From: Lingula anatina
Taxonomy: Eukaryota; Animalia; Brachiopoda
Length of the DNA: 64,000 nucleotides
Reading direction: 5' to 3'
Assembly: GCA_051362555.1 (NCBI GenBank)
Contig: CM120640.1
Span: forward strand, 49,640,788-49,704,787
In this document: positions 1-64,000 of the stretch, piece after piece
Layout: every line of letters starts with the position of its first letter
Numbering within the stretch: the first letter of the stretch is position 1
The notes under the pieces: generated by a model
Databases searched by the model: none
The model's input: only the letters and a program-made list of their open reading frames with translations
Told to the model about the DNA's origin: nothing
Made by a program: the position numbers and the translations under genes

Positions 1-3000
1 TAGCATACTTCCTCCTAGGGGTGGCATGCCTTGTAGGGAGCTCATCCCACTGCCTCCATTGGTCTGCTGGACCCCAGACTTGTTCATCTTACTGCTGCTG
101 TTTTGTTGTTGTGAAATACTGCTGCTGGAGGCACTGTTATCTTTACTTGATTTTTCTTTGCTGGCATTACTGAAGTCACAATTAATATGTTAAATGACTT
201 GTTTAGAAAACAACAGGGAATACATAACATACATGTTCATCCAAATTACAATATGATCAAATAATTCACATAACTATACACATACACAAATGGTGTGATA
301 TTTTAATTTCAAGTCATATTGCCTCCACTGATAATGTATTATGATAATTACTACACATATATTTGACTTTCAGTAAATGTTAGTTATAAATATTTGAGTG
401 AGTACTTAAGCACATCAAAATTAGTTTAAATGAACACCTGCAACAGATCACTTAGTTCAACACAAAAGCAATGTGCAGACATAGTACATGGGTGTATATA
501 CTGTAAATATATATACTTGCACACTGTTACTAGTAACAAAATCACTGATAATAGAATCATATTAGGAACATCTAAGGAACAGTAAAACCAGTCAGTAAGG
601 TGTTTGATTTAAATTAATCTATATGAAATAGCTATGATGTTGCTAATTTCACAGCAGTACATGGATTGCACTCAAACTGCTGAGGTCTATTGAACTATTA
701 ACTTGCATGGTGATGTCCTGAGGATATAGTGAACTATGCCGGTAGATTTAAAATTGACTGCATTTATATACCTTTTTTGTCCATCAAGTAACTCCATGTT
801 TGAAACACTTACCTTTTCTGATAAATAAATTTAGGGAAATAGGGGATTGGACTATAGTGACAATTAATCCACTGTTATAAAATCCAAAAGGTTTGTGGAA
901 AAAATGTTTTATCTTAATACCAATAGTAACACTTTTTAAGCATTTATGCTCTCATCCTAAAACCAACAATTGAAAGAAAAGTAAATGGCACATATTAGAA
1001 TTCTTGAATGTTTAATAAAACAAATATGTTTTTATAAAGGCAGAAATTGATGAAGCACAAGAAATTGTAGATAAGATGAATCAAGAAAACCAGTAATAAC
1101 TTGACAATGTTGCATGACAAAACTTGCCAGGGACAAGGCACTGATAAAATGGGAATGCAAAACAAGGGAAGGGTTATCTATAGGATTTTTTAAGCAGACT
1201 CTACTTGCTTTGATATTTCACTCACTGACTAACATCTGGGTATGGGAAATACCCAGTCTAAATCATCTGTCACACGTTTGTTTTCTAATCACCAAGGATG
1301 AACTGTATTTCAAAAATGGCACACCACCACAAGTCCATGAGTGCAGTCCTATGAACACCAAATGGCTGTTAGTTGCCAGAAAGGGGGAAGCTTGGTGTTA
1401 GTCTGTGCTGGGACCAAAGGCTGCATAGTTAGAAATGAATTTAAAAACTGGGGAGACATCTACTGAATATCATATTTTGTCATTCTCAGATATCAAACCA
1501 GACAAAATCCACATGATAAAATTGATATCTAATCTGTTCTAAGGCAAAGGAAGCAATTATTTGACAAAAAAAGTTTTGATCCCATTTTCACTATCTTTCC
1601 TAAATGATACAGTCAGCTCCTCTTTTTATTCATTCAAATATACAATATTCAAACACAATTTTAGATAATTTTCTGCCATTTCTCACCATAACAAAACTTC
1701 ATGTATGATCTAAAATCTAGAAGTCCTAAAAAAACTAGTGCTGATTTAATAATAAGCAATCACAAAATCTTCTTCATTTTGATAAAAAAGTTGCCTCCTT
1801 TGTCTTTCAGATTACAAACTGTTTTCATTTTCAAGCATATCTTCTCATTTAACATGTTAATGGTTCTCTGTATCTTTAAAATACCCAGCAGATGGCACCT
1901 CATGTAAGGAAAAAATTGTACTTCTAGCTGCCTAGCAACAAGCATGCATGGGCAGTCTAACCCACACGGGTGGACTAACCTCCTGTCAGGGGATAATATG
2001 GGGATCTGGGAGGGTTTCCCGGAGCCCAGGGGTGAGACCTTTTTTGTTTTTCTGTAGGGAAGAGTGATTATATATTATATATCAGACCATGGATAAACAC
2101 TGCTGTCAACTCTTCAAAAAATAATAAAGAAAAAAATAAGCATAATACTTAAGGTCACATAAATATCACTGCTTTTTAATATGCATTTTCAGGTAATTTT
2201 ATATTTGAAATTCTATATCATGTGTGTTAGCCCCACAGTCTCACCTTCCATAAGATTTGTCAGACTTTGGCAATGGATCATCAAAAAAGGCATCATCATC
2301 ATGATCGCTGCCCAATGAACTGGTGCTGAGTTTATGTTCCTTTTTCTGTTCCTGTTGCTGCTGTGACCCAGTTTTGTTTGAAGGCTGATTGCTCCCATTA
2401 ACTAAATTATTACCCTGGTATAGAGGAAACAAAATAGAAGATAACTTTGCATTAATTTAATCAGTTCCTAACATATCTGCACAAATTAATCTATATTATA
2501 GCATAAAGATCATCCATACTTAGTTTGAAAACATGTGTACTTGTAGGATTTTAATCACTCCGTAGGATGGATTTATTAGATTAAGCCCTCAAAAAACTCC
2601 TATTGTCTGTATGTGTATCTGAGACTTATTACTCAAGCAAACATTTACGGCATATTGTATATTTTTAGTCCAAATCAATGGCAAACTTGTAGACAAAAAA
2701 TAAATCAACTTTATTACCAGATCCCAGTTAGGAAATTTAACATAGTACTATACAACAGTACCTTTTTAGCAGGCTGTGGTATTTTACTACCCACTGTGGT
2801 ATCTACAGTCCGCCTCGGTGAAGTTGGCACAAAGTCAGAAATATCATGGGAGACCACACTCTTGCATAATACAAACAGACGCTTGTACATGCTTAAGAAC
2901 TCATCAAAGTCTATAGCTAAAAATAATGAAAACGAATATTAACTTTATTCCAGGAGTGATTAATTGCACATTAAAAATTAAAAAAGATGATATGAATGGT

Positions 3001-6000
3001 AAAAATAACTTTTCTTTACTATATCATATACCTCATTGAAAAGTGCATGAACTGGTCCTAAAACATTCAGAACTGAACAAAATAGTATTCTGGGTAGGGA
3101 TATAAATCCTTGGCTTACCATTGCTGAAGTCTCTGTCTACTGCTTGGAATTCATCATTCACATATCTCTCCAGCATATTCCTGTAATAAATAAATAAATA
3201 AATAAATTTAATCTTACCATTATGGTAATGTTCATCCTAATGACATAATGTTTTCACAAAGTTTCGCAAGTCCCAAATGACAAATCCTAATGCATAATGC
3301 TATTTACAAAAATACCTTTGCATAAATAATATAACATACCTGTGAAAGTGTGGGAACACATCAGCAAATAGATTTCTTAATTCATCTTTGTCTATTGTGC
3401 CACTTCCATCCTTAAATTGTTAATTAAAAAAAGAACATTTCAATAATTCTACCAAATAACATTTTATCATTTATCTCTCTAGCACAAAAAAGAAAGACAA
3501 AACAAAGAGTACAATAAAAACTTCTTGTAATATGTATTCATCATATGTCTCCTCTCTACCTGAGGCCCTTCTAGCTGTTCTAGCAGTTGTCCTTCAACTG
3601 ATTTTGTAACTGCTAGAACAGCTTGGGTAAAAAGCTGCTTACGTACTAACTAAGATATATAGCTTGTGTCAATTTCTCTACTAAAAAAAAAAAAATTGGT
3701 TAAGATAAATATACTTACAAGGTCATACTTGTCAAATTTTTTGCGAGCTTCCTCTATTTGCTTTTTGGACAAATCCTAAAAAGTGAATAGTTTTTTCATC
3801 AATGTGTCCTCACAACATGCTGTTAACAAACCATTACGTGCTATGAATGTTTGCATCAATGATAGCTAGTATATATGCAGATAACGAATAAGTTAAGTAA
3901 AATTATTTTTAAATTTGTACAGATTTATAGCTGATGCTTCATTTTCGGTCACTATTACACACCATCGTATATGCCCAATAAGTTCCTCTGAATATAAATT
4001 ATGTGCATGTAACAAATACTGAAAATCCAAATTTTCACATCCCACCATACATCAACTCAAATTACCCCCTTCCCCCTGTGCAAATCAAACAATATTAGAT
4101 ATCCATCAATTTCAAATCATGTTGTGAAATACAAAATTAGTTGTGCAATATGTAACACAAAATCCGTGAAAAAGTGAAATTCTACCAAAGATTGAAATAT
4201 TCTGTTGCTGCATTTAAAGTAAAATATCAAACATTTCAGATTTTCATCCATTCTATCAAATGATATTTTTATACTCTCTCGACAAAATTTGACATGCACC
4301 ATTTTATTCACAAGATAAATGTAAACAAACAACATAAAATTATTCTTTCTTTAAAATTTGTAAAAATAGTAATATTTATAATAATAATCTCATATCTTAA
4401 ATCATCTGAACTGAAGAAACATGAAGGATGAGTTTAATGTTCAATCATATACCATCCTATCATGGGTAATACAGATATGCTCAATTGACAAACCTGCTCT
4501 TTAACTACCATGCACTAATGATAATCTTATATAAGCTATTTTTCATACTGATGAAATACTGAAACCAGAAGAACATGCATGTGGGTGATAGTACTACCTT
4601 TGGGACCTTTATGTAGTCTTGAGAGTCATCCTGTGTTGGGAAGAAAAGAGATAAAAATAGAAAGTATATGTAGTTAATCATTAAAAAGCAGAACCTAAAT
4701 CATAAGAAAGGAAAACATTTGAAAATATTTTTTCCGCCTTTCAATTGACTGGTTGAAGGTAGTGTTCAAAACAAATAAGAAAATGAAATAAAAGGCTATG
4801 CCAAGAAAAACAAAACTATATTGCACTCAATAAATTACAAAAGATTTCATTGGATAAAGATTTTCAGTGAAAGTTAAAGAAAACAAATAAAGATGAGAAA
4901 GCAAGATATAGGAACATAACGTGACTGTATCTACAGCTGCCATTTGTAATCACTTATATCATTACAAGTTGTCACATGTAACCCCTCTCTACCTCTCTAC
5001 CTATCACTCTATAAAAAATTTCATTTCTGTGTATTTCTTGAATAAAATACAAAGCACAATACACTCACAAAGCTTTACATTTGAAAGACTTTTGACTTCT
5101 CATAGATCTATATGCAAAATACACTTTCTCATAAAAAAACAAAAACAAATGTAAGCACATAAGCAACTACATAATGAAATAATCTACACTATATTTGGAA
5201 GCATGCAAAACATTGACTCAAGCTCTGGTATATCGAAGCACAGGAATAAATTCTACAGCTATGGCTTTTAGTTCTGTAGACATAACATCAATATGCAGAA
5301 TTCACTGAAATAAGCAGGTTTACTGCCTAATAATATATAGAGAATCTTCACCCTCCCCAACTCGAAAATGAATGACAGTTCGCTGCCTTTACAACAATTC
5401 AAACCACAAAGTCTTTTAACATACTTTTAAGATGAACATTTATTAGTATATTTGGTATTCAAAACCACTTCAAAATGAGTTAAAAGAACAAGCTTTAGGC
5501 AATTATCTGAGTAGTGCCACTACAGTCACAACACTGTTACCACATCTGGATAGCCATTTTTATGTGTCTCAGATTTTCATCCATACTAAATGACTTTTAA
5601 TCAAACAAACCTGAAAGTTCTGCAATTGACGAAATAATATTTCAGTGCTCATATAAAAAATTGATTAAGTAAGATATCGTTGAGTTTTCAGGCATATATG
5701 ACACTTTTACTGAATAATGTATTTCAGTACAATAAAACATGAAATCCTATTTCTAACTCTGTCTGACCTGACTGATAAAATGAAACAAATAAAATATTTT
5801 TCTTTTTAAAGTCTCACCTCATGACTTGACTTTGGTCTTCCTTGTTTTTCTTCTCCTTGTCTCTTAAGTACTTCTGACAACAAAGGTGTTCGTAGGGAGC
5901 TGTCTGATTCCAGTATATTCAACTCTTTGGCTATATTATCACGCCCCTCATATTTTTCTGCCTAGAAAATAAAATCCACAAATATTAATTGGAAAGGGGA

Positions 6001-7329
6001 AATCCATATGGTATTCAAAATAAATTCAGAAACTTTAAAAATCAGTTTTATGATAAGTTGGATTTATTTGACTCTGGATGTCATGATCAATAATACATGT
6101 TATTTTATATTCTAATTAGACTTACAAATCCAGTCTCTGGGTCAAACACTGCAATTGAAAAATCAAGACCAAAAAACTCCAAGAACTCTCTAACAAGACT
6201 GGTTGCCAAACGACCTGGAAGGACAATTCAGAAATTAATTGTCTAAAAAATCATAAAATGTGCTTTTTTGGTCTCATAAAAAGTTTTTGCTTAGCAACTT
6301 AACGAAATCAAACACATCTCAAAATAAATAATTAGAAATCAAACATTTAGGTTATTTGTTAATTTGTGTTATTACATTACATTACATTACATTACATTAC
6401 ATGTTATTTGAAACTTTGTTTCATCTGGAAGAATCATTTTCACAGTTAAAACACACATTTCATAACCAACAGAAATATGCATCATTATACCTTCTTTGCT
6501 GTTCAGGAACTTCTTTAAATCCTGATTAATAAAGGGAGTTTTGTTCTGAAACATCAATTGTAAAATCTCTTTATCTTTTAATAAGAAACTTTGCAGAGTC
6601 CATTCTTGATTCTTTGCATATATGGTGGCTGCATGCCATTTTCACAATTTGATGGTTTATACAGCTGAATCTAACAGCACAATGTCCATGCACATTCTTA
6701 ACAACATGCCTTGTCTAAACAGAGATGAACACAAATGCCTTGGCTTCACTTTTTGCTGTTGATAAGCAACAATTTTAAAATCCTTAAAATATTACAAAAA
6801 TTTATAAAAAATATTAAATAAGTATCTATCTACATAAAACATAATAAAAACAATATAATTTGCTTGACCTACCTGAACAGTGTCTTGTTCTTCAAGAGCA
6901 ACAAAGACACTGGCCCTTAGTTGTGCCTATAGAAAGGAGACATACAGTAGCAGTACATTCGAATTTCATCGGGTGTTATTACAGACAGAAGATAAAAGCT
7001 ACTTATTAAAATTTTAAGAACTGCTGACATTTCCCATGCATATCTACATTCGTTCAGGGAATACCAAGCTTTTGAAGGAGCAGGCAAGCAATGTCTGTGT
7101 GTAAGAGTGAAGGAAAGACTGTTTCTTCGACTTCGTGTCATTGAATGAAAGTTGTTCAACAAATCTTTCCCTTTTCACCCCAACTTGGGGAAATTAAAAA
7201 TTCTTTTATCTATCCTGTGTAAGATTAATAGGGGTCGCTAATTCTTACCCTTATTTTTCCCAATGTTCCATTGGCTTCAAGAGTCTGGGCCACTAAATCA
7301 CGGAGTTCAGTGTCTTCGTCTGCAGACAT
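1..7329 (-). CDS. CEP43: Centrosomal protein 43 / FGFR1 oncogene partner (FOP, TONNEAU1-like), LisH domain plus EF-hand pair; 3' end lies outside the window
   Basis: Spliced exons (minus strand, GT-AG, phases consistent): 7249-7329, 6873-6926, 6491-6545, 6126-6214, 5818-5961, 4598-4630, 3719-3775, 3340-3410, 3119-3180, 2762-2916, 2245-2414, 1980-2051 (less certain), 1-169. Translation starts MSADEDTELRDLVAQTLEANGTLGKIRAQLRASVFVALEEQD...GRLATSLVREFLEFFGLDFSIAVFDPETG, matching the FOP N-terminal TOF/LisH signature (EDTELRDL..QTLE..G.L..I.A.LRA.VF.ALEEQ). SSLQGMPPL near position 30 resembles the FOP/TON1 C-terminal 'SSL.G.P.L' motif. Confidence 0.9.
6371..6401. repeat. (ATTAC)n microsatellite
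   Basis: Six ATTAC units in a CEP43 intron. Confidence 0.9.
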
Positions 7330-7630
7330 TTTGAAAACCGGAAGTAACAGATGTAAACAATAGACATGCGCACTAAGGCGTTAATTGGTTTCAAATTAAT
7401 ATTAACAAATATTTTCTGTTTACATGTTTACGTCACTTTCAATATAATTTATGATTTGCAGAAAATATGCCTGGCTCAGTTTTGCTGAAATTTCAAATAG
7501 TGTTGTTTTGTCTACGCAAAATCTGACCAATAGGTAAACGGGGCATTTCAGTACTGGCCAATCAGATTATCAGATTTTGGCCCTTTAAATTTGTACGCAC
7601 TTTTTGAAAGTTGTACACACGCCGAAGGTA
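7330..7630. promoter_or_regulatory. Bidirectional promoter shared by CEP43 and importin-alpha
   Basis: ETS-like CCGGAAGT at ~7338, reverse CCAAT (ATTGG) at ~7384, CCAAT at 7527 and 7558 (31 bp apart), CHR-like TTTAAA at 7584 and TTTGAA at 7603, then a + strand donor AAG|GTAAGG at ~7628 that would end a non-coding first exon. Confidence 0.6.
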
Positions 7631-7946
7631 AGGCAAGGTATTTGTGCTTATCTGTGAAATTTAAAAAATGTCATTTAAGAGAAATGATTTGACAACACAA
7701 AAGCTCTGTTTAATTAAACATGTGTAGCAATAGTTATTAGATGTCACATTTCTAATAGGATATGAGGTAGTTTAAAACGGTGATGTTTCTTTCATTTTTT
7801 TCCAGTTTACTGACTGCAGTGAAGAAGCTCATACGTGAACAGCAAAGAAACTGTCAGATATATCAGTTTATCTTTTCTTTCACGTATTGTATCTCTTGTG
7901 ATCAAATACCCAAAAGACTTTTATAGATTCTCCATTAGTGCCAAAT

Positions 7947-10900
7947 ATGCCGTCTCAAGAGAACACTGCCCGCCTCAAAGCCTACAAGAACAAGGGAAGA
8001 GATGTGGATGTAAGTTCACCTAAGTTTTAAAACACAGCATATGTCGTCACTGAAGTTTATGCCACATTGGTTCTTGTAAAGTAAAGGATATACATTTGTA
8101 TTAGCTTGGCTCAAATACACCTTTTCAGTTTTGATACCACTTTCTATGTACAGGCACTGCATGGATATGCTACCATTTATAAATGGCTAAGGTTAATTGA
8201 GTTTATATTAGTCATTAAGCCAGCATCTTGAAAGCAAAATTAGAAGCCAGTAATTTATCTTGAGAGTTTTGTTTTCTTTGATTAACCTTTGTGAACCTTT
8301 AACCTCACAATTCTTTTATTTCATGTTTTCCAGGATTTGAGAAGAAGAAGAAATGAAGTGTCTGTTGAATTGAGGAAAAATAAGAAAGATGATCAGCTGC
8401 TAAAAAGACGAAATGTTGCCATTACTGATGAACCAACTAGTCCTCTACAAGAACAAAAACAAGTGAGGCACTTCTCCACTTTTGTATGAAAGAGGGATTT
8501 GAATGTTAAATTAGGGTGGAGAAGAAAGATATCTACATTTTTACTCATTTTGCCGAGTTGTAATTATCATTATTAATATTATTATTATTATTTTTTTTTC
8601 AAATTTAACATTTGATTTTTGGTAATTCCAGAATGTTGGTCTGAGCCTGCAGGAGATAGTGGACAGCATTCATGGCACTGATCCACAGAAGCAGATGATT
8701 GCAACACAAGCTGCCCGTAAAATGTTATCTCGGGAAAGAAATCCACCCATTGATAGCATCATACAATCAGGGGTCATCCCTAGACTAGTTGAATTTCTTC
8801 GTTACAATGACAGGTACTGTCAGGTTTTGGAAAAGCATTTAATTACTATATGAAATAATTAAACACTGAAATGTTTAGACTCCAGGTGCGTGTTTTTTTA
8901 TATTTTATGATGTAAATGCCTTGAATTATGATAGTTTAAGGTACACTCCATTGGTTTGAAAATCTCCAACATGCTTATTTTTGCCATTCGCAGCAGCTTA
9001 TAAAACCTCACAACTTAAAAATGATTTTTGCTGAAGGGTACCTGATGTTGATAATCTGTTAGTGTTTATAGGAAAATGGTCGCAGTTAAAACTTTTATCA
9101 AAAGTAAAGAATTACGAAAATGTTCCATAAAGACTGCAGCTAAAATGGCCTCTCAAAGGATTATGGAACAGCTTTCATTAAAGATTTCTTTTTGCTGGTT
9201 TATTTCAGGCCTGAACTTCAGTTTGAGGCAGCTTGGGCCCTGACCAATGTGGCGTCTGGAACATCCACTCAGACCAAAGCTGTGGTTAATGCCAATGCAG
9301 TGGTACCATTCATAGCACTGCTTACCTCCCCTCATCACAATGTCAGTGAACAAGCTGTTTGGGCAGTTGGAAACATTGCTGGTATGAATTATTGTGACAT
9401 GTGACCTAATATTTTACAAGAAATTCCAAGCAAAATTGTAGCAAGTATGTGTCACTGATGTGTGCGTGCGTGTGTGTGTGTGTGTACCTCTTTAGCAGGT
9501 ATATCAGAAACGTGCAGTTGCTGAGGATTTTGTCCATACTTTTTATCTTCACTGTAGACAGTTTTGCCTCATCATTGATATATGCCTTGAATAGAAATAA
9601 AAAAAATTAGTTACAAGTGTGCCAGGTTGAATGCCCCCCCCTCCCCATTAGCTCTTATTTTTCCATTTGTTAATTGACATGGATTAATGGTGCTGTAAAA
9701 TTGTTGACTTGTGTGAACCAATTTGCACCTTTCTACTACATGTAGGGACTGAAACATTCAACCTCACCATTGCAGTGACCAATTTTCTTGGGAAAACTAA
9801 TTTTAGTACTTGTACTCATTTCTAGGTGATGGTCCTGAAATGCGAGACTATGTGATAAAATGTGGTGCTGTTGAGCCTCTGCTGAGTTTGGTGAAACCAC
9901 AGATTGAGGTAAGAGGAGCAAAAAGGCTATATTTATTATGGATGCCATTATTTCTTTAGAAAGGTTTTATTAGTTCTTGCAACTTGTACATATCTGATTG
10001 GGAAGTTTAAAAGTAAAGGGCTGGTATTGATATCGAAGTAAAGTTTATTGGTAAGTAAATGAAAATGAATTATTTTTATATATACCTTGTCATTTTTAGA
10101 CCTCCTTCCTAAGGAATGTAACTTGGACAATCTCGAACATGTGCCGCAATAAGAACCCTCCTCCCCCCTTTGCTACAGTGAAGCAATGCCTGCCCACACT
10201 GAGTCAACTACTTCTGCACACTGACAAAGAAGTTCTGTCTGATGCTTGCTGGGCACTGTCCTATCTGACAGATGGTACTAATGACAAGATACAGGAGGTT
10301 CTTAACTCAGGTAGTTAACTGATCATTGATACAAGGATGCACATCCTTGATCAGGTTACAGTGCATCTCCTTACACAAGTTTTATTTTTATTTGTCTGTT
10401 TATTATTCTTATTCTTATTAATATTATTGTTATTTGCTGTTTTTTATGAGTGTGACAAATTAAAATGAAGGAACATGTTTTCATTTTCTTTCAAAACAGG
10501 TGTTGTTCCCAGGCTTGTTGAGCTGCTAGCTTCTCCAGAACCATCTATAGTAACCCCAGCACTGCGGGCAGTGGGCAATATTGTTACAGGGGATGATGGT
10601 CAAACTCAAGTAAGTGGAAATGAATACAGAGGCCCTAATCACCTATGAACTCTAGTAGGATGGTTCTGAATTCACTTGCTGTAAAGTGCACATTTTATGC
10701 TTTTTTTTTTTTTTTTTGCTTTCAAAACTTAAGATTTTATTCACTTGCAGATTACTTACAAAAAGCATTATTTATAAAAGAAAACTTTTTGGGCATATTG
10801 ACATTTAAACATAATGGATTTATGGCTGCATGTTACTTTCTAGGCAGTTATAGATGCTGGTGCTGTCCCAGTGTTTAACTTGCTGCTCACCCACTCCAAG

Positions 10901-12008
10901 TCCAGCATACAGAAAGAAGCTGCTTGGACGGTTTCAAATATAACTGCAGGGAACACTCAACAGATTCAGGCAGTACTTGATGCTGGTGTGATACCCAATG
11001 TTGTTAACCTATTGGTCAAGGTGTGTAGAATGCATGCAATGTTTGTGGTTTCTAGCTTTTTGAGAAATGAAATAACATTTATAATAGAACATGCTTTCAT
11101 AGCATTAAATACAAAATAATTATTTACCAACCATTTAGCTTCTGTCTTTATTTTAAGGGAGACTTCAAAACTCAGAAAGAGGCTGTCTGGGCAGTGACTA
11201 ACCTGACCTCTGGTGGAACTGTTGAGCAAATTGTTCACTTGGTTCAGTGTGGTGTTTTACGACCACTTTGTAACCTGCTCACAGCAAAGGAAGCTAAAGT
11301 TATCTTGGTCATTCTGGACGCACTGCAGAATATTCTCAATGTAAGTATCCTAATCTCAAATCTCTTACAGTAAGCTAAATAAAATGTGTGTTGATTATTA
11401 TAATGGATAACTGTGAAATCTGTATATCAAAAAATGAAAAAAAAAAAAAAAGAAGAAATGAGTGTGTAGTTACATTGCCAAGACGGTAACATGGACATGC
11501 CACCCTTCCTCCTCATGATCTTTCAAAATGTTGTAAATTCAATTTGTAGGCTGCAGACAAACTTGGTCAGTCTGAAGCAGTCTGTATCATGATAGAAGAA
11601 GTAGAGGGTATGGAGAAGATAGAAAACTTGCAGCAACATGAGAATGAACAGGTCTACAAAGCAGCCTATGGTATCATTGAAAAGTACTTTGGTGGAGATG
11701 TGAGTACTTCCTTTTGCTGAAGGCATTTCCGAACACTTTCAATAATTTTCCTCTTATGTTTGATTTTTAAACTTAATCCCTTGGAAGTCGGTGCTTTTTT
11801 TGCATATTCAGTCACTGTGTATTAAAAGTAGCCTTATGGTAAGCTTTGCTTTGTAAAATTTGACTGATTTTTTCACTATATTTGCCATGTTTGTTTTCAC
11901 CAGGGTGATGATGAGGATGAAAGCCTGGCACCAACATGCAGTGAAAATAGCAACAATTTTGAGTTCCAACCTGCAACCCAAGTTCCAGCAGGGGGCTTCA
12001 GCTTTTAA
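7947..12008 (+). CDS. KPNA2: Importin subunit alpha (KPNA2 / alpha-2 subfamily), about 521 aa
   Basis: 11 coding exons: 7947-8009, 8334-8462, 8632-8813, 9209-9381, 9826-9908, 10100-10310, 10500-10609, 10844-11020, 11158-11340, 11550-11699, 11904-12008 (1566 nt, in frame). IBB domain (RLKAYKNKG...[27 protein letters not shown]...TSPLQE), ARM repeats ([42 protein letters not shown]), C-terminus GGFSF*. The SPLQE motif and C-terminus favour the KPNA2/KPNA7 clade. Confidence 0.95.
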
Positions 12009-12820
12009 ACAGCTGGGTAGGGAGAGATCAAGAGATTGAAGAAAAGCCTGTGCAACTTCTTTTGTTTCAACATTCCAACCTCTTTAATCATCAATCAGGG
12101 ACTGAAATCAAACCTATTGATCTCATAAGGGTACATGCTGTTGATGTTTGTCTTAATAAAGCACAATTGTTTATCTGGAGATGGTCAAGAGGATAAAGTT
12201 GAAATACCATTAGGGCAAGTACTGGCATTTAAAAATGTATTCTGAAGGAGAATTTATTTTGAAGTTGAATGTAAGAGAACAAAGATCAATTGTGAATGTG
12301 AAAGAGAATGTCTGTCATTATGGCAACTGTACTGTAGAAGTAATTTTGTTATTTAGAGACTAGTTTAAGTACAGTAAAATAAATGGAGAGTTGTAAAATC
12401 CAAGTCTGTTGTACATGCAGTTTTGTTCTGTTGTACGATGGCCATGCTGAATGGCATTTTGTACATAATAAATCTAGAAAAGAAATCTTGTTTGTTTGCA
12501 AGACCTTTGCATTGATATTTAAAGGTACATGCGAACCAAGCATCATTGGAGCATGGATTACCAGTAACACGTGTAAACCACTACTAGTTTCTTATAATAA
12601 ATATGTGCCTTATCACTGTGTCATGATAATCAATTAATATTATAAACATATTGCATCTGGTGATTTTTCTAATGTACAGAAATGCCATTTTGCAATAACC
12701 GTCAAATAAGATTCATTAGATACAAAAATGTGACTTGTACCTTGCAATATGAATTACAAAAGTCTTGATTAAATGAAATTTCAAAGAGAATTTTGCATTG
12801 GAGTTTTAGTAAAAAAATAC

Positions 12821-13041
12821 AGGGGTCAAAAATGTCCCGTCAGAGACGGACCTTTAAATGATTGTCATTCCCACATTTATTTCAATACCAATTAGCTGCT
12901 TGTTTCACATAATCCTTTATGGTCCAGCTAAATAAAAATGTATTTAAAAGTAACCATGTGGATCATTTACCAACTGTAATTTTTAAAATTGTCTCTAAAA
13001 TGTCCCGTCAGAGACATTTCAAATACCGTGTTTTGACCCTT
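12821..13041. repeat. Small degenerate repeat or MITE relic
   Basis: AAAATGTCCCGTCAGAGAC occurs twice (~12829 and ~12997), and the ends AGGGGTCAAAA...TTTTGACCCTT are roughly inverted. Confidence 0.35.
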
Positions 13042-13555
13042 ATATGACTCGAGTAAATTCGACATGCCAAGGGATAAACTGAATAAATCGCTTGATCAGT
13101 CATAAAAGATCTTTAGATTGCTCCTTTCTTTAAATGTTTGGTCAGAAATTTGACCTTTTCTGCCCCATTGATATACAGCATAGAATGCAAGCAGAAAAAC
13201 CTGTTCAAATATTTTTTGGGTAAAATTAAACGATGCCTTTTGGTAATTCTCTTAGTTATACTACTTGAAACTGTATACTGGCATTTGGTTGGCTTCTGTG
13301 GCAAAAACTTGATTTCATATGCACCTTTAAAGTAAAACAAAAATATGGTTTGGCAGTTATTATACACAACATTGAGAAATTGAGGTTTAAGATTTGTTCT
13401 GAAAATTACCAGCTTGATTGTTACTTGGTCGTCCTATCTGATATTTTTGACCAAATCTAATTTCTCTCATAAAATAAATCTGCACTCAAATTGTTGCACA
13501 ATTTTGTCCCTGTACTTGGATTCAACATTTCGTACCATTTCCAATGAATTTCTTA

Positions 13556-14012
13556 TGGCTCATTCCCAATGAAACTATTGATCTACCTAGATCAATCCAA
13601 CTCCATGGTGACTGGCTGAATGCAATCAGAATAAAAGATTAACACCTCATTTCCTACATACTTGTAGAGTCGGCTTTTGTTTTCTATTCTATGCCAGGTG
13701 GTGTGTTAGAGTGCATTCTCAGAGATTTAGATCTATCCAGAGATTTAGATCGACCTAACTCCCTGGGAGTTCATGCTAAATTGAAGTCAGCCGAGCGCGC
13801 ACCATAGTTTACCCCCTTACAGCTTTTAGTTGGCGGGACAGATGCTTAAGCCGGCTAAGCTGACAGTAATCTAGTGAGACTTCCCACAGGGATAGATGGA
13901 TCTAAAATCTATGGGAATGGGGTCTTAATATCTTAATCAGACTGCAATGGTGAGAGTCCCCTCAAAGTTGGATCGATCTACAAGGACTAAAAGTTTTATT
14001 GGGAATGAGCCC
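13556..14012. mobile_element. PIF/Harbinger-like MITE (family A) containing a nested related MITE
   Basis: TIRs (T)GGCTCATTCCCAATGAAAC ... GTTTTATTGGGAATGAGCCC with TTA/TCA flanks; homologous to the copy at 59858-60112. Confidence 0.7.
13708..13925. mobile_element. Nested MITE (family B) inside the family A MITE
   Basis: Shares CCTAACTCCCTGGG, TTACCCCCTTACAGCTT.TAG..GGCGGGAC and GACAGTAATCTAGTGAGACT.CCCA.AGGGATAGAT.GATCTAAAATCTATGGGAATG with 39617-39815. Confidence 0.7.
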
Positions 14013-14366
14013 TCAATGTCTCTGAATTGGAGGGAATAAGAATAGATTTGAAGAATATGCAGACAGAAGACCATTTCCAAAAGCATGTAGTAAAATTTTA
14101 TATGCTCTCAATATGAAATGCTTTTATTCTATTTTTATAGCATTTGCAGGGTAAACTTTTTTTAAACAATGGAACATTTTTTATCATTATTACACACATG
14201 AAAAAAATTCATGTGGTTCATATAAATGTCTTTCATGGTCAATGGTTATAATGGTTGCAATGGTGTAATCAGTTTATAACTCCATGTAACATGAAAGATG
14301 AGTCAATGTTATGATTATACCAACTAAACTGTTCTAAAACTATTTTTTTGGGGGGGCAATTGTATT

Positions 14367-17300
14367 TTAAGTCTTTTGTTTCCTTTTTTTACTTTGTTTA
14401 CTGCCTCTGGTTTTTTCTTTTTTCTGAGCAACTGGTAAACCCTTCCCTCCTCCCTTCACTTGCTGTTTTTTGAATACTTCACTTTTGTCCATTGGTTCAA
14501 TCACAGTGCCTAGTTTTGTCAGAACTTTGGGACGAATCATCTTTCGGTATGCAGTCTCTGGGTTCCATGTTTTGCCAATTGGTGCACGAATAGCACTCTC
14601 AAATTGCTTAATATTACTGAACGGAAAAGGCAGATCATTCACCTGAAAATAAAAAGTTTAAAATTTAACGTAATTTAACTAAAAGGAATGTTTCTGCAAT
14701 GCATTTTGTAATTCTTTGTTACAAGGATGTTGTGTCACCTTTCTGTTTCCCCTGCTCATAAAATAGCTCAGTTGACATCTACTGCAGATTGACTTGCCTG
14801 CTCATAAAATAGCTCAGTTGACATTTATAGCAGATGACTTGCCTACAATACAGTTGATCTTTCCTAGTGTTTTGCAATAAAGGCCAAAGCACACATCAAT
14901 GAAGAGGAAGTTGACTTAGAATTACCTGATGTTTAGCTATGCTGTTGTCCTTGGTCTCAGAGATGATGACATTTTGTTTGTCTTTATCCTTTCTTGGTGG
15001 CAAAGGAGGAGCTTTGATCAAGAACCTAATGAACAAATTGTAATAATGTTAAACCTCTTCCATCAGATTTGTCTCGAGTGCCCAACAGTAAATTGTTAAG
15101 AAATCTTATTTTAATGTAGGTTAAGTAATGGTGTAAATGCAGATTTCAGAAATATTTTGCTTGTTTAAAGTTCTGTTATTTTTTGAGAATCTTGTGGGGT
15201 TCTTAAACAGACATGGATTGACAAAATCATTTTATGGTTAACTATAGGGAGTAAATAATTATAATTCAAACGGACACTGTGGAGTCTATGCCATCCCTAG
15301 AATCAACTGTCCACTTAATTCTGATACAGGAAGAAGTGGTTTTAAACAAACAAATTGCCTCCTGCTATCAGTTAGTCTTGACACAATGTAGGTCCGTTTT
15401 TGGACAAAGTGATAAATAAATATATGCTTTTACTGGGAAACATAAGCCAACACAGGTAAAGAGACAGACTGAGAGAGAGAAAGGAAGTGTTTAATATAGT
15501 AATACCTCTTCTTTTTCTTCCTAGACACTTTTAACCCAGTTCCTCCCCAGTCTCCCCAACCTGGCAATGTCAGGTCAATATCCTTGGGTTTGTCACGTTC
15601 TTCAAGGCGAGTCTTCTCCATGTTGAACTCCTCTACAACATCATCACTAGCAAAGGCCTGGGCAATTGTCATCCTTTGGGTTTCAACTGGATCTTCTTCA
15701 TCTTCCTCATTACCTACTATATTGGGAGTCTGTGAGGGGCATACAGATTTACTTCCTACGGTGACAATCTTTTTTGGGTCTACCTGAATATCTCCTTCTG
15801 CTGAATTAGACTGTTCATTGTCTTTTACCTTGTGCTTTTTGCTCTCTTTCTTTAAAGTCTTTAGATTATCATCATCAGACATATTTCTTTCAAAGTCTTC
15901 ATATTTTCGCTTTCTTTTCAAAACTTGAGTTATGAGCTCATCTCCACTATCTTCAACTTCATAGTCCAGGTCACTGTTTTCACCTCCATCTTTTTCTTCT
16001 TCTTCTTCCTCATTATCTTCACTATCACTACCAGACGTATCATCTTTTACTGGTCTCTGTTTCTCCTGTGTTCTCTTTTTGGCATTCTTTTCTGGTTTCT
16101 TCACAGATGGTTCATTTGTGTTAGATTTCTTCTCCTTTGGTCTTTTACTAGAATTCAACAATTGCTCCTGTTTTTTCCTTTCTAGAACATCAAATAATTC
16201 ATCAAGTTTTTCATTTTCACTCTCATCATCCTCTTCTTCGCATTCAACATCATCATCAATGTCTTCTTCCTTTTTTCCAGCTTCAAGTTCCTTTGTGGGT
16301 TGCTGGATTTCTTTTTCATCATTGCTATCATCTGAATCTTTGCCATTTTTATCTTGGATCAAAACTTGTGCTTCCAAATTTACCACTGCATCAGGCTTCT
16401 TATAGACAGAATGATGTTTTGGCAACATGGTCATCCAAGGATTTGCACTAGATTTATCATTCATTGCTCTTGTGTTGCCATTCATAGGTTCTTCAGTGTC
16501 GCTGCCATCACTTTCACTAGATATAGCTTGTTTGTTGGTTAATTCTTTATTTTTCTGCAACATGTCTTGAACTGCCTGGCGACTCTACATACAAAACAGT
16601 AACAGTTTTAAATTTGACTGCCTCAGAAATTATTAAAGAGAACAAATGATAAATAAACACCAAAAATAGAGAAAGCATGGAAATATACCATGAGAATGAA
16701 GTAAATACTTTGGAAAACTGAAGGTTTTTAGCAAACATCAAAAATTTTAATTTCCTGTTTCATTTTCTGAACAACTTTACATGTCTGCACAAGACCTTGT
16801 GGTAATTAAGATGACAACTTATTGTTCAACCACTTACATGATCATTGTGCTTCCCATACAGTACCACATTCTTCATGTACTTGCTGCCTCCTTTGTGCTT
16901 CAAACTCATTCTTTCCTAAAATCACATGTAGCACAGATCTTCAAAATATGATAAAATAAGAAAAATCTAATAGAATAATGAAAAAAGGGAACAGAAAACA
17001 AAATTACATCTTTAATATCATTATATGTCTACTGAGGAAAGATAATCCTTTTTGCTACAAACAAATTCATTACACTTGAAGTGCATTGGGCAATATTCAA
17101 CAGTAGAGCAATATCAATACTTTTCTAATGTACAAACACTTCTCACTAACCTGCATTCTCTGTTTGTCTAGCATTTGGAGTTTTTCTAGGTAAGCTTCTG
17201 GGTTAGTCTTTTGCAGTTCCTCCAATGCTTTCTTTTCCTCTTTCATTTTTTCTTTCTTTTTTATACGATGGTATCTAATAGTTAACAAAAGATTATCAAT

Positions 17301-20300
17301 TAGCAATTTCATGGCATATGAAACTGCAGTAAACTAACAGAAATGCATACTGCAGTCCTGTGAGTATAAACTTGCATTATCAATCAATGGTAAAAGCAAA
17401 TAATAAAAACAATAATTAAACAGCTTTAATATAATGTCCCTGTTATTTAGGTAAATAATCATATACCTTACATCTTACTTACATGATAAAATCAAAAATG
17501 CAAATGACACATCACATACCTCTTACTCTTTATCTTGTTTTGACGTCTTGACTTGGCTTCTTTGTAAGACAGCAGAGCTCTATATTTTTGTAGCTCTGCT
17601 CTACGAGTTTTAGCCTGTAGATAGACATAATATTAATCATCAGTTAACTGAAATCTTTGTAATCTTGTTTAGGAAAATCACCATAAACACTCAAATATAA
17701 GACTGAAAGTATTCTTTAACTATACATTTTTTCTTCAGACTACATGCCTGTTCTAACCAAGATCTATACTCAGCCTTCCATGACATCATTATTCTCAATC
17801 TCAAATGAAGAATGAATAGAACACTTTGTAACCCTGTCGTCGGGCTGAAAAGCAACCAATGTTTGCTGTAACCAACCTCTTCTAGACTCATTGCCTTTAG
17901 TGCTTTTTCTTCAGCAGCAGTCAAAGCTTTCTCTTGCATCATTACATTCTGACTTCCATGCAACAAGGTGGCTATCTCTTTCTCAAGGGGAGTCCTTGGC
18001 TAAAACATAATGGTAGGTATTGCCTTTTTTAAAAGATCCACTTAGTGACAATCAAGCAAAATAAATGATCTGCCGATTAATTCTGAATCTAAAACATCTT
18101 CCACAGACAGTTAGGCCACACTTTTTTATTTTTATGGATGACATCCTCTGGGTACCCCAAAATCGGTACAAGAGGGCGAAAAAAAAAAAAAACGGTCCAA
18201 AAAAAAAATTACTGCTTAAGTAAAGGAATGCTGTCAGTACACAGCTGGAAACACAAATTTTACCACAGAAACACGTATCAAACTAACAATATGTCTTTAT
18301 CCATGCTCTCAAAATATTAAAGCATTGTGAATACTTCGTAGAAATGTAAAAAAAAGTCATGAATAGATATACTTTTTATTACAAAATCTATTAAGGTTAT
18401 TTATTGCATTTTGTTGGTATAGCAATCAATAAAACAAATATCAAACAAACGTTACAGTGTGTCTTTATTCGTATTCTCAGAATATTAAAGCATTTTGAAC
18501 ACTTCACAGAAATGTTTAAAAAAATGATGCAAAGATATGCTTAATACTACCAAATCTATTAAAGGTCATTTCGGACGATGCCATTTTGTCTACTTCGACT
18601 CACACGGCCAAACTGTCAGGTGGCCTGTCCGACCTTCAGCCCACCAAATACCTCGACGCCCTTGTCGACCCTTTTTTCGCTACAGAAAACCTGGTAGCCT
18701 ATGTGCTGCTTTGTACAGAATGTCACTGAAATTTTTCGGGCGATAATCGCTGGCGGCCGCCAGCCTTTCGCACAATTGTAAAAAGGTGATATCTCCATGT
18801 CCAATATCAATGGCATACCAATCCAAAACGACGGCACCCGTTCTCTTTATGACTTTAATTGTCATGTAATTTGAAAGTTATCCTAGAGATGAATTTGACG
18901 GCAAAGCGGCCACATTTCCACATGGCGATAATACGCATGCGCAGAAAGCTCATTTCCTGGCAAATTCAATAACGACGTTTGCGCCAACCGACTTCGTTGG
19001 GGGCTGGGGGGGGGGGGGATTTTTTTTTTTTTTCGGAGAACGGGCGAAAATCGGTGCGCGCGCAGGATGTCATCCATAAAATTAAAAAAGTGTGGCCTTA
19101 GTAAAAATAATGTACCTCCAAAAAATTAAAGATACATAGCATACCACCTTGCCCAATAGTCTTTAAAGATCACACGTGGAAAAAAGTGCACTTTACAAGC
19201 TTCTAAATTTACAAATGGATGTTTCTGTTACATTCTTTCTATCAGATGTCAAGTAAATACAAGTAACCATGATCGCATTGGGGGGGGGGGGGGGATAAAT
19301 TGAGAAGTGAGCAGCATATTGCAACATAAATTAGGCAAACACACACCAACACACACCTGAAATCTTTTGACAAACTGATCTGTAGTGTGCAAACGTAGAT
19401 TAGGCTGCTGGAGAGGAAACTTGAGTTGATCAGCTCTTCTATTCTTCTCTACCACAGGGTCCCATTTTGCTACTTCTTTAGAAGCATCTTCATATGCAAC
19501 TGTCCTTTGAATCTAAAAAGTACATAAAAATAATACCAAATACCAACATTAAGAGATACCTGTGTCAACTATAAACATGCATACATTAAAACATATTTTC
19601 TTGTTGAATTTATAATAAATATATTAATAAGATAATAAGTAAACAAATGAACTCAGATGCTAAATTCTTCCCTTACCCTTTCCTGTTCAGGTTTTGGTAG
19701 TGGTTGTTGAAGAACCTTGTTTCGCTTATTAACAGTGTTCAGTTGCTTCTTCAGATCCCCATGTTTGGTTGTGTTTCTAAGTGATCCAACCAGATCATGC
19801 AGTTTCACCTTTTCTGAATCTTTTCAGAGACAAAAAGAAAAAGAAAAAGTGATGATGTAGGTTAAGCTGAGCTAAAACAATAAGGGATTTAATATTTCTT
19901 TGTATGTAAATTTTCAACACATTGTATTCAACCATTTTACAAGAAACTGCTTTTTTTGTTTCAAATAGATTGTTACAGATTTAAAAAAAGTTTAAAATGA
20001 AGCTATACCTTTACTAGTGCCAATGCTGAACTCAGACACTGTGAGAGAAGCTTCTGATCTCTGTAACACCTTGCTACAATAGAAAATGAAAATCTGTTTA
20101 ATGAAAATATAACATCAGTTTTTGGCTATTCATTAAATGGCATTTCAATCAGTTAAAATATCTCATTTGCCTATTAATTATACAAGCTCAAATATTAATG
20201 AATATGTATAATACGTTATGATTAAGAGCAAATATCCTGATTCAAAACATCTAGGTATGAGCCGATTACAGATAAATTAAAAAGACAACACAGCCTCTTT

Positions 20301-21514
20301 CAAGTCTACAATATTGCAAGAAGTATGTTAATCTATATATTTTGCATTTGAACGGGCATACAAAGCAATTTTAGTTGGAAATGATACACAAAAACTGCAC
20401 TTTTACAACATCTTACACTCCAAATAAACAAGATCTATTTCAAATTTAACGTCTAGCACAAGCCCAGTACGTAGAAATAAAGAACTAAAAATCGGGATTA
20501 TATTATACCATGCATGTCATGTGATTCAGATACTAGCATTTGAATAAATGGGAAGGAAGAAGTGTGGAAAAACTGCTCAACCTACTTTCCATTGGTAAAG
20601 GCCAAGTGAGCAGGCTTATCACATGGCTGCCCTAATTTAACAAGTCAATGCAGTGGATGATGCAAAGAAAAAACTTTTAAGCACATAAGAGGGATAAAAA
20701 GAAAAAGGGAGCACAACACAAAACCTGCACAAATAAAAGTATGATTATAATATAGAGGGCAATGGCATATCAACAGAGGTGACTTTAAACATTCGGGAAC
20801 CATGCACCGAGACAACATCAAATGATACAATGGCCACACTAGTTTGTTCTGGTGAGGTAGCCCTGACAGTATCAGTAGTAAAAGGTGTGAGCGTAGTGAA
20901 TGAATTGTCGTTTTTGAAGACAGCAGAGCATAAAACTGAACGTATAGAACCGACAAAAAATGAAGCTGAAACTGCATTTTGACAATTAATATACACATCT
21001 AATGGTGATGATTAATTAAGATAAACAATTTTAGACACCATTCTTATATAATCTTTAAAACGATGATAGCACACTCGCTTGGTTTGTATGCCTCTTTAAA
21101 TCGATGGAAGTAGACTGACCTTTTTCCACCACTAAGGGAGCTCACAGCATCCAGAAGCCTGGCATGTTTTTCTTCATCATCTCCTTCCTTAAAAAAAGGA
21201 AGAAAGAAAAGGAAAAGAGCCCAGCTCTATTTCTTATTTCAAGACATTCAGGTTAGGAACAAAACTAAGAAACTTAATGCAGAACAGACCATCCCTTTGT
21301 TGTCTAGATTCCCATATATTATCTTATGATACACTATGAATAAGATTTTTGTTTCTGCCAAATTTCTAGACAAAATAAATAAATCTGGAAAGTTCCAGTG
21401 CTAGCATGACCTCGCTTACCATACATAACATTGCATTATACATCACTTAATTTATTTATATCCAAAGCCTACCTCTTCACTTGCACTTATTTCAACATTA
21501 TCTTCGCTGTCCAT
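14367..21514 (-). CDS. UTP14: U3 snoRNA-associated protein 14 (SSU processome component)
   Basis: Exons: 21473-21514, 21120-21187, 20009-20073, 19677-19819, 19357-19512, 17877-17999, 17520-17614, 17151-17274, 16838-16915, 15506-16584, 14926-15025, 14367-14642; phases consistent. Hallmarks KWDPVVEKNRRADQLKFPL, PRTPLEKEI, ERMSLKH, AFASDDVVEEF..EK, DLTLPGWGDWGG, LPFPF...QFESAIRAPIGKTWN. Confidence 0.95.
14751..14843. repeat. Tandem duplication of a ~46-bp unit in a UTP14 intron
   Basis: CCTGCTCATAAAATAGCTCAGTTGACAT...GCAGAT(T)GACTTG appears twice, head to tail. Confidence 0.8.
18114..19097. mobile_element. Non-autonomous PIF/Harbinger-like DNA transposon in a UTP14 intron
   Basis: 34-bp near-perfect TIRs GGCCACACTTTTTTA(T/A)TTTTATGGATGACATCCT and a 3-bp TTA target-site duplication (18111-18113, 19098-19100); internal diverged ~170-bp duplication (~18290 and ~18460). 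Confidence 0.85.
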
Positions 21515-22506
21515 AATTAACACTGCAGGTATTGATCAGTTGGGCCTAAATGATGCAGCAGATTCAGTTCCCTGTAATAAAGAGCAAACACAATGATTGA
21601 GGGGTTTCAAAGGGTAATCAGAGGCATTGTACAGTACAGTACGTATCGGTTTGCAAATTCTACATTTACATCTTGAAATCCGATTTTTAAACGAAATATT
21701 TATATAAGTTATAAAGAGTTGAAAGGCATTTTACAGTGTAATGGTCACTGTATGCATCTGCATACAAATTTCAGAGTGAGTACCGTATGTAGCTAAATAA
21801 CACGTCGTTCCTACAGTGCAAAATGACTTAGATTTTCCGTGATCCTTCTGTCCACATCCACACTTCCTTGCATGCTTTCTTTAAGTACCCACGTCAGGCA
21901 AATGTAATCAAAGTCGTAAAAACTTCAAATCTTGGTTGGATTGGTGAATTTTGCACACTTAAATCCCTCAAGAGAATGGAATATATTAATATTGTTAATA
22001 ATGGCCAAAATACATTTGATTCTCGGTTATATACAACAAATTGCCATAGTGTTGTCACAAACAAAGTACCCACTTACCTCCACACATATTACGACTTAGA
22101 AAGGGCGGTCGAACGACGGCAAACACGGAAAGATTCTAGCCAGATTTTATTTGATTCTACTTCCTATTCGAAGGTACGTCAAACACAGAAAATATAGCGC
22201 AGCATTACGAATTGGAAACAAGAAAACAAAGTACTGCATGAGTTGCCAGGCTCCTAGATAACCCTGTTTTCCCACGAGCCTCGTTCAATTTGGCTATTAT
22301 CCTTTTCGCCCTGCCCAACACCAGACTACTCGTGTGCATCTGTTTGTGCGTCCTAAGACTGCGTAAATTGTTAAAAACTAAATGGTTAACCAAAGAGATA
22401 TCACTTAGTGAGTACAGTGACGTGGAATGTAATGTAATTATCGTTGCACAGCAATACATAGCACAAAGTCCCATGCATTAGCACTGCTGTTTACATTTTC
22501 TGTTAA

Positions 22507-24081
22507 GGGATCTTGGATATTAACGAAAAAGTCCAAAACTAATGCAGCTAATGAAATTTCCTATTAACTTAAAGAAAAGGTCTAGCAAGCCAAACAATTT
22601 TTCAAAGTTTGTAGTCACAGTGTAACACGAGTGACGTAATATCAGCGTTTTGAGGCTAAAATTGTCTTTTTTTTAATCAAGAATTTCTCTTAAACAAAAA
22701 GCCCTATTAATACGATTGAAATAGCTATCTAAAGGTTAGCACAAACTCCATTAAACTCTGTCAGGATTTTCTCTTTTTATTTTTACTTTTGATTTTATTT
22801 TGATAAAACGTGAATTTTACGAAATATATATGGACCTTCCAATTTCAGTATTAATAACTTCAAAAATAAAAGGTCAATCCAAAAACCAAGACTCAGACGA
22901 CTAGATATTATACTGAAACAGAGACACATCAAATTTCATGTCAATCTGACAGTTACAGAATGAGATATGGGGATTGAAGTTTAGACTATGTTATCAATCT
23001 TCAAAGCTGAGAAATCGCTCCTAAACCATTTTGCTCAGGTAATTGGGCTATTTAAGCAAAATAATTGCACCTCCACCTTACCTGTTATCATCTTGTTGAT
23101 CGGGAAGGTCTATGCACAATTACGTGTTAAAATTGGGTTGTTTGTTTCTATCTAGATGCCAGAAAATCTTACTTTTGTACGCAAACTTATTCGTACCACG
23201 AAAGTCGCTCTTCCCTGGGAAATGATTGACAGCTGAGTAGGTCTGCCTACTCTCGTTTCACTGACGTAATTAATCATAATTGTGCCTGACGCAGTTGGAG
23301 TCTGTGCACTGTCTAGGAAGTGTCTAAGGAAGCGCTTACAAACAAAAAGAGGATTACATGGTGTGCCAGCAGAGGACAATGCCACCCGTCGTGCGTGGAC
23401 GCCGCTCTACACACCAAGACGCGAAAATTGAGAAAGTAAAGCAAGATTTACTCCGAGAAATGGCCGAATGTGGGTACGTATATGCCATGATGCCACAGAG
23501 TGCCAAGACCGTAATATGCGAATTTGAAAATGTTTTGGGTGGCAATATTACTTTAAAACTTGCTTGCTATTACAATCTTTATTGTGCATAAAATGATTGC
23601 CTAACGATTTTTTTCTGACAACCCCAGACGTTGTACGAATACTCAGCAGTTCAAGTGTGATCTCGAGTCTTTACCGCGGGGTTTCTCCATCCACCAGAAG
23701 CACTCTCTTTCAAAATTCTCTTGCTTTCCTCGCTCATCCGTTTTCTCACGACTTTCTTTCTTCCCATGACTGTGTATATAAATGTGTTCTGCTTAGCTGA
23801 CGTAAGACTAATGAGCTGCCAGGGCACGCGTAACAGCTTAAGAAGTTAGACAACCATTCTTGCCCCGCCCCCCATAGTAACGGTGCTTGACAACGGAGGC
23901 GGAGCCTTAAGCCTGCCACCCGTACCAGTCAGGACAGGTAGAAAAACTCGTCCAAATGTATATTTTTAGTCCGTGTTTCACAAATATAACTTAATTGAGT
24001 ATTAGATACAAAATTGATTATTTCTAACGTATAAAAAACTAAAAATCGAGTTTTAGACGTATTTTTAATATCCTAGACCCC
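22507..24081. mobile_element. Kolobok-like non-autonomous DNA transposon
   Basis: TTAA on both flanks (22503-22506, 24082-24085) and imperfect TIRs GGGATCTTGGATATTAA / TTAATATCCTAGACCCC. GG termini with a TTAA TSD fit Kolobok better than piggyBac. The interior is CpG-richer than the surrounding DNA and has only short ORF remnants. Confidence 0.7.
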
Positions 24082-24192
24082 TTAAGTGATGTCCTGGTGT
24101 AATACAGTGTATGTGCTAATGCATGAAAGAAATAGCAGCACTTAAGAAAGTCAATGAGGGTCAGCCCATGACTGAATCCAGTGACAAATAGT

Positions 24193-24350
24193 CAGGCCCG
24201 TAGCCACAATTTTAAAATGGGGAGTTATTTTTCTGAAAAAGTGGATCTTTTCCCATAAAAACTTCATGTACCTAGATCAAATTTTACCCAGAGTGGACCT
24301 TTTCCCAGCAAAAGGGGCGGTTCTTTCGAACCCCCCTGGCTACGGGCCTG
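24193..24350. mobile_element. MITE with CAGGCCCGTAGCCA TIRs and a 5-bp TSD
   Basis: CAGGCCCGTAGCCA...TGGCTACGGGCCTG flanked by ATAGT on both sides. Confidence 0.8.
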
Positions 24351-25005
24351 ATAGTGCTAGATATTTGACCACCAAAAACCAAACTACTACACCATTTCAA
24401 TTTTGTGTATGTTGGAAGTTGCTTGGCCCACATGGTTGTTTGGTTGTTTTGTGTGAAATAATAATAGAATACCAAATTTATTTCACATGTTCAAAAGGAA
24501 ATTCACCTTTATGTTGACAGTCTTCAAGGGGTGTGTGATTCTAAGGCAACATATCTGGTAGAAGAGCAAAAAACTACTTGTTAGCTCTCTAGCAATGTGC
24601 AATTAGAGGAGGTGAGAGAAGAAAATATTTTGCCTGACACTGTGGAGTCTCTCTGGTAGCCATTTTACAGTTATGTGTATTTTTATTTTTCATGTGTTAG
24701 CACATATAGTACATATGTCAGGAATAAGAATGCTAACACACCAATTTCCCTGCTATATGATACAGTACATTGGTAACTGTAAGGTGTGAAGGTAATGCCA
24801 GTGTGGCAAAAAGTTTGTTTTAACTTACAGTGATCAGTGACCTATTAAACCATTTGATTAAGCACTTAACATCGGAAAAGTTATTATTTGCATATTACTA
24901 TCAATTACAGTCAATACAGATAGGCATAGCTGTGACTGTTTTTTCTTCATCTGTATATCTTAAAAAGAAGTATAATATTTGTAACCAAACTATTTAAGAT
25001 TTATA

Positions 25006-25181
25006 CTGGGGTAGCACTAACACTCGCCAATTTAGCCAAATGCTAAAACTGGAGGGGATAAAATTGGCTAAACAAAAAATGCTTGATTTGACTAATATTA
25101 GTCAAATTAAAGCCATTTGGATAACAAATTGACAAAAATGCGTTGTTTTGGCTAAGTGAAAAAAATTGCTAGCTACCCCTG
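25006..25181. mobile_element. MITE with C(A/T)GGGGTAGC TIRs and a 5-bp TSD
   Basis: CTGGGGTAGC...GCTACCCCTG flanked by TTATA on both sides; internal TTAGCCAA/TTGGCTAA subterminal motifs. Confidence 0.6.
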
Positions 25182-26008
25182 TTATATTTAGGTATTTATG
25201 TGTACTTCATGATATATTGCACCTAATAAATCTGACCGAATCCATACACTTCTCATAAACCACTTAAGATTTATCAGGTATGTGGTTTTGTTTTTATTAT
25301 CACTATTATTTAATATTTGTTTCTGACAAAAAACCTAGCTTATTTACTATAGAGTTATTGATAACAAATTTATTGTGAAGCATTGGAAAATAGTTTGTTT
25401 CTTTTAAAAGTGGAAACTGTTCACCAGTTTCAATTTCTTTTTATTATTTGATTATACCAGTTGTCAGTGTGATTTCTCTGTTTACAAGAATGACTTGGCT
25501 CATATCCCTTAGGCCAATTAGTTAATTAGACATTGAATTAGACATATAATTAGGCAGAAATCAGTCCTAAAGTGGAAAGTTATATTATACATTCACCACA
25601 GCACTATGCAACGAAAATTACCTTCAGCTATTTCACCACAGGTGATCACTGTTTGACACTTTACATTAGTCTCACCTTGATATCTGTTATTACTACCTGA
25701 CTGACTGGGAATGGGGCATGTATGCTGTAAGCTGCACTGTTCCCATGATTCAAAAGCAGGTACTTGCAATGGATGATCATATCATTTGTCAAATTTATGT
25801 AACTTTTGTCCAGAGTGTTTTATTCATGCTAGAGTAATTTCTTATGGGTTGTATTAAATTTATATATATATTGATGGCTATGGACAAAAAAATTTGATCA
25901 GTATAATAATTATCCATTGCCAATATTACGTAATACTTTGTGCAGCAGTATAACTAGATGCTGGATGAATAATATATTTACATGCCTGCGGTTCTTAAAT
26001 AAATGCAA

Positions 26009-26388
26009 ACTATAGCAAAGAGAAGCACTCCTGGAGCGCAGACCTCAGCCAAGGCAGCAGTCTCCACCCAATGCCGTTCCACCCCTAAATTTTCATTCTA
26101 TAACGATTTAGTTTTTTTTACTTTTGATTATTGATTGATTATTGAACCAGATCGCCACCAAAAACTAATCATCTGTTGCTTGGCTCTCCTGAAAATTTCA
26201 TCAAAATCGGTCCATAACTTTTTAAGTTATGTTGATGACAGACAAACAAATAAACAAACAAACAAACAGGGGTGAAAACATAACCTCCTTGGCGGAGGTA
26301 AATATTGAAAATTTAGGGGTGAAACGGCATTGGATGGAGACTTTGCTGCCTTGGCGGAGGTTTGCAATCTCTGAGCGTTTTTTTAGTT
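26009..26388. mobile_element. Short Helentron-associated (HINE-like) element followed by an inverted copy of its 5' end
   Basis: GCACTC..GAGCGCAGACCTC.GCCAAGGC start, (CAAA)n microsatellite and 3' palindrome ACCTCCTTGGCGGAGGT at ~26284-26300; 26305-26388 is the reverse complement of ~26010-26096. Confidence 0.65.
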
Positions 26389-26772
26389 GATATTGCTTTT
26401 AGACAAATGTCTCACATATAATCAAAACTAGCATGACATTTGTATAAAAGCAGTTTAGATCTGTATGGAACCATACTTGCACTTCATGATGTGAATCAAA
26501 GTGGAAAGAATGCTAACAGGAGATTGACTGAAGATTTTTATCAGGTGTATAGTAGGAGGTGGCATGAGATTCTGAATTGCATAATTAATTAAAAGGTGAC
26601 TTCATACATATAACGTTCAAATGAAAATTGAGCATTATTTTTGATTTTGCTGATTATTTTTAAACCCATTTTAATCCAGTCCATAATTTAGAATGCAGCA
26701 TTAAATCTGAATTGATTTGCCTTTTTCAGCATATCACTAAGTCACTGATCAGAATAGAAGATAGCACTGACC

Positions 26773-26930
26773 ATGTGTGGGTGTTGTGGGTGTGGGGATG
26801 ATGGAAAGGTACGTATATATATATATTTACTGTTTGCCACATTAACAAAAAAAATTGTGGGTGTAGTGTGTCAGTAATTTATTGTATAGAACATATGGGT
26901 TATTTTCCTGACTGTCTACCATCTTATGCA

Positions 26931-26961
<31 letters not shown>

Positions 26962-29900
26962 GAAAAAATGACCTTTTTACCTCCTTAGTTAACCCTGTTT
27001 GATAAGTGGTATAGACCCTACATTTGTAGATCAGATAATATACAAAAAGCACTCATGCAATGTGATAATGGTACACCAGTTATTCTCTGAAAGTAAATGG
27101 GATTCCATGGATGACGAGATGTATTATCCTTTCAGTGGTATCATCAGTATGTCAGTTAACATCTCAAAAAGAAGGGAATAATCTGTTTCATTCATTTTGT
27201 GAGCTTTGCTAACAAATTGAGTGGCATATGGATTTTTTTCATGAAGTGAGAAAGTGACAAATAGTAATAACAGTATTGAAAGTTAAGAATAAACCAGGTG
27301 AAATAATGGTCTTTTTTAGTATAAGTGGGGGCTAACGGGGGAATAGAATAGTTTATAGGTATTATTAGCAGCCCTTGGGTTTTCAACATCAAACATAATT
27401 TATGTTGCACTTGCAGCTTCAGGACAGATTGAGCAAGATGGATGTTGTGTGGCATTGCTAGGGAGCTATCCATGAGATCTCCTTCAACATATTTGGTGCT
27501 ACAGTGTAGTTTTTGTTCAGATTTTTTACTACTTTTGCAGTTTTCTGTGCCATAGAGCAAAGTGTTTTAATGCTTATGTTTCATATCTTTATATTTCTTA
27601 AAATCCTTTTGCCTTCTATTTTTGAAGCTAAAACTGATGCTTTTTGCTGGGAGCATCCAGGCTATGAATTATATGGCTGTTGTAATGATAATGGACTCTC
27701 TCTCAGTGCATGACTCATAGAATGCACCTATAATAACAATAAATACTGTCTACAGAATATGTGGAGTGTGCCTGGATGATCCCGGTACTTTGCACAATAA
27801 CACAGAACCAATCATCTTTTTTTTCAGTCTTGCTAGTGTTAGTGTAGAATATGTACTGTAGCCTAAGTCTTGGGTCTAATTGTTTTATTCTTATAATATA
27901 GTAACCTTAGTACCTAGCAATAAGACAGAAAGAGATATTTCCCTTTTTATTTCACTGTATATTTCTCAGTACTGCAAGGTACACCATTATATATTGGCAG
28001 TGTTCATCCTCCTGCCCTGATAATTCAATAACCATTCCTGTTAGGCTTGCTGGAGTCAGCTAAGATGCTTTATCACTTCAGTAAAAGTGACAAGTGCAGT
28101 ATTCCTTGCAATTACTCTTGCAATTTGCTTAACTTTCCATGGCATCTATCAGGTTATAATCATTGATTTATTTCCTCAGTGCAATGGCAAATGAAAGCAG
28201 TATTTCTACACAGATGTTAGATGATGGTATTAGCCTTTTTCATCTTTTCCGGAAATTGAAATTGCATTGTGGGAAGGGGAGCCCTGCTACGTCGAAACAC
28301 TTACAGCGGTGCTAAAAACCATGGCTGGGTTTACGTGCTTTTTGTCCCGCTACTACAATAACAGTAAGCGAGATCGACACATGAGGTTTAATAAGTTCCC
28401 AACAAACCCGTTAGAATGAAAAATATGGTAGAAAGAAAGGAAAATATAGCAGGTTTGGATCAAAAGCAGGGCACCGCGTTTGTGCTGAACATTTCGGGAA
28501 GAAAAACTATAATATTAGGAGATCAACGGTGCTTTAATAAAATACAGAAATGCTTAGTTAAACAACGGATATAACGAACTATCGGCAAATAGAACTCGGG
28601 GGTAAAAAATGCGAGAAAAAAAAACATTATAAAGATTTGAAGAAAAAATTGAAGAATAGGCCGGGGCCTAAAAATTAAGAAAAGACTTCAAGCATGAGAT
28701 TATGGAAAAAGAAAGTAAAAGCTGTGAAGTTTTACACGGGGATACTACTTACAAAAAATTCAAGAACTTTCACGACTTTTTGTGTAACAACAAAGAGAAG
28801 GTTTGAAAAGTTTTGTATGTAATATCCTTTTTGTGTGTGTTTTATTGATAAGTGATCATTTTAAATGTTGTAGGCCCATCACAGGTTTTAGTCTCTCATA
28901 ACCCTTAGCAGGGTGGGTTCTATTTTTTTTTTTTTTTTACGTGAGACGTTAATAAAATTTTTATTATTATGTATTCAGTCCCGTATACGTATTACTGATT
29001 TGTACAAACGGGGCTCATATATCAAGATCAACAGAGACATACGAAGAAGAAAGTAAATCGGCTCTTGTTGAACGCGTTATCGGCGAAATAAAAAGTTATT
29101 TATTTCTGAACTCAATGACAAGAGAATTGGAAAATACAAAAAATGCAGAATAGCCTTTCTGTAAGCTACACGTACATAATACATGTATGGTAAAGACAAA
29201 ATGGATAAAAAACATAATCCAACAACGTATTTGTAAAGTAATACAAATATGCTTAGTATCAAAGTAGGCCTACGTATATTTAACTGTCTTAGATAGTTGA
29301 AAAGTATGAAATGTGTGGGAAACACTTTATTTGAATGATTTAATTGTCTGTGATTGAAAACGATGAAAATACGCATGAAAACATTTAAAAGTCAAATAAT
29401 TTGGCCTCTTGCCATAATTTTGTTTTTGTTTCAGTTTGACAAAATTTTCATACTTGTCAGACCGAAAGGCTGACATTTTTTACCTGTCGTAAATTTTGTA
29501 CATATACTAGAGTAAGACACGGTAAACTTAAATTATCGTCTGGGAAAGAGTTGAGAATTCCTGTCTCACCTATTTAACACTTAAAAGGTTTTAATTACAG
29601 AGGAAAGGTCGTAGTTGTTGTCTGTGTGAAATAGGGGCATTACCGAACAATTGAACAAGTAACACCTGATGCCTTATCAGGTACCAAACGATTTAATCAG
29701 TTCACCGACGAACGATCTGCGTGTCAGTTTTACCTGTATACACAGTAGCTACGAGTCAAACAATGCAGGAAATCTTTTCATTTTATCACTTTAAAAATCT
29801 CTTAAGATATCCTTCAAACAAGACATAAAAATCGTAATGAATTGACACTGCCGGTACATGAGGTGATATCGCCACAGCTTGCATATATACATGTACAAAA

Positions 29901-32900
29901 TTGTGAAGACGTAGGCCTGCGCACCTGTCCACACTCTTGAAAGCTGTGTACGAGTCTACTGGCTATTTTGATTTATAAAAAAATAACGAGTCTCTTTCGC
30001 ATATCTTTATTATCGGAAGCATTTAAAAGAACTCAGAAGCTTTAGTTCGTCATCACTATGGAAAGTACAGCCAAGGCTCGGACGCTTAGGTGAAGTCTAG
30101 TTGTAAAGCGCATCGTATTTAAACTGAGAAAGAAAATATTTGATTGCTTGATTCTCCGTCCAAATAGCTGTTTCTTGCCTACAGTTTACGCGTTTCTGTG
30201 CTTCAGCCACCTTTTTAGTTTGACAGAAAGCAACGCACGCTTCATACGACCTTTTTATATGCGCACCTTGTACATCATCTACACCTAGCATTGCCATGCT
30301 GGAAACAGCAGAGGACCACTATGACCCCTGTGGCGCGCGGTTCCTGTCATGCGCACTTCGTATTTCCGCAAAAGATGAAAAAGGTTAATTGTTCACATAC
30401 AGAATGTTACATACTCATAGTGTCAAATTATGTCACTTGAACGAATGGCTATAAAAACGAATGGCTATAAAAACTTCAAACTTAAATGACCCCCTACCCA
30501 ATCTTGGTTGCTAGGTGATGTTCAGGGTTTTCTCCCTGCCCATATCTTGGCTGCCCAATAAGTAATTTCTTTAATATTGTCTGTAATTAAAATTATGCAT
30601 CCTGAAACTGATTTTAGCAAGTTTCTCCACATTTGATTTAGAAGCTACATATGTCTCATTTCGAATAGATCAGTTAATTATGAATTTAAGGGAATGGCAT
30701 AGATATGTTTTTCACACACAGTGTCAACTTAATAAGCACAATCCAACATATGTTTGTCACTGGTCAGTGCTGTTTCCACCGAGGCACAGTTGGTAAATCT
30801 TCTAAATTTCTGTGCACAGAAAGTGTTTAGGCACAGAACAAGATTATTATAACACTAAAAAGCCATTATTTTACTATATCCATAATATTAGAGCAAGGGT
30901 GTGAAACCAGTGCAAGGTAACACTCAATATAAGAGATTTGAGGCCATATCATTTGTGATAGTGGTAGATGTGTATTGGTCCCCAGTGAAGTATTTTGAAC
31001 AAAAACTTTGAACATTTGATTGCATCTTTTGCTTCAAGATGGTGTTTTTTATTGCCACTTTTGAAAAGAAAAAGGTTTGTGGCTGTGTGGTAATATTATG
31101 CTATTCACTAGATTATATTGTGCATAGTTTTGGTTGAACGCAGGGTAATTGTGTGCCTATTTGGAAGGACTTCTTATACATTCATATTTGATATTGGAAG
31201 AAAGTACACAGTTTATGTGCAATAGTCATTCTTAGATAATAATAATATTTTGTAATGAAAGTAATTTGAAAACCTGTAAAAAATTCAGAGACTTAAATCT
31301 TCCATATTATTTGTTGTAGGATACAGAGGATGGTGGGCAGAGAGGTAGCAATCCCATGGTAAAGAAGAGGGGATGCACAGATATAATTGTCCTTGTTGTC
31401 TTCATTCTCTTCTGGGTGGGAATGGTAAGTTTTTTGTAGAGGAAGAGGAGTCAGCGTTGTTATTTTTACCAATCCAAAGGGATAATTTAGTTAAATATCT
31501 CATATTGTCCATTTAATAAGATTGTTCTGTCAAGGTATTTTAGAAATTTTTCCAGAATTAGGAAATGTGCTATCTTAGATCATTCCTTATTGTTTTAGGA
31601 TCATATTGTTATAGGTAAATTGCATGTAGGCAAGAATAAACAATAAACCAAGTTTTGCCATCTGTTGACTTTGTTTGTTTTTATCTTAGAAATTTAGAGT
31701 CCGCAGAGGCAACAGATATGGATACCCCCATTTACTGTATCTGCCTATGTAGTATGTTTGTATTCCAGGTATATATAACTGTCTTTTCCATCATGAATGG
31801 TAGAATATGGACCATGTTCTATGGTTATGACAGCTTTGGTAATGCTTGCGGCATGCAAAACATACGTGAAGTTTCATCAAATTTCAGTGGCAGAGACAAC
31901 ACCAATGAAAAGTAAGCCAATATTGTGATGAATACATCATATGAATTACCCCTTTATTAAGCATGCTTATTTTATTATTTGCAGATATATATTGCTGTTT
32001 ACTCAATAGTGAATGGTGATGCTTTTCGTCTTTTATACGGTTACGATAGCTATGGTAATACATGTGGTGAAAAGAATGAAATGACAGTTATGTCTAACTT
32101 CAGTGGCAAGGATTTTCATGATCGCAAGTACGTTGATTTTTTTTCACTTGATTTCACCTTTTTTAGCTAAGTAACTTTGCCATTGCTGAAATCCTAGGAT
32201 TCTCCATAGTATTATGTAGTTTTCACTACCAATCATTTCAGATTGGGAATATGTCCTCCAGTTATGAAGACATATTATCTCGATTTAAAGTTCATTTGTG
32301 ATATTAAGTGCCTAGAGCTCCAGTAATTGATCAAACTGCATAAGTATGCAGTATTAAGGGTAATTCAGTCAATATGAATTTGCATTGTGTCACCTTATTC
32401 TTGTTGCTCTGCTTACATGACTAAAAAGGGCAAAATGGGGTGTCTTTATCACGAAGGCAAAAAAAAAAAAAATGCACAAAAAATGGCTTGTAATGCAAAG
32501 AACTAAAACACATTTGAACTCTGAAGGGGAGGAGGGGGTTACATGTTGTGGCCCATCCTGGGAGATGTCATAGATATAGCTTACAGACCGCTTGCATAGT
32601 AGAAGTCCCTAGTAATATTTCCTAGTGGTGATTAATATGTGCATGGTATGTGGTTCCATTGGTATGCAGTATTAGGATTAGCAGTTGAGCAATATAATGA
32701 TTTTGTAAAATTTGAAACTTTTTCCTCAACTTATTTTAATTGCACACTATTTAACTAATTGTTTTAATTTGCTCAAGTGAAGCTAGAGTTAAATTTTTTT
32801 GACAATTTGTCTTACAGGTAATTTCTAAGCATAAACAGATCTAAAAGATTAAAATTCCAATCCATATAATTGCACTTATAATTGATCAGTAGTTATAAGC

Positions 32901-34447
32901 CTGATTAGCTTATTTTAAATTGGCTTTAAAACTAAAGGAATCTACTCTAAAACATCATGAAAAACGAGTCCTTTTATTTTTATAGCCCATTAATTGCTAG
33001 AAGGCCTAAGGTTTAAGATTGTCTCTCTCTTCCACATCTGTCCCAGTTCAGACTACTCACTAGAATGCATTTTGTTTTCATAAAAATAACTCTTTCTAAA
33101 TTATTCCATGTGCATGTTTTCTATGAATTGATTCTTTCAGATATGTATTTTTTATGGACATTATTCGACCCAAGTCTTCCTTGGAGGTGTGTGTGGAGAA
33201 ATGTCCTGACAGGGAACTGAAGAATGCCCAGGAGTTGATAGCATTTTACAATGAGACAGGTGTCAGCCTGACCAGATATGACATTACACCTTATGAGTGT
33301 ACAGACAAAGACTTACAAAATACCAAGGGACCATGTCCAGTGTTCCCCGTGCATCACAGGTTATTATTTAACTTTATTTATTTGGTATTCAGATGTTTCT
33401 ATTCATGGGTATGATGCAAAGTGGGGTCATCACATTTGTAGTGGTTTAGCATGAGAGATATTACACAAATTATTTGTGTCAGAGTAAATGGTAGTCAGCT
33501 ATATTGATGTAGCGGATATCTCTAGCTGTGCTGTAGTGGGCACTGGAAATAGATCTTTGCAGTAAGTGCTTTTATTTTTTTTCAGAAAATTCAAAAACAT
33601 TTTTGAAGAGGCCTGGCCTCATTAAAATTACCAATGAGTGAAATTAGAAACTCTGTAATAAAAAAAAATTATTCTCAAAACAAAGATAATACTGCTGCAG
33701 GACAAAAGCTTTGAGCAGCTCAGTGGTGGCCTCCTCTATTAATTTAGATTTTTGTAAAGAATAGACTCTGAATGTACTCAATCGTTCATTCATTCACAGT
33801 TACCTTTGATATACTCTCCTTATTGTAAATACATGTACATTGTAAGCATTATTTTTCAGTGCTGACATTCTCTCAAGATGTATCCCAGCCTCTTTTTCCA
33901 ACTTTACCAGCAACCTCAAAGAAACTGTTCTCGGATACCTCAATGAGTTTGACATCTTTCGCTATGTCATTGCTGACTTATATGCCAGCTGGAAGCTTAT
34001 GCTGCTGCTGGCAGGAATAGCCTTTGGTAAGTATACCGCAAAACACTAATATCATGATGATAGACTTCTTTGTGTGTAATGCAGTTCTATTTCAATTTAT
34101 TATCAGTCAGAATTGCTTTGGTGATTATTTTGCTAAAGAGAATTGAATTCTAATAAATATGGAATAGTGATGTGATGGATATTTGATTAGTTATGCTGAG
34201 CATGTTTTGCTTGATGATTCCAGTGTTGGCCATAGCAGTGGTTGTCCTGATACGTTTTATTGCATCTGTAGTTGTGTGGGTCATTCTTGCTCTGGCCATA
34301 ATAGGCAGTTTAGGTAGGTCATGATGCGACTCTCTCTCTTTTCTCTCTCCTTTTAAAGTTTAATCATATGTATATATTAACATTTTATATTATCAAAAGA
34401 GCTAAAATGCAACTCCATAGCAGTGTAGTGTACGTTAAAACAACAAC

Positions 34448-34478
<31 letters not shown>

Positions 34479-37400
34479 AGTGGTCAAGTACAGAATTAGA
34501 CACAGTGGCATTTCCTTGCCATGCAAATAATGAAATTTTTTTATGTCAGCGGGCACTGGTTTTCTATGGTGGACTTATGTTGAAAAGAAGAATTCCATGG
34601 ATATGAAAACTGCCAATGAAATTCCATTCCTGCAGATAGAAATTGACAGTGAAAATGCATTTTTGGCGTATTCCATAATTGCAACAATCCTTACGGTGAG
34701 AGTCATATATTAAAAAGAAATGATTATAACTATTACAACTTTTATGTGCTGAACATTTAAGATGTATTAGTTTAACAACAAGGTCACAAAAATAAATTGA
34801 ATGTAAAGATGTTTTATGTACACATTTGTTTTATTTTGAAATTATTTGCTTGAGTTTTGCAGTGAATGTTGAGTATTTTAAGTTTCTATTCCAGGTAATT
34901 TTGTTATTGGTAATTTTGGTCTTGAGGAAGCGTATAGCACTGGCGGTGGCTCTCTTCAATGAGGCAGGAAAATGCATTGTAGCTGTGCCCATGATTCTGG
35001 TGCAACCAGTGTGGACTTTCATTTGCTTGATTTTGTTTTACGTGTACTGGGTGGTAGTGCTGGCTTATATCTCCACTGCTGGTAAGATGATATACAATAT
35101 ATATCAGCATTGTTGTGGGATGTGGTAGAATGATAGTGTATAAGAGTGACACATGAGTGACATGAAGATGTGGAAGGATCACACATAGTTGTTGCAATTA
35201 TTCTATTAATTTTTTATAAATATCTGCAGATAAAATTAGCTACAATCATCAATAGATCAATGAAAATGATATTAATGCACATGCTATCAAAATATTTAAA
35301 AAAACAAAGAAAATGTGATGATATACTCTTTTTGTTGCATTGTTATCCAGTTCCCTTTTCTCTGTCCAGGCACTGCTGTGTTGGATAAAGACACAGGTTT
35401 TGTGAACTATGAGGAGAGCCAGCCAGTAAGGTACATGTGGTGGTACCACCTGGTGGGCCTGATATGGACCAGTGAGTTCATTATTGCCTGTCAACAGCTG
35501 GTGGTGGCTGGGGCTGTGGCTAAGTGGTACTTCACCAGGTAAGGGAGGGGATTCAGGGGAATTCCACAAGTACTGCTGAATTAAGGAAATGATAGTCACA
35601 ACATGTATGTTATGTGTATTAGACTATTTCTCGAAGTACTATAGGTGAACATTTTCTTCTTTTTTTTAGAATTGAAGAATTATTTCCAATTTTATAACTA
35701 TCAATTGATATATTTCTCAACACCTCTCAGAAATCCAGTTTTCTATCATTTGTCAGAATCAAGGTCATGTTATGTTAACTTTAGAACACTGTTTCACCTG
35801 CAATGTGTGTTGTTACAGAGACAAGAAGACCCTGAAGAACCCCTTGGGTGATGCTGTCTGTATGCTTATTCTCCATCATATGGGATCTGTGGCATTTGGG
35901 GCCTTCATCATCACACTTGTCAAGCTGCCTAGGTGGATTCTCATGTATCTACACGAAAAGTAGGTGAATTGGTGTAACTTGGTACTTCAAAAGGCGCAAG
36001 TGATGCCAATTGAATACCATTGACAGTTCTGTCTTTAGATGTTACCAAATATTTTTGAGAAAATTAAAACATATCTTGGACTGAAATGTGCCATTTCATC
36101 ACTATTTATTTGTTTCAGGCTCAATGGCAGCCAGAACAAGTGTGCTCAGTACTGTCTGAAATGCTGTATCTGTTGTTTGTGGTGTCTAGAGAAGTGCCTG
36201 AAGTTTCTCAATCAGAATGCTTACACTATTGTCGGTAAGGAAATTGAAGCATGGTTAGAGTTTGAACAAGTAATTAATCTCAATAAAGTTATTTGAGTTA
36301 TTTGTTAGGAAACTTCAAGGTTTTTGTTTGCATCTGAAAGGAAGGCAAAATCTGGGCTATTTTGCCTCTTTCGAGCTATTAGTCTCAAATTTCTTATAAT
36401 CACTCTATTTTCCTAGCCATAAGGGGCACCAACTTCTGCTCCTCTGCCAGGAAGGCTTTCACCACTATAGTGTCCAATGTCTTGCGTGTGGCAGCTATTA
36501 ACAGTGTTGGTGACTTCATCCTGTTCCTGGGCAAGGTGGCAGTAATGACTGGCACAGGGGCTATAGGAGTACTTATGTTCAAGGTAGTGTGACCATCTGC
36601 TGCAGGATAGATATTGCTATTTTTTAGAAAACTTCTGCGGGTAGTTTATTGAGGATATATGTTTCAATGATATTTTGCTTTCGTATAAGATTGTTTATTA
36701 AAAATTTGTTCAGCATTTTATTGAATAGTAGATGTAAATATGTATTAATCACAGTATTTGATTTTTATAGTGATGTTTGATGTCAAATGTTAAATGAGAA
36801 ATGTGTGTTTGCTTATTATGCTGTGCTTGTAGAACCTGTTGTAACTTCAGAAGCAATGGAATATTTTTCTCAATTGTGTGAATTGTTTCAAATTAATATG
36901 CTGTAAAGAATTTTTATATCAATACATGTTATAAGTTAATGGTTTAAACATAACTTTTTTGTGGTTACCAAAAAAGATGAGAAAAATATGTCAAGGCTTC
37001 CATGTTTGTTGTACGATGAATTGTAGATGCCTGTTAATTAATTGCACAAGATATTGTAGTTTTTACCAAAATAAAGCGTTTACATCAGAATGTGCAATTT
37101 CAAAAGATGTGCTGATAGTTTGACTTCTTGCAGGTGTTCCTCTTCCTGTGTGATTTCTGCAATTCAACCACAAATCCAAAATGAAATTGCTCTCTGTGTG
37201 TTTCTTATTATCCATCTTTTTTTTTTTTTTTGTATCTTATTTCTTCCGTGTTTATTTCTTGTAGGGTGACCCTCTGTTAAATTACTTCTTCGTTCCTGTG
37301 ATAGTAGTCTGCTTGTTCGCATACTTTATTGCACATTCTTTATTAAGTATGTATGAGGTGAGTATACATGACTTTTCAGACAGGCATGCTTATGCATTCT

Positions 37401-39516
37401 TGTGGCAGTCTCCTTGTCCCTCGTAGGCTCTCGTAGGAAGTTTTGGGTGTGGGTTCATTTTCTTCAATTTTTTGATGTCTTTATGTCGTGGTTCATAGGA
37501 TATAACTGCATTGCTAATATTGGAGTATTTGACTTCAGACTATTGGGACCATTGCTTTGTGTTTGATCTATTACTTTTTCTCATATAAAATCTTAACCAT
37601 CTGCCCAAACATGAAGTCATATATATCCACGTGCACTGCTATGTCTTATGAATTGTTCCAAAGACATTGAAAAGATGCCATAGGGTTAACCATTTGTCAT
37701 TCATTTCAGGGAGATCCCAATCTACACTACTTTTTCATTCCCGTACTACTTGTATTTGTGTTCTCATATTTTATTGCCCATGGGTTTTTGAGTATATATG
37801 AGGTAAGTTTAGCATTTGAAGTAAAAGAGAACACTTACAATTTTTTTTTAAGGTGAAAGGTATTTTCTTATCCTGTTGTCATGGGTGGATTTCATTTTCT
37901 TGTCTATTTTTGCTGTTTTGGGGTACATTCAGACATTTTACATTCCTCACTATTAACTTCAAAAAGCTTAACACTTATCCATTATTATTATTTAATTTTA
38001 ATAATTTTTGTGATAAATGTTTTGTATCACACTTACTTTGTTTTTTTTTTTTTTTTTTATTTTAAGAAAACGCTATAAAATATTTGTCATAGCTCTTTAT
38101 TAAAAATTCTGTCATAATGAAAGAAGTGATCCTCAGTTATGAAAGTTTGTTCTGACTTCAGAGAAGAGAAATATCTGTCCAGTGCATTTTTTAAATAACA
38201 CCTCTGAATTTGGAATTTGAATTTGGTTAAAGCTAAAGACTATTTAATATTTCTTAATGATTTCTTAATGATTTTGTTAGAATTGTTCCAGGGGTCAAGT
38301 TTGCTGTTACAACACAGTGGAACATACCACTTTGTTTTGTGATATGAATTTTTTTTTTGATGGCCATTTTAGCATGCTGCTTACACATGCAAAATGGATC
38401 CTAGCCATGTATCATAAGGTAATAATGCCCCTATAAGCAAACTTGACCTCTGTACAAGAAAACTATTAAAAGTGACCCACTCACTGGCCAAGTGTCCTTT
38501 CAGATGGTTATTGATGCCTTGCTCCTGTGCTTTTGTGAGGACTGCCAGATCAATGATGGTGTCACTCCTGGCAGAGAGTACTACATGGACCCCTCACTTA
38601 TGGTAAGCCTTGGCCCATTAATCTTATCCTTCTGTCTTGAACAAGTTTGGCATGAGGGACCTACTGATGATCACTTGGGTAACATCAAAAGGAACCAATA
38701 ACTTGTTTGTGTCAGATTTTTTCAGTCAAATTCTTAAGGTTGATTGTTGTCTGGAGGATTGAGTCTTAGACCCCATTCCCAGAGATTAGACAGGGATGCT
38801 AGTCTTCCGGTTTTTACCGGAATTCCGGTTTTTTGCGTCCAGTTATAAAATTTTCTGGTACTATATTTTGTTCCGGAATTCTCGTTTTTAACGTTGTCGC
38901 GGACTGGACGAACGATGCGTCAGAGGAACGTCGCATTTCAACCATTGCGACAGAGCTGCGTTTCAACACAATATCTAGTCACAACCGTAGCACGTGATTT
39001 ATTTATGGCGCTTGATTGGTTGGAAATGTAGGCTTTAATGTCGGCACCCATGTGGAAAGTTTTGACACCGCGTGCGCGGAATTTTGAACTAAACCAAACT
39101 AAATGGATTTCGCGGAGAGGGAAACAGACGATATTAGAAACATCGACATTACTGTCAAAAATAGATTTAGTTGGAGTTTTAGAAACTTTGATTAATGAGA
39201 CTGCAGTTGGAGCCCCATTGTTGCTTGGGCATTACCACGAAAGCCCTATACCAATCTTTGAAAATGATAAATGAAAGGGATTAACATTTAGTGACTATCA
39301 TTATCATGCTGGTGATTATCAAGCTTACGTGAGGGATCATTACTGTCTACTATGGGTGGTAGGTGTTTATGTACTGATGGCACTTCCATCTTGTCAATGT
39401 CAAGATTATCCTTGGAAACAACTGTTGAAAATAACCATGAAGTTGTGATGACATATATTGCAATATATTTATTAAATAAAATTTGAAATATAGTAATTGT
39501 TTCATAATCAATTTGT

Positions 39517-39564
<48 letters not shown>

Positions 39565-40147
39565 CTTTGCCAAAAAAAAGTTCAGGTTTTCTTTCCGGAC
39601 CCCACTAGCATCCCTGGATTAGATCGATCCAACTAGATCGGCCTAACTCCCTGGGGGTTCACATTAAATAGCTGTCAGCCAAGCGGACACGAAAGTTAAT
39701 TACCCCCTTACAGCTTGTAGTAGGCGGGACGGACTTTTAAGCCAGATTATCAGACAGTAATCTAGTGAGACTCCCCATAGGGATAGATCGATCTAAAATC
39801 TATGGGAATGTGCCCTTAATTATTAAGTGTGGCTGAATTGTAATCAGTTCTAGGCATTTCAAAAATGTGCTCAACTGCAGAAAGATGCACATATGTACAA
39901 AGCATAAAAAATATGAAGCAAATATGAAAAGAAAGAAACAATTTTGGTATCTTCATTTAAGAAATTTGTGAAGAACAGCAGTGAAGCTATTGCAGCCCTG
40001 AACAAGCGTCGAGATGGTGGTGGTGAAGACGTGACAGATGGAGGCGTGCCAGCCCGTGAGTCTACACCTCTGCGTGGGGAACAACCATCTCCTGGGGGAA
40101 AGGCAGATGTGACAGACGATCAGCAGCAAGAGACTGCAAGGATTTAG
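26773..40147 (+). CDS. SLC44A1: Choline transporter-like protein 1 (SLC44 family)
   Basis: Exons: 26773-26808, 31320-31424, [31769-31911 or 31985-32127], 33141-33359, 33860-34026, 34224-34313, 34550-34695, 34895-35081, 35370-35538, 35819-35959, 36119-36234, 36417-36583, [37265-37357 or 37710-37802], 38504-38602, 39962-40147; phases consistent. Motifs [108 protein letters not shown]. Confidence 0.93.
28231..30387. mobile_element. Decayed THAP-domain DNA transposon (ISL2EU / PIF-Harbinger group) in an SLC44A1 intron
   Basis: ~25-bp TIRs TAGCCTTTTTCATCTTTTCCGGAAA / TTTCCGCAAAAGATGAAAAAGGTTA, flanked by AT on both sides; THAP remnant on + and a convergent ORF remnant (30097-30297) on -. Confidence 0.75.
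28321..28800 (+). pseudogene. Disrupted THAP-transposase N-terminus
   Basis: MAGFTC...[16 protein letters not shown]...*KIW...GHRVCAEHF (THAP C2CH pattern with F..FP, W and CxxHF) and a downstream FYTG motif at ~28730; contains in-frame stops and frameshifts. Confidence 0.7.
31769..31911 (+). CDS. SLC44A1: SLC44A1 alternative exon 3a (143 nt)
   Basis: CCAG|...|GTAAGC; encodes [47 protein letters not shown](K). Confidence 0.8.
31985..32127 (+). CDS. SLC44A1: SLC44A1 alternative exon 3b (143 nt)
   Basis: GCAG|...|GTACGT; encodes [47 protein letters not shown](K). Confidence 0.88.
37265..37357 (+). CDS. SLC44A1: SLC44A1 alternative exon 13a (93 nt)
   Basis: GTAG|...|GTGAGT; encodes [31 protein letters not shown]. 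Confidence 0.85.
37710..37802 (+). CDS. SLC44A1: SLC44A1 alternative exon 13b (93 nt)
   Basis: TCAG|...|GTAAGT; encodes [31 protein letters not shown]. Confidence 0.85.
38769..39815. mobile_element. MITE family B copy split by a nested insertion
   Basis: Termini (A)GACCCCATTCCCA ... TGGGAATGTGCCC with TTA flanks; the 3' part is homologous to 13708-13925. Confidence 0.7.
38791..39616. mobile_element. Non-autonomous DNA transposon with CAGGG termini (hAT- or P-like), nested in MITE B
   Basis: Perfect 13-bp TIRs CAGGGATGCTAGT/ACTAGCATCCCTG; 7-bp direct repeat GATTAGA at 38784-38790 and 39617-39623; long poly-C tract near the right end. Confidence 0.85.
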
Positions 40148-43021
40148 TTATCTTGCCAGACATCTTACAGAAATTGAAATAAAAAAGGTTCTTCAGTAGC
40201 AAAACGTGTAACTAACATATCTATGTCCAGTGGAGTGTAGCTGCTACCAGAATGTCTGAGATCACAAATGGATTTTTTAGTGGTAATGTGGATTTTATTC
40301 TACGGCAGCTGATATGAAATAAATATGACACCCTTTGTAGTAGAAGTAGCAAATATAAAGGAACTGAACAAGGTTTTGCTAATATATTTTGCATTTTTAC
40401 GTGTGTACCAGATGCCAAGTGTCAGTCAGATATAATTGAACTATCTGTTGTCTGTGACTAGTTTATAATATATTTGATCTACTATCTTATTAAAGCATGA
40501 AGTCACCTCAAAATATCCTTTAAATGAATATTGACTTAAGATCTGAGTTTAAATGCTATAATAGTTTTCATTTTATTTAATTTCATGTATTTTCATACTC
40601 AAATACATATGACTTGATAATTTTTGTTATCTTGTTGTTCAGATGCATAAGTGCTTTTGACAGAATTTGGGTTGGATGTGGATGAAAAAGATTGCAAAAC
40701 CAAGTACATTGATAGTCTTCCTCGGTATGATAATAAACAGATTTTGTACAGATAAAGGTTTTACAGTAAATTAAATAAATAAGCAATATTTTTTGGGCAT
40801 ATTAATATAGGGATTTTGCTTAATACTCCCTACTATTGAATCTCATTAGATATGGCAAGAAAAACCAATATAAATGTTGGCATAACGTGGCTGACATGTT
40901 CAGTAAGCTTTACAATTTTGTTTACTTGATTCAGTGGGATTATTCAATAACCAGTTATGTAGCGAAAAACCAATTTGAACATGGTCATAAGTGATGCTAG
41001 TCTGCTTTTATTTGCCAGTTGTATTGGTGCCTCTTCTATCAAAAAAGCACAAAATGCATTTTGTACATAAACAAGGCCCTTGACAATTCTCACATTAATA
41101 AAAAGGATCCCCTTGATGGCAGTTGGCCAGTTTATGTAAATGTAATCATGTAGGTATGCTTGTTATCAAATGAAAATATTTTGTTCCCCAAATGCAATAA
41201 ATGCAAATTAATACTTTTTGACACATTGCCTGCACACAAAATATTGAAATTTGTGTAATTTGAATGAAATTGTAGGCTGTTAAATATAAAAAACATGTAA
41301 AATCTAATTTTTATCTTTTACAAAAAATATTTTTCAAAAATTTAATAGTTTCTTAGCTTGCTTACAAAATGTACATTTTTTAAAATTTGTAAATTATAAT
41401 TACTGTTATATAATGAATGTGATGGTTTGTATGTGGAAAGTACTGTATCATGATATTAAACAAGTTTTGTAATGTTTGCTTATAGTGGAAACGTAAATTG
41501 TAATAAGCCATCATTGTAGGATTTTTTTTTTAGTTCCAATATGTTGCTATTCTAACTGCTGGACATATCACTTAATATGATATTCATTTGTCCATTCAGT
41601 AACATCATGGTGAAATTTTCTGCAAGGATTGTCAATTTATAGATTTTTAGAATTTAAAATTATTTAGAAAACATACCATTAGCGCATTGTACCACATTGC
41701 ACACATTTCAGTTTATTTGGTTTAACAATCACTTAGCAGCAGCTATGTAGGACATCAGGGCTTTTTATTTCAGAAATAAAGAATGTATGTCAATCACTTT
41801 TTTATTGCAATTCCTTAAAATGGCCACTTTTCTAAGTTGCTCAAATCGGTGCTAAACCAAATGACCTCTAGACCTGTAAATTTGATAATTATAAATTTCT
41901 GTTTTCCTTTATTGTGTATACGCAGAGTATATTAAATGTTTTTTATGCAATATTACATAGTTCTGAACAGAATAATTACCACCAATTTTGATTATGTACT
42001 ACAGGTAACTTGTATATTCAACAAATGCAACTAGCATAGGGCTTCAGACCCATGCAATTTAAAATTCTTACAGTGAAAATGCCAATATGTGGTAAATGAA
42101 AATTTCACCACAAAAACTGCATTACTTCAAAAAAAAAAAAAAAAAAAAAGAATCCAATGCTTACAAGGAAAGTCCATACTAACACTAACTACTACAACAG
42201 ATGCAAGCAATGGTTATGTCCAGGCACAATGTCTGTCCAAAAAAAATCAATTTTTAAGACAGAGTTAAATCCATTTACTGGTAACATTATTCAAGACATC
42301 TTTGGTTTCCCTAACAGAATAAAATTAACTATCCTACTTGCTACTACACCAAAGGCAATGAACTATCCATATGTATTCATGAACTGATTTTCATGTCAAG
42401 ATTGAGAAACAACTTGTTTTGGCATACTACTTTTAAGCAACTGTAAGGGAAGACTTCAGCATTGTTCTTATAAAAATAGTCAAAGTTTTCTTATCTATAG
42501 TCATAGGTGAAAACACCAAAGTTGACCATTTCACCTAAATTTTTTCATTACTGTACCCTCTTACCAGGGAAATATTTTCTACATATCATCTATTGTCTTG
42601 CTCCCACAAAGCTGAAATGATGGATAGGACGTCTAACTATTAAATTTAATATAATCCCCTACTCTGCAACCTTTTAATAAAACCAATATAGAAGTACACT
42701 TTTGGTGTAGCCCTGATGCAAATGCCCTGAGATTCAGAGTCCAATGAAGTTAATGTTGTTAATTTGAACACTTCCATCATTTTGACTGCTTATAACAGCT
42801 CTGACCTTTACTGGACCCAATGGGCATCCATCTAGATCAGACTTGCATTATTTACCTATACTTTCCAATATAAGATTGTCAAATGAAAAACAGTAAACAT
42901 GCAAATAACGCCATACCCCCTTGGAGACATTAACATTTAAATTCCTATCACACATACTTATGTATATTGTGCCATTAAAATAGATGCAAAATTAATAGCA
43001 AATGCACAAATACCCAATTTT

Positions 43022-45932
43022 AAACTAGAGGATCAGAGAGGCGATACCGCCTCCGAATATTGTACCACCAGCTGGAGCAAGCGCATTCGTATAGACCCCC
43101 ACATACACAAAATAAGGGACATAGCCACCAGTTTTGTGCTTGACAAGCTGTAAAAATGCAATCAACAAGAATTTTTAAACTATTGCAAAAAATATATATG
43201 GTACAATCAAATTTAAGTTCTTCGTAAGGTAGGTCAAGGGTCAATTTCAAGGTCACAGTAAATTGCCAGTATATGACTTCCTATTCAAGTTCAAGAGTAA
43301 CTATGGACCTATCTCTGTCAAGTTTGAAGTTAAAAGGGAAAGAAATTAGCAGAGTTCAGTTCATGATAAAAAGTAGGTCAAAGGTCAATTTCAAGGTCAC
43401 ATTTAGATTGCCAGTATATGACTTTCTATTCAAGTTCAATAGTAACTATGGACCTATCTCTGCCAGTTTTGGAGATAAAAGGGAAGCAAAATTTGCAAAG
43501 TTCAGTTTATGGTGAAAAGTAGGACAAAGGTCAATTTTAATGTAACATTTATAATGCTAGTATATGACTTCCTATTCAAGTTCAATAGTAACTACGGACC
43601 TATCTCAGCCAGTTTTGGAGATAAAAGGAAAGCAAAATTTGCAAAATTCAGTTTATGGTGTAAAGTAGGTCAAAGGTCAATTTTAAGGTCACATTTAGAT
43701 TGCCAGTATATGACTTCCTTTTCAAGTTCAATAGTAACTATGGACCTATCTCTGCCAGTTTTGGAGATAAAAGGGAAGCAAAATTTGCAAAGTTCAGTTT
43801 ATGGTGAAAAGTAGGTCAAAGGTCAATTTTGAGGTCACATTTAGATTGCCAGTATACGACTTCCTATTCAAGTTCAATAGTAACTACGGACCTATCTCAG
43901 CCAGTTTTGGAGATAAAAGGAAAGCAAAATTTGCAAAATTCAGTTCATGGTGTAAAGTAGGTCAAAGGTCAATTTTAAGGTCACATTTAGATTGCCAGTA
44001 TATGACTTCCTATTCAAGTTCAATAGTAACTATGGACCTATCTCTGCCAGTTTTGGAGATAAAAGGGAAGAAAAATTTGCAAAGTTCAGTTCATGGTGAA
44101 AAGTAGGTCAAAGGTCAATTTCAAGGTCACATTTAGATTGCCAGTATATGACTTCCTATTCAAGTTCAATAGTAACTATGGACCTATCTCTGCCAGTTTT
44201 GGAGATAAAAGGGAAGCAAAATTTGCAAAGTTCAGTTTATGGTGAAAAGTAGGTCAAAGGTCAATTTTAAGGTCACATTTAGATTGCCAGTATATGACTT
44301 CCTATTCAAGTTCAATAGTCACTATGGACCTATCTCTGCCAGAGATAAAAGGGAAGCAAAATTTGCAAAATTCAGTTCATGGTGTAAAGTAGGTTAAAGG
44401 TCAATTTTAAGGTCACATTTAGATTGCCAGTATATGACTTCCTATTCAAGTTCAATAGTAACTATGGACCTATCTCTGCCAGTTTTGGAGATAAAAGGGA
44501 AGCAAATTTTGCAAAGTTCAGTTTATGGTGAAAAGTAGGTCAAAGGTCAATTTTAAGGTCACATTTAGATTGCCAGTATATGACTTCCTATTCAAGTTCA
44601 ATAGTAACTATGGACCTATCTCTGCCAGAGATAAAAGGGAAGAAAAATTTGCAAAATTCAGTTCATGGTGAAAAGTAGGTCAAAGGTCACTTTCAAGGTC
44701 ATAGTAAGATTGCCAGTATATGACTTCCTATTCAACTTCAATAGTAACTATGGACCTATCTCTGCCAGTTTTGGAGATAAAAGGGAAGAAAAATTTGCAA
44801 AGTTCAGTTCATGGTGAAAAGTAGGTCAAAGGTCACTTTCAAGGTCATAGTAAGATTGCCAGTATATGACTTCCTATTCAAGTTCAATAGTAACTATGGA
44901 CCTATCTCTGCCAGTTTTGGAGATATAAGGGACTAAATGTTATAATTTTGGAGTTACCATAATGTGCCTTAAATTTCGTACAGAAAAAATTAATTAAAAT
45001 AAAAAAAATGTCATTTTGGTCAAAATTCTTGAAATAGGAGGTGCTCTGAAGTTTCAGAAGTTCAAATTTGATGAAATAATGTCATTTTTGAACACAAGTT
45101 GTCTGCTTTGCCAAGCCTTATGTTTTATTTTTCCAGAGTTCAAAATTTATTATCCATTACCGTACTGCACATTTTGCTTTTACCACCAATATGCACTTTT
45201 TGATACAGCGTAACTCGAAAACCGTATGGAATACAAAAAAACCGAGACCACCTCCAGTGTTGGGCTTTACATGCTCTACAAAATGCAAAAAAGAATGGGT
45301 CTCTAGCATTAACGGTTCCCGAATTAGAGACAGTTTTCAGTTTCGGTATCTTATGGCCGCTACTCCCGTGAAAATGCACCGATTGACCCCAAATTCATGG
45401 AGATGAAAGATGACCTGAAGGGTAACACCTTCCAATAATATTATTGGTTAAGTCTGTGTGGTGTCTGAATAACAGGGCAAAAAAAATTTTTTTCGTAAAA
45501 AATTTAATTTTTTTGAAAATTTTGGCCCATTTGACCTTGAAGTAAAGGTCAAAGGTCAAATCCAAAGGTATATTTGAAATCTACACATATGACTTTTGGA
45601 AAGCCGTCTATAGAAATTTTTCCCATAACTCCTTCCGTAGGGTAGATAATTAGCATTTAATTTTGCCATTTTTAGACAAGGGTGCATTGCAATGAGTGCC
45701 ACACCCAGACCCCAATACCGACAAAGCCCAAATTTTACGTGGAACGAGTTGAGATTATAGGTGACCTAAATCCATGAGATGGGTACGGGGGCCCTTACCG
45801 TCTAGGAGGAGAAGCGGTAACGGTAGCCGTCCGGCGGAGCCAACGGAGCCGGCGGAGCCGGCGGAGCCGGCGGAACGATCCGGACGGGACCGAAACCATG
45901 TGTACCGCCAGCGCTAACGCTGGTGGTACAAT
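43022..45932 (+). mobile_element. Helentron-associated non-autonomous element (HINE / 'pearl'-like) carrying a satellite array
   Basis: Starts AAACTAGAG in an A/T site; central 146-bp tandem array; GC-rich microsatellite (CCGGCGGAG)x~5 at 45831-45873; 3' hairpin TGTACCGCCAGCG-CTAA-CGCTGGTGGTACA at 45901-45930, followed by ATAA. Confidence 0.7.
43225..44930 (+). repeat. Tandem array of ~12 units of 146 bp (two units are 140 bp)
   Basis: Unit starts at about 43225, 43371, 43517, 43663, 43809, 43955, 44101, 44247, 44387, 44533, 44673, 44819; consensus AAGTAGGTCAAAGGTCAATTTTAAGGTCACATTTAGATTGCCAGTATATGACTTCCTATTCAAGTTCAATAGTAACTATGGACCTATCTCTGCCAGTTTTGGAGATAAAAGGGAAGCAAAATTTGCAAAGTTCAGTTTATGGTGAA. 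Confidence 0.97.
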
Positions 45933-46423
45933 AAATACACTACAAAGAAAATGTGCCAACATTTCCATCACATTTATTCTTACTCTGTGTTTTAAACTTT
46001 CTATCCCACTTACTCTAAACTTAATGATCATGAAAAATCACAACAAAAAACAAATAAGTGAATATTGCCCTGAGAGACATTATCCTTTGAACAAATGCAC
46101 TGCAGTTACAAAATATGTTGAAAATTAAAATCCTTATCAAAAAGAAATAAAATTTCATGCAAATTTCTAAACCATAAAGTTCAAATAAAAAGCCAAAGAA
46201 AGACCTGAAAATGATATTGTGTCAAAATCTAGCTTAACCTTTGTCCTTAAATACAAAAATTAAAACAAAATCAGCAGTAAAAGTGATTTTGAAGCAATAA
46301 ATGAAATTTTAAAAGTTCACAATCCCAGTAATTATATTTCAACAAATTCAGCTTTCTAAAACAAAAATGCAATATGTAAACATATTTGTTGATTAAGTCA
46401 AATGAAGAATAGGTAGTTAATAA

Positions 46424-49400
46424 CTAGGTAGGTAGTTCCTGTAGTGGATCTTCCACTTTGGTAACTGTAAACCTCTCTTCTTTCCCTCTGATGGAAGATT
46501 CTTCTCCACTGACATAATCCTCATGACTAGCAGGACGTGCTGCCCTCTTTTTATGTTGTTTCCTTACTCTTGGCCAATTAAAAGGATAATGTACTGTTAT
46601 ATAATTAACTTTTGGAGAGTAAGAAATAGGAGACCGACAGTGTACATCAGGCATGAAGGAATGGATTGTATGGTGGTATGAATCCTGATCTTCAAAACCT
46701 TCCCCTTGACAATCTTCAGCAATATGATTTGATATTTGACGTGCAACTGTCTGAAACATGGTATAATGATGCAAAGATCAGACCAAGTCTCACATGCTTC
46801 TCTCCCCCAACCCCTTTCCTAAACTTTGGCCCCATTCAGAATGGATGATCTGAGTACTAACTGATCTGCCGACTAAATATGGCCAAACACATCAAAAGAG
46901 ACGGCGCCGATTCTCGATGGTCTCACCGCCTCCACATCATGCACTGTCGCTGCAAGGGCCTAGCAATTTAACCTCAGAGCTGAGATTTTATCCATTTAAT
47001 GGCGGGTGTGGAGGCGGGGAGACCATCGAGAATAAGCGGCATCGCTTTTGAAGTGTGGTCGGCCGTATTTAGTTGGCAGATCAGTAAGTATTCGAATTAT
47101 CTATTCTGAATAGGGCCTTTAAGAACATTCAGAACAAGTTGAGCCATGAAATAACAGATCCGTGGATCAAATATGGCGGACCCACTTAAAAGCAATACAG
47201 ACTAATCACTGATGGTCTGCCCGCCTTCACATGCGCTGTCGCTGCAGGGACCTAGCAATTAAACCTCTGAGCTAATATTTAATCTGCTTAATGGTGCGTG
47301 TCGAGGCAGGGAGACCATTAGGGGATTAGGTAGCTTGCTTTTAAGTGGGGTTGACAGTCGGCAGATCAGTAAGTCTTTGGATCATCAGTTCTGAATGTGA
47401 TCTAAACATCTACCATACTTCTAATAGAACACTGTTTGAATAAGATTAATAGATATCTTTTTTCACAGTTTAAGAAGTGATAAATAAGTACTATATCAAG
47501 GGGGGTTGGGTGGAATTCAGTGAAATAAATGAAGTAATATCCTATTTTCAAATAAAGCTTCTTTTCAACAAAATTTATCAAAATGTTCATATACCCTACT
47601 AGCTGCACGCAAATTCTGGGGAGCCCTGGCAAGGATCTCTGAAAACTCAGCACCATCAGAGACATGCTGTCAAATGAGAAAAATATCATAAATACCAAAA
47701 TGTAGATCATAAATGATAAAATGCACCAGATAAAATACTCAAGTATTTTACACCTGGATTATATTTCATGTAAAATCTTTGATATTAAGAATATTATAAT
47801 GTTACATCTTTTTAAAACTATATTGAGCAGTAAAGGTAAAGTGGTTGTGGATAGAAAATTACAATATAGATGTTTGAGTGTAACAGAATTTCACATATTT
47901 ACTTAACCATTTTTCACATTCAAGCAAGCACGCATCATATTGCTGCATCAACTTTAATCTAATGTAAAGACACTTTCAATGTAATTACATGTAACATCTC
48001 CCTCAGCCTGTGCCGATCTTCAGCCTTTATCTCTTTCTTTAAGTTCTGAAAAATATTTTTCAAAAGCATGACATATTTGAAAACTGTGGGTAAGAATTAT
48101 CAAAAATGAAGCAAAGCAATTAGTTATGCGAGACTCGGATTGAAATGCTTACTGTAGATTTGTAAAAATTAAATATATAGACATTTTATTTAAGAAATAC
48201 AAAAAGTCAACATCTTTAAAAATGCTCTTCCAACATTTAAAGTATATAAGATAGAATCCAACCTGCCACTCCTGGAGAAAGTTTTTAGCTAATCTATTGG
48301 TTGATTCTTCTCCTGGCTTCATGGTTTTGTATGAGTCTCGAGCAACCTGAAAAAAAAAACGATTCACCTGACAAATACATTATAATAATACTTAAGACAA
48401 TCGTAATGACAAAAGTAGTAAAATAACTCATCAAACAGTCTTAAATTTCAAAACCTGATACCATGCAATTCCTAAGATAATTTTTTTTAATTGTAAATTT
48501 TGTTTGCCAAAATTGTAAGGTAAATCAATGCCTTAATTTTCAAAGACTATTGAGCAAATACCTTGATGTCCTTTTTCCAGAAAGCATCAGTTGCTGTAGT
48601 TGCTGCAGTATTCGGAACAACTTCTTTCACCTAAAATTGAAAAACACTGTAATTGTTGTTGTTGTTGATATAAATTTACCCAGGCTTTGCATTTTGACAT
48701 ATATATGTGCAAATTAGATGATCTTACATTAGCTTAAGCAGAAGAAAATTAAAAGAGCAGTGCCCTCATTTCACCCCCCCCCCCCTTTCCTAAAGTCTCC
48801 CTCACCTTCAGTATAGCTATCCCCATGAGAAAAATACACAGTATATTCAGCAGTGTTAACATTAAACTGACAGTTCCTAGTACAATAGCCTCTGAAGCCA
48901 TCCAGCAACTGTAAACTGGCTCATACTCATTATCAAGAAATGGAGGACACTGGAGGTGTGAGTCAGGGCTGGTGATATTGCTCTCCTAATGGTATAAAAC
49001 ACATAATTTATATTAGGAAATTTGCAAATCCAGATATCTTGTTCTTTGGCATCTTAAAATTGCAACAAAAAGTAAACATTGGTCAAAAAATACAACTTAC
49101 TATAAAAAAGTCCTATTAAAAATTCATTGTATATAGAGTCTAAAAAAAATAATTTTTCATATATTTTTTTAAATATGAAATGGAAAAGCATCAAATAACC
49201 ATGCAAAATCAATGTCTTACACTAGCTACTGCAGGTGGGTTTGCAGCACTAACAATGGCATAGGCCCACAGCATGCCCTACAAAAAATTTAAAAGACTCA
49301 CAAATTACGAAAACAAAAACACACTGATTCAGAGCTACAGCTTTTTAATTCTATTCAAAACAAAGGACAGAAAAAAAACTTTTTAGTGTGGATAGATAGA

Positions 49401-52400
49401 AAAAAACAATCCTTATTCTTATAAAGGCCATAGCCTTCCAATAAAGTTTAAACAGGTTATACCAAACACCAGAACAAAACTTTTACAGAACATTTTTCGA
49501 GCAGCTATTTCTCAATCAAGTTTGTACTAAACTAATGGTACATAACAACATAATAGGAAATTTTCAAATAATGCATGAAGAGCATATGCAGAGCAGGTTC
49601 ATAATGTGGTAGAGCATCACACCCATGTCACCTACTGCATTGGTGGCTGGAGGCAGGAGAGAGGCAGAGATGGCTACACCAACCAAGGATCCGGCATTGC
49701 CTCCTAGGACGGAGAGGGCAACCCCCGCACCTGATGGGACAGCAATTAACACACCTGACCACAGACTTCTCACCTGGCCCCTAAAAATACAAACTGTAAT
49801 GTACTCTAAAAACCCTCTGGAAACAATAAATATGCTTAACTGTTTTTAATCACATTAATTATGGCGAAACCGATATATATTTTATCCATTAATGGCACCA
49901 TTAAAATAGTCTCTTAGAGAATTAATCTTGGTGTGAAAAAAGTTAGTGATTAAAGAGAAGTAATATGAATGTCATGGACAAAATAATTAGTTTCAGCTGT
50001 CAACAGCAGACTAAAATATCCCCAAAGATGTTCATGGCTTTTTGTCTGTATCCACTTCAAATTTGGTAAATCCAGCATTTTTTATCTTTTGTGCTATTGT
50101 GTCCCATTCTACTTACTACTATTATAATGCCAGTTGATTTAATATGCATGAAGCAACTTTCAGATGGTTTTAGCCAGTGGTCAACCTGGTCAAACTACGG
50201 CTTACCTCACAGCCATTTCTGGTGTCGGGTACTGAGGCACAGCCCCCCATGTAGGACCCACAACACCTGCTATTATACCCAAAACAAAGCCTACAAGATG
50301 AACAAAACAATATCAATTGACTTATTATTTAAAAATCGAATCAGTTGACATCAATGTTTTTTTTTTTACCAAACTTTGTGTCTCCTAAAAGAATCATGAA
50401 CGAGAACCATTCAATTTCATTTGCATGTTCCAATCCCGGAAAGTACACTTAAACTTTCTACATGAATGAAAGTCCATTACATATTTCTGTATCACTCACC
50501 AGATGCAATGCAAAGGCCTAGTCCAACAAGTTCTGTCTTGATCCCCAAAAGACCTAGGTTTTTATTCTGAACCATCAAACCAAATGTCCCTGCTAGTATA
50601 GGACCCTACAGTCATGATCAGGTGTTATTTTTAAATTTTCAGATCTAGTAATATTTAGCAAAAACAATATACTTTTTTGTTTTTACTAATAGGCAAAATT
50701 AATTATCGCTGTAGTTTTTTACTTCAAACTGGTAAAAATAAATAATTAAGATGGAAGTATGTTAAAGTATACCTTAGGCCTTAAACATTTTTCAGATTAT
50801 TTTACTTCCTTTTTAAAACATAGCATCACTAACCAACATAAAAAAGGAAGGTCTCTACTACAGTAATGATCATTTTTGGTATAGCATTCATTTTGAAAAA
50901 CTAATTAATAATAAAGCACAGTATACATCCTACAATGAAATGCTGTTACAGATATTTTGTATTTACCATAAGAGGAGAGACCAACATACTGGCTACCAGA
51001 ATAACAGAGCTGTTTTCTAATAAGCCAAAGCCTGCAATTATACTAAGATGAGAACATACAATAAACTTGGTGTGAAGCAGGTTAAACAAGTTTGTTATAA
51101 CATGGGTTACAACATGTCATGGGTTACAACTGTTCAGGCCTTTAGTAATCTCTGGGTTGTTATGGAATATCAACCATCATTTCAAAGTCTCCTATTATCC
51201 ACAGCAAAGATGTGTCCCAATAATAAGTAGACAAACATCTTAGCTTTTTAACTATGCAAAATCATAGAAATTGTTTTAATCTAATGCAGTGGATATGCAT
51301 AAGTAAAAAGATGCAATGCAAGGGGGAAAAAAAGATGCCACATGACTTAATCCAGTTTCTAATACTACTGGTCATAACATATCACGCTGCAAGAGTTATC
51401 AACCATTAACAGTATTAATTTACAAAAAAAATGCTTCAGGTAAAACTGTAACTTAATCAAAAGAACTTTATTATAATTACTGAATCATTAACAGAGTTGC
51501 ATGATCACATTACCTGGCAAGTATGATCAGCATAACATAGTCAAAGGTAAGGGCCGCCTGGGCTTTTATTTGTTCTACAACCTGAAATGTAATAGTAGTT
51601 TTAACTTGATAATGGTTATATGCATAATTGGTTGCAGCTTTAAAGATGCAGCTTTTAAGTCAGTGGAAAAACAAATGGACAGATAAAAGATTACAATTCA
51701 GGGTACTTTTGGATGGAAACTGTCTGAAATAATGATGAACAACAATTTTCATTTTTTTCTATTTTCACGAAAAAAATTTATCAGCATGGTCATTACTATT
51801 CACCTGAGCTACTGTTAACCTTGATTTGATAGATTTGAAAAAATTCCCTTCAATGTCTTCTTTTGATCTGAGAAAAAGAAACAACAATAGTTACATTAAT
51901 GAAAATATTCAGTAATTGCACTTCAAACATGCTGGCACAACACTTATCAACAAAATTATAGTGTATTCCCATCATTCTGACACTTAATCCTCAGCTGAAA
52001 AACACCTACTCTCAATCATAAAATACTTAACCTAAGCAAACTAAGTATAAAACAGTACAATAATTGTACCTAAGAAACTACTTAGTAAAAAAATCTATAT
52101 ACACTTACCTTTCAGGAGAACTTTCTTCACTGGAGTATTCTGCATTTTCGTCCAGATGAATGGAAATTGGTATTGCGCTGTAAAATATGTAAACACTTTG
52201 CACATAATCCTCTGATGTATGCATACAATATCTTGTAAAAATTGTATATACATCCTTCTAAATAATCAACAGAAATATAACAACTGTTGGAAATTTTAGA
52301 TTTCAGAAGCCATAAAATACCTGCACTTACCTGATAGAAGACATCTTGATGGTGGATCCCACACCCACATCTTGGAGAGATTTCATGATGGTTTCACATC

Positions 52401-54005
52401 TCTCACCCCCTTCCTCAACAAATGTCACCTGTAAAAGAATTTTTAAAAATCCTGATTATCATGAAGGTATTCTTTACATCAAACCTTTTGTAGACCCTGA
52501 GCAGGAATTAGACTCTTGCAAATGCTTCTTGGAGATAAAAACAACCATTTTAAATGACTGCCTATTGAAGGCATGTCTTTATGGTCATCATTTATAAAAC
52601 ATCATTTCCTAAAAAAATCATGTAAGTTCTTAAAAGGTTTATTCATACTGGTATATAGTCATTGTTAACTGAAGGAAGAATAGTATATTGTAAAAATCTG
52701 TAAAAAAACAGTGGTAAACAAAACTTCTAAATTTATTATTATCTTTAAATAATCACGATTTAGAATTTATCTTTCATATTTGATATCTTAAAATACTGAC
52801 ACACTTGATTTTAGGTTACAACAGCAAAAACACCCAAAAAAGACACTACAACATGATTTAACTATCTATGAATATCTATCAAACCTAGTTCTTTTCATAG
52901 TATTTTCATACAAGTACATGTACTAGTAATGCTCAAACCTGGTAAAGTTTTTTATCTTCTGTCAGACCCCACACTGCATTTCTGATCCTCAATTCCTCCA
53001 ACAAGGTGGTCAGATACTGACATATAACATGAAACACAAATGGCAATAATTAAATAAAAAGACATGATCAAGCAGTTAAAACATTATAAACAATAGAGAT
53101 TTACAAGAAAATGATAATACTACTGTACATATAGTACCTTGGTTTTTGAAAAAATGGAATCGTTTACATATAACACTTTGTGGTATTAACTAGAGACAGT
53201 ATTTGTTTCAAAATAGGAAAATTATCTTTACCTCTTTACCATCCCCTGAGAATTCTGCAAAAGTTGACATTTGACTATCTAAACGTTTTTGCCTATAGGT
53301 AGGTGATTCCAAGTTATTTTCCTGTTCAGTTTCTAGGGTTTCATGGCTGTCTGGATGCCCAAAGACATCTTCATCTGGATCATTGAACTCCTCTGGCTGA
53401 ACATGATCCACGTCAGATTCACTTTTAATCTCTCTCTTTTGAGGTTTTGAAGCTAACCTTATATCTAGTGTTAAGTTCTTTTTATTCTTTGCATCATTTT
53501 CATCTTCCTTAGCATTATCTGTAACTGCAGAATCCTCTCCAACAGAAGGTACTTCAGTTGCAGGTTGGATAGAAGGATCTTCTTTTGTCTGCTGCACCTC
53601 CCTTCCCATAGGACTGATGTCGGAGGTTTTCGCTTTATCTAAATCTGGTGACACAAAACTTCCAACATCAGGTTCTCTGACACTGGGACCAACTTTTTCT
53701 AGACTGTCATTTTTACTGTCATGCACCAATTCTGGTGCAGTCAGACTGGAAGACTCTCCATCATCACATATATTAAATGATACAGAATTTCCTTTAGATG
53801 TCAGTGACATGAGTGGAGTATTTTCATCACAGGCAGTATCTAATTCATCTTCCGTCCTCTCTTTGACTGCATGAAATGGTTTTGTAAATGCTGGTTCTGA
53901 TTCCGATTTCGACACATGGTCGTGAAGGTCTGGACCACCTCTGTGGTCTACTTCATCTTCACTTGCCTTTACAGGCAAATAAATCAAATAGAGAAAAGAT
54001 GCCAT
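46424..54005 (-). CDS. DUF389 (TIGR00341-like) multi-pass membrane protein of unknown function
   Basis: Exons: 53232-54005, 52939-53016, 52331-52428, 52109-52177, 51804-51867, 51514-51581, 50967-51042, 50500-50605, 50206-50290, 49636-49780, 49221-49277, 48806-48985, 48562-48630, 48263-48346, 47989-48045, 47595-47666, 46424-46750; phases consistent (the last three exons are less certain). Motifs FKSIKSRLTVAQVVEQI, LTFDYVMLIILASIIAGFGLLENSSVILVASMLVSPLMGPILAGTFG, IAVPSGAGVALSVLGGNAGSLVGVAISASLLPPA. Confidence 0.88.
46828..47117. mobile_element. Long-TIR (fold-back) MITE, Harbinger-like
   Basis: GGCCCCATTCAGAAT...ACTGATCTGCCGACTAAATATGGCC...ATTCTCGATGGTCTC.CCGCCTCCACA is mirrored by TGTGGAGGCGGGGAGACCATCGAGAAT...GGCCGTATTTAGTTGGCAGATCAGT...ATTCTGAATAGGGCC. 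Confidence 0.8.
47121..47400. mobile_element. Second, more diverged copy of the same fold-back MITE family, directly adjacent
   Basis: Termini ACATTCAGAAC...GTTCTGAATGT; shares CTGTCGCTGCA.GG.CCTAGCAATT.AACCTC.GAGCT and GGCAGATCAGTAAGT with 46828-47117. Confidence 0.7.
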
Positions 54006-54639
54006 GGAAACTCAGTGGCTGCATATAATTTACTGCCAGTAGGTCGAAAATGTACTAGAACAACAACTACATGTACTTACTCGTACACCAAGGATCTTCA
54101 AAGTACTCGTACAGTACTAGTACATGTATAGATCCAAATTCTGAAATGGTTGCAGAGGTGCAATTTGTTTTATGAAATGTCAAGTACATCAAGTGCAGAC
54201 CAGAAACTGCCAATAAGAGTGCTAATGCCTGCAACTTCTGCAGTTCTACAGTTGATTTTATACTTCTTTGTATCATATTTATCATATATCAGTAAATTAT
54301 TATCATATTTTAACAACAGGCAAATCATCTCGATCATTTCATTTAAATACTCTGGGAAGCGCAACATTTTGTTAGCTCGCATCACCATAACAGCGACGAT
54401 ATATACTATATGAAATGCTAAGATATATATTTGACCTTTTAGTTGTGCAAGTACATTACCAGACAGTACATGTACAGTGTGTACATGTACACTGATAACG
54501 GAAAAAGAAATTACTCTGCTTCTCCCCTCGCCTTGAATTGCTCAACATTAAGTTTCATCTAGACAATCATGGCAGTCAAAAGTTTTTGTCCAGTTTTTCA
54601 TTGTGTCCACTGATATCATACTATTAGGATTGTAGTGCA

Positions 54640-54760
54640 AAAATATAGATTACCGCCCGCCTACCAGTAATGATATAGTCAGGAAGTGGTTTTCCTTTCG
54701 AAATGTGGGTCGAGGTCGTGCTAAAGGTCAGCAACGACGTCATGTAGTCTTAATTTCGCT
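54640..54760 (-). promoter_or_regulatory. Probable promoter / non-coding first exon of the DUF389 gene
   Basis: Minus-strand donor-like GCG|GTAATC near 54653, ETS-like CAGGAAGTG at ~54680, CRE-like GACGTCA at ~54737 and local CpG enrichment. Confidence 0.35.
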
Positions 54761-54878
54761 TTGCATAAAGAGCCAGAAACACTGAGTGCTTTGTAACAAG
54801 TAAACGAAACTGAGTCTTATCTGGAAGGTCAGCACTTTATAAAGACCCCCTTATTTACTGTTTTCCCCTGCATTGTCT

Positions 54879-54928
54879 CCCCCCCCCCCCCCCCCCCCGG
54901 ACACACACACACACACACACACACACAC
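54879..54928. repeat. Poly-C tract followed by an (AC)n microsatellite
   Basis: About 20 C, then GG, then about 14 AC units. Confidence 0.9.
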
Positions 54929-57900
54929 CTGGCACACTTGTAATTTGCTTTCAACACGCTAGTTAACGGCCGCCGTAGACAAAAAGAGGGACGATCGAGT
55001 AGGGACTCTTAACAGGTCTTAACACCGACAATTAGGGGAATTACACACCTGATATGGAAAAAAATTCGCAGCGTTTCCTACTCCTTCAATGATTTTTTAC
55101 GCTTCCTTTACATAGTAAAATTGAAATTGCAGTAAACAATAAATACTGTTATCATTGTTGTTCTTGTCAAACAATACGTATATTAAAATGTTTACCAAAG
55201 ACTATAAAGCCAATTTAGTAATTTGGTGATAATTATTATGCACCGCATTATAATTCTGTATGATTGGTCCAAAAAATATACATGGTGATGGGGATAATAT
55301 CATTTTCATCTTAACTTTTAATGTTTACTTTAAAAATCGATAAAATAAAATATTACAAATATCTGCGATGCATTCGCAAATACCAGAGTCGATTTCCTTT
55401 TGTGATCTTTGTTTACCTTTCACGAAGCATGCACGGTAGCGAATATATTGGTAGATGGCGCAACAGGTACCCATAGGTGTTTATTCTACCCCTCGTTTGG
55501 TTCATCGTGTACGATGTAATACCCGGTAAATTAAAAGGATGCCAAACATCTTTTAAACTTAATTACTTTTTTCCTGTTTTTTTTTTCTATTTTATGACAC
55601 CATTTTTATTCTTTTTGGCAATTTTTCTTTTGTGTGTGTTAACTGAAGTTAATTTAATTATGTCTGAGAGAGGGAGTAAGTGATGTTAAAGTAACAGCCA
55701 AAACGAGGCGTGTCTATGGAAGATTGACGTCTAGCGTGTCGAACGGTTGTAAATTTACAAACTTTGATGGTGGACACCCGGAAACCTGTAAAGCTTTCCC
55801 AACAACAGGTATGAATCCATTGAAGTTTGTGGTTATTTCTCATTTTAAGAAACAACGTTTTTTATTTGACATGTAGCATTATCCTGTTGCTTGGAAGTTA
55901 AAACAGCCATAATTTTGAAATTATGTCTCCTCGAAGCGTGGGTCCTTCGCTATTATTCATCAAAGTTCATTTCGTAAGGAATTTGCATGAATGTTTTTTT
56001 AAAAAGATTAGTTTCTTATATTTAAGTTATTGTTTACCGAAGGAGGAAATGTTGCAATTATGTATTTAAAGTGGTAGTTAACAGCTTTAAATTGTTATGG
56101 TTGGATTCTGGGTCACATCCGCCATATTCAAAACATGGCCGTCGAAAACAATGCGTTTTTTTGCCGGTCAGTAGGAGTGTTCCACCCACATTCTGTAGAC
56201 GCTTTGTGCGAATTGTAATAGGTTTGCACTTGAGTGAAATAATATGTGTCTTTTTGTATTGCCGTAGAAGTTTGATATCGCTCATCATGTTAGCGCATAT
56301 GACACGCATCGTGATTTTATAGGTTAGTTTTAAATTATACAATGTTGCTTTAAAGTTAAACCAACGACCACCCGAGGTGTCAGTGATGTTTCCTACTTTC
56401 ACAGGAAAAATATTGTAACATTTCCATTACATTCATTTAACATATTTGCGTCTGGGTCTTTGAAATAGGATTAATAATTGAAAATTTTGGCTTATTCTCA
56501 ATTTACTTAGTTGTCATTGGTTTGATTTTTCCATTTTGGTAATTTAACAGATTTTCAGATATTTTAATTATTAATATCCTTCTTTTTACAAAGCTAAATG
56601 TTTCATATCTTTCACAAATATCCGTTACACCAAGAAACATACCTGAAGGTTCTGACCAAGATTGTTAATTCTCTTCATACACACCATGAGCTGTATTCTT
56701 TACTAGTAACTGTTTCATACTTTCATAGCAATTAAATTGTGGCAAAAAGGAAAGTATCAATGAATTAGGTAATGTTATCAGAAAATGATGGGCAATTATT
56801 GCAATGTTCATCCCTTACTGAGAATAAAATATGTGTTCCGTCTTTCAGTTTCTATAATTTAAAGAATTATGGAACTTTTTTAAATCACACATACATTTAT
56901 ATATTCAAACTTTGGTGGAATGCTACAGACAGGTTCATTGCTCAGGAAAAGTCTTTGTCTGTTTATCATTTCCTTTCTGACTAATCCTGTGGTTTTTACC
57001 ATGTGTCAGGCCAAAGATAAACCTTCCCCAACTTACCAGTGCCTTTACCTGCTGGGCTTATCAGTAAAAGAAGTTTTTCATATTAAGTGTTTGAATCTGA
57101 TTGCAACACATACTTGAGCACTCACATATGCTTGGATGACGGAATTTTGAGGTATTCTGTCAGACAGATTGAGGCAAGTCCAGCATAGCACTGAAGTTTA
57201 ATTATATCCTTTTTTACTGACCATAAGGTGAAATCAGCAATAAGTTATCTGATCTCATGCAGCAGTCTTTACCATTGGACAAAAAGAATTTAAAGTCAGT
57301 CACAATTTGATTAATCCAATAGAGAAAATAAGGGACCTATAGGCTATTGTCAGAGTCACCTTGACAGATTATGTTAGTGTAGCACTTGTATGAAGCCAAT
57401 CATCTTTCTAATTGAGATTTGTATAAAAAAAATCATGATTTTTGCCCAGTGGGCATACATGAGAAGTTCTGATGAAAGGACACAATACAGGTCTAGTTAT
57501 TAAGTGAAGTCCCTGCGATATATAAAATACATGTGTTATAAAAAAAGTTAATAGATTGGATAATTGTCTGTCTTCACCTGCACATGCATTTGTACACTTT
57601 GCTGCAGGGTTTGTATTCATAATACACGCTAGTAACCTCTTTTACAAACTAGATCAGTTCTCCCCATACAATGACTCTGACTAATATGTTCCTCAATCAA
57701 AGGGGGAAAAAAGGAATGTGTCTGACTGTTAGTATAGCCTAATTTCCTTTGTATACTTGTAGTGTAGATAAAGAAAATTTAAGTTGTATTGAAAGTATTT
57801 TTAAAAGAACATTTACTTACTTATAAACATGTAAACTATTGCTGAAATCATCACTTTATGAACCAGGTAAAAGTGGTAAAGCATTCAAATTCTGTTAGTT

Positions 57901-59857
57901 CATATAAGCGCTGAAAGCAGTTTACATGACTGGCATCAGCTTCTGGGAAGGGGTGGTAATTAATCTGAGCTATAAATTCAGCATTCATATGTAAATTATG
58001 GGGTTTTGTTGCTGCAGGGTTTATTGTTTTCAATCCAACCTGCTCATTATTTTCCTTATTCATAGCACACAGATTTAGAGTGCAAATTGAAACATTCAGC
58101 TCAAATATTAATATTGCTTTATTATTTTTTTCAGGTGTACTGGATGAAGCAGTAGGGGTGAGTATTTCAAAATAATGCTTTACAGTAAAGAGTTATCATT
58201 TTGTGGTCTATAGAGGAAACATAGTTGCTTCAAGTTTACTCTACAACTAAGTGAGCTTGACACAGAATTTGTGCCTCAAGATACATTTCCGTCAAATGAA
58301 AGCAGCAGCATTGAGTGTTATGTCTGAGTGCTGGACATGGACATCATTCTATGGCAGTGGAAGGCACAAACAGCAGTGCCAATGGCTGATGGTGGAGTGC
58401 TCATGTTGTGTGGATACATATGATGTATATATCATGGGATACAAGAACTGCTAGTGAGCAGTTTGCCTATAAGTATCGCTTACTGACAGCATTGAAAAAG
58501 ATACTAACACTCAACTTGATGAAACAGCATTGGACAGGGGTCACCTTGGCCAGGACATTACAACATTGCTCAGCATGTGGCAGCATTGTCAAAGATATCT
58601 CACTCTGGATTAGGCAACTCCATTTTAAAAGGAAGACTAAACTAGGATATTGGCAGCAGTGAAGAGGAGTTTTTTCTCAGGATATTGGAGTTTTTTATTA
58701 AGTGATTGCTTGTTATGGAAGTGATAGCATTATTCAGTAGTTTTATTGCTCACCCCCAATGCTGCTGTTATAGGGACATCATGCCATGAATAGGAGGGCA
58801 ACAAAACACCAGTATTCTGTTCCCAAATAAATTGATTGTGATGCAGCAAGATCAATTTTTTTATATATCGATAGCAATTGAGTGACAGGGCTTGTTTTGT
58901 AGCATACACAGTATTATAAACTCTTTTACATTTGCTGTTATACTCATTTATTTTAAAATTCTTATTTGCTTGGTATGGCTGCAGTACAGGTTTCATAAAA
59001 TACTCTGTGCATCAGGGTTATTTCACTTTGCACATGTTAGAGAGTGTGCAGGTTTACTGAAAGGAAATGTTTGATATTTCCTTTTTGGCTGAGCTTTTGA
59101 GTAAGCAGCTGGTGGAAGGCAAATAACATGAAGACACACCTGAAATCACGAGCCATCATGTGGGGAGACTACTGAAGATTTTGGCTACATTTAGCAGTGA
59201 TAACACTTAGTATATATTTTCAAAGTACAGAGTTTCACCTATTCTATATTTTCCACTAAGGTGGATGCAAAGGTTGAAAGTCACATAATTTAAACAGAAA
59301 CATGCTTATTTGTGCATGCTTCAGTTCTGTGTTTACTTGGAAAATATGGTGTTATGTCAGAGGAACTTGCTTTTGAAATGGAATCAGGAAGGTTTTCTCC
59401 AAGCAGTTACATTTGTTTGCCAACTAGACCAGGTTTCAGTTTATTATATGTTCCATAATGTTCAAATTCATCTCAGTAGGGTGGGGAATGGTATTAGATA
59501 GGCAAAGGTGAAAGATCAGTTGAACAGTGTGATAGACATGTCTTTTAGTAAATTACTGAAACAGAATAACATAATAGAATAGGCAGGGCATTTGATATCT
59601 CAACTTCTCAGGCATCATGTGGAATTCAGTAGCAGATGATCAGGAGTCTTGTGTTTTTCAGAATTGTTAAAAATTAAATTCCCAAGCTTGAATTTCAGGA
59701 CAGGTGGCTGTAGTGCTGCATAACCCACATTCACTGAAAGTTTAAAAGTTACTGGTGTTTCTGCCCTTGGTATGGTAACAAGTAAAACAAAAAACAGAAA
59801 GAAATATAAGTCGTTATTTGCATCAGGTATATTATCTTTACTCTGAAGCCAGACTGA

Positions 59858-60112
59858 GGGCTCATTCCCAGTGAAGCTATCGATTTACGTAGACCGATCC
59901 AACTCCGCTGGGACTCTCGCTGAATGTAATCGGATTAATATACCTACTTCTGGAATTGAGTAGATACAGAAAAACTGGTGATTATATGAGTATGTTGGGA
60001 ACAAGAGGAGGCATGTTAATCTGGTAATCTGCTTGCATTCAGCGAGAGTCAATCTTTGTAGTTAGGATTGGATCGATCTACGTAGAACAATAGTTTCAAT
60101 GGGAATCAGCCT
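59858..60112. mobile_element. MITE family A copy without the nested insertion
   Basis: GGGCTCATTCCCAGTGAAGCTATCGATTTACGTAGACCGATCCAACTC ... GGATCGATCTACGTAGAACAATAGTTTCAATGGGAATCAGCC, TGA/TAA flanks; homologous to the outer parts of 13556-14012. Confidence 0.75.
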
Positions 60113-63100
60113 TAAGTCATATCAGCAATCTCTCAGGAGAAGTCACCAAAAGTTCTCTCCATATTGCTTAATCATAAATTGGATCTAAAAGTATAAGGTA
60201 CACTTGTAGGATAAATGCATTGTGTGTGGTTGGAGATGGAAGGTTTTGATATATCTAAATACAGCTTGTTAAAGGCCTTGCTAAATAGACCTGTGCCAGA
60301 TATCACTTGAGATTATCATTACAGCACTTCAGCACTGAATCACACTCTGAACTTCATGTCTGTGTTGGCAAGTAACACATACTGATAAGTGTGGAATGCT
60401 ACAACACAGTCAAAGTTTTCAGGTGTTCTCTCTGTAATGTTAGATGATCAAAACAGGGTGTAACCAATTGCATACTTCTAGCTAACCTTCTCCCTGTAGT
60501 TCTAGCAGTTTCTGTCTTGTTAGAGATCAGACTATGACAGGATAACCAGAGATAAAATGGATGTGTCAGTTCTATTGTGCTCAGTGGTGGGGATAATGGG
60601 TAGTCTGACCCAGTCTGTGCTTGACTAGACTATACCATGCAGGTTGATAGGTGTGTGCAGCATTGGAAATGGCTTGATTTATACAAATTGACTCTTTGTG
60701 CTTTGTGCCCTTATGCCTGTATTGTTACCTATTAATGCAAACTTTGATAAATATTGAATATTATTTACTCCAATATAATTATAACTTTGTAGTGTGATAA
60801 AGGTCTATGGAATAATAGAAAATCTTGTCTTTTTGGAAAAGTAATTTTCATGTTAAAATTATTTATGCTTATTAAGACTTTTTCTTTCCCTTTCCACTGC
60901 ACCTAAAATCCATGCCCAGAATGTCTGAAATTTAACTGGAACTAAGAAACCAGTGTATAAAGGAAATGGTTTTGAGTTACAGTTAGTAGAGGCAATGCCT
61001 CGAGCCTTGTTAGAGTATAGACCAACTAAAAAGCTGTTCATTGGAAAAAATGATTGAGTCATATTACATTGTAATCAGACATATTCCCAGCCGACTTGTG
61101 GTTTTCACTTTACCTGCATGATTAGTTGCCCAGCGCACACATACAAATAGTGAATTATATCGGCGCGACAGGTTGGCTTTTCTTTCCTTTTTTTCATGCC
61201 AATTTTATGTACGGGATTAAGCACTTAAATGCTGACTGCAGTTATTGCAATGCATTTCTCTCTATTGCCTACAAAAATATTTCACCGAAGGTGTGTTGGG
61301 AGTCGCAAACAAAATCCAGCACCTCTGTTCATTATATGGGAAATCTTTGTATGTACAAAAGGTCTGAATGAATAAGCACTTACTTGCTTTACCCGGACAA
61401 ATGCAGGGTTGAATAAATATATATTGAAAATGGCAGGCCAGTACTGCAAAGGCCATTGGCTATTAATGAATTAGATATTGTAAAGGATTGATATATAGAC
61501 TGAGAAAGCCCCCTATTTCTTGGTGTTATATAATACACACAGAGTGATTTTATTTACCCATTTGATACACAGACCATACATCTTTGAGAAAGTATCAGTT
61601 TGGTATCGTTGAGTGGTTTGGTATGAGTAAAAGAAGAGTGGTCATCACAGGGGTGACCAATGCTATATGCAGTTTGTTAACAATGTACAGGGCATCTGAA
61701 AGATTTAATTCCCTGTCCCTGTGCAGTTATGGTGAAGTGATGTCATCACCATACAAAACTGAGTTTGTAACAACACATGCTAGACTGACATGGTGGAGTG
61801 CCCCGAAACCTTAGATGCTCTAATGTAATTGAGAAACTGTATTCACTTGTTAAGTTGTGTTCAAGCAATACGTCAGCCCGAAGATATTGATGTGGCTTTC
61901 AATTAATATATTGTTTCTGGCTGGTAAACTGGATATGATATAAACCTGTCTTTGTATATGTACCCTTAACACTTCAATTCAGCCTCAAGTAGAATATATC
62001 TGATGCCAAGTTTGGGCTTCTATGCAGATTCATATCTAAATTAGTGAGGTAATTACTTTGGTGATTTTCTTTTTGTTTTGTAGTCATTATCTTGTAAGTA
62101 CATATATGAATGGTCATGACTTTTTTGTTTGGTTTATTTTATTTTACTTAACTGAAAGGTATCCTATAGGGGTCCAGGGATCAAATTTTCTTTTCAATGA
62201 TTTATACCTATTTTAATGTCTAAGTTCAGTTTTAAATATGTGGACATGTTTTCCTGTACATAATAAAAGGAAATCTAAAAATTACTTTGCAATTTTTTGA
62301 AACTTGTATTATATACTTTTGATGGAAAATATTAAATGTGGATACTAGTTTTCTAGTGAGAGAAAAAATTAAAACATTCCAATGGTCTTGATTTTTTTCA
62401 ACTCAAATTGCTAAGTGCAAAGTAGTATGGTGTTATTGATTGCATTTTGATTAAATTACAGTACACTTACGACTCTCAGATCGCATGTAGTTTACTTTGA
62501 AAAGATAGTGTCTCTCCCAAAAAATATATGAACAATTTGGGAAAGCATACCATAGTTGTGTCAGGGGTTAAGTCTTAACATGTGATAATACCAAGATGCT
62601 GAGACATACTGTTGACATAATTAATCCAAGTAACACCAACCTTCAACTCACTCACCTACTAAGATTGTCAAAAATGTGACAGCATGATAACATGTACAGA
62701 GCTTTTGGAATTTATAGAACTAGTCCACTCAAGTTAAAATTTGAGTTTAATACGACCCACAGTTTGTTTTGTATTTGGTTTTGGGTTTTACTTATTTGGA
62801 CATTTAGTTTTAGTGTGTGCTAAGAAAGATACATAATTTATGGGGCCTTTTTGTTTATATTTTATGGCTATTGTAAGACATTTCAGCATTAGGAAGAAGG
62901 GGAATAGTTGTGATTTCCAGTGAAGGAGATTGTGGAAGGTTGCTATGAAACACATTTCAGGACATCTTTGTATAGCTGTATGCAAACTTCAAAATTTCTG
63001 TTTATGAAATACAAAAGGTTTTTAAAGGAGGGGCCCTTATGTCTTTGTCTCCAGAGATTTGTGAAATATTTACATATGTCAGACTTTTGTTCCTGTAGTC

Positions 63101-64000
63101 ATTGAGGGGACATTCTTGGCCTGGGTCACATTGATTTATATTGGATACCAACTTGAGTAGGTTGGGTTAAGTCAACAGAATGCAGTATGCAAATACCAGT
63201 GGTTTAAAAAAATACCTGGGTGACGCAGTTCAGTTGACTCATAGGTATATGCTTAGCTTTGTTGAACACGGAGTTCCCAGGTCTACTGTTCAGGTAAACT
63301 TGTCTCACCTGACTTGATGTGCATTAAGGAGCAGGATACATGGCTGCTATAAATATATCTTCTTGTCACTTCTTCGTATGTCATAGTTGATCTGCCTTGG
63401 TATTTTATAAGTAGTCTCCTGTTTGTTAGGTATAAAGTATGATCGTACCTTTAATAATGTAGCTTCTGTGTGTGATAGAGGAATGGCAAGATATTTATCA
63501 CCATCAAGATTGGTCTTAATTTTTTTCTTTTAGTGTATAGTGGTTTTATCAGAAGCACCACTATTTTCTTTTCAAAGCAAAGTGTGGTAACCTTCAGTTT
63601 TGTAAGAAAATTTACATCATTAAGGTCTGTGTGCTAGAATACTAATGTACTGACAACATAAAGCAAATAGGTTTCCACTTCTTCACACATGAAAAATTGA
63701 CTCCGGTAATATTACCGTTAAGGAAAAAAATCTTCCTTAACTGAATGTACCTTCACACTGGAGCCAAGCCAACATCTGATAAGCATGCTGCTTTATTGAA
63801 TAAGGCCTTTGATCCAACATAGCTGCTTTGAGATTATAGAGCAGTAAAGTTTAAACAAGGTGCTTTCATTTGCTTTGGTTGTAAACTTTAACAAATAACG
63901 GAATTCAGTTTGAATTAAAAAGAAAATATGTGCTTTTATGCTAGAGTTATTTTTGCCTTAATTCAACAGCCTTGAATTACCATATTGAAATTGACTGTTG

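Follow-up and report, generated by a model that had tools for sequence, protein, structure and literature searches.

A two-EF-hand lobe in CEP43 of the brachiopod Lingula anatina, common to many bilaterians and likely deleted on the amniote stem

Human CEP43 (also FOP or FGFR1OP; structure 2d68, Pfam PF09398) has a TOF-LisH N-terminus and an acidic, disordered tail. In PMC5469608 its N-terminal region is described as the part that binds CEP350 and directs the protein to the centrosome, and its last 27 residues as those that bind CEP19. The TOF-LisH targeting module is also present in plant TONNEAU1 (TON1), FOR20/FOPNL, OFD1 and the trypanosome TOF-LisH proteins, and trypanosome RP2 shows that this module can be followed by a fused domain (PMC6070722, PMC9484695). 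The CEP43 of Lingula anatina shares the TOF-LisH N-terminus and the tail, with common motifs, but differs from the human protein in having about 95 extra residues that include a pair of EF-hands. The CEP43 literature that we considered rests on human cells, and the human protein lacks this well-conserved domain.

The window, by which we mean the whole 64-kb stretch of DNA analysed, contains an ordinary CEP43/FOP gene. The model has 12 exons on the minus strand, with the EF exons in frame at residues 153-267. It is identical to the database protein P0001 at 403 of 404 residues, and the one mismatch is a variant present in RNA reads. P0001 continues for another 136 residues, encoded beyond the window, giving a full scaffold of 540 residues; its C-terminal end, also beyond the window, aligns with the acidic CEP43 end that binds CEP19 in human. 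The N-terminus matches human structure 2d68 with E 1.7e-24 (Z 13.2, rmsd 1.2). In an N-terminus tree, from whose sampling FOR20 and OFD1 were outside, the window protein lies within the animal CEP43 group together with named CEP43 proteins, and the best 120 of 537 matches are all either named CEP43 or FGFR1OP or are unnamed models. The features are as follows.

7249..7329, minus strand: E1, start codon and first half of the TOF motif, residues 1-27 (RNA joint to E2)
6873..6926, minus strand: E2, TOF motif, residues 28-45 (RNA joints)
6491..6545, minus strand: E3, start of the FOP_dimer domain, residues 46-64 (RNA joints, Pfam)
6126..6214, minus strand: E4, LisH motif, residues 64-93 (Pfam FOP_dimer 35.4 bits for the exon alone; RNA joints)
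5818..5961, minus strand: E5, end of FOP_dimer and linker, residues 94-141 (Pfam FOP_dimer 30.3 bits; joints to E6 and also straight to E7)
5611..5619, minus strand: alternative micro-exon of 9 nt, three linker codons flanked by AG/GT (5 reads in one run, as extra letters at E5 joints)
4598..4630, minus strand: E6, alternative, 33 nt, linker, residues 142-152 (RNA reads for inclusion and for skipping)
3719..3775, minus strand: E7, EF1 entering helix and loop positions 1-2, residues 153-171 (RNA joints, structure model)
3340..3410, minus strand: E8, remaining EF1 loop, exiting helix and linker, residues 172-195 (Pfam EF-hand_5 E 2.2e-4 for the exon alone; RNA joints)
3119..3180, minus strand: E9, EF2 entering helix and loop positions 1-7, residues 195-216 (loose-ended reads; joint to E10)
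2762..2916, minus strand: E10, end of the EF2 loop, long exiting helix (to residue 237) and start of the disordered tail, residues 216-267 (RNA joints, model)
2245..2414, minus strand: E11, low-complexity tail with an acidic-aromatic motif in common with vertebrate CEP43 (RNA joints, alignment)
1980..2051, minus strand: E11b, alternative, 72 nt, tail (joint 1980>169 in 3 of 4 runs; contained in P0001)
1..169, minus strand: E12, continuing past the window edge (RNA joints, P0001)

The four EF exons (E7 to E10) are found at the coordinates given in the earlier note; they have AG/GT ends and a stop-free translation that agrees with the peptide quoted there. Their splicing was followed in eight raw-read runs carrying the same species label, in two sets of four, with counts summed over runs. 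E5 (5818) is joined to E6 (4630) by 13 reads in the first set and 21 in the second, E6 to E7 (3775) by 21 and 22, and E7 to E8 (3410) by 8 and 20; five further reads in each set pass directly from E5 to E7, skipping E6. In the first set E9 is joined to E10 (2916) by 10 reads from three of four runs, and E10 to E11 (2414) by 31 reads from all four. The E8 to E9 joint is missing from the joint list of the first set, where a repeat at 3178-3215 was skipped; in the second set, 22 loose-ended reads distributed over all four runs carry the letters of the E9 start. The earlier note had proposed that the four exons are spliced in frame into CEP43, with junction reads to be sought over 5818>4630>3775>3410>3180>2916>2414. 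All of these joints are supported, that of E8 to E9 by loose ends, so that RNA reads connect the EF exons to the LisH-region exon on one side and to the tail on the other. None of the listed joints skips the EF exons, at a depth low enough for a rare skipped form to escape.

The EF exons might instead belong to a nested separate gene, or be cryptic exons or an artefact of gene prediction, and no single read extends from LisH to tail. However, 10 reads connect E5 straight to E7, every later joint has been read, and the identical architecture occurs in records of many phyla. The probability of such an explanation is vanishingly small, and a nested separate gene is ruled out by the RNA joints between LisH-side and EF exons.

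The spliced protein matches both of the Pfam families that had been anticipated for it: FOP_dimer (PF09398) with 101 bits at residues 47-127, and EF-hand_7 with 36.8 bits and E 5e-9. Since the latter score exceeds the cut-off of 30, with so low an E value, the EF match is not due to chance. The predicted structure has helices at 156-169, 179-189, 195-209 and 219-237 together with two short strands, with pLDDT 80-96 across 151-230. In this model two helix-loop-helix units are connected by paired short strands, in agreement with the Pfam assignment of an EF-hand pair, and it superimposes on the N-lobes of calmodulin and centrin with Z 11-12 and rmsd 1.5-1.9. The lobe is thus predicted to fold as a four-helix, calmodulin-lobe-like domain on a variable linker, preceded by the LisH dimer domain and followed by the disordered tail.

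We took the first loop as canonical when it has D1, D/N3, D/N/S5, G6, I8 and E12, following the rule in PMC8622359. EF1 of the window protein conforms, as does that of 111 of 119 relatives ranging from annelids to frogs. The second loop retains ligands 1, 3, 5 and 12, free of any insert, in 101 of the 119, and position 4 is hydrophobic in every one, but Gly6 is present in none (Asn 62, Ser 52, Gln 4, Cys 1). Two 12-residue loops had been claimed, the first canonical; the pair is indeed present and loop 1 is canonical, but loop 2, which lacks Gly6, is not. Eleven of the 119 records, all from molluscs, have an insert of 8-10 residues in loop 2. The form read in the window has no insert, and nothing in intron 2917-3118 convincingly corresponds to the loop-2 micro-exon of molluscs. 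Mean identity of the lobe to its CEP43 relatives is 71%. In an alignment of 68 rows, 44 of 85 lobe positions are at least 90% conserved, compared with 20 of 81 in FOP_dimer, where the rows were chosen by score over residues 1-250, a choice that favours EF conservation.

Precomputed Pfam EF assignments are found on 116 of the best 120 of 537 matches, vertebrates included. Carriers among the matches listed include annelids, molluscs, nemerteans, echinoderms and amphioxus; sharks, chimaera, paddlefish, sturgeons, bowfin, bichir-group fish, eels and coelacanth; and salamanders and frogs. The CEP43 proteins of Xenopus laevis, Latimeria, Callorhinchus, Branchiostoma, Owenia, Haliotis and Strongylocentrotus have the same architecture and a nearly identical EF sequence. 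The survey of metazoan orthologues that the earlier note called for therefore finds the insert from annelids to frogs, and the suggestion of a fusion peculiar to the Lingula lineage is rejected. The EF pair is the older state of CEP43. That much of the proposed ancestral state lost in vertebrates holds, but a loss in vertebrates at large does not, given the pair in sharks, sturgeons, eel, coelacanth and amphibians.

The expected absence of EF-hands from human CEP43 was confirmed in the amniote records compared. With an EF-free query, the 120 rows considered (of 1767 matches) comprise four salamander-type rows, all of which keep the lobe, and 116 others, all scoring below 0 bits for it. These 116 are 104 named rows (mammals, turtles, Anolis, Crocodylus) and 12 unnamed, from a primate-heavy sample with no bird and no monotreme, and absence is read from protein records rather than genomes. 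Amniote-type proteins have one common alignment gap of about 95 residues, opening where the E5 equivalent ends and closing inside the E10 equivalent, and retain the 3' part of the latter, so that in human and other amniote records the linker is joined directly to this remnant. A deletion on the amniote stem is likely, and the loss in the human line is placed there. Amniote CEP43 would be a clean case of the excision of a whole domain from an essential scaffold on that stem. Records without the lobe also come from the sampled cnidarians, a sponge and lamprey.

We favour, with a probability of about 0.6, the reading that this lobe, common to many bilaterians and likely deleted on the amniote stem, binds proteins through a surface tuned by Ca2+, with EF1 as its one good site. 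The lobe would be part of the distal centriole or of the basal body, with Ca2+ (or Mg2+) bound by EF1 and with EF2 as a weak or structural hand paired to it. The near-invariant residues outside the loops could form the docking site for a putative partner. Local Ca2+ could then tune recruitment to the CEP350-CEP43-CEP19 hub. Because amniotes manage without it, the lobe is an accessory.

The same domain could be purely structural, closed, perhaps holding Mg2+ or Ca2+ constitutively, and acting, independently of Ca2+, as a spacer or as a docking surface. EF2 is non-canonical in all relatives, and many of the invariant residues are not loop residues. In several lineages the loops are broken but the fold is retained; worn loops with persisting helices are seen in lungfish, Aplochiton, Gouania, Argonauta, Strigamia and several further records. 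Among the best structural matches are calmodulin lobes in Mg2+-bound and in Ca2+-free form, although the state of the model says little. Set against this is the retention of all EF1 ligands and Gly6 in the 111 relatives noted above, and of ligands 1, 3, 5, 6 and 12 in three very divergent proteins. We regard a structural role as possible but on balance unlikely.

A further reading, which takes up the Rosetta-stone idea of the earlier note, would make the lobe a captured half-centrin substituting for the free centrin that plant TON1 binds. Binding of AtCEN1 to Tonneau1 is listed in PMC8622359 and mentioned in PMC6070722, and the best PDB EF match by sequence is a centrin, at 43.8 bits. However, calmodulin follows within 2-4 bits (39-42), and by structure it is equal or better (Z 11.4-12.4 compared with 11.2), with chain identities in the structural matches of 27-36% against 18-26% for centrin. 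The lobe shares with the calmodulin and centrin N-lobes a four-helix EF pair, two short strands and a canonical first loop, but identity is about a third or less, loop 2 lacks Gly6, and the loop starts are 40 residues apart, with a linker four residues longer than in either protein. Calmodulin and centrin are free-standing proteins of four EF-hands, whereas the CEP43 lobe has two hands tethered inside a 540-residue scaffold. Nothing indicates that EF-bearing CEP43 no longer needs centrin. Both proteins match weakly and equally, and the lobe has its own family signature; capture from centrin is very doubtful, and descent of the lobe from centrin is unsupported by these comparisons of sequence and structure.

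The lobe is no new protein family or fold. Databases already annotate an EF domain automatically in CEP43 records; those of the seven genera named above carry precomputed Pfam EF accessions, and 'EF-hand domain-containing protein' is the name given to some UniRef clusters. In the literature searched we found no description of the CEP43 EF pair. It is among the best-conserved parts of CEP43 in frogs, sharks and marine invertebrates. For multiciliated cells a standard model is Xenopus, whose CEP43 has the lobe; whether Ca2+ acts directly at the distal centriole can therefore be tested at once, and results on frog or fish CEP43 need care when transferred to humans.

The EF pair may predate animals, as three very divergent proteins carry it. 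Among the loci fetched in a metagenome scan, which read three forward frames, so that introns or short contigs could hide a lobe, one of 64 scored, and this was animal-like; no TON1-like or protist-like locus with the lobe was found. An Atlas search returned only animal FOP clusters. We consider it unlikely that the pair was a pre-animal Ca2+ sensor placing the CEP350-CEP43-CEP19/PP2A distal-centriole hub under direct Ca2+ control, retained in most aquatic bilaterians, switched in molluscs by the alternative loop-2 micro-exon, and repeatedly lost (cnidarians, sponge, lamprey, some teleosts, amniotes). If it were so, human cells would have a stripped version of the scaffold. The three very divergent proteins carry the EF pair, and AU tests did not reject their placement with bilaterians (p = 0.146, 0.091 and 0.341; 0.154 together; control 0.293).

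Four short exons on the minus strand encode an EF-hand pair (EF1 and EF2, together the EF lobe) behind the LisH/FOP_dimer region of CEP43, within residues 153-267. Each is preceded by AG, followed by GT and open in frame:

3719-3775, minus strand, EF exon E7
3340-3410, minus strand, EF exon E8
3119-3180, minus strand, EF exon E9
2762-2916, minus strand, EF exon E10

The exons lie where the earlier note placed them, and their stop-free translation is the peptide it gave. The strict EF pattern is absent from every unspliced frame of the window, because both loops are interrupted by introns. The gene starts at 7329 (minus strand), and its 3' part extends beyond the left end of the window. Our corrected model is a single open frame, identical at 403 of 404 residues to P0001, the 540-residue database record flagged as the window's own protein.

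Splicing was followed in eight RNA runs from three studies, all labelled as this species, in two sets of four. Joints are read throughout E1 to E5, and then either through the alternative exon E6 (E5>E6, 13 and 21 reads in the two sets; E6>E7, 21 and 22) or directly from E5 to E7 (5 and 5). E7>E8 has 8 and 20 reads, while E9>E10 (10 reads) and E10>E11 (31) come from the first set only. The E8>E9 joint adjoins a repeat skipped in the first mapping, and the second mapping omitted E9 from its stretch; 22 reads, from four of four runs, overrun E8 with letters matching the start of E9. These joints, read along the chain, rule out a separate nested gene or EF exons that are always skipped. At a threshold of three reads from two starts, and at low depth, no joint bypassing the EF exons was listed in the eight runs. 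Joint removal of E7-E10 would preserve the reading frame and, since depth is low, a minor isoform lacking them is possible. A 9-nt micro-exon in the linker (5611-5619, minus strand, AG/GT-flanked) is joined to E6 or E7 in five reads of one run.

Both domains of P0001 exceed the Pfam cut-off, FOP_dimer with 101 bits (47-127) and EF-hand_7 with 36.8 bits (160-227), as the earlier note had expected. An AlphaFold model (68 rows) has four helices and two short strands at residues 156-237, with pLDDT 80-96 across 151-230, a disordered linker before the lobe and a disordered tail behind it. The pTM is 0.35, so that domain packing is not defined by the model. The LisH part resembles human FOP (2d68). 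The modeled lobe resembles the N-lobes of calmodulin and centrin alike (Z 11-12); that it is a captured half-centrin is very improbable, with nothing specific in its favor.

Loops were scored by the rule for canonical EF-hands in PMC8622359. The first loop is canonical in Lingula, as the earlier note had it, and in 111 of 119 relatives. The second, also put forward as an EF loop, retains ligands 1, 3, 5 and 12 in 101 of the relatives, and Gly6 is present in none of the 119 and position 4 is hydrophobic in every one. We therefore expect one good site (EF1) and one weak or structural hand (EF2). Near-invariant residues are numerous outside both loops and point to a putative docking surface, though conservation is overstated here because the set was selected on its score in this region. 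In human FOP the N-terminal region binds CEP350 and the last 27 residues bind CEP19 (PMC5469608, in part), and PPP2R3C, an EF-hand protein, co-precipitates with it (PMC11014585, in part). From these binding regions, the lobe would be carried on the CEP43 dimer at the distal centriole, between the CEP350 and CEP19 contacts. Our best reading is a putative Ca2+-tuned binding lobe (probability about 0.6). Its main rival, favored by the non-canonical EF2 and disfavored by the canonical EF1, is that the whole lobe is structural and Ca2+-independent; we think this rather unlikely.

Contrary to what the earlier note had suggested, the lobe is neither peculiar to this lineage nor lost in vertebrates. 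A query of residues 1-250 gave 537 matches. Among the best 120, precomputed EF Pfam accessions fall on 116, and all 120 score above 147 bits with a profile made from the same set and hence circular there. Named carriers in these 120 are annelids, nemerteans, molluscs, echinoderms, hemichordates and amphioxus; the fishes Callorhinchus, sharks, a sawfish, Polyodon, sturgeons, Amia, Erpetoichthys, Anguilla and Latimeria; and the amphibians Ambystoma, Xenopus laevis and other frogs. The observation is real, and the lobe is ordinary for non-amniote bilaterians.

With the EF-free N-terminus of axolotl CEP43 as query, the best 120 of 1767 matches comprise four salamander-type rows that keep the lobe and 116 that lack it (best score -3 bits): 104 named, from marsupials, placentals, turtles, Anolis and Crocodylus, and 12 without a name. 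The 11 amniote rows shown in the alignment share a single gap of ~95 residues, which opens where the E5 equivalent ends and closes within that of E10, whose 3' part is retained. The simplest reading would be one loss on the amniote stem, drawn from protein records rather than genomes, with no bird or monotreme among those 120. Five fish-like records (P0257, P0260, P0265, P0329 and P0339) retain only the last EF helix (E10 equivalent) and are possibly intermediate towards the amniote state.

By our thresholds, 49 of the 150 top representatives at the 50% identity level have both N-terminus and lobe, 93 have only the N-terminus and 8 only the lobe. Thirty were looked up individually. The lobe is present in Bugula and Pyxicephalus, has worn loops in Protopterus, Aplochiton, Gouania, Argonauta and Strigamia, and is absent from Actinia, Clytia, Hydra, Sanderia, Paramuricea, Sycon and Austrofundulus. 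It is also absent from three of three Petromyzon isoforms and from one record each of Patella and Lamellibrachia; absence in a single record may reflect a skipped isoform or a gene-model gap.

Three divergent proteins have FOP_dimer and the same lobe, and their lobes are closer to Lingula CEP43 than their N-termini: P0271 (identity 41/69 versus 51/117), P0330 (37/68 versus 39/118) and P0367 (34/69 versus 34/118). In an N-terminus tree of 128 columns, lobe excluded and bootstrap not settled, P0271 branches as the sister of the named animals as a whole, Sycon among them (97/85 and 96/85); P0330 and P0367 lie on long branches among protist-like metagenome sequences. A placement of the three with bilaterians survived AU tests (38 rows; p 0.09-0.34), and the lobe occurs in one of 64 metagenome loci, itself animal-like. 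The lobe may be of pre-animal origin, with later losses in cnidarians and the sponge.

An insert of 8-10 residues inside the EF2 loop, where the E9/E10 joint falls, is found in 11 of 119 records, all mollusc. Gastropod and chiton records with a conserved insert are P0022, P0023, P0026, P0028, P0055, P0082 and P0083; further ones are P0086, P0097, P0106, P0109, P0239 and P0241. Because P0239 has the insert and P0101 lacks it between identical flanks, an alternative micro-exon breaking EF2 is suggested and likely. No clear counterpart was found in the window, where the equivalent place is intron 2917-3118.

The architecture is already visible in databases through precomputed Pfam accessions; several UniRef names for CEP43 relatives read 'EF-hand domain-containing protein', and 46% of a 103-member Atlas cluster have EF-hand_7. 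Full-text searching, judged mostly on titles and the opening lines of abstracts, found no published description of an EF-bearing CEP43; alignments or supplements of older family papers may carry a mention. It gave nothing combining LisH, FOP and EF-hand or TON1, FOP and EF-hand, and nothing combining 'centrosomal protein 43' with calcium-binding, and the remaining matches dealt with unrelated topics. In the portions covered, PMC6070722 mentions neither 'EF-hand' nor 'calcium', PMC9484695 has no 'EF hand' and PMC7693466 no 'EF-hand', and the sole 'EF hand' in PMC11014585 concerns PPP2R3C; the negative also spans parts of PMC8964087, PMC5493781 and PMC5469608. The lobe is apparently undiscussed in the literature. 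Xenopus offers an easy system for testing it.

Other features of the window are:

7329-7950 and 11071-11373, plus strand, Arm-repeat gene (Pfam), head to head with CEP43
15430-17999, minus strand, Utp14 exons (Pfam)
34796-35128, plus strand, choline transporter-like exon (Pfam Choline_transpo)
43229-44932, 11.8 tandem copies of a 146-base unit (92% matches)
53208-54011, minus strand, acidic open frame of 267 residues, no Pfam match

The Arm-repeat gene, which from its N-terminal sequence we take to be importin-alpha-like, has its first joint at 7625, with the start codon of CEP43 ~300 bases away, and this suggests a shared promoter. The acidic frame is probably a large exon encoding a disordered region.

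What the first reader, a model, noticed from the sequence alone, without database searches (positions are those of the whole stretch)
31769..32127. Mutually exclusive exon pair 1 in SLC44A1 (end of TM1 and start of the large extracellular loop)
Seen: two homologous 143-nt exons with the same phases (0 to 2), both open and with good splice sites, only 73 nt apart. Peptides: [28 protein letters not shown]...SNFSGRD versus [28 protein letters not shown]...SNFSGKD. Including both would shift the frame, so they should be mutually exclusive. The GYDS.GN.CG motif and the NFS glycosylation sequon are kept despite heavy nucleotide divergence, which suggests purifying selection on both. Exon 3a replaces the family-typical GD..RL motif with GRIWTM, hinting at a functionally different isoform. 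I do not know of such exons in vertebrate SLC44A1.
Basis: partly seen in the sequence, partly recalled or inferred. Interest (0 to 1): 0.75.

Follow-up and report, generated by a model that had tools for sequence, protein, structure and literature searches.

The report
Swappable exon pair in brachiopod CTL1
The CTL1 (SLC44A1) membrane-protein gene of the brachiopod Lingula carries two diverged copies of one exon, RNA reads splice either copy between the same neighbours, and one copy has lost an arginine kept in nearly all relatives, which likely alters the lipid-binding outer domain; this is real but a known kind of alternative splicing, already present in the automatic annotation.

Summary
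Confirmed. Exons 3a (31769-31911) and 3b (31985-32127) are homologous 143-nt, phase 0-2 exons of Lingula anatina CTL1, 73 nt apart. In 8 RNA runs, 207 reads join 3a and 312 join 3b to the same flanking exons; no 3a-3b or skipping joint is listed (some weak joints were hidden). The 3a share is 40-54%, 12-21% and 0 of 13 reads in three studies. RefSeq isoforms X2 and X5 already carry the two exons. 3b is family-typical. 3a evolves faster but keeps 11 of 13 conserved residues; it has Thr where 208 other full-length homologues have Arg (human R57, reported to latch the TM5-6 loop to the extracellular domain). Exclusion is likely enforced by the short intron (best branch point 49 nt from the 3a donor), with decay of frameshifted products as back-up; this is inferred. 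The pair was found in none of 29 other species' isoform sets. But CTL1 has other swaps: bivalves at the exon holding the phosphatidylserine-binding arginine, Lingula plus echinoderms and a hemichordate at TM10. New member of a known kind; no paper found. Interest moderate.

The parts
31769..31911 (+). Exon 3a, alternative copy; residues 48-95 of RefSeq isoform X5 (end of TM1, start of extracellular domain); Thr62 instead of the family Arg, Arg at 59
   Evidence: joints
31985..32127 (+). Exon 3b, family-typical copy; residues 48-95 of RefSeq isoform X2
   Evidence: joints
31912..31984 (+). 73-nt intron between the copies; not seen spliced or retained; the other 15 introns measured in the gene are 159 nt or longer
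31955..31961 (+). Best branch-point candidate for exon 3b (predicted branch A 31960, 25 nt before the acceptor, 49th base of the intron)
   Evidence: simple consensus scan; not mapped experimentally
32328..32365 (+). Intronic stretch complementary to the branch point and acceptor of 3b (lead only)
   Evidence: -23.5 kcal/mol, 3 of 150 shuffles as good, 1 of 14 control acceptors as good
31320..31424 (+). Shared upstream exon (most of TM1)
33141..33359 (+). Shared downstream exon (extracellular domain)
37265..37357 (+). Second pair, first copy (93 nt, TM10 region, residues 564-594; in isoform X2)
37710..37802 (+). Second pair, second copy (93 nt; in isoform X5)
26730..40147 (+). CTL1/SLC44A1 gene from first coding exon (ATG 26773) to stop; 687 aa; a 5' non-coding exon ends near 22173

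Best explanation
Exons 3a and 3b are a tandem duplicate of one CTL1 exon, both spliced between the same neighbours in Lingula RNA, and they give two equal-length proteins that likely differ in how the extracellular lipid-binding domain is latched to the membrane part. Shown: either exon is used, in sample-dependent ratios; both keep the fold-defining Gly, Asp, Cys and Asn residues and the Tyr that binds phosphatidylserine in human CTL1; 3a has Thr at the Arg that in human CTL1 (R57) stacks on F375 of the TM5-6 loop, and a new Arg three residues earlier. Inferred: the duplication happened on the lineage leading to Lingula; 3b kept the ancestral role while 3a diverged under partly relaxed constraint; the 3a donor and the 3b branch point are too close for one spliceosome to join them, so a transcript takes one exon; rare double or skipped products are frameshifted and would be removed by nonsense-mediated decay. 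Which factor chooses the exon is unknown.
For: Joints: 207 reads for 3a and 312 for 3b over 8 runs, no 3a-3b or skip joint among those listed; depth in the bin holding the 73-nt intron is explained by exons alone. 3a share 0.54, 0.40, 0.49 (study P1), 0.12, 0.21, 0.17 (P3), 0 of 13 reads (P2); on distinct read starts P1 vs P3 p=0.015, P1 vs P2 p=0.003. pN 0.34 < pS 0.80, 1 of 2000 bootstraps reversed. 3a keeps 11 of 13 positions conserved in at least 47 of 59 homologues against 13 of 34 elsewhere, p=0.008. Arg62 in 59 of 59 aligned homologues and in all 208 other full-length proteins where the motif was found (3 lacked it; many are isoforms or mammals). Human R57, Y62, F375 map to Lingula 62, 67, 378; their roles are from bioRxiv 10.64898/2026.10.02.755950. 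3a and 3b are sisters, support 85/28, end branches 0.92 and 0.34. A donor-branch point distance under 50 nt is a recognised steric cause, 9% of human clusters (PMC5740500).
Against: No protein, lipid-binding or localisation data for either isoform. The Arg is not universal: Lys in 10 and Leu in 2 of 64 metagenome loci. 3a scores 58.5 bits on the family profile, below all 59 leave-one-out homologues (lowest 60.6), which also fits decay. The branch point is a guess at the threshold (49 nt; a second candidate lies at 58 nt), and the threshold is a human figure. Weak joints were hidden (1, 14). Tissue, stage and population of the runs are coded, and P3 reads differ from the window at many sites, so ratio differences may be genetic. 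Sister grouping is weakly supported; no named brachiopod or phoronid homologue was available.
Confidence: 0.7

Rival explanations
1. The splicing is real but 3a is a tolerated, slowly decaying spare copy: it gives a weaker or equivalent protein with no distinct role.
For: 3a carries more unique changes than 3b against every one of 59 outgroups, has the lowest profile score and lost the conserved Arg and Leu; a non-synonymous variant I79T is seen in about half or more of reads in runs X1 and X2; it is the minor form in two of three studies.
Against: Open frame, exact length and splice sites kept while flanking introns show no similarity (20/60 and 17/60); 11 of 13 conserved residues kept, probability 0.035 to 1e-6 under neutral drift of 0.3 to 1.0 changes per site; about half of transcripts in study P1.
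Confidence: 0.22
2. Mutual exclusion is set by competing RNA structures: an element at 32328-32365 pairs with the branch point and acceptor of 3b and loops 3b out, while a stretch inside 3b (32078-32099) can pair with the 3a acceptor.
For: First duplex -23.5 kcal/mol, 3 of 150 shuffles as good, pair probabilities up to 0.98 in the ensemble; region z = -2.17; the second is the longest inverted repeat of the region.
Against: 1 of 14 control acceptors pairs as well; 2 constitutive sites of 30 also beat 40 of 40 shuffles, and the 3b-3a pairing is matched by 7 of 40 shuffles; no related genome to test covariation; nothing comparable at the second pair.
Confidence: 0.15
3. Assembly artefact: two haplotypes or paralogues merged in tandem.
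For: None found.
Against: 51% amino-acid identity is far beyond allelic; both exons are joined to the same flanking exons within single runs; 3a itself shows two alleles in X1 and X2.
Confidence: 0.01

Closest known systems
Mutually exclusive homologous exons / tandem duplicated exon substitutions (PMC5740500, PMC9741552, PMC4494069; passages read)
   Same: Adjacent homologous exons of equal length and phase, one used per transcript, key residues kept, sample-dependent use, membrane protein host; convergent origin in orthologues is well described.
   Different: This gene and exon are not described in those papers as far as seen; one change here (Arg to Thr at a near-invariant site) is drastic, whereas most reported changes are conservative.
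RefSeq Lingula anatina CTL1 isoforms X2 (XP_013403883.1, P0003) and X5 (P0006)
   Same: Contain 3b and 3a letter for letter.
   Different: Automatic models only; no statement on exclusion, usage or function.
Vertebrate SLC44A2/SLC44A5 homologous 3' exons (PMC4494069 table; SLC44A2 in PMC9741552 supplement)
   Same: Same protein family, homologous alternative exons.
   Different: Different paralogues; cytoplasmic C-terminal tail, terminal exons, not the extracellular domain.
Human CTL1 structures (7WWB, 9QU3; bioRxiv 10.64898/2026.10.02.755950; PMC13160678)
   Same: Best solved relatives, E 1e-182 over residues 3-641; Y62, R175, H584, E591, D595 equivalents kept.
   Different: No alternative exon at this place known; both 2026 papers argue CTL1 is not a choline transporter, one that it binds phospholipids.
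OGDH 4a/4b type, exclusion by a branch point near the upstream donor (PMC7969005, search listing and start of abstract only)
   Same: Exclusion by donor-branch point proximity.
   Different: There distant branch points in a longer intron; here the whole intron is 73 nt and the branch point is only predicted.

Membership tests
Mutually exclusive homologous exons | Adjacent exons homologous, same length class and phase, own splice sites | tested here: met
Mutually exclusive homologous exons | Each exon joined to the same upstream and downstream exon in RNA | tested here: met
   all four joints, 519 reads
Mutually exclusive homologous exons | No exon-to-exon joining and no joint skipping | tested here: met
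   Not among listed joints. One search hid 1 joint, most likely 36583>37265, which the listed 37357>38504 joint requires and which is missing; one search hid 14 weaker ones, and lists skips of 70 and 72 nt, so short skips are detectable. Poly(A) RNA would under-count decayed products.
Mutually exclusive homologous exons | Both copies under purifying selection | tested here: met
   paralogue comparison only, no orthologous 3a
Mutually exclusive homologous exons | Tissue- or stage-specific use | tested here: inconclusive
   Ratios differ between studies but sample labels are coded
Mutually exclusive homologous exons | Pair conserved in related species | tested here: inconclusive
   0 of 29 other species' isoform sets, 0 of 64 loci with an intact second copy; no named brachiopod or phoronid in the sets
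Steric (branch-point) exclusion | Donor to branch point under about 50 nt | tested here: inconclusive
   Best candidate at 49, next at 58; lariats not mapped
Docking-site/selector exclusion | Conserved competing intron duplexes with compensatory changes | not testable with these tools
   One weak duplex; no related genome held
CTL1/SLC44A1 | PF04515 domain and best hits named CTL1, with the large TM1-TM2 extracellular domain | tested here: met
CTL1/SLC44A1 | One-to-one orthology to vertebrate SLC44A1 rather than co-orthology with SLC44A3 | not tested
   No family tree with SLC44A2-5 was built

The most novel reading that the evidence does not exclude
CTL1 is a repeated target of exon duplication in marine invertebrates, and each swap sits on a newly defined lipid-handling element: Lingula 3a drops the R57 latch beside the phosphatidylserine pocket, the bivalve alternative exon replaces the phosphatidylserine-binding R175 equivalent (Tyr or Val), and Lingula plus echinoderms and a hemichordate swap TM10, which lines the phosphatidylethanolamine cavity. 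Splicing would then switch lipid recognition of a protein whose function is an open question, giving natural on/off variants to test it.
Probability: 0.3. Interest if true: 0.62.

Novelty: new member of a known kind. Interest (0 to 1): 0.38.

Why it matters
For this pair alone: a clean, expressed example of exon duplication in a little-studied phylum, of modest weight. More useful: two 2026 structure papers argue that CTL1 is not a choline transporter and one finds it binding phospholipids through the very region these exons encode. Natural isoforms that differ only at R57 (Lingula), R175 (bivalves) or TM10 (Lingula, echinoderms, a hemichordate) are ready-made paired variants for asking what the extracellular domain does.

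Tried and rejected
No whole genome was held, so no genome-wide intron sizes or branch-point model. The run search listed no indexed RNA holder; 9 raw-read runs came by species label, 8 were laid, X6 was not. One search used a looser likeness and a longer stretch, which filled the joint table with repeat-derived rows. Search for a 3a orthologue: the word-based search gave only the Lingula isoform (1 of 2 candidates); phmmer over 1.84 billion representatives gave 10 hits, 7 ordinary CTL1 exon fragments and 3 unrelated repeat proteins. Metagenome scan: 68 loci, 4 dropped as non-CTL, none of 64 with an intact second copy; 37 have 500 nt or more on both sides by a rough count, many are near-duplicates, and the pattern favours family-typical exons. 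AlphaFold models did not separate the isoforms. The 3a-acceptor/3b duplex was rejected as chance-level. A tree of the 27-residue TM10 block was unresolved. Third copies of exon 3 and a second copy of the bivalve-type exon in Lingula: none by tblastn (middle of the output was cut). Literature searches: 1 paper, other SLC44 genes; 2 listings, unrelated by title; listings only, nothing on this gene; 0; 1, unrelated. Earlier scan notes: none.

Full report
What is there. The window holds a complete CTL1/SLC44A1 gene on the + strand. Exon 3b matches RefSeq XP_013403883.1, choline transporter-like protein 1 isoform X2 of Lingula anatina, letter for letter; exon 3a matches isoform X5. The gene model rebuilt from the window differs from X2 at 1 of 687 residues. 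Both proteins carry PF04515 and align to human CTL1 over residues 3-641 at E 1e-182. Exons 3a (31769-31911) and 3b (31985-32127) are 143 nt each, AG/GT bounded, phase 0 to 2, and encode residues 48-95: the end of TM1 and the start of the extracellular domain, which spans residues 53-211 in human CTL1. They share 81 of 143 bases and 24 of 47 residues; their flanking introns share only 20 of 60 and 17 of 60 bases.

RNA test. Eight public poly(A)-type or unspecified RNA-seq runs, three studies, 6 to 30% of each read, were laid on the gene. Reads per joint, order X1, X2, X3, X4, X5, X7, X8, X9: 31424>31769: 34, 18, 32, 0, 0, 4, 11, 2; 31424>31985: 35, 35, 27, 5, 7, 17, 23, 7; 31911>33141: 47, 26, 28, 0, 0, 0, 3, 2; 32127>33141: 34, 32, 36, 1, 0, 11, 29, 13. 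That is 207 reads for 3a and 312 for 3b. No 3a-3b joint and no skip joint is listed. One search hid one joint, most likely 36583>37265, since that joint is required and missing; one search hid 14 weaker joints. Depth gives no sign of intron retention. The 3a share is 48% in study P1, 18% in P3 and 0 of 13 in P2; on distinct starts at the 5' joint the three differ at p=0.001. Sample labels are coded and P3 reads carry many fixed differences from the window, so tissue and population cannot be told apart.

Selection and origin. pN 0.34 against pS 0.80, though only 4 of 9 strict four-fold sites differ. 3a keeps 11 of the 13 positions conserved in at least 47 of 59 homologues; that is unlikely under neutral drift (p 0.035 at 0.3 changes per site, 0.001 at 0.5). 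The two copies are asymmetric: 3b scores 81.1 bits on a profile of 59 homologues, 3a 58.5, below every leave-one-out score (60.6-98.7), and 3a has more unique changes against all 59 outgroups. In a 50-column tree the two are sisters with weak support, 85/28, end branches 0.92 and 0.34. None of 29 other species' RefSeq isoform sets swaps this block (18, 11), and none of 64 CTL-type metagenome loci shows an intact second copy. So the duplication likely arose on the Lingula lineage, at an unknown date, since no named brachiopod or phoronid was available.

What the swap changes. Arg62 is present in all 59 aligned homologues and all 208 other full-length proteins in which the motif was found (3 lacked it; the set is redundant); 3a has Thr and gains an Arg at 59, a residue seen in 0 of 59 there. 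In metagenome loci the site is Arg in 52, Lys in 10, Leu in 2 of 64, so it is not absolute. Using a lemur CTL1 whose numbering matched all 13 residues checked, human R57, Y62, R175 and F375 map to Lingula 62, 67, 174 and Tyr378. A 2026 preprint (10.64898/2026.10.02.755950; abstract and sections 6, 7, 8, 10, 11 read; supplements closed, and the R57 contact is drawn in one) reports that R57 makes a cation-pi contact with F375 tying the TM5-6 loop to the extracellular domain, that Y62 and R175 bind a phosphatidylserine head group, and that no choline transport was detected. PMC13160678 (abstract and section 8 read) also suggests a non-transport role. Both Lingula exons keep the Tyr and the N85 sequon (glycosylation predicted only). 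The inference is that 3a makes a folded CTL1 with an altered latch next to the lipid pocket; the AlphaFold models neither support nor deny this.

How exclusion likely works. The 73-nt intron is less than half the next shortest intron measured in the gene (159 nt). Its best branch-point match lies 49 bases from the 3a donor, a second at 58. PMC5740500 (passages read) uses under 50 nt as the steric criterion, met by 9% of human clusters, and notes that 60% have lengths not divisible by three. Double inclusion, skipping and retention all give stops more than 1500 nt before the last junction, the usual trigger of nonsense-mediated decay (established knowledge). Steric block plus decay is my reading; an RNA duplex hiding the 3b acceptor is a weak lead.

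Wider pattern. The same gene has a second pair, 37265-37357 and 37710-37802 (93 nt, TM10 region), both spliced to 38504 (70 and 61 reads in 4 runs), pN 0.20 and pS 0.69; being frame-neutral and 352 nt apart it needs another mechanism. The same TM10 block is swapped between isoforms in 7 of 7 echinoderm and hemichordate sets; a tree could not tell shared from separate origin. In 13 of 14 bivalve sets a third block, Lingula residues 169-223, is swapped, and the alternative form replaces the R175 equivalent by Tyr or Val. These swaps are read from protein isoforms, not from genomic DNA.

Comparison and verdict. This meets the tested features of mutually exclusive homologous exons. Convergent exon duplication in membrane proteins is well described (PMC9741552, passages and its one held supplement). 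In the human catalogues seen, SLC44 entries are SLC44A2 and SLC44A5, not SLC44A1; supplements not held may list more. Searches found no paper on this pair, but most subscription papers are outside the library. The exons are already in automatic annotation. Verdict: real, expressed, selected; a new member of a known kind; interest 0.38, rising to about 0.6 if the three swaps prove to switch lipid recognition.

Noticed in passing
window 37265-37357 and 37710-37802: Second mutually exclusive pair (TM10), frame-neutral; the same block is swapped in isoforms of Glandiceps, Acanthaster, two Asterias, Strongylocentrotus, Antedon and Apostichopus, so it may be ancient or convergent.
   Followed up: partly
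window 33860-34026 (single exon here); bivalve proteins P0008/P0124, P0014/P0130, P0133/P0136, P0151/P0038 and others: Bivalve CTL1 isoforms swap a 55-residue block matching this exon in 13 of 14 species sets; the alternative form lacks the arginine that binds phosphatidylserine in human CTL1.
   Followed up: partly
window 31863: T>C variant in exon 3a (I79T) in 27 of 54 and 26 of 33 reads of runs X1 and X2.
   Followed up: no
window 37573-37700: Run X7 has reads in the intron before exon 37710, suggesting retention or unspliced RNA between the second pair.
   Followed up: no
window 32339-32356 and 32657-32674: An 18-nt direct repeat in the intron after 3b; the first copy overlaps the stretch complementary to the 3b branch point, the second pairs much more weakly (-13.4 kcal/mol).
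   Followed up: partly
window about 22150-22173: 5' non-coding exon of CTL1 found from read ends; it lies head to head with a minus-strand gene whose reading frames look UTP14-like (name recalled, not tested).
   Followed up: partly
window 28100-30450: Run X5 has stranded depth of 2-9 inside the long intron, with many differences from the window; repeat-derived reads or an unannotated transcript.
   Followed up: no
L004:676-1100 and L005:685-1241: Broken partial copies of the exon-3 5' half lie upstream of the intact exon, amid simple repeats: failed tandem duplications of the same exon in another animal.
   Followed up: no
window about 43230-44940: Tandem satellite array with a unit of roughly 140-145 nt.
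   Followed up: no
window about 8300-11720: Importin-alpha-like gene on the + strand, seen in the six-frame translation (name recalled, not tested).
   Followed up: no

What the first reader, a model, noticed from the sequence alone, without database searches (positions are those of the whole stretch)
37265..37802. Mutually exclusive exon pair 2 in SLC44A1 (last transmembrane helix), allowing up to four isoforms
Seen: two 93-nt phase 0-0 exons, [31 protein letters not shown] and [31 protein letters not shown], each with a strong acceptor and donor. Both encode the same conserved TM segment (YFIAH..LS.YE) just before the [11 protein letters not shown] motif, so including both would add a helix and flip the C-terminal topology. 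Inference: with pair 1, one locus can make 2x2 transporter variants that differ in the outer loop and a core TM helix. This may tune substrate (choline versus ethanolamine or thiamine pyrophosphate, known SLC44 substrates) or tissue use by splicing instead of by paralogy. Two independent exon duplications in one SLC44 gene is the most system-like signal in the window.
Basis: partly seen in the sequence, partly recalled or inferred. Interest (0 to 1): 0.75.

Follow-up and report, generated by a model that had tools for sequence, protein, structure and literature searches.

The report
Swappable last-helix exons in brachiopod SLC44A1
The lamp shell Lingula has two duplicated versions of one exon of its choline transporter-like gene SLC44A1, and RNA reads show each is used, in ratios that differ between samples; they are likely used one at a time, and the same protein segment likely became a two-way switch independently in starfish and one other invertebrate.

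Summary
Confirmed. Two 93-nt, phase 0-0 exons (37265-37357, 37710-37802; 20 of 31 aa identical) lie between exons 12 and 14 of the Lingula anatina SLC44A1/CTL1 gene. RNA reads join each exon to exon 14 (13a/13b: 30/13, 38/36, 2/2 and 0/10 in four runs). No 13a-13b joint is among the 15 of 16 joints shown; the hidden one is inferred to be 12-13a. RefSeq already lists both isoforms. The exon encodes the M9-M10 loop and the outer part of predicted helix M10. Pocket residues H586 and E593 are the same in both copies, and a 2026 study found no choline or ethanolamine uptake by human CTL1, so substrate switching is unsupported. Double inclusion stays in frame and the intron is 352 nt, so exclusion needs regulation. 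The likely control is repression of 13a (129-nt AG-free, pyrimidine-rich acceptor), perhaps aided by competing RNA pairing (weak support). New here: the same segment is swapped in two starfish and duplicated in 1 of 22 genomic loci, and bivalves swap exon 5 instead. It is an ordinary splicing type, recurring in a protein of disputed function.

The parts
26773..40147 (+). SLC44A1/CTL1 coding span, ATG to stop, 15 exon positions, 687 aa
   Evidence: Exon borders 2-14 from RNA joints, links to exons 1 and 15 from loose read ends; open frame; one residue from Lingula anatina RefSeq XP_013403883.1 and XP_013403885.1
31769..31911 (+). Exon 3a (pair 1), 143 nt
   Evidence: Joints 2-3a 34/0/4/18 and 3a-4 47/0/0/26 reads in X1/X4/X7/X2
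31985..32127 (+). Exon 3b (pair 1), 143 nt; 73-nt intron from 3a; double inclusion shifts the frame
   Evidence: Joints 2-3b 35/5/17/35 and 3b-4 34/1/11/32; stop at aa 103 if both are included
36417..36583 (+). Exon 12 (AH3 and M9)
   Evidence: Matches human CTL1 506-558, E 4e-14; joint 11-12
37134..37262 (+). AG-free, pyrimidine-rich zone before 13a; candidate repressor-binding or distant-branch region
   Evidence: 129 nt, the longest of 16 acceptors; 81% pyrimidine; 11 UCUU-type motifs; function inferred
37265..37357 (+). Exon 13a, aa 563-593
   Evidence: 13a-14 joint 30/2/0/38 reads; present in RefSeq isoform X2
37444..37482 (+). Intron element after 13a, similar to the one after 13b; candidate selector or protein-binding site
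   Evidence: Local alignment score 30, reached by 2 of 500 shuffles; function untested
37710..37802 (+). Exon 13b, aa 563-593
   Evidence: 12-13b joint 20/4/12/31 and 13b-14 joint 13/2/10/36 reads; present in RefSeq isoforms X4/X5
37882..37920 (+). Intron element after 13b; candidate selector
   Evidence: function untested
38381..38410 (+). Candidate docking site predicted to pair with either element
   Evidence: -18.2 and -19.8 kcal/mol, reached by 2 of 200 shuffles; test without hand-picked elements 2 of 60, at a shifted site
38504..38602 (+). Exon 14 (inner end of M10)
   Evidence: Joints from both 13a and 13b

Best explanation
Exons 13a and 13b of the Lingula anatina SLC44A1/CTL1 gene are tandem duplicates that RNA reads show are each spliced to exon 14 in sample-dependent ratios, and they are likely mutually exclusive, swapping the M9-M10 loop and the outer part of predicted helix M10 while keeping the pocket residues. 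Shown: both exons are used; one run uses only 13b. Inferred (about 0.9): they are essentially never joined to each other. Inferred (about 0.5): 13b is the default, and 13a is held off by a pyrimidine-binding repressor of the PTB type acting on its long AG-free acceptor zone and released in some tissues or stages, possibly together with 3a. Inferred (about 0.3): when 13a is chosen, the element after it pairs with a site before exon 14 and loops 13b out, in competition with the similar element after 13b. Inferred (about 0.5): the protein effect is fine tuning of the outer bowl wall and the lipid- or partner-facing surface, not a change of substrate. The duplication likely arose in the Lingula lineage, separately from a like duplication in starfish.
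For: Joints 13a-14 30/2/0/38 and 13b-14 13/2/10/36, and 12-13b 20/4/12/31, in X1/X4/X7/X2. The tool counted 16 joints and showed 15; the model expects exactly 16 and the missing one is 12-13a. X1 has depth 0 in the intron bin before 13a, so its 13a reads must come in through that joint, which leaves no slot for a 13a-13b or 12-14 joint at the listing threshold (3 reads from 2 starts). RefSeq X2 carries 13a alone and X4/X5 carry 13b alone. No protein among 289 with an exon-13 hit (405 examined) carries two copies. Usage differs between X1+X2 and X7: p 0.0003 on reads, 0.0015 on distinct starts. The 13a acceptor ranks first of 16 in AG-free length, pyrimidine content and UCUU-type motifs; PMC1431707 passages link such zones to alternative, PTB-regulated exons. 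Human H584, E591, M592 and D595 align to H586, E593, M594 and D597. 13a and 13b form one clade, support 93/83.
Against: The 12-13a joint was not displayed, and 31 loose-end rows were hidden. Only about 6-25% of each run was read, and X4 has few reads. Samples differ in study and individual and their tissues are unknown, so 'tissue-specific' is not shown. The pairing signal is weak: elements were first picked by eye, the test without hand-picking gives 2 of 60 with a different upstream partner, and locus L023 gives 4 of 30 and shares no clear element. L023 has no long AG-free zone before its first copy (11 nt). Three differing positions (572, 575, 579) project on the same helix face as H586/E593 in an ideal-helix calculation, so an effect on ligand access is not excluded. 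The tree has only 31 columns, its bootstrap had not settled, and the Lingula branch fell short of the starred threshold.
Confidence: 0.8

Rival explanations
1. The exons are independent cassettes, or exclusion is leaky, and a 718-aa protein with both is made at a real level.
For: Double inclusion keeps the frame, so nonsense-mediated decay would not remove it, and the 352-nt intron is long enough to splice. The best-placed candidate branch point of 13b is 332 nt from the 13a donor, and the AG-free zone of 13b is only 24 nt, so steric exclusion is unlikely. One joint row is hidden.
Against: The hidden row is needed for 12-13a. All 68 reads listed from the 13a donor in X1+X2 go to exon 14. No double-copy protein among 289 with an exon-13 hit.
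Confidence: 0.07
2. Exclusion is real but set only by splicing proteins; the similar G/U-rich intron elements are protein-binding sites or leftovers of the duplication, and the predicted pairing is chance.
For: Alone, each element reaches its best pairing energy in 26 and 14 of 200 shuffles. The test without hand-picking is borderline (2 of 60). A 4.5-kb intron of the same gene holds a site nearly as good (-17.8). No conservation data.
Against: Both elements pick the same site, the best of 15 intron stretches, 2 of 200 shuffles. The layout matches the downstream-docking pattern described for 14-3-3zeta, Mhc and MRP1 (PMC6071210 passages).
Confidence: 0.55
3. The two isoforms differ in transported substrate (choline against ethanolamine or thiamine pyrophosphate).
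For: Earlier reports of choline and ethanolamine uptake by CTL1 are reviewed in PMC13160678. Positions 572, 575 and 579 project on the pocket face. In L023 the first copy has Gly in place of the Glu593 equivalent.
Against: In Lingula the pocket and entrance residues are unchanged and the face-side swaps are V/I, I/L and L/V. The same paper found no choline or ethanolamine uptake by CTL1. Thiamine pyrophosphate is a substrate reported for SLC44A4 (recalled), not for CTL1.
Confidence: 0.12
4. The two proteins are functionally equivalent; both exons persist by drift because exclusion came with the duplication and either copy works.
For: Most swaps are conservative, and the two predicted models have the same confidence and nearly the same helices (pLDDT 87.3 both). 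L002 shows two decayed copies beside one intact exon, so such duplications also arise and die.
Against: Sample-dependent usage. In starfish each variant is kept across two genera (25 of 25 and 23 of 25 identical residues within type, 15 of 25 between types). 13a carries L566, L588 and M591, each seen in 0 of 101 homologues.
Confidence: 0.25
5. The exon-13 duplication is ancestral to bilaterians and was lost in most lineages.
For: Pairs occur in a brachiopod, two starfish and a likely annelid locus.
Against: Lingula 13a and 13b group together in 100% of 200 bootstrap trees, apart from the starfish types. 21 of 22 genomic loci spanning exons 12-14 have one copy. 30 of 32 other isoform groups show no swap here.
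Confidence: 0.1

Closest known systems
Tandem duplicated exon substitutions / mutually exclusive homologous exons in membrane proteins (PMC9741552, PMC4494069)
   Same: Tandem homologous exons of equal length and phase, conservative substitutions, sample-dependent use, and convergence in membrane proteins across phyla (passages).
   Different: Those surveys cover vertebrates, fly and worm. The SLC44 case listed in PMC4494069 is SLC44A2/SLC44A5 and concerns the 3' cytoplasmic tail; the main text of PMC9741552 has 0 hits for SLC44. Here the swap is internal, in SLC44A1, inside the last membrane helix.
RefSeq Lingula anatina choline transporter-like protein 1 isoforms X2 (XP_013403883.1) and X4/X5 (XP_013403885.1, XP_013403887.1)
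   Same: These are the 3b+13a and 3a+13b products, one residue from the window's sequence. The isoforms are already annotated.
   Different: A database annotation; no study of exclusion, usage, mechanism or recurrence was found.
Human CTL1/SLC44A1 (PDB 9QU3, 7WWB; PMC13160678)
   Same: Aligns over residues 3-641, E 4e-186; same fold, E 5.6e-23, TM 0.79 by target; the listed M9 and M10 pocket residues are kept.
   Different: No duplicated exon at this position was found in print for human SLC44A1; the human gene structure was not examined here.
Downstream docking-site/selector control of mutually exclusive exons (insect 14-3-3zeta, Mhc, MRP1; PMC6071210)
   Same: Similar elements after each copy are predicted to pair with one site in the last intron of the cluster.
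   Different: The known cases rest on conservation and mutagenesis. Here there is only a weak energy signal in one species.

Membership tests
SLC44A1/CTL1 | Pfam PF04515 choline transporter-like domain | tested here: met
   E 8e-105 and 7e-107 for the two isoforms
SLC44A1/CTL1 | CTL fold with long C-terminal membrane helix M10 and pocket residues | tested here: met
   Foldseek top hits 9QU3, 7WWB and 9F63; residue alignment against the pocket list
SLC44A1/CTL1 | Closest named homologues are CTL1 rather than CTL2/4 | tested here: met
   Named top hits are labelled CTL1/SLC44A1; no full-length family tree was built
SLC44A1/CTL1 | Choline or ethanolamine transport | not testable with these tools
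   Disputed for the human protein (PMC13160678)
Mutually exclusive tandem duplicated exons | Homologous adjacent exons of equal length and phase with canonical splice sites | tested here: met
Mutually exclusive tandem duplicated exons | Each exon is spliced to the shared downstream exon | tested here: met
Mutually exclusive tandem duplicated exons | Each exon is spliced to the shared upstream exon | tested here: inconclusive
   12-13b shown; 12-13a inferred as the one hidden joint and present in RefSeq X2
Mutually exclusive tandem duplicated exons | No joint between the two copies and no skipping of both | tested here: inconclusive
   None among 15 of 16 joints shown; absence at the 3-read threshold follows if the hidden joint is 12-13a
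Docking-site/selector exon clusters | Two selectors complementary to one docking site | tested here: inconclusive
   2 of 200 shuffles; 2 of 60 without hand-picking
Docking-site/selector exon clusters | Conservation with compensatory changes, and rescue by mutagenesis | not testable with these tools
   No other brachiopod genome was on hand; L023 shares no clear element
Steric or frame-shift (NMD) exclusion | Very short donor-to-branch distance, or frame shift on double inclusion | tested here: not met
   Pair 13: 352-nt intron, in frame. Pair 3 does show a frame shift and a 73-nt intron

The most novel reading that the evidence does not exclude
SLC44A1 is a hotspot of convergent exon duplication in invertebrates. 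The outer part of helix M10 became a regulated two-way switch three times (Lingula, starfish, a likely annelid), and extracellular-domain exons twice more (Lingula exon 3, bivalve exon 5). The swapped surfaces mark where this protein of disputed function meets its real ligand, lipid or partner, and in Lingula the choice is made by competing RNA pairing plus a repressor that co-regulates both exon pairs.
Probability: 0.3. Interest if true: 0.7.

Novelty: new member of a known kind. Interest (0 to 1): 0.45.

Why it matters
What CTL1 does is an open question: recent work reports no choline transport and a closed bowl-like fold. Natural isoform pairs that differ only in one defined segment, kept in several phyla, give ready-made comparisons for finding which surface matters. 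The case also extends convergent tandem exon duplication to brachiopods, bivalves and echinoderms, which the surveys read here do not cover. An in-frame pair with a normal-length intron is a small test system for how exclusion is enforced without decay or steric help. The splicing type itself is well known and the isoforms are already in RefSeq.

Tried and rejected
No whole genome is held for this window. The run search listed no RNA holder in its index (no RNA holder listed); the raw-read runs came by species label, and 4 of the 9 were laid. Steric exclusion by a branch point close to the 13a donor: rejected. Decay-based exclusion for pair 13: rejected, frame kept. Similarity between the upstream flanks of 13a and 13b: chance, 234 of 500 shuffles. 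Exact inverted repeats in introns 12-14 gave no clear competing pair (25 of 39 shown). Shared intron elements between Lingula and L023: only short matches. Structure models do not separate the isoforms, and no coordinates were on hand, so face assignment is an ideal-helix projection. A second exon-5 copy in Lingula: none. Earlier scan notes: none. Literature: no paper on this found in searches (listings only, apart from the papers named as read); most subscription journals are outside the library. Supplementary tables of PMC9741552 and PMC4494069 were not read and could list SLC44 events.
Full report
Observation. They share 64 of 93 nt and 20 of 31 residues; 11 of the 20 codons for shared residues differ synonymously, which suggests an old duplication with both copies kept under protein constraint (inference).

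Gene and species. Exon 12 matches human CTL1 residues 506-558. With borders from RNA joints, the gene runs from 26773 to 40147 and all four 3a/3b x 13a/13b models give 687 residues. RefSeq proteins of Lingula anatina differ from two of these models by one residue: X2 is 3b+13a and X4/X5 is 3a+13b. So the isoforms are already annotated. Such gene models do not prove long-range combinations (own knowledge).

RNA evidence. Four of nine listed raw-read runs were laid on 31250-38700, reading about 6-25% of each. In X1, X4, X7 and X2 the 13a-14 joint has 30, 2, 0 and 38 reads, 13b-14 has 13, 2, 10 and 36, and 12-13b has 20, 4, 12 and 31. The tool counted 16 joints and displayed 15. The model needs exactly 16 and the missing one is 12-13a. 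In X1 the intron bin just before 13a has depth 0 and no molecule-start site is listed in 13a, so 13a must be entered from exon 12. If so, neither 13a-13b nor 12-14 reached 3 reads from 2 starts in any run. This is a deduction: the 12-13a joint was not seen directly, and 31 loose-end rows were hidden.

Usage. 13a makes up 30 of 43, 38 of 74, 2 of 4 and 0 of 10 of the joints to exon 14. X1+X2 differ from X7 (p 0.0003 on reads, 0.0015 on distinct starts), while X1 and X2 do not differ clearly (0.056, 0.63). Exon 3a moves the same way at its downstream joint (73 of 139 against 0 of 11, p 0.0007) but less clearly at its upstream joint (52 of 122 against 4 of 21, p 0.053). Study, individual and library differ, and tissues are unknown, so this shows sample dependence only.

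Protein position. Models of both RefSeq isoforms have mean pLDDT 87.3 and a last long helix at 571-609; the fold matches human CTL1 and yeast PNS1. PMC13160678 (outline and sections 8 and 11 read) describes ten membrane helices forming a bowl open to the outside, with Glu591 and Met592 of M10 in the putative pocket and His584 and Asp595 near its entrance. These align to E593, M594, H586 and D597; H586 and E593 are identical in 13a and 13b and the others lie in exon 14. The 11 differences are at 566, 568, 572, 575, 576, 578, 579, 581, 587, 588 and 591. On an ideal helix three of them (572, 575, 579; all aliphatic swaps) face the same side as H586, further out; the other six in the helix flank it or face away, and two are in the loop. 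L566, L588 and M591 of 13a and F578 of 13b occur in 0 of 101 homologues. The same paper found no choline or ethanolamine uptake by CTL1 in oocytes and speculates on a regulatory role. The substrate-switch idea therefore lacks support.

How exclusion might work. Pair 3 has two simple guards, a 73-nt intron and a frame shift on double inclusion. Pair 13 has neither: the intron is 352 nt and double inclusion gives an open 718-residue frame. Two features stand out. First, the 13a acceptor has a 129-nt AG-free zone, 81% pyrimidine and 11 UCUU-type motifs, each the highest of 16 acceptors (next: 75 nt, 78%, 10), while 13b is near the bottom (24 nt, 51%, 2). The zone includes a T15 run. PMC1431707 (passages) reports that human exons with zones of 100 nt or more are more often alternative and that the few tested ones are PTB-regulated; UCUU as a PTB motif is recalled. 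Second, a 39-nt G/U-rich element follows each exon at a similar distance (2 of 500 shuffles; upstream flanks show nothing, 234 of 500), and both pair best with one site at 38381-38410, the best of 15 intron stretches and matched by 2 of 200 shuffles. This is the downstream-docking layout described in PMC6071210 (passages). The support is weak: the elements were first chosen by eye, each alone is not significant (26 and 14 of 200), and a test without hand-picking gave 2 of 60 at a shifted site with another upstream partner. I favour default repression of 13a (about 0.5), with pairing as a possible helper (about 0.3).

Recurrence. Isoform sets were compared for 32 groups other than Lingula (cluster listings are capped at 15 members, so absence is weak). 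Two groups swap the exon-13 segment: Acanthaster planci X2/X3 and Patiria miniata X1/X2. Each starfish type is kept across the two genera (25 of 25 and 23 of 25 residues) and differs from the other type (15 of 25). Thirteen of 14 bivalve groups swap residues about 169-223, the Lingula exon-5 segment; the fourteenth had one protein per species. None swaps exon 3. These are protein-level findings; genomic exon structure in those species was not seen. Among 80 metagenome loci kept of 87 found, 22 span exons 12-14 with introns on both sides of exon 13, and one, L023, has two intact copies. Its first copy has Gly at the Glu593 position, and there is no expression evidence. L023 is a likely annelid: its exon-12 part is 93% identical to L002, whose exon 12 is 82-84% identical to siboglinid annelids, but its overall best hits are mixed annelid and mollusc at about 50%. 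L002 has one intact and two decayed copies. In a 31-column tree (49 rows; 3 proteins dropped because no segment was found) the Lingula copies group together (93/83; one clade in 100% of 200 bootstrap trees) and apart from the starfish types, with 13a on the longer branch. Independent origins are likely but not proven.

Prior knowledge. Tandem duplicated exon substitution is a well-described class, enriched in membrane and ion-transport proteins and known to arise convergently (PMC9741552, passages; 0 hits for SLC44 in its main text). PMC4494069 (passages) lists SLC44A2 and SLC44A5 with homologous 3' exons in the cytoplasmic tail. Searches listed no paper on internal duplicated exons of SLC44A1; supplements and subscription journals were not covered.

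Verdict. A real, expressed and likely mutually exclusive exon pair; a new member of a known kind, already annotated in RefSeq. What lifts it above routine is the repeated duplication of the same helix segment in separate phyla in a protein whose function is unsettled. Interest 0.45.

Noticed in passing
window 31769-32127: Pair 1 (3a/3b) is confirmed by all four joints in RNA reads with no 3a-3b joint shown; it has a 73-nt intron and shifts frame on double inclusion.
   Followed up: partly
P0155/P0217, P0230/P0329, P0256/P0356, P0242/P0360 and other bivalve proteins, residues about 169-223: Thirteen of 14 bivalve groups have two versions of the exon-5 segment of CTL1, likely a bivalve-wide mutually exclusive pair that Lingula lacks.
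   Followed up: partly
window 37475-37709: Run X7 has intron reads directly before 13b at depth 7-11, against 17 in the exon, while other introns are near zero; late splicing, retention or an upstream acceptor is possible.
   Followed up: no
window 33141-34313 and 38504-38602: In X1 and X2 depth is about 150-230 over exons 4-6 and exon 14 but 40-100 over exons 7-12, with a sharp drop after exon 6; library bias or a second transcript form, unexplained.
   Followed up: no
L023 6857-6946 and 7439-7531: Two intact exon-13 copies; the first is 90 nt and ends in Gly instead of the conserved pocket Glu.
   Followed up: partly
L002 1108-1200 and 1646-1738; L001 4461-4560: Two decayed copies of exon 13 flank the intact one in L002, and L001 has a partial duplicate of exon 12, so local exon duplication is frequent in this lineage.
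   Followed up: partly
P0333/P0338 and P0373/P0374: Branchiostoma floridae and Acanthaster have an optional 7-residue insert at the exon 12/13 border, in the same M9-M10 loop.
   Followed up: no
window 15430-16584 (-): Large exon of a Utp14-family gene, Pfam PF04615, E 2e-30.
   Followed up: partly
window 53208-54011 (-): Acidic 267-residue open frame with no Pfam hit, probably an exon of a neighbouring gene.
   Followed up: no
window 43229-44932 and 39518-39561: A 146-nt tandem repeat of 11.8 copies (92% match) after the gene, and a run of 44 C in the last intron.
   Followed up: no
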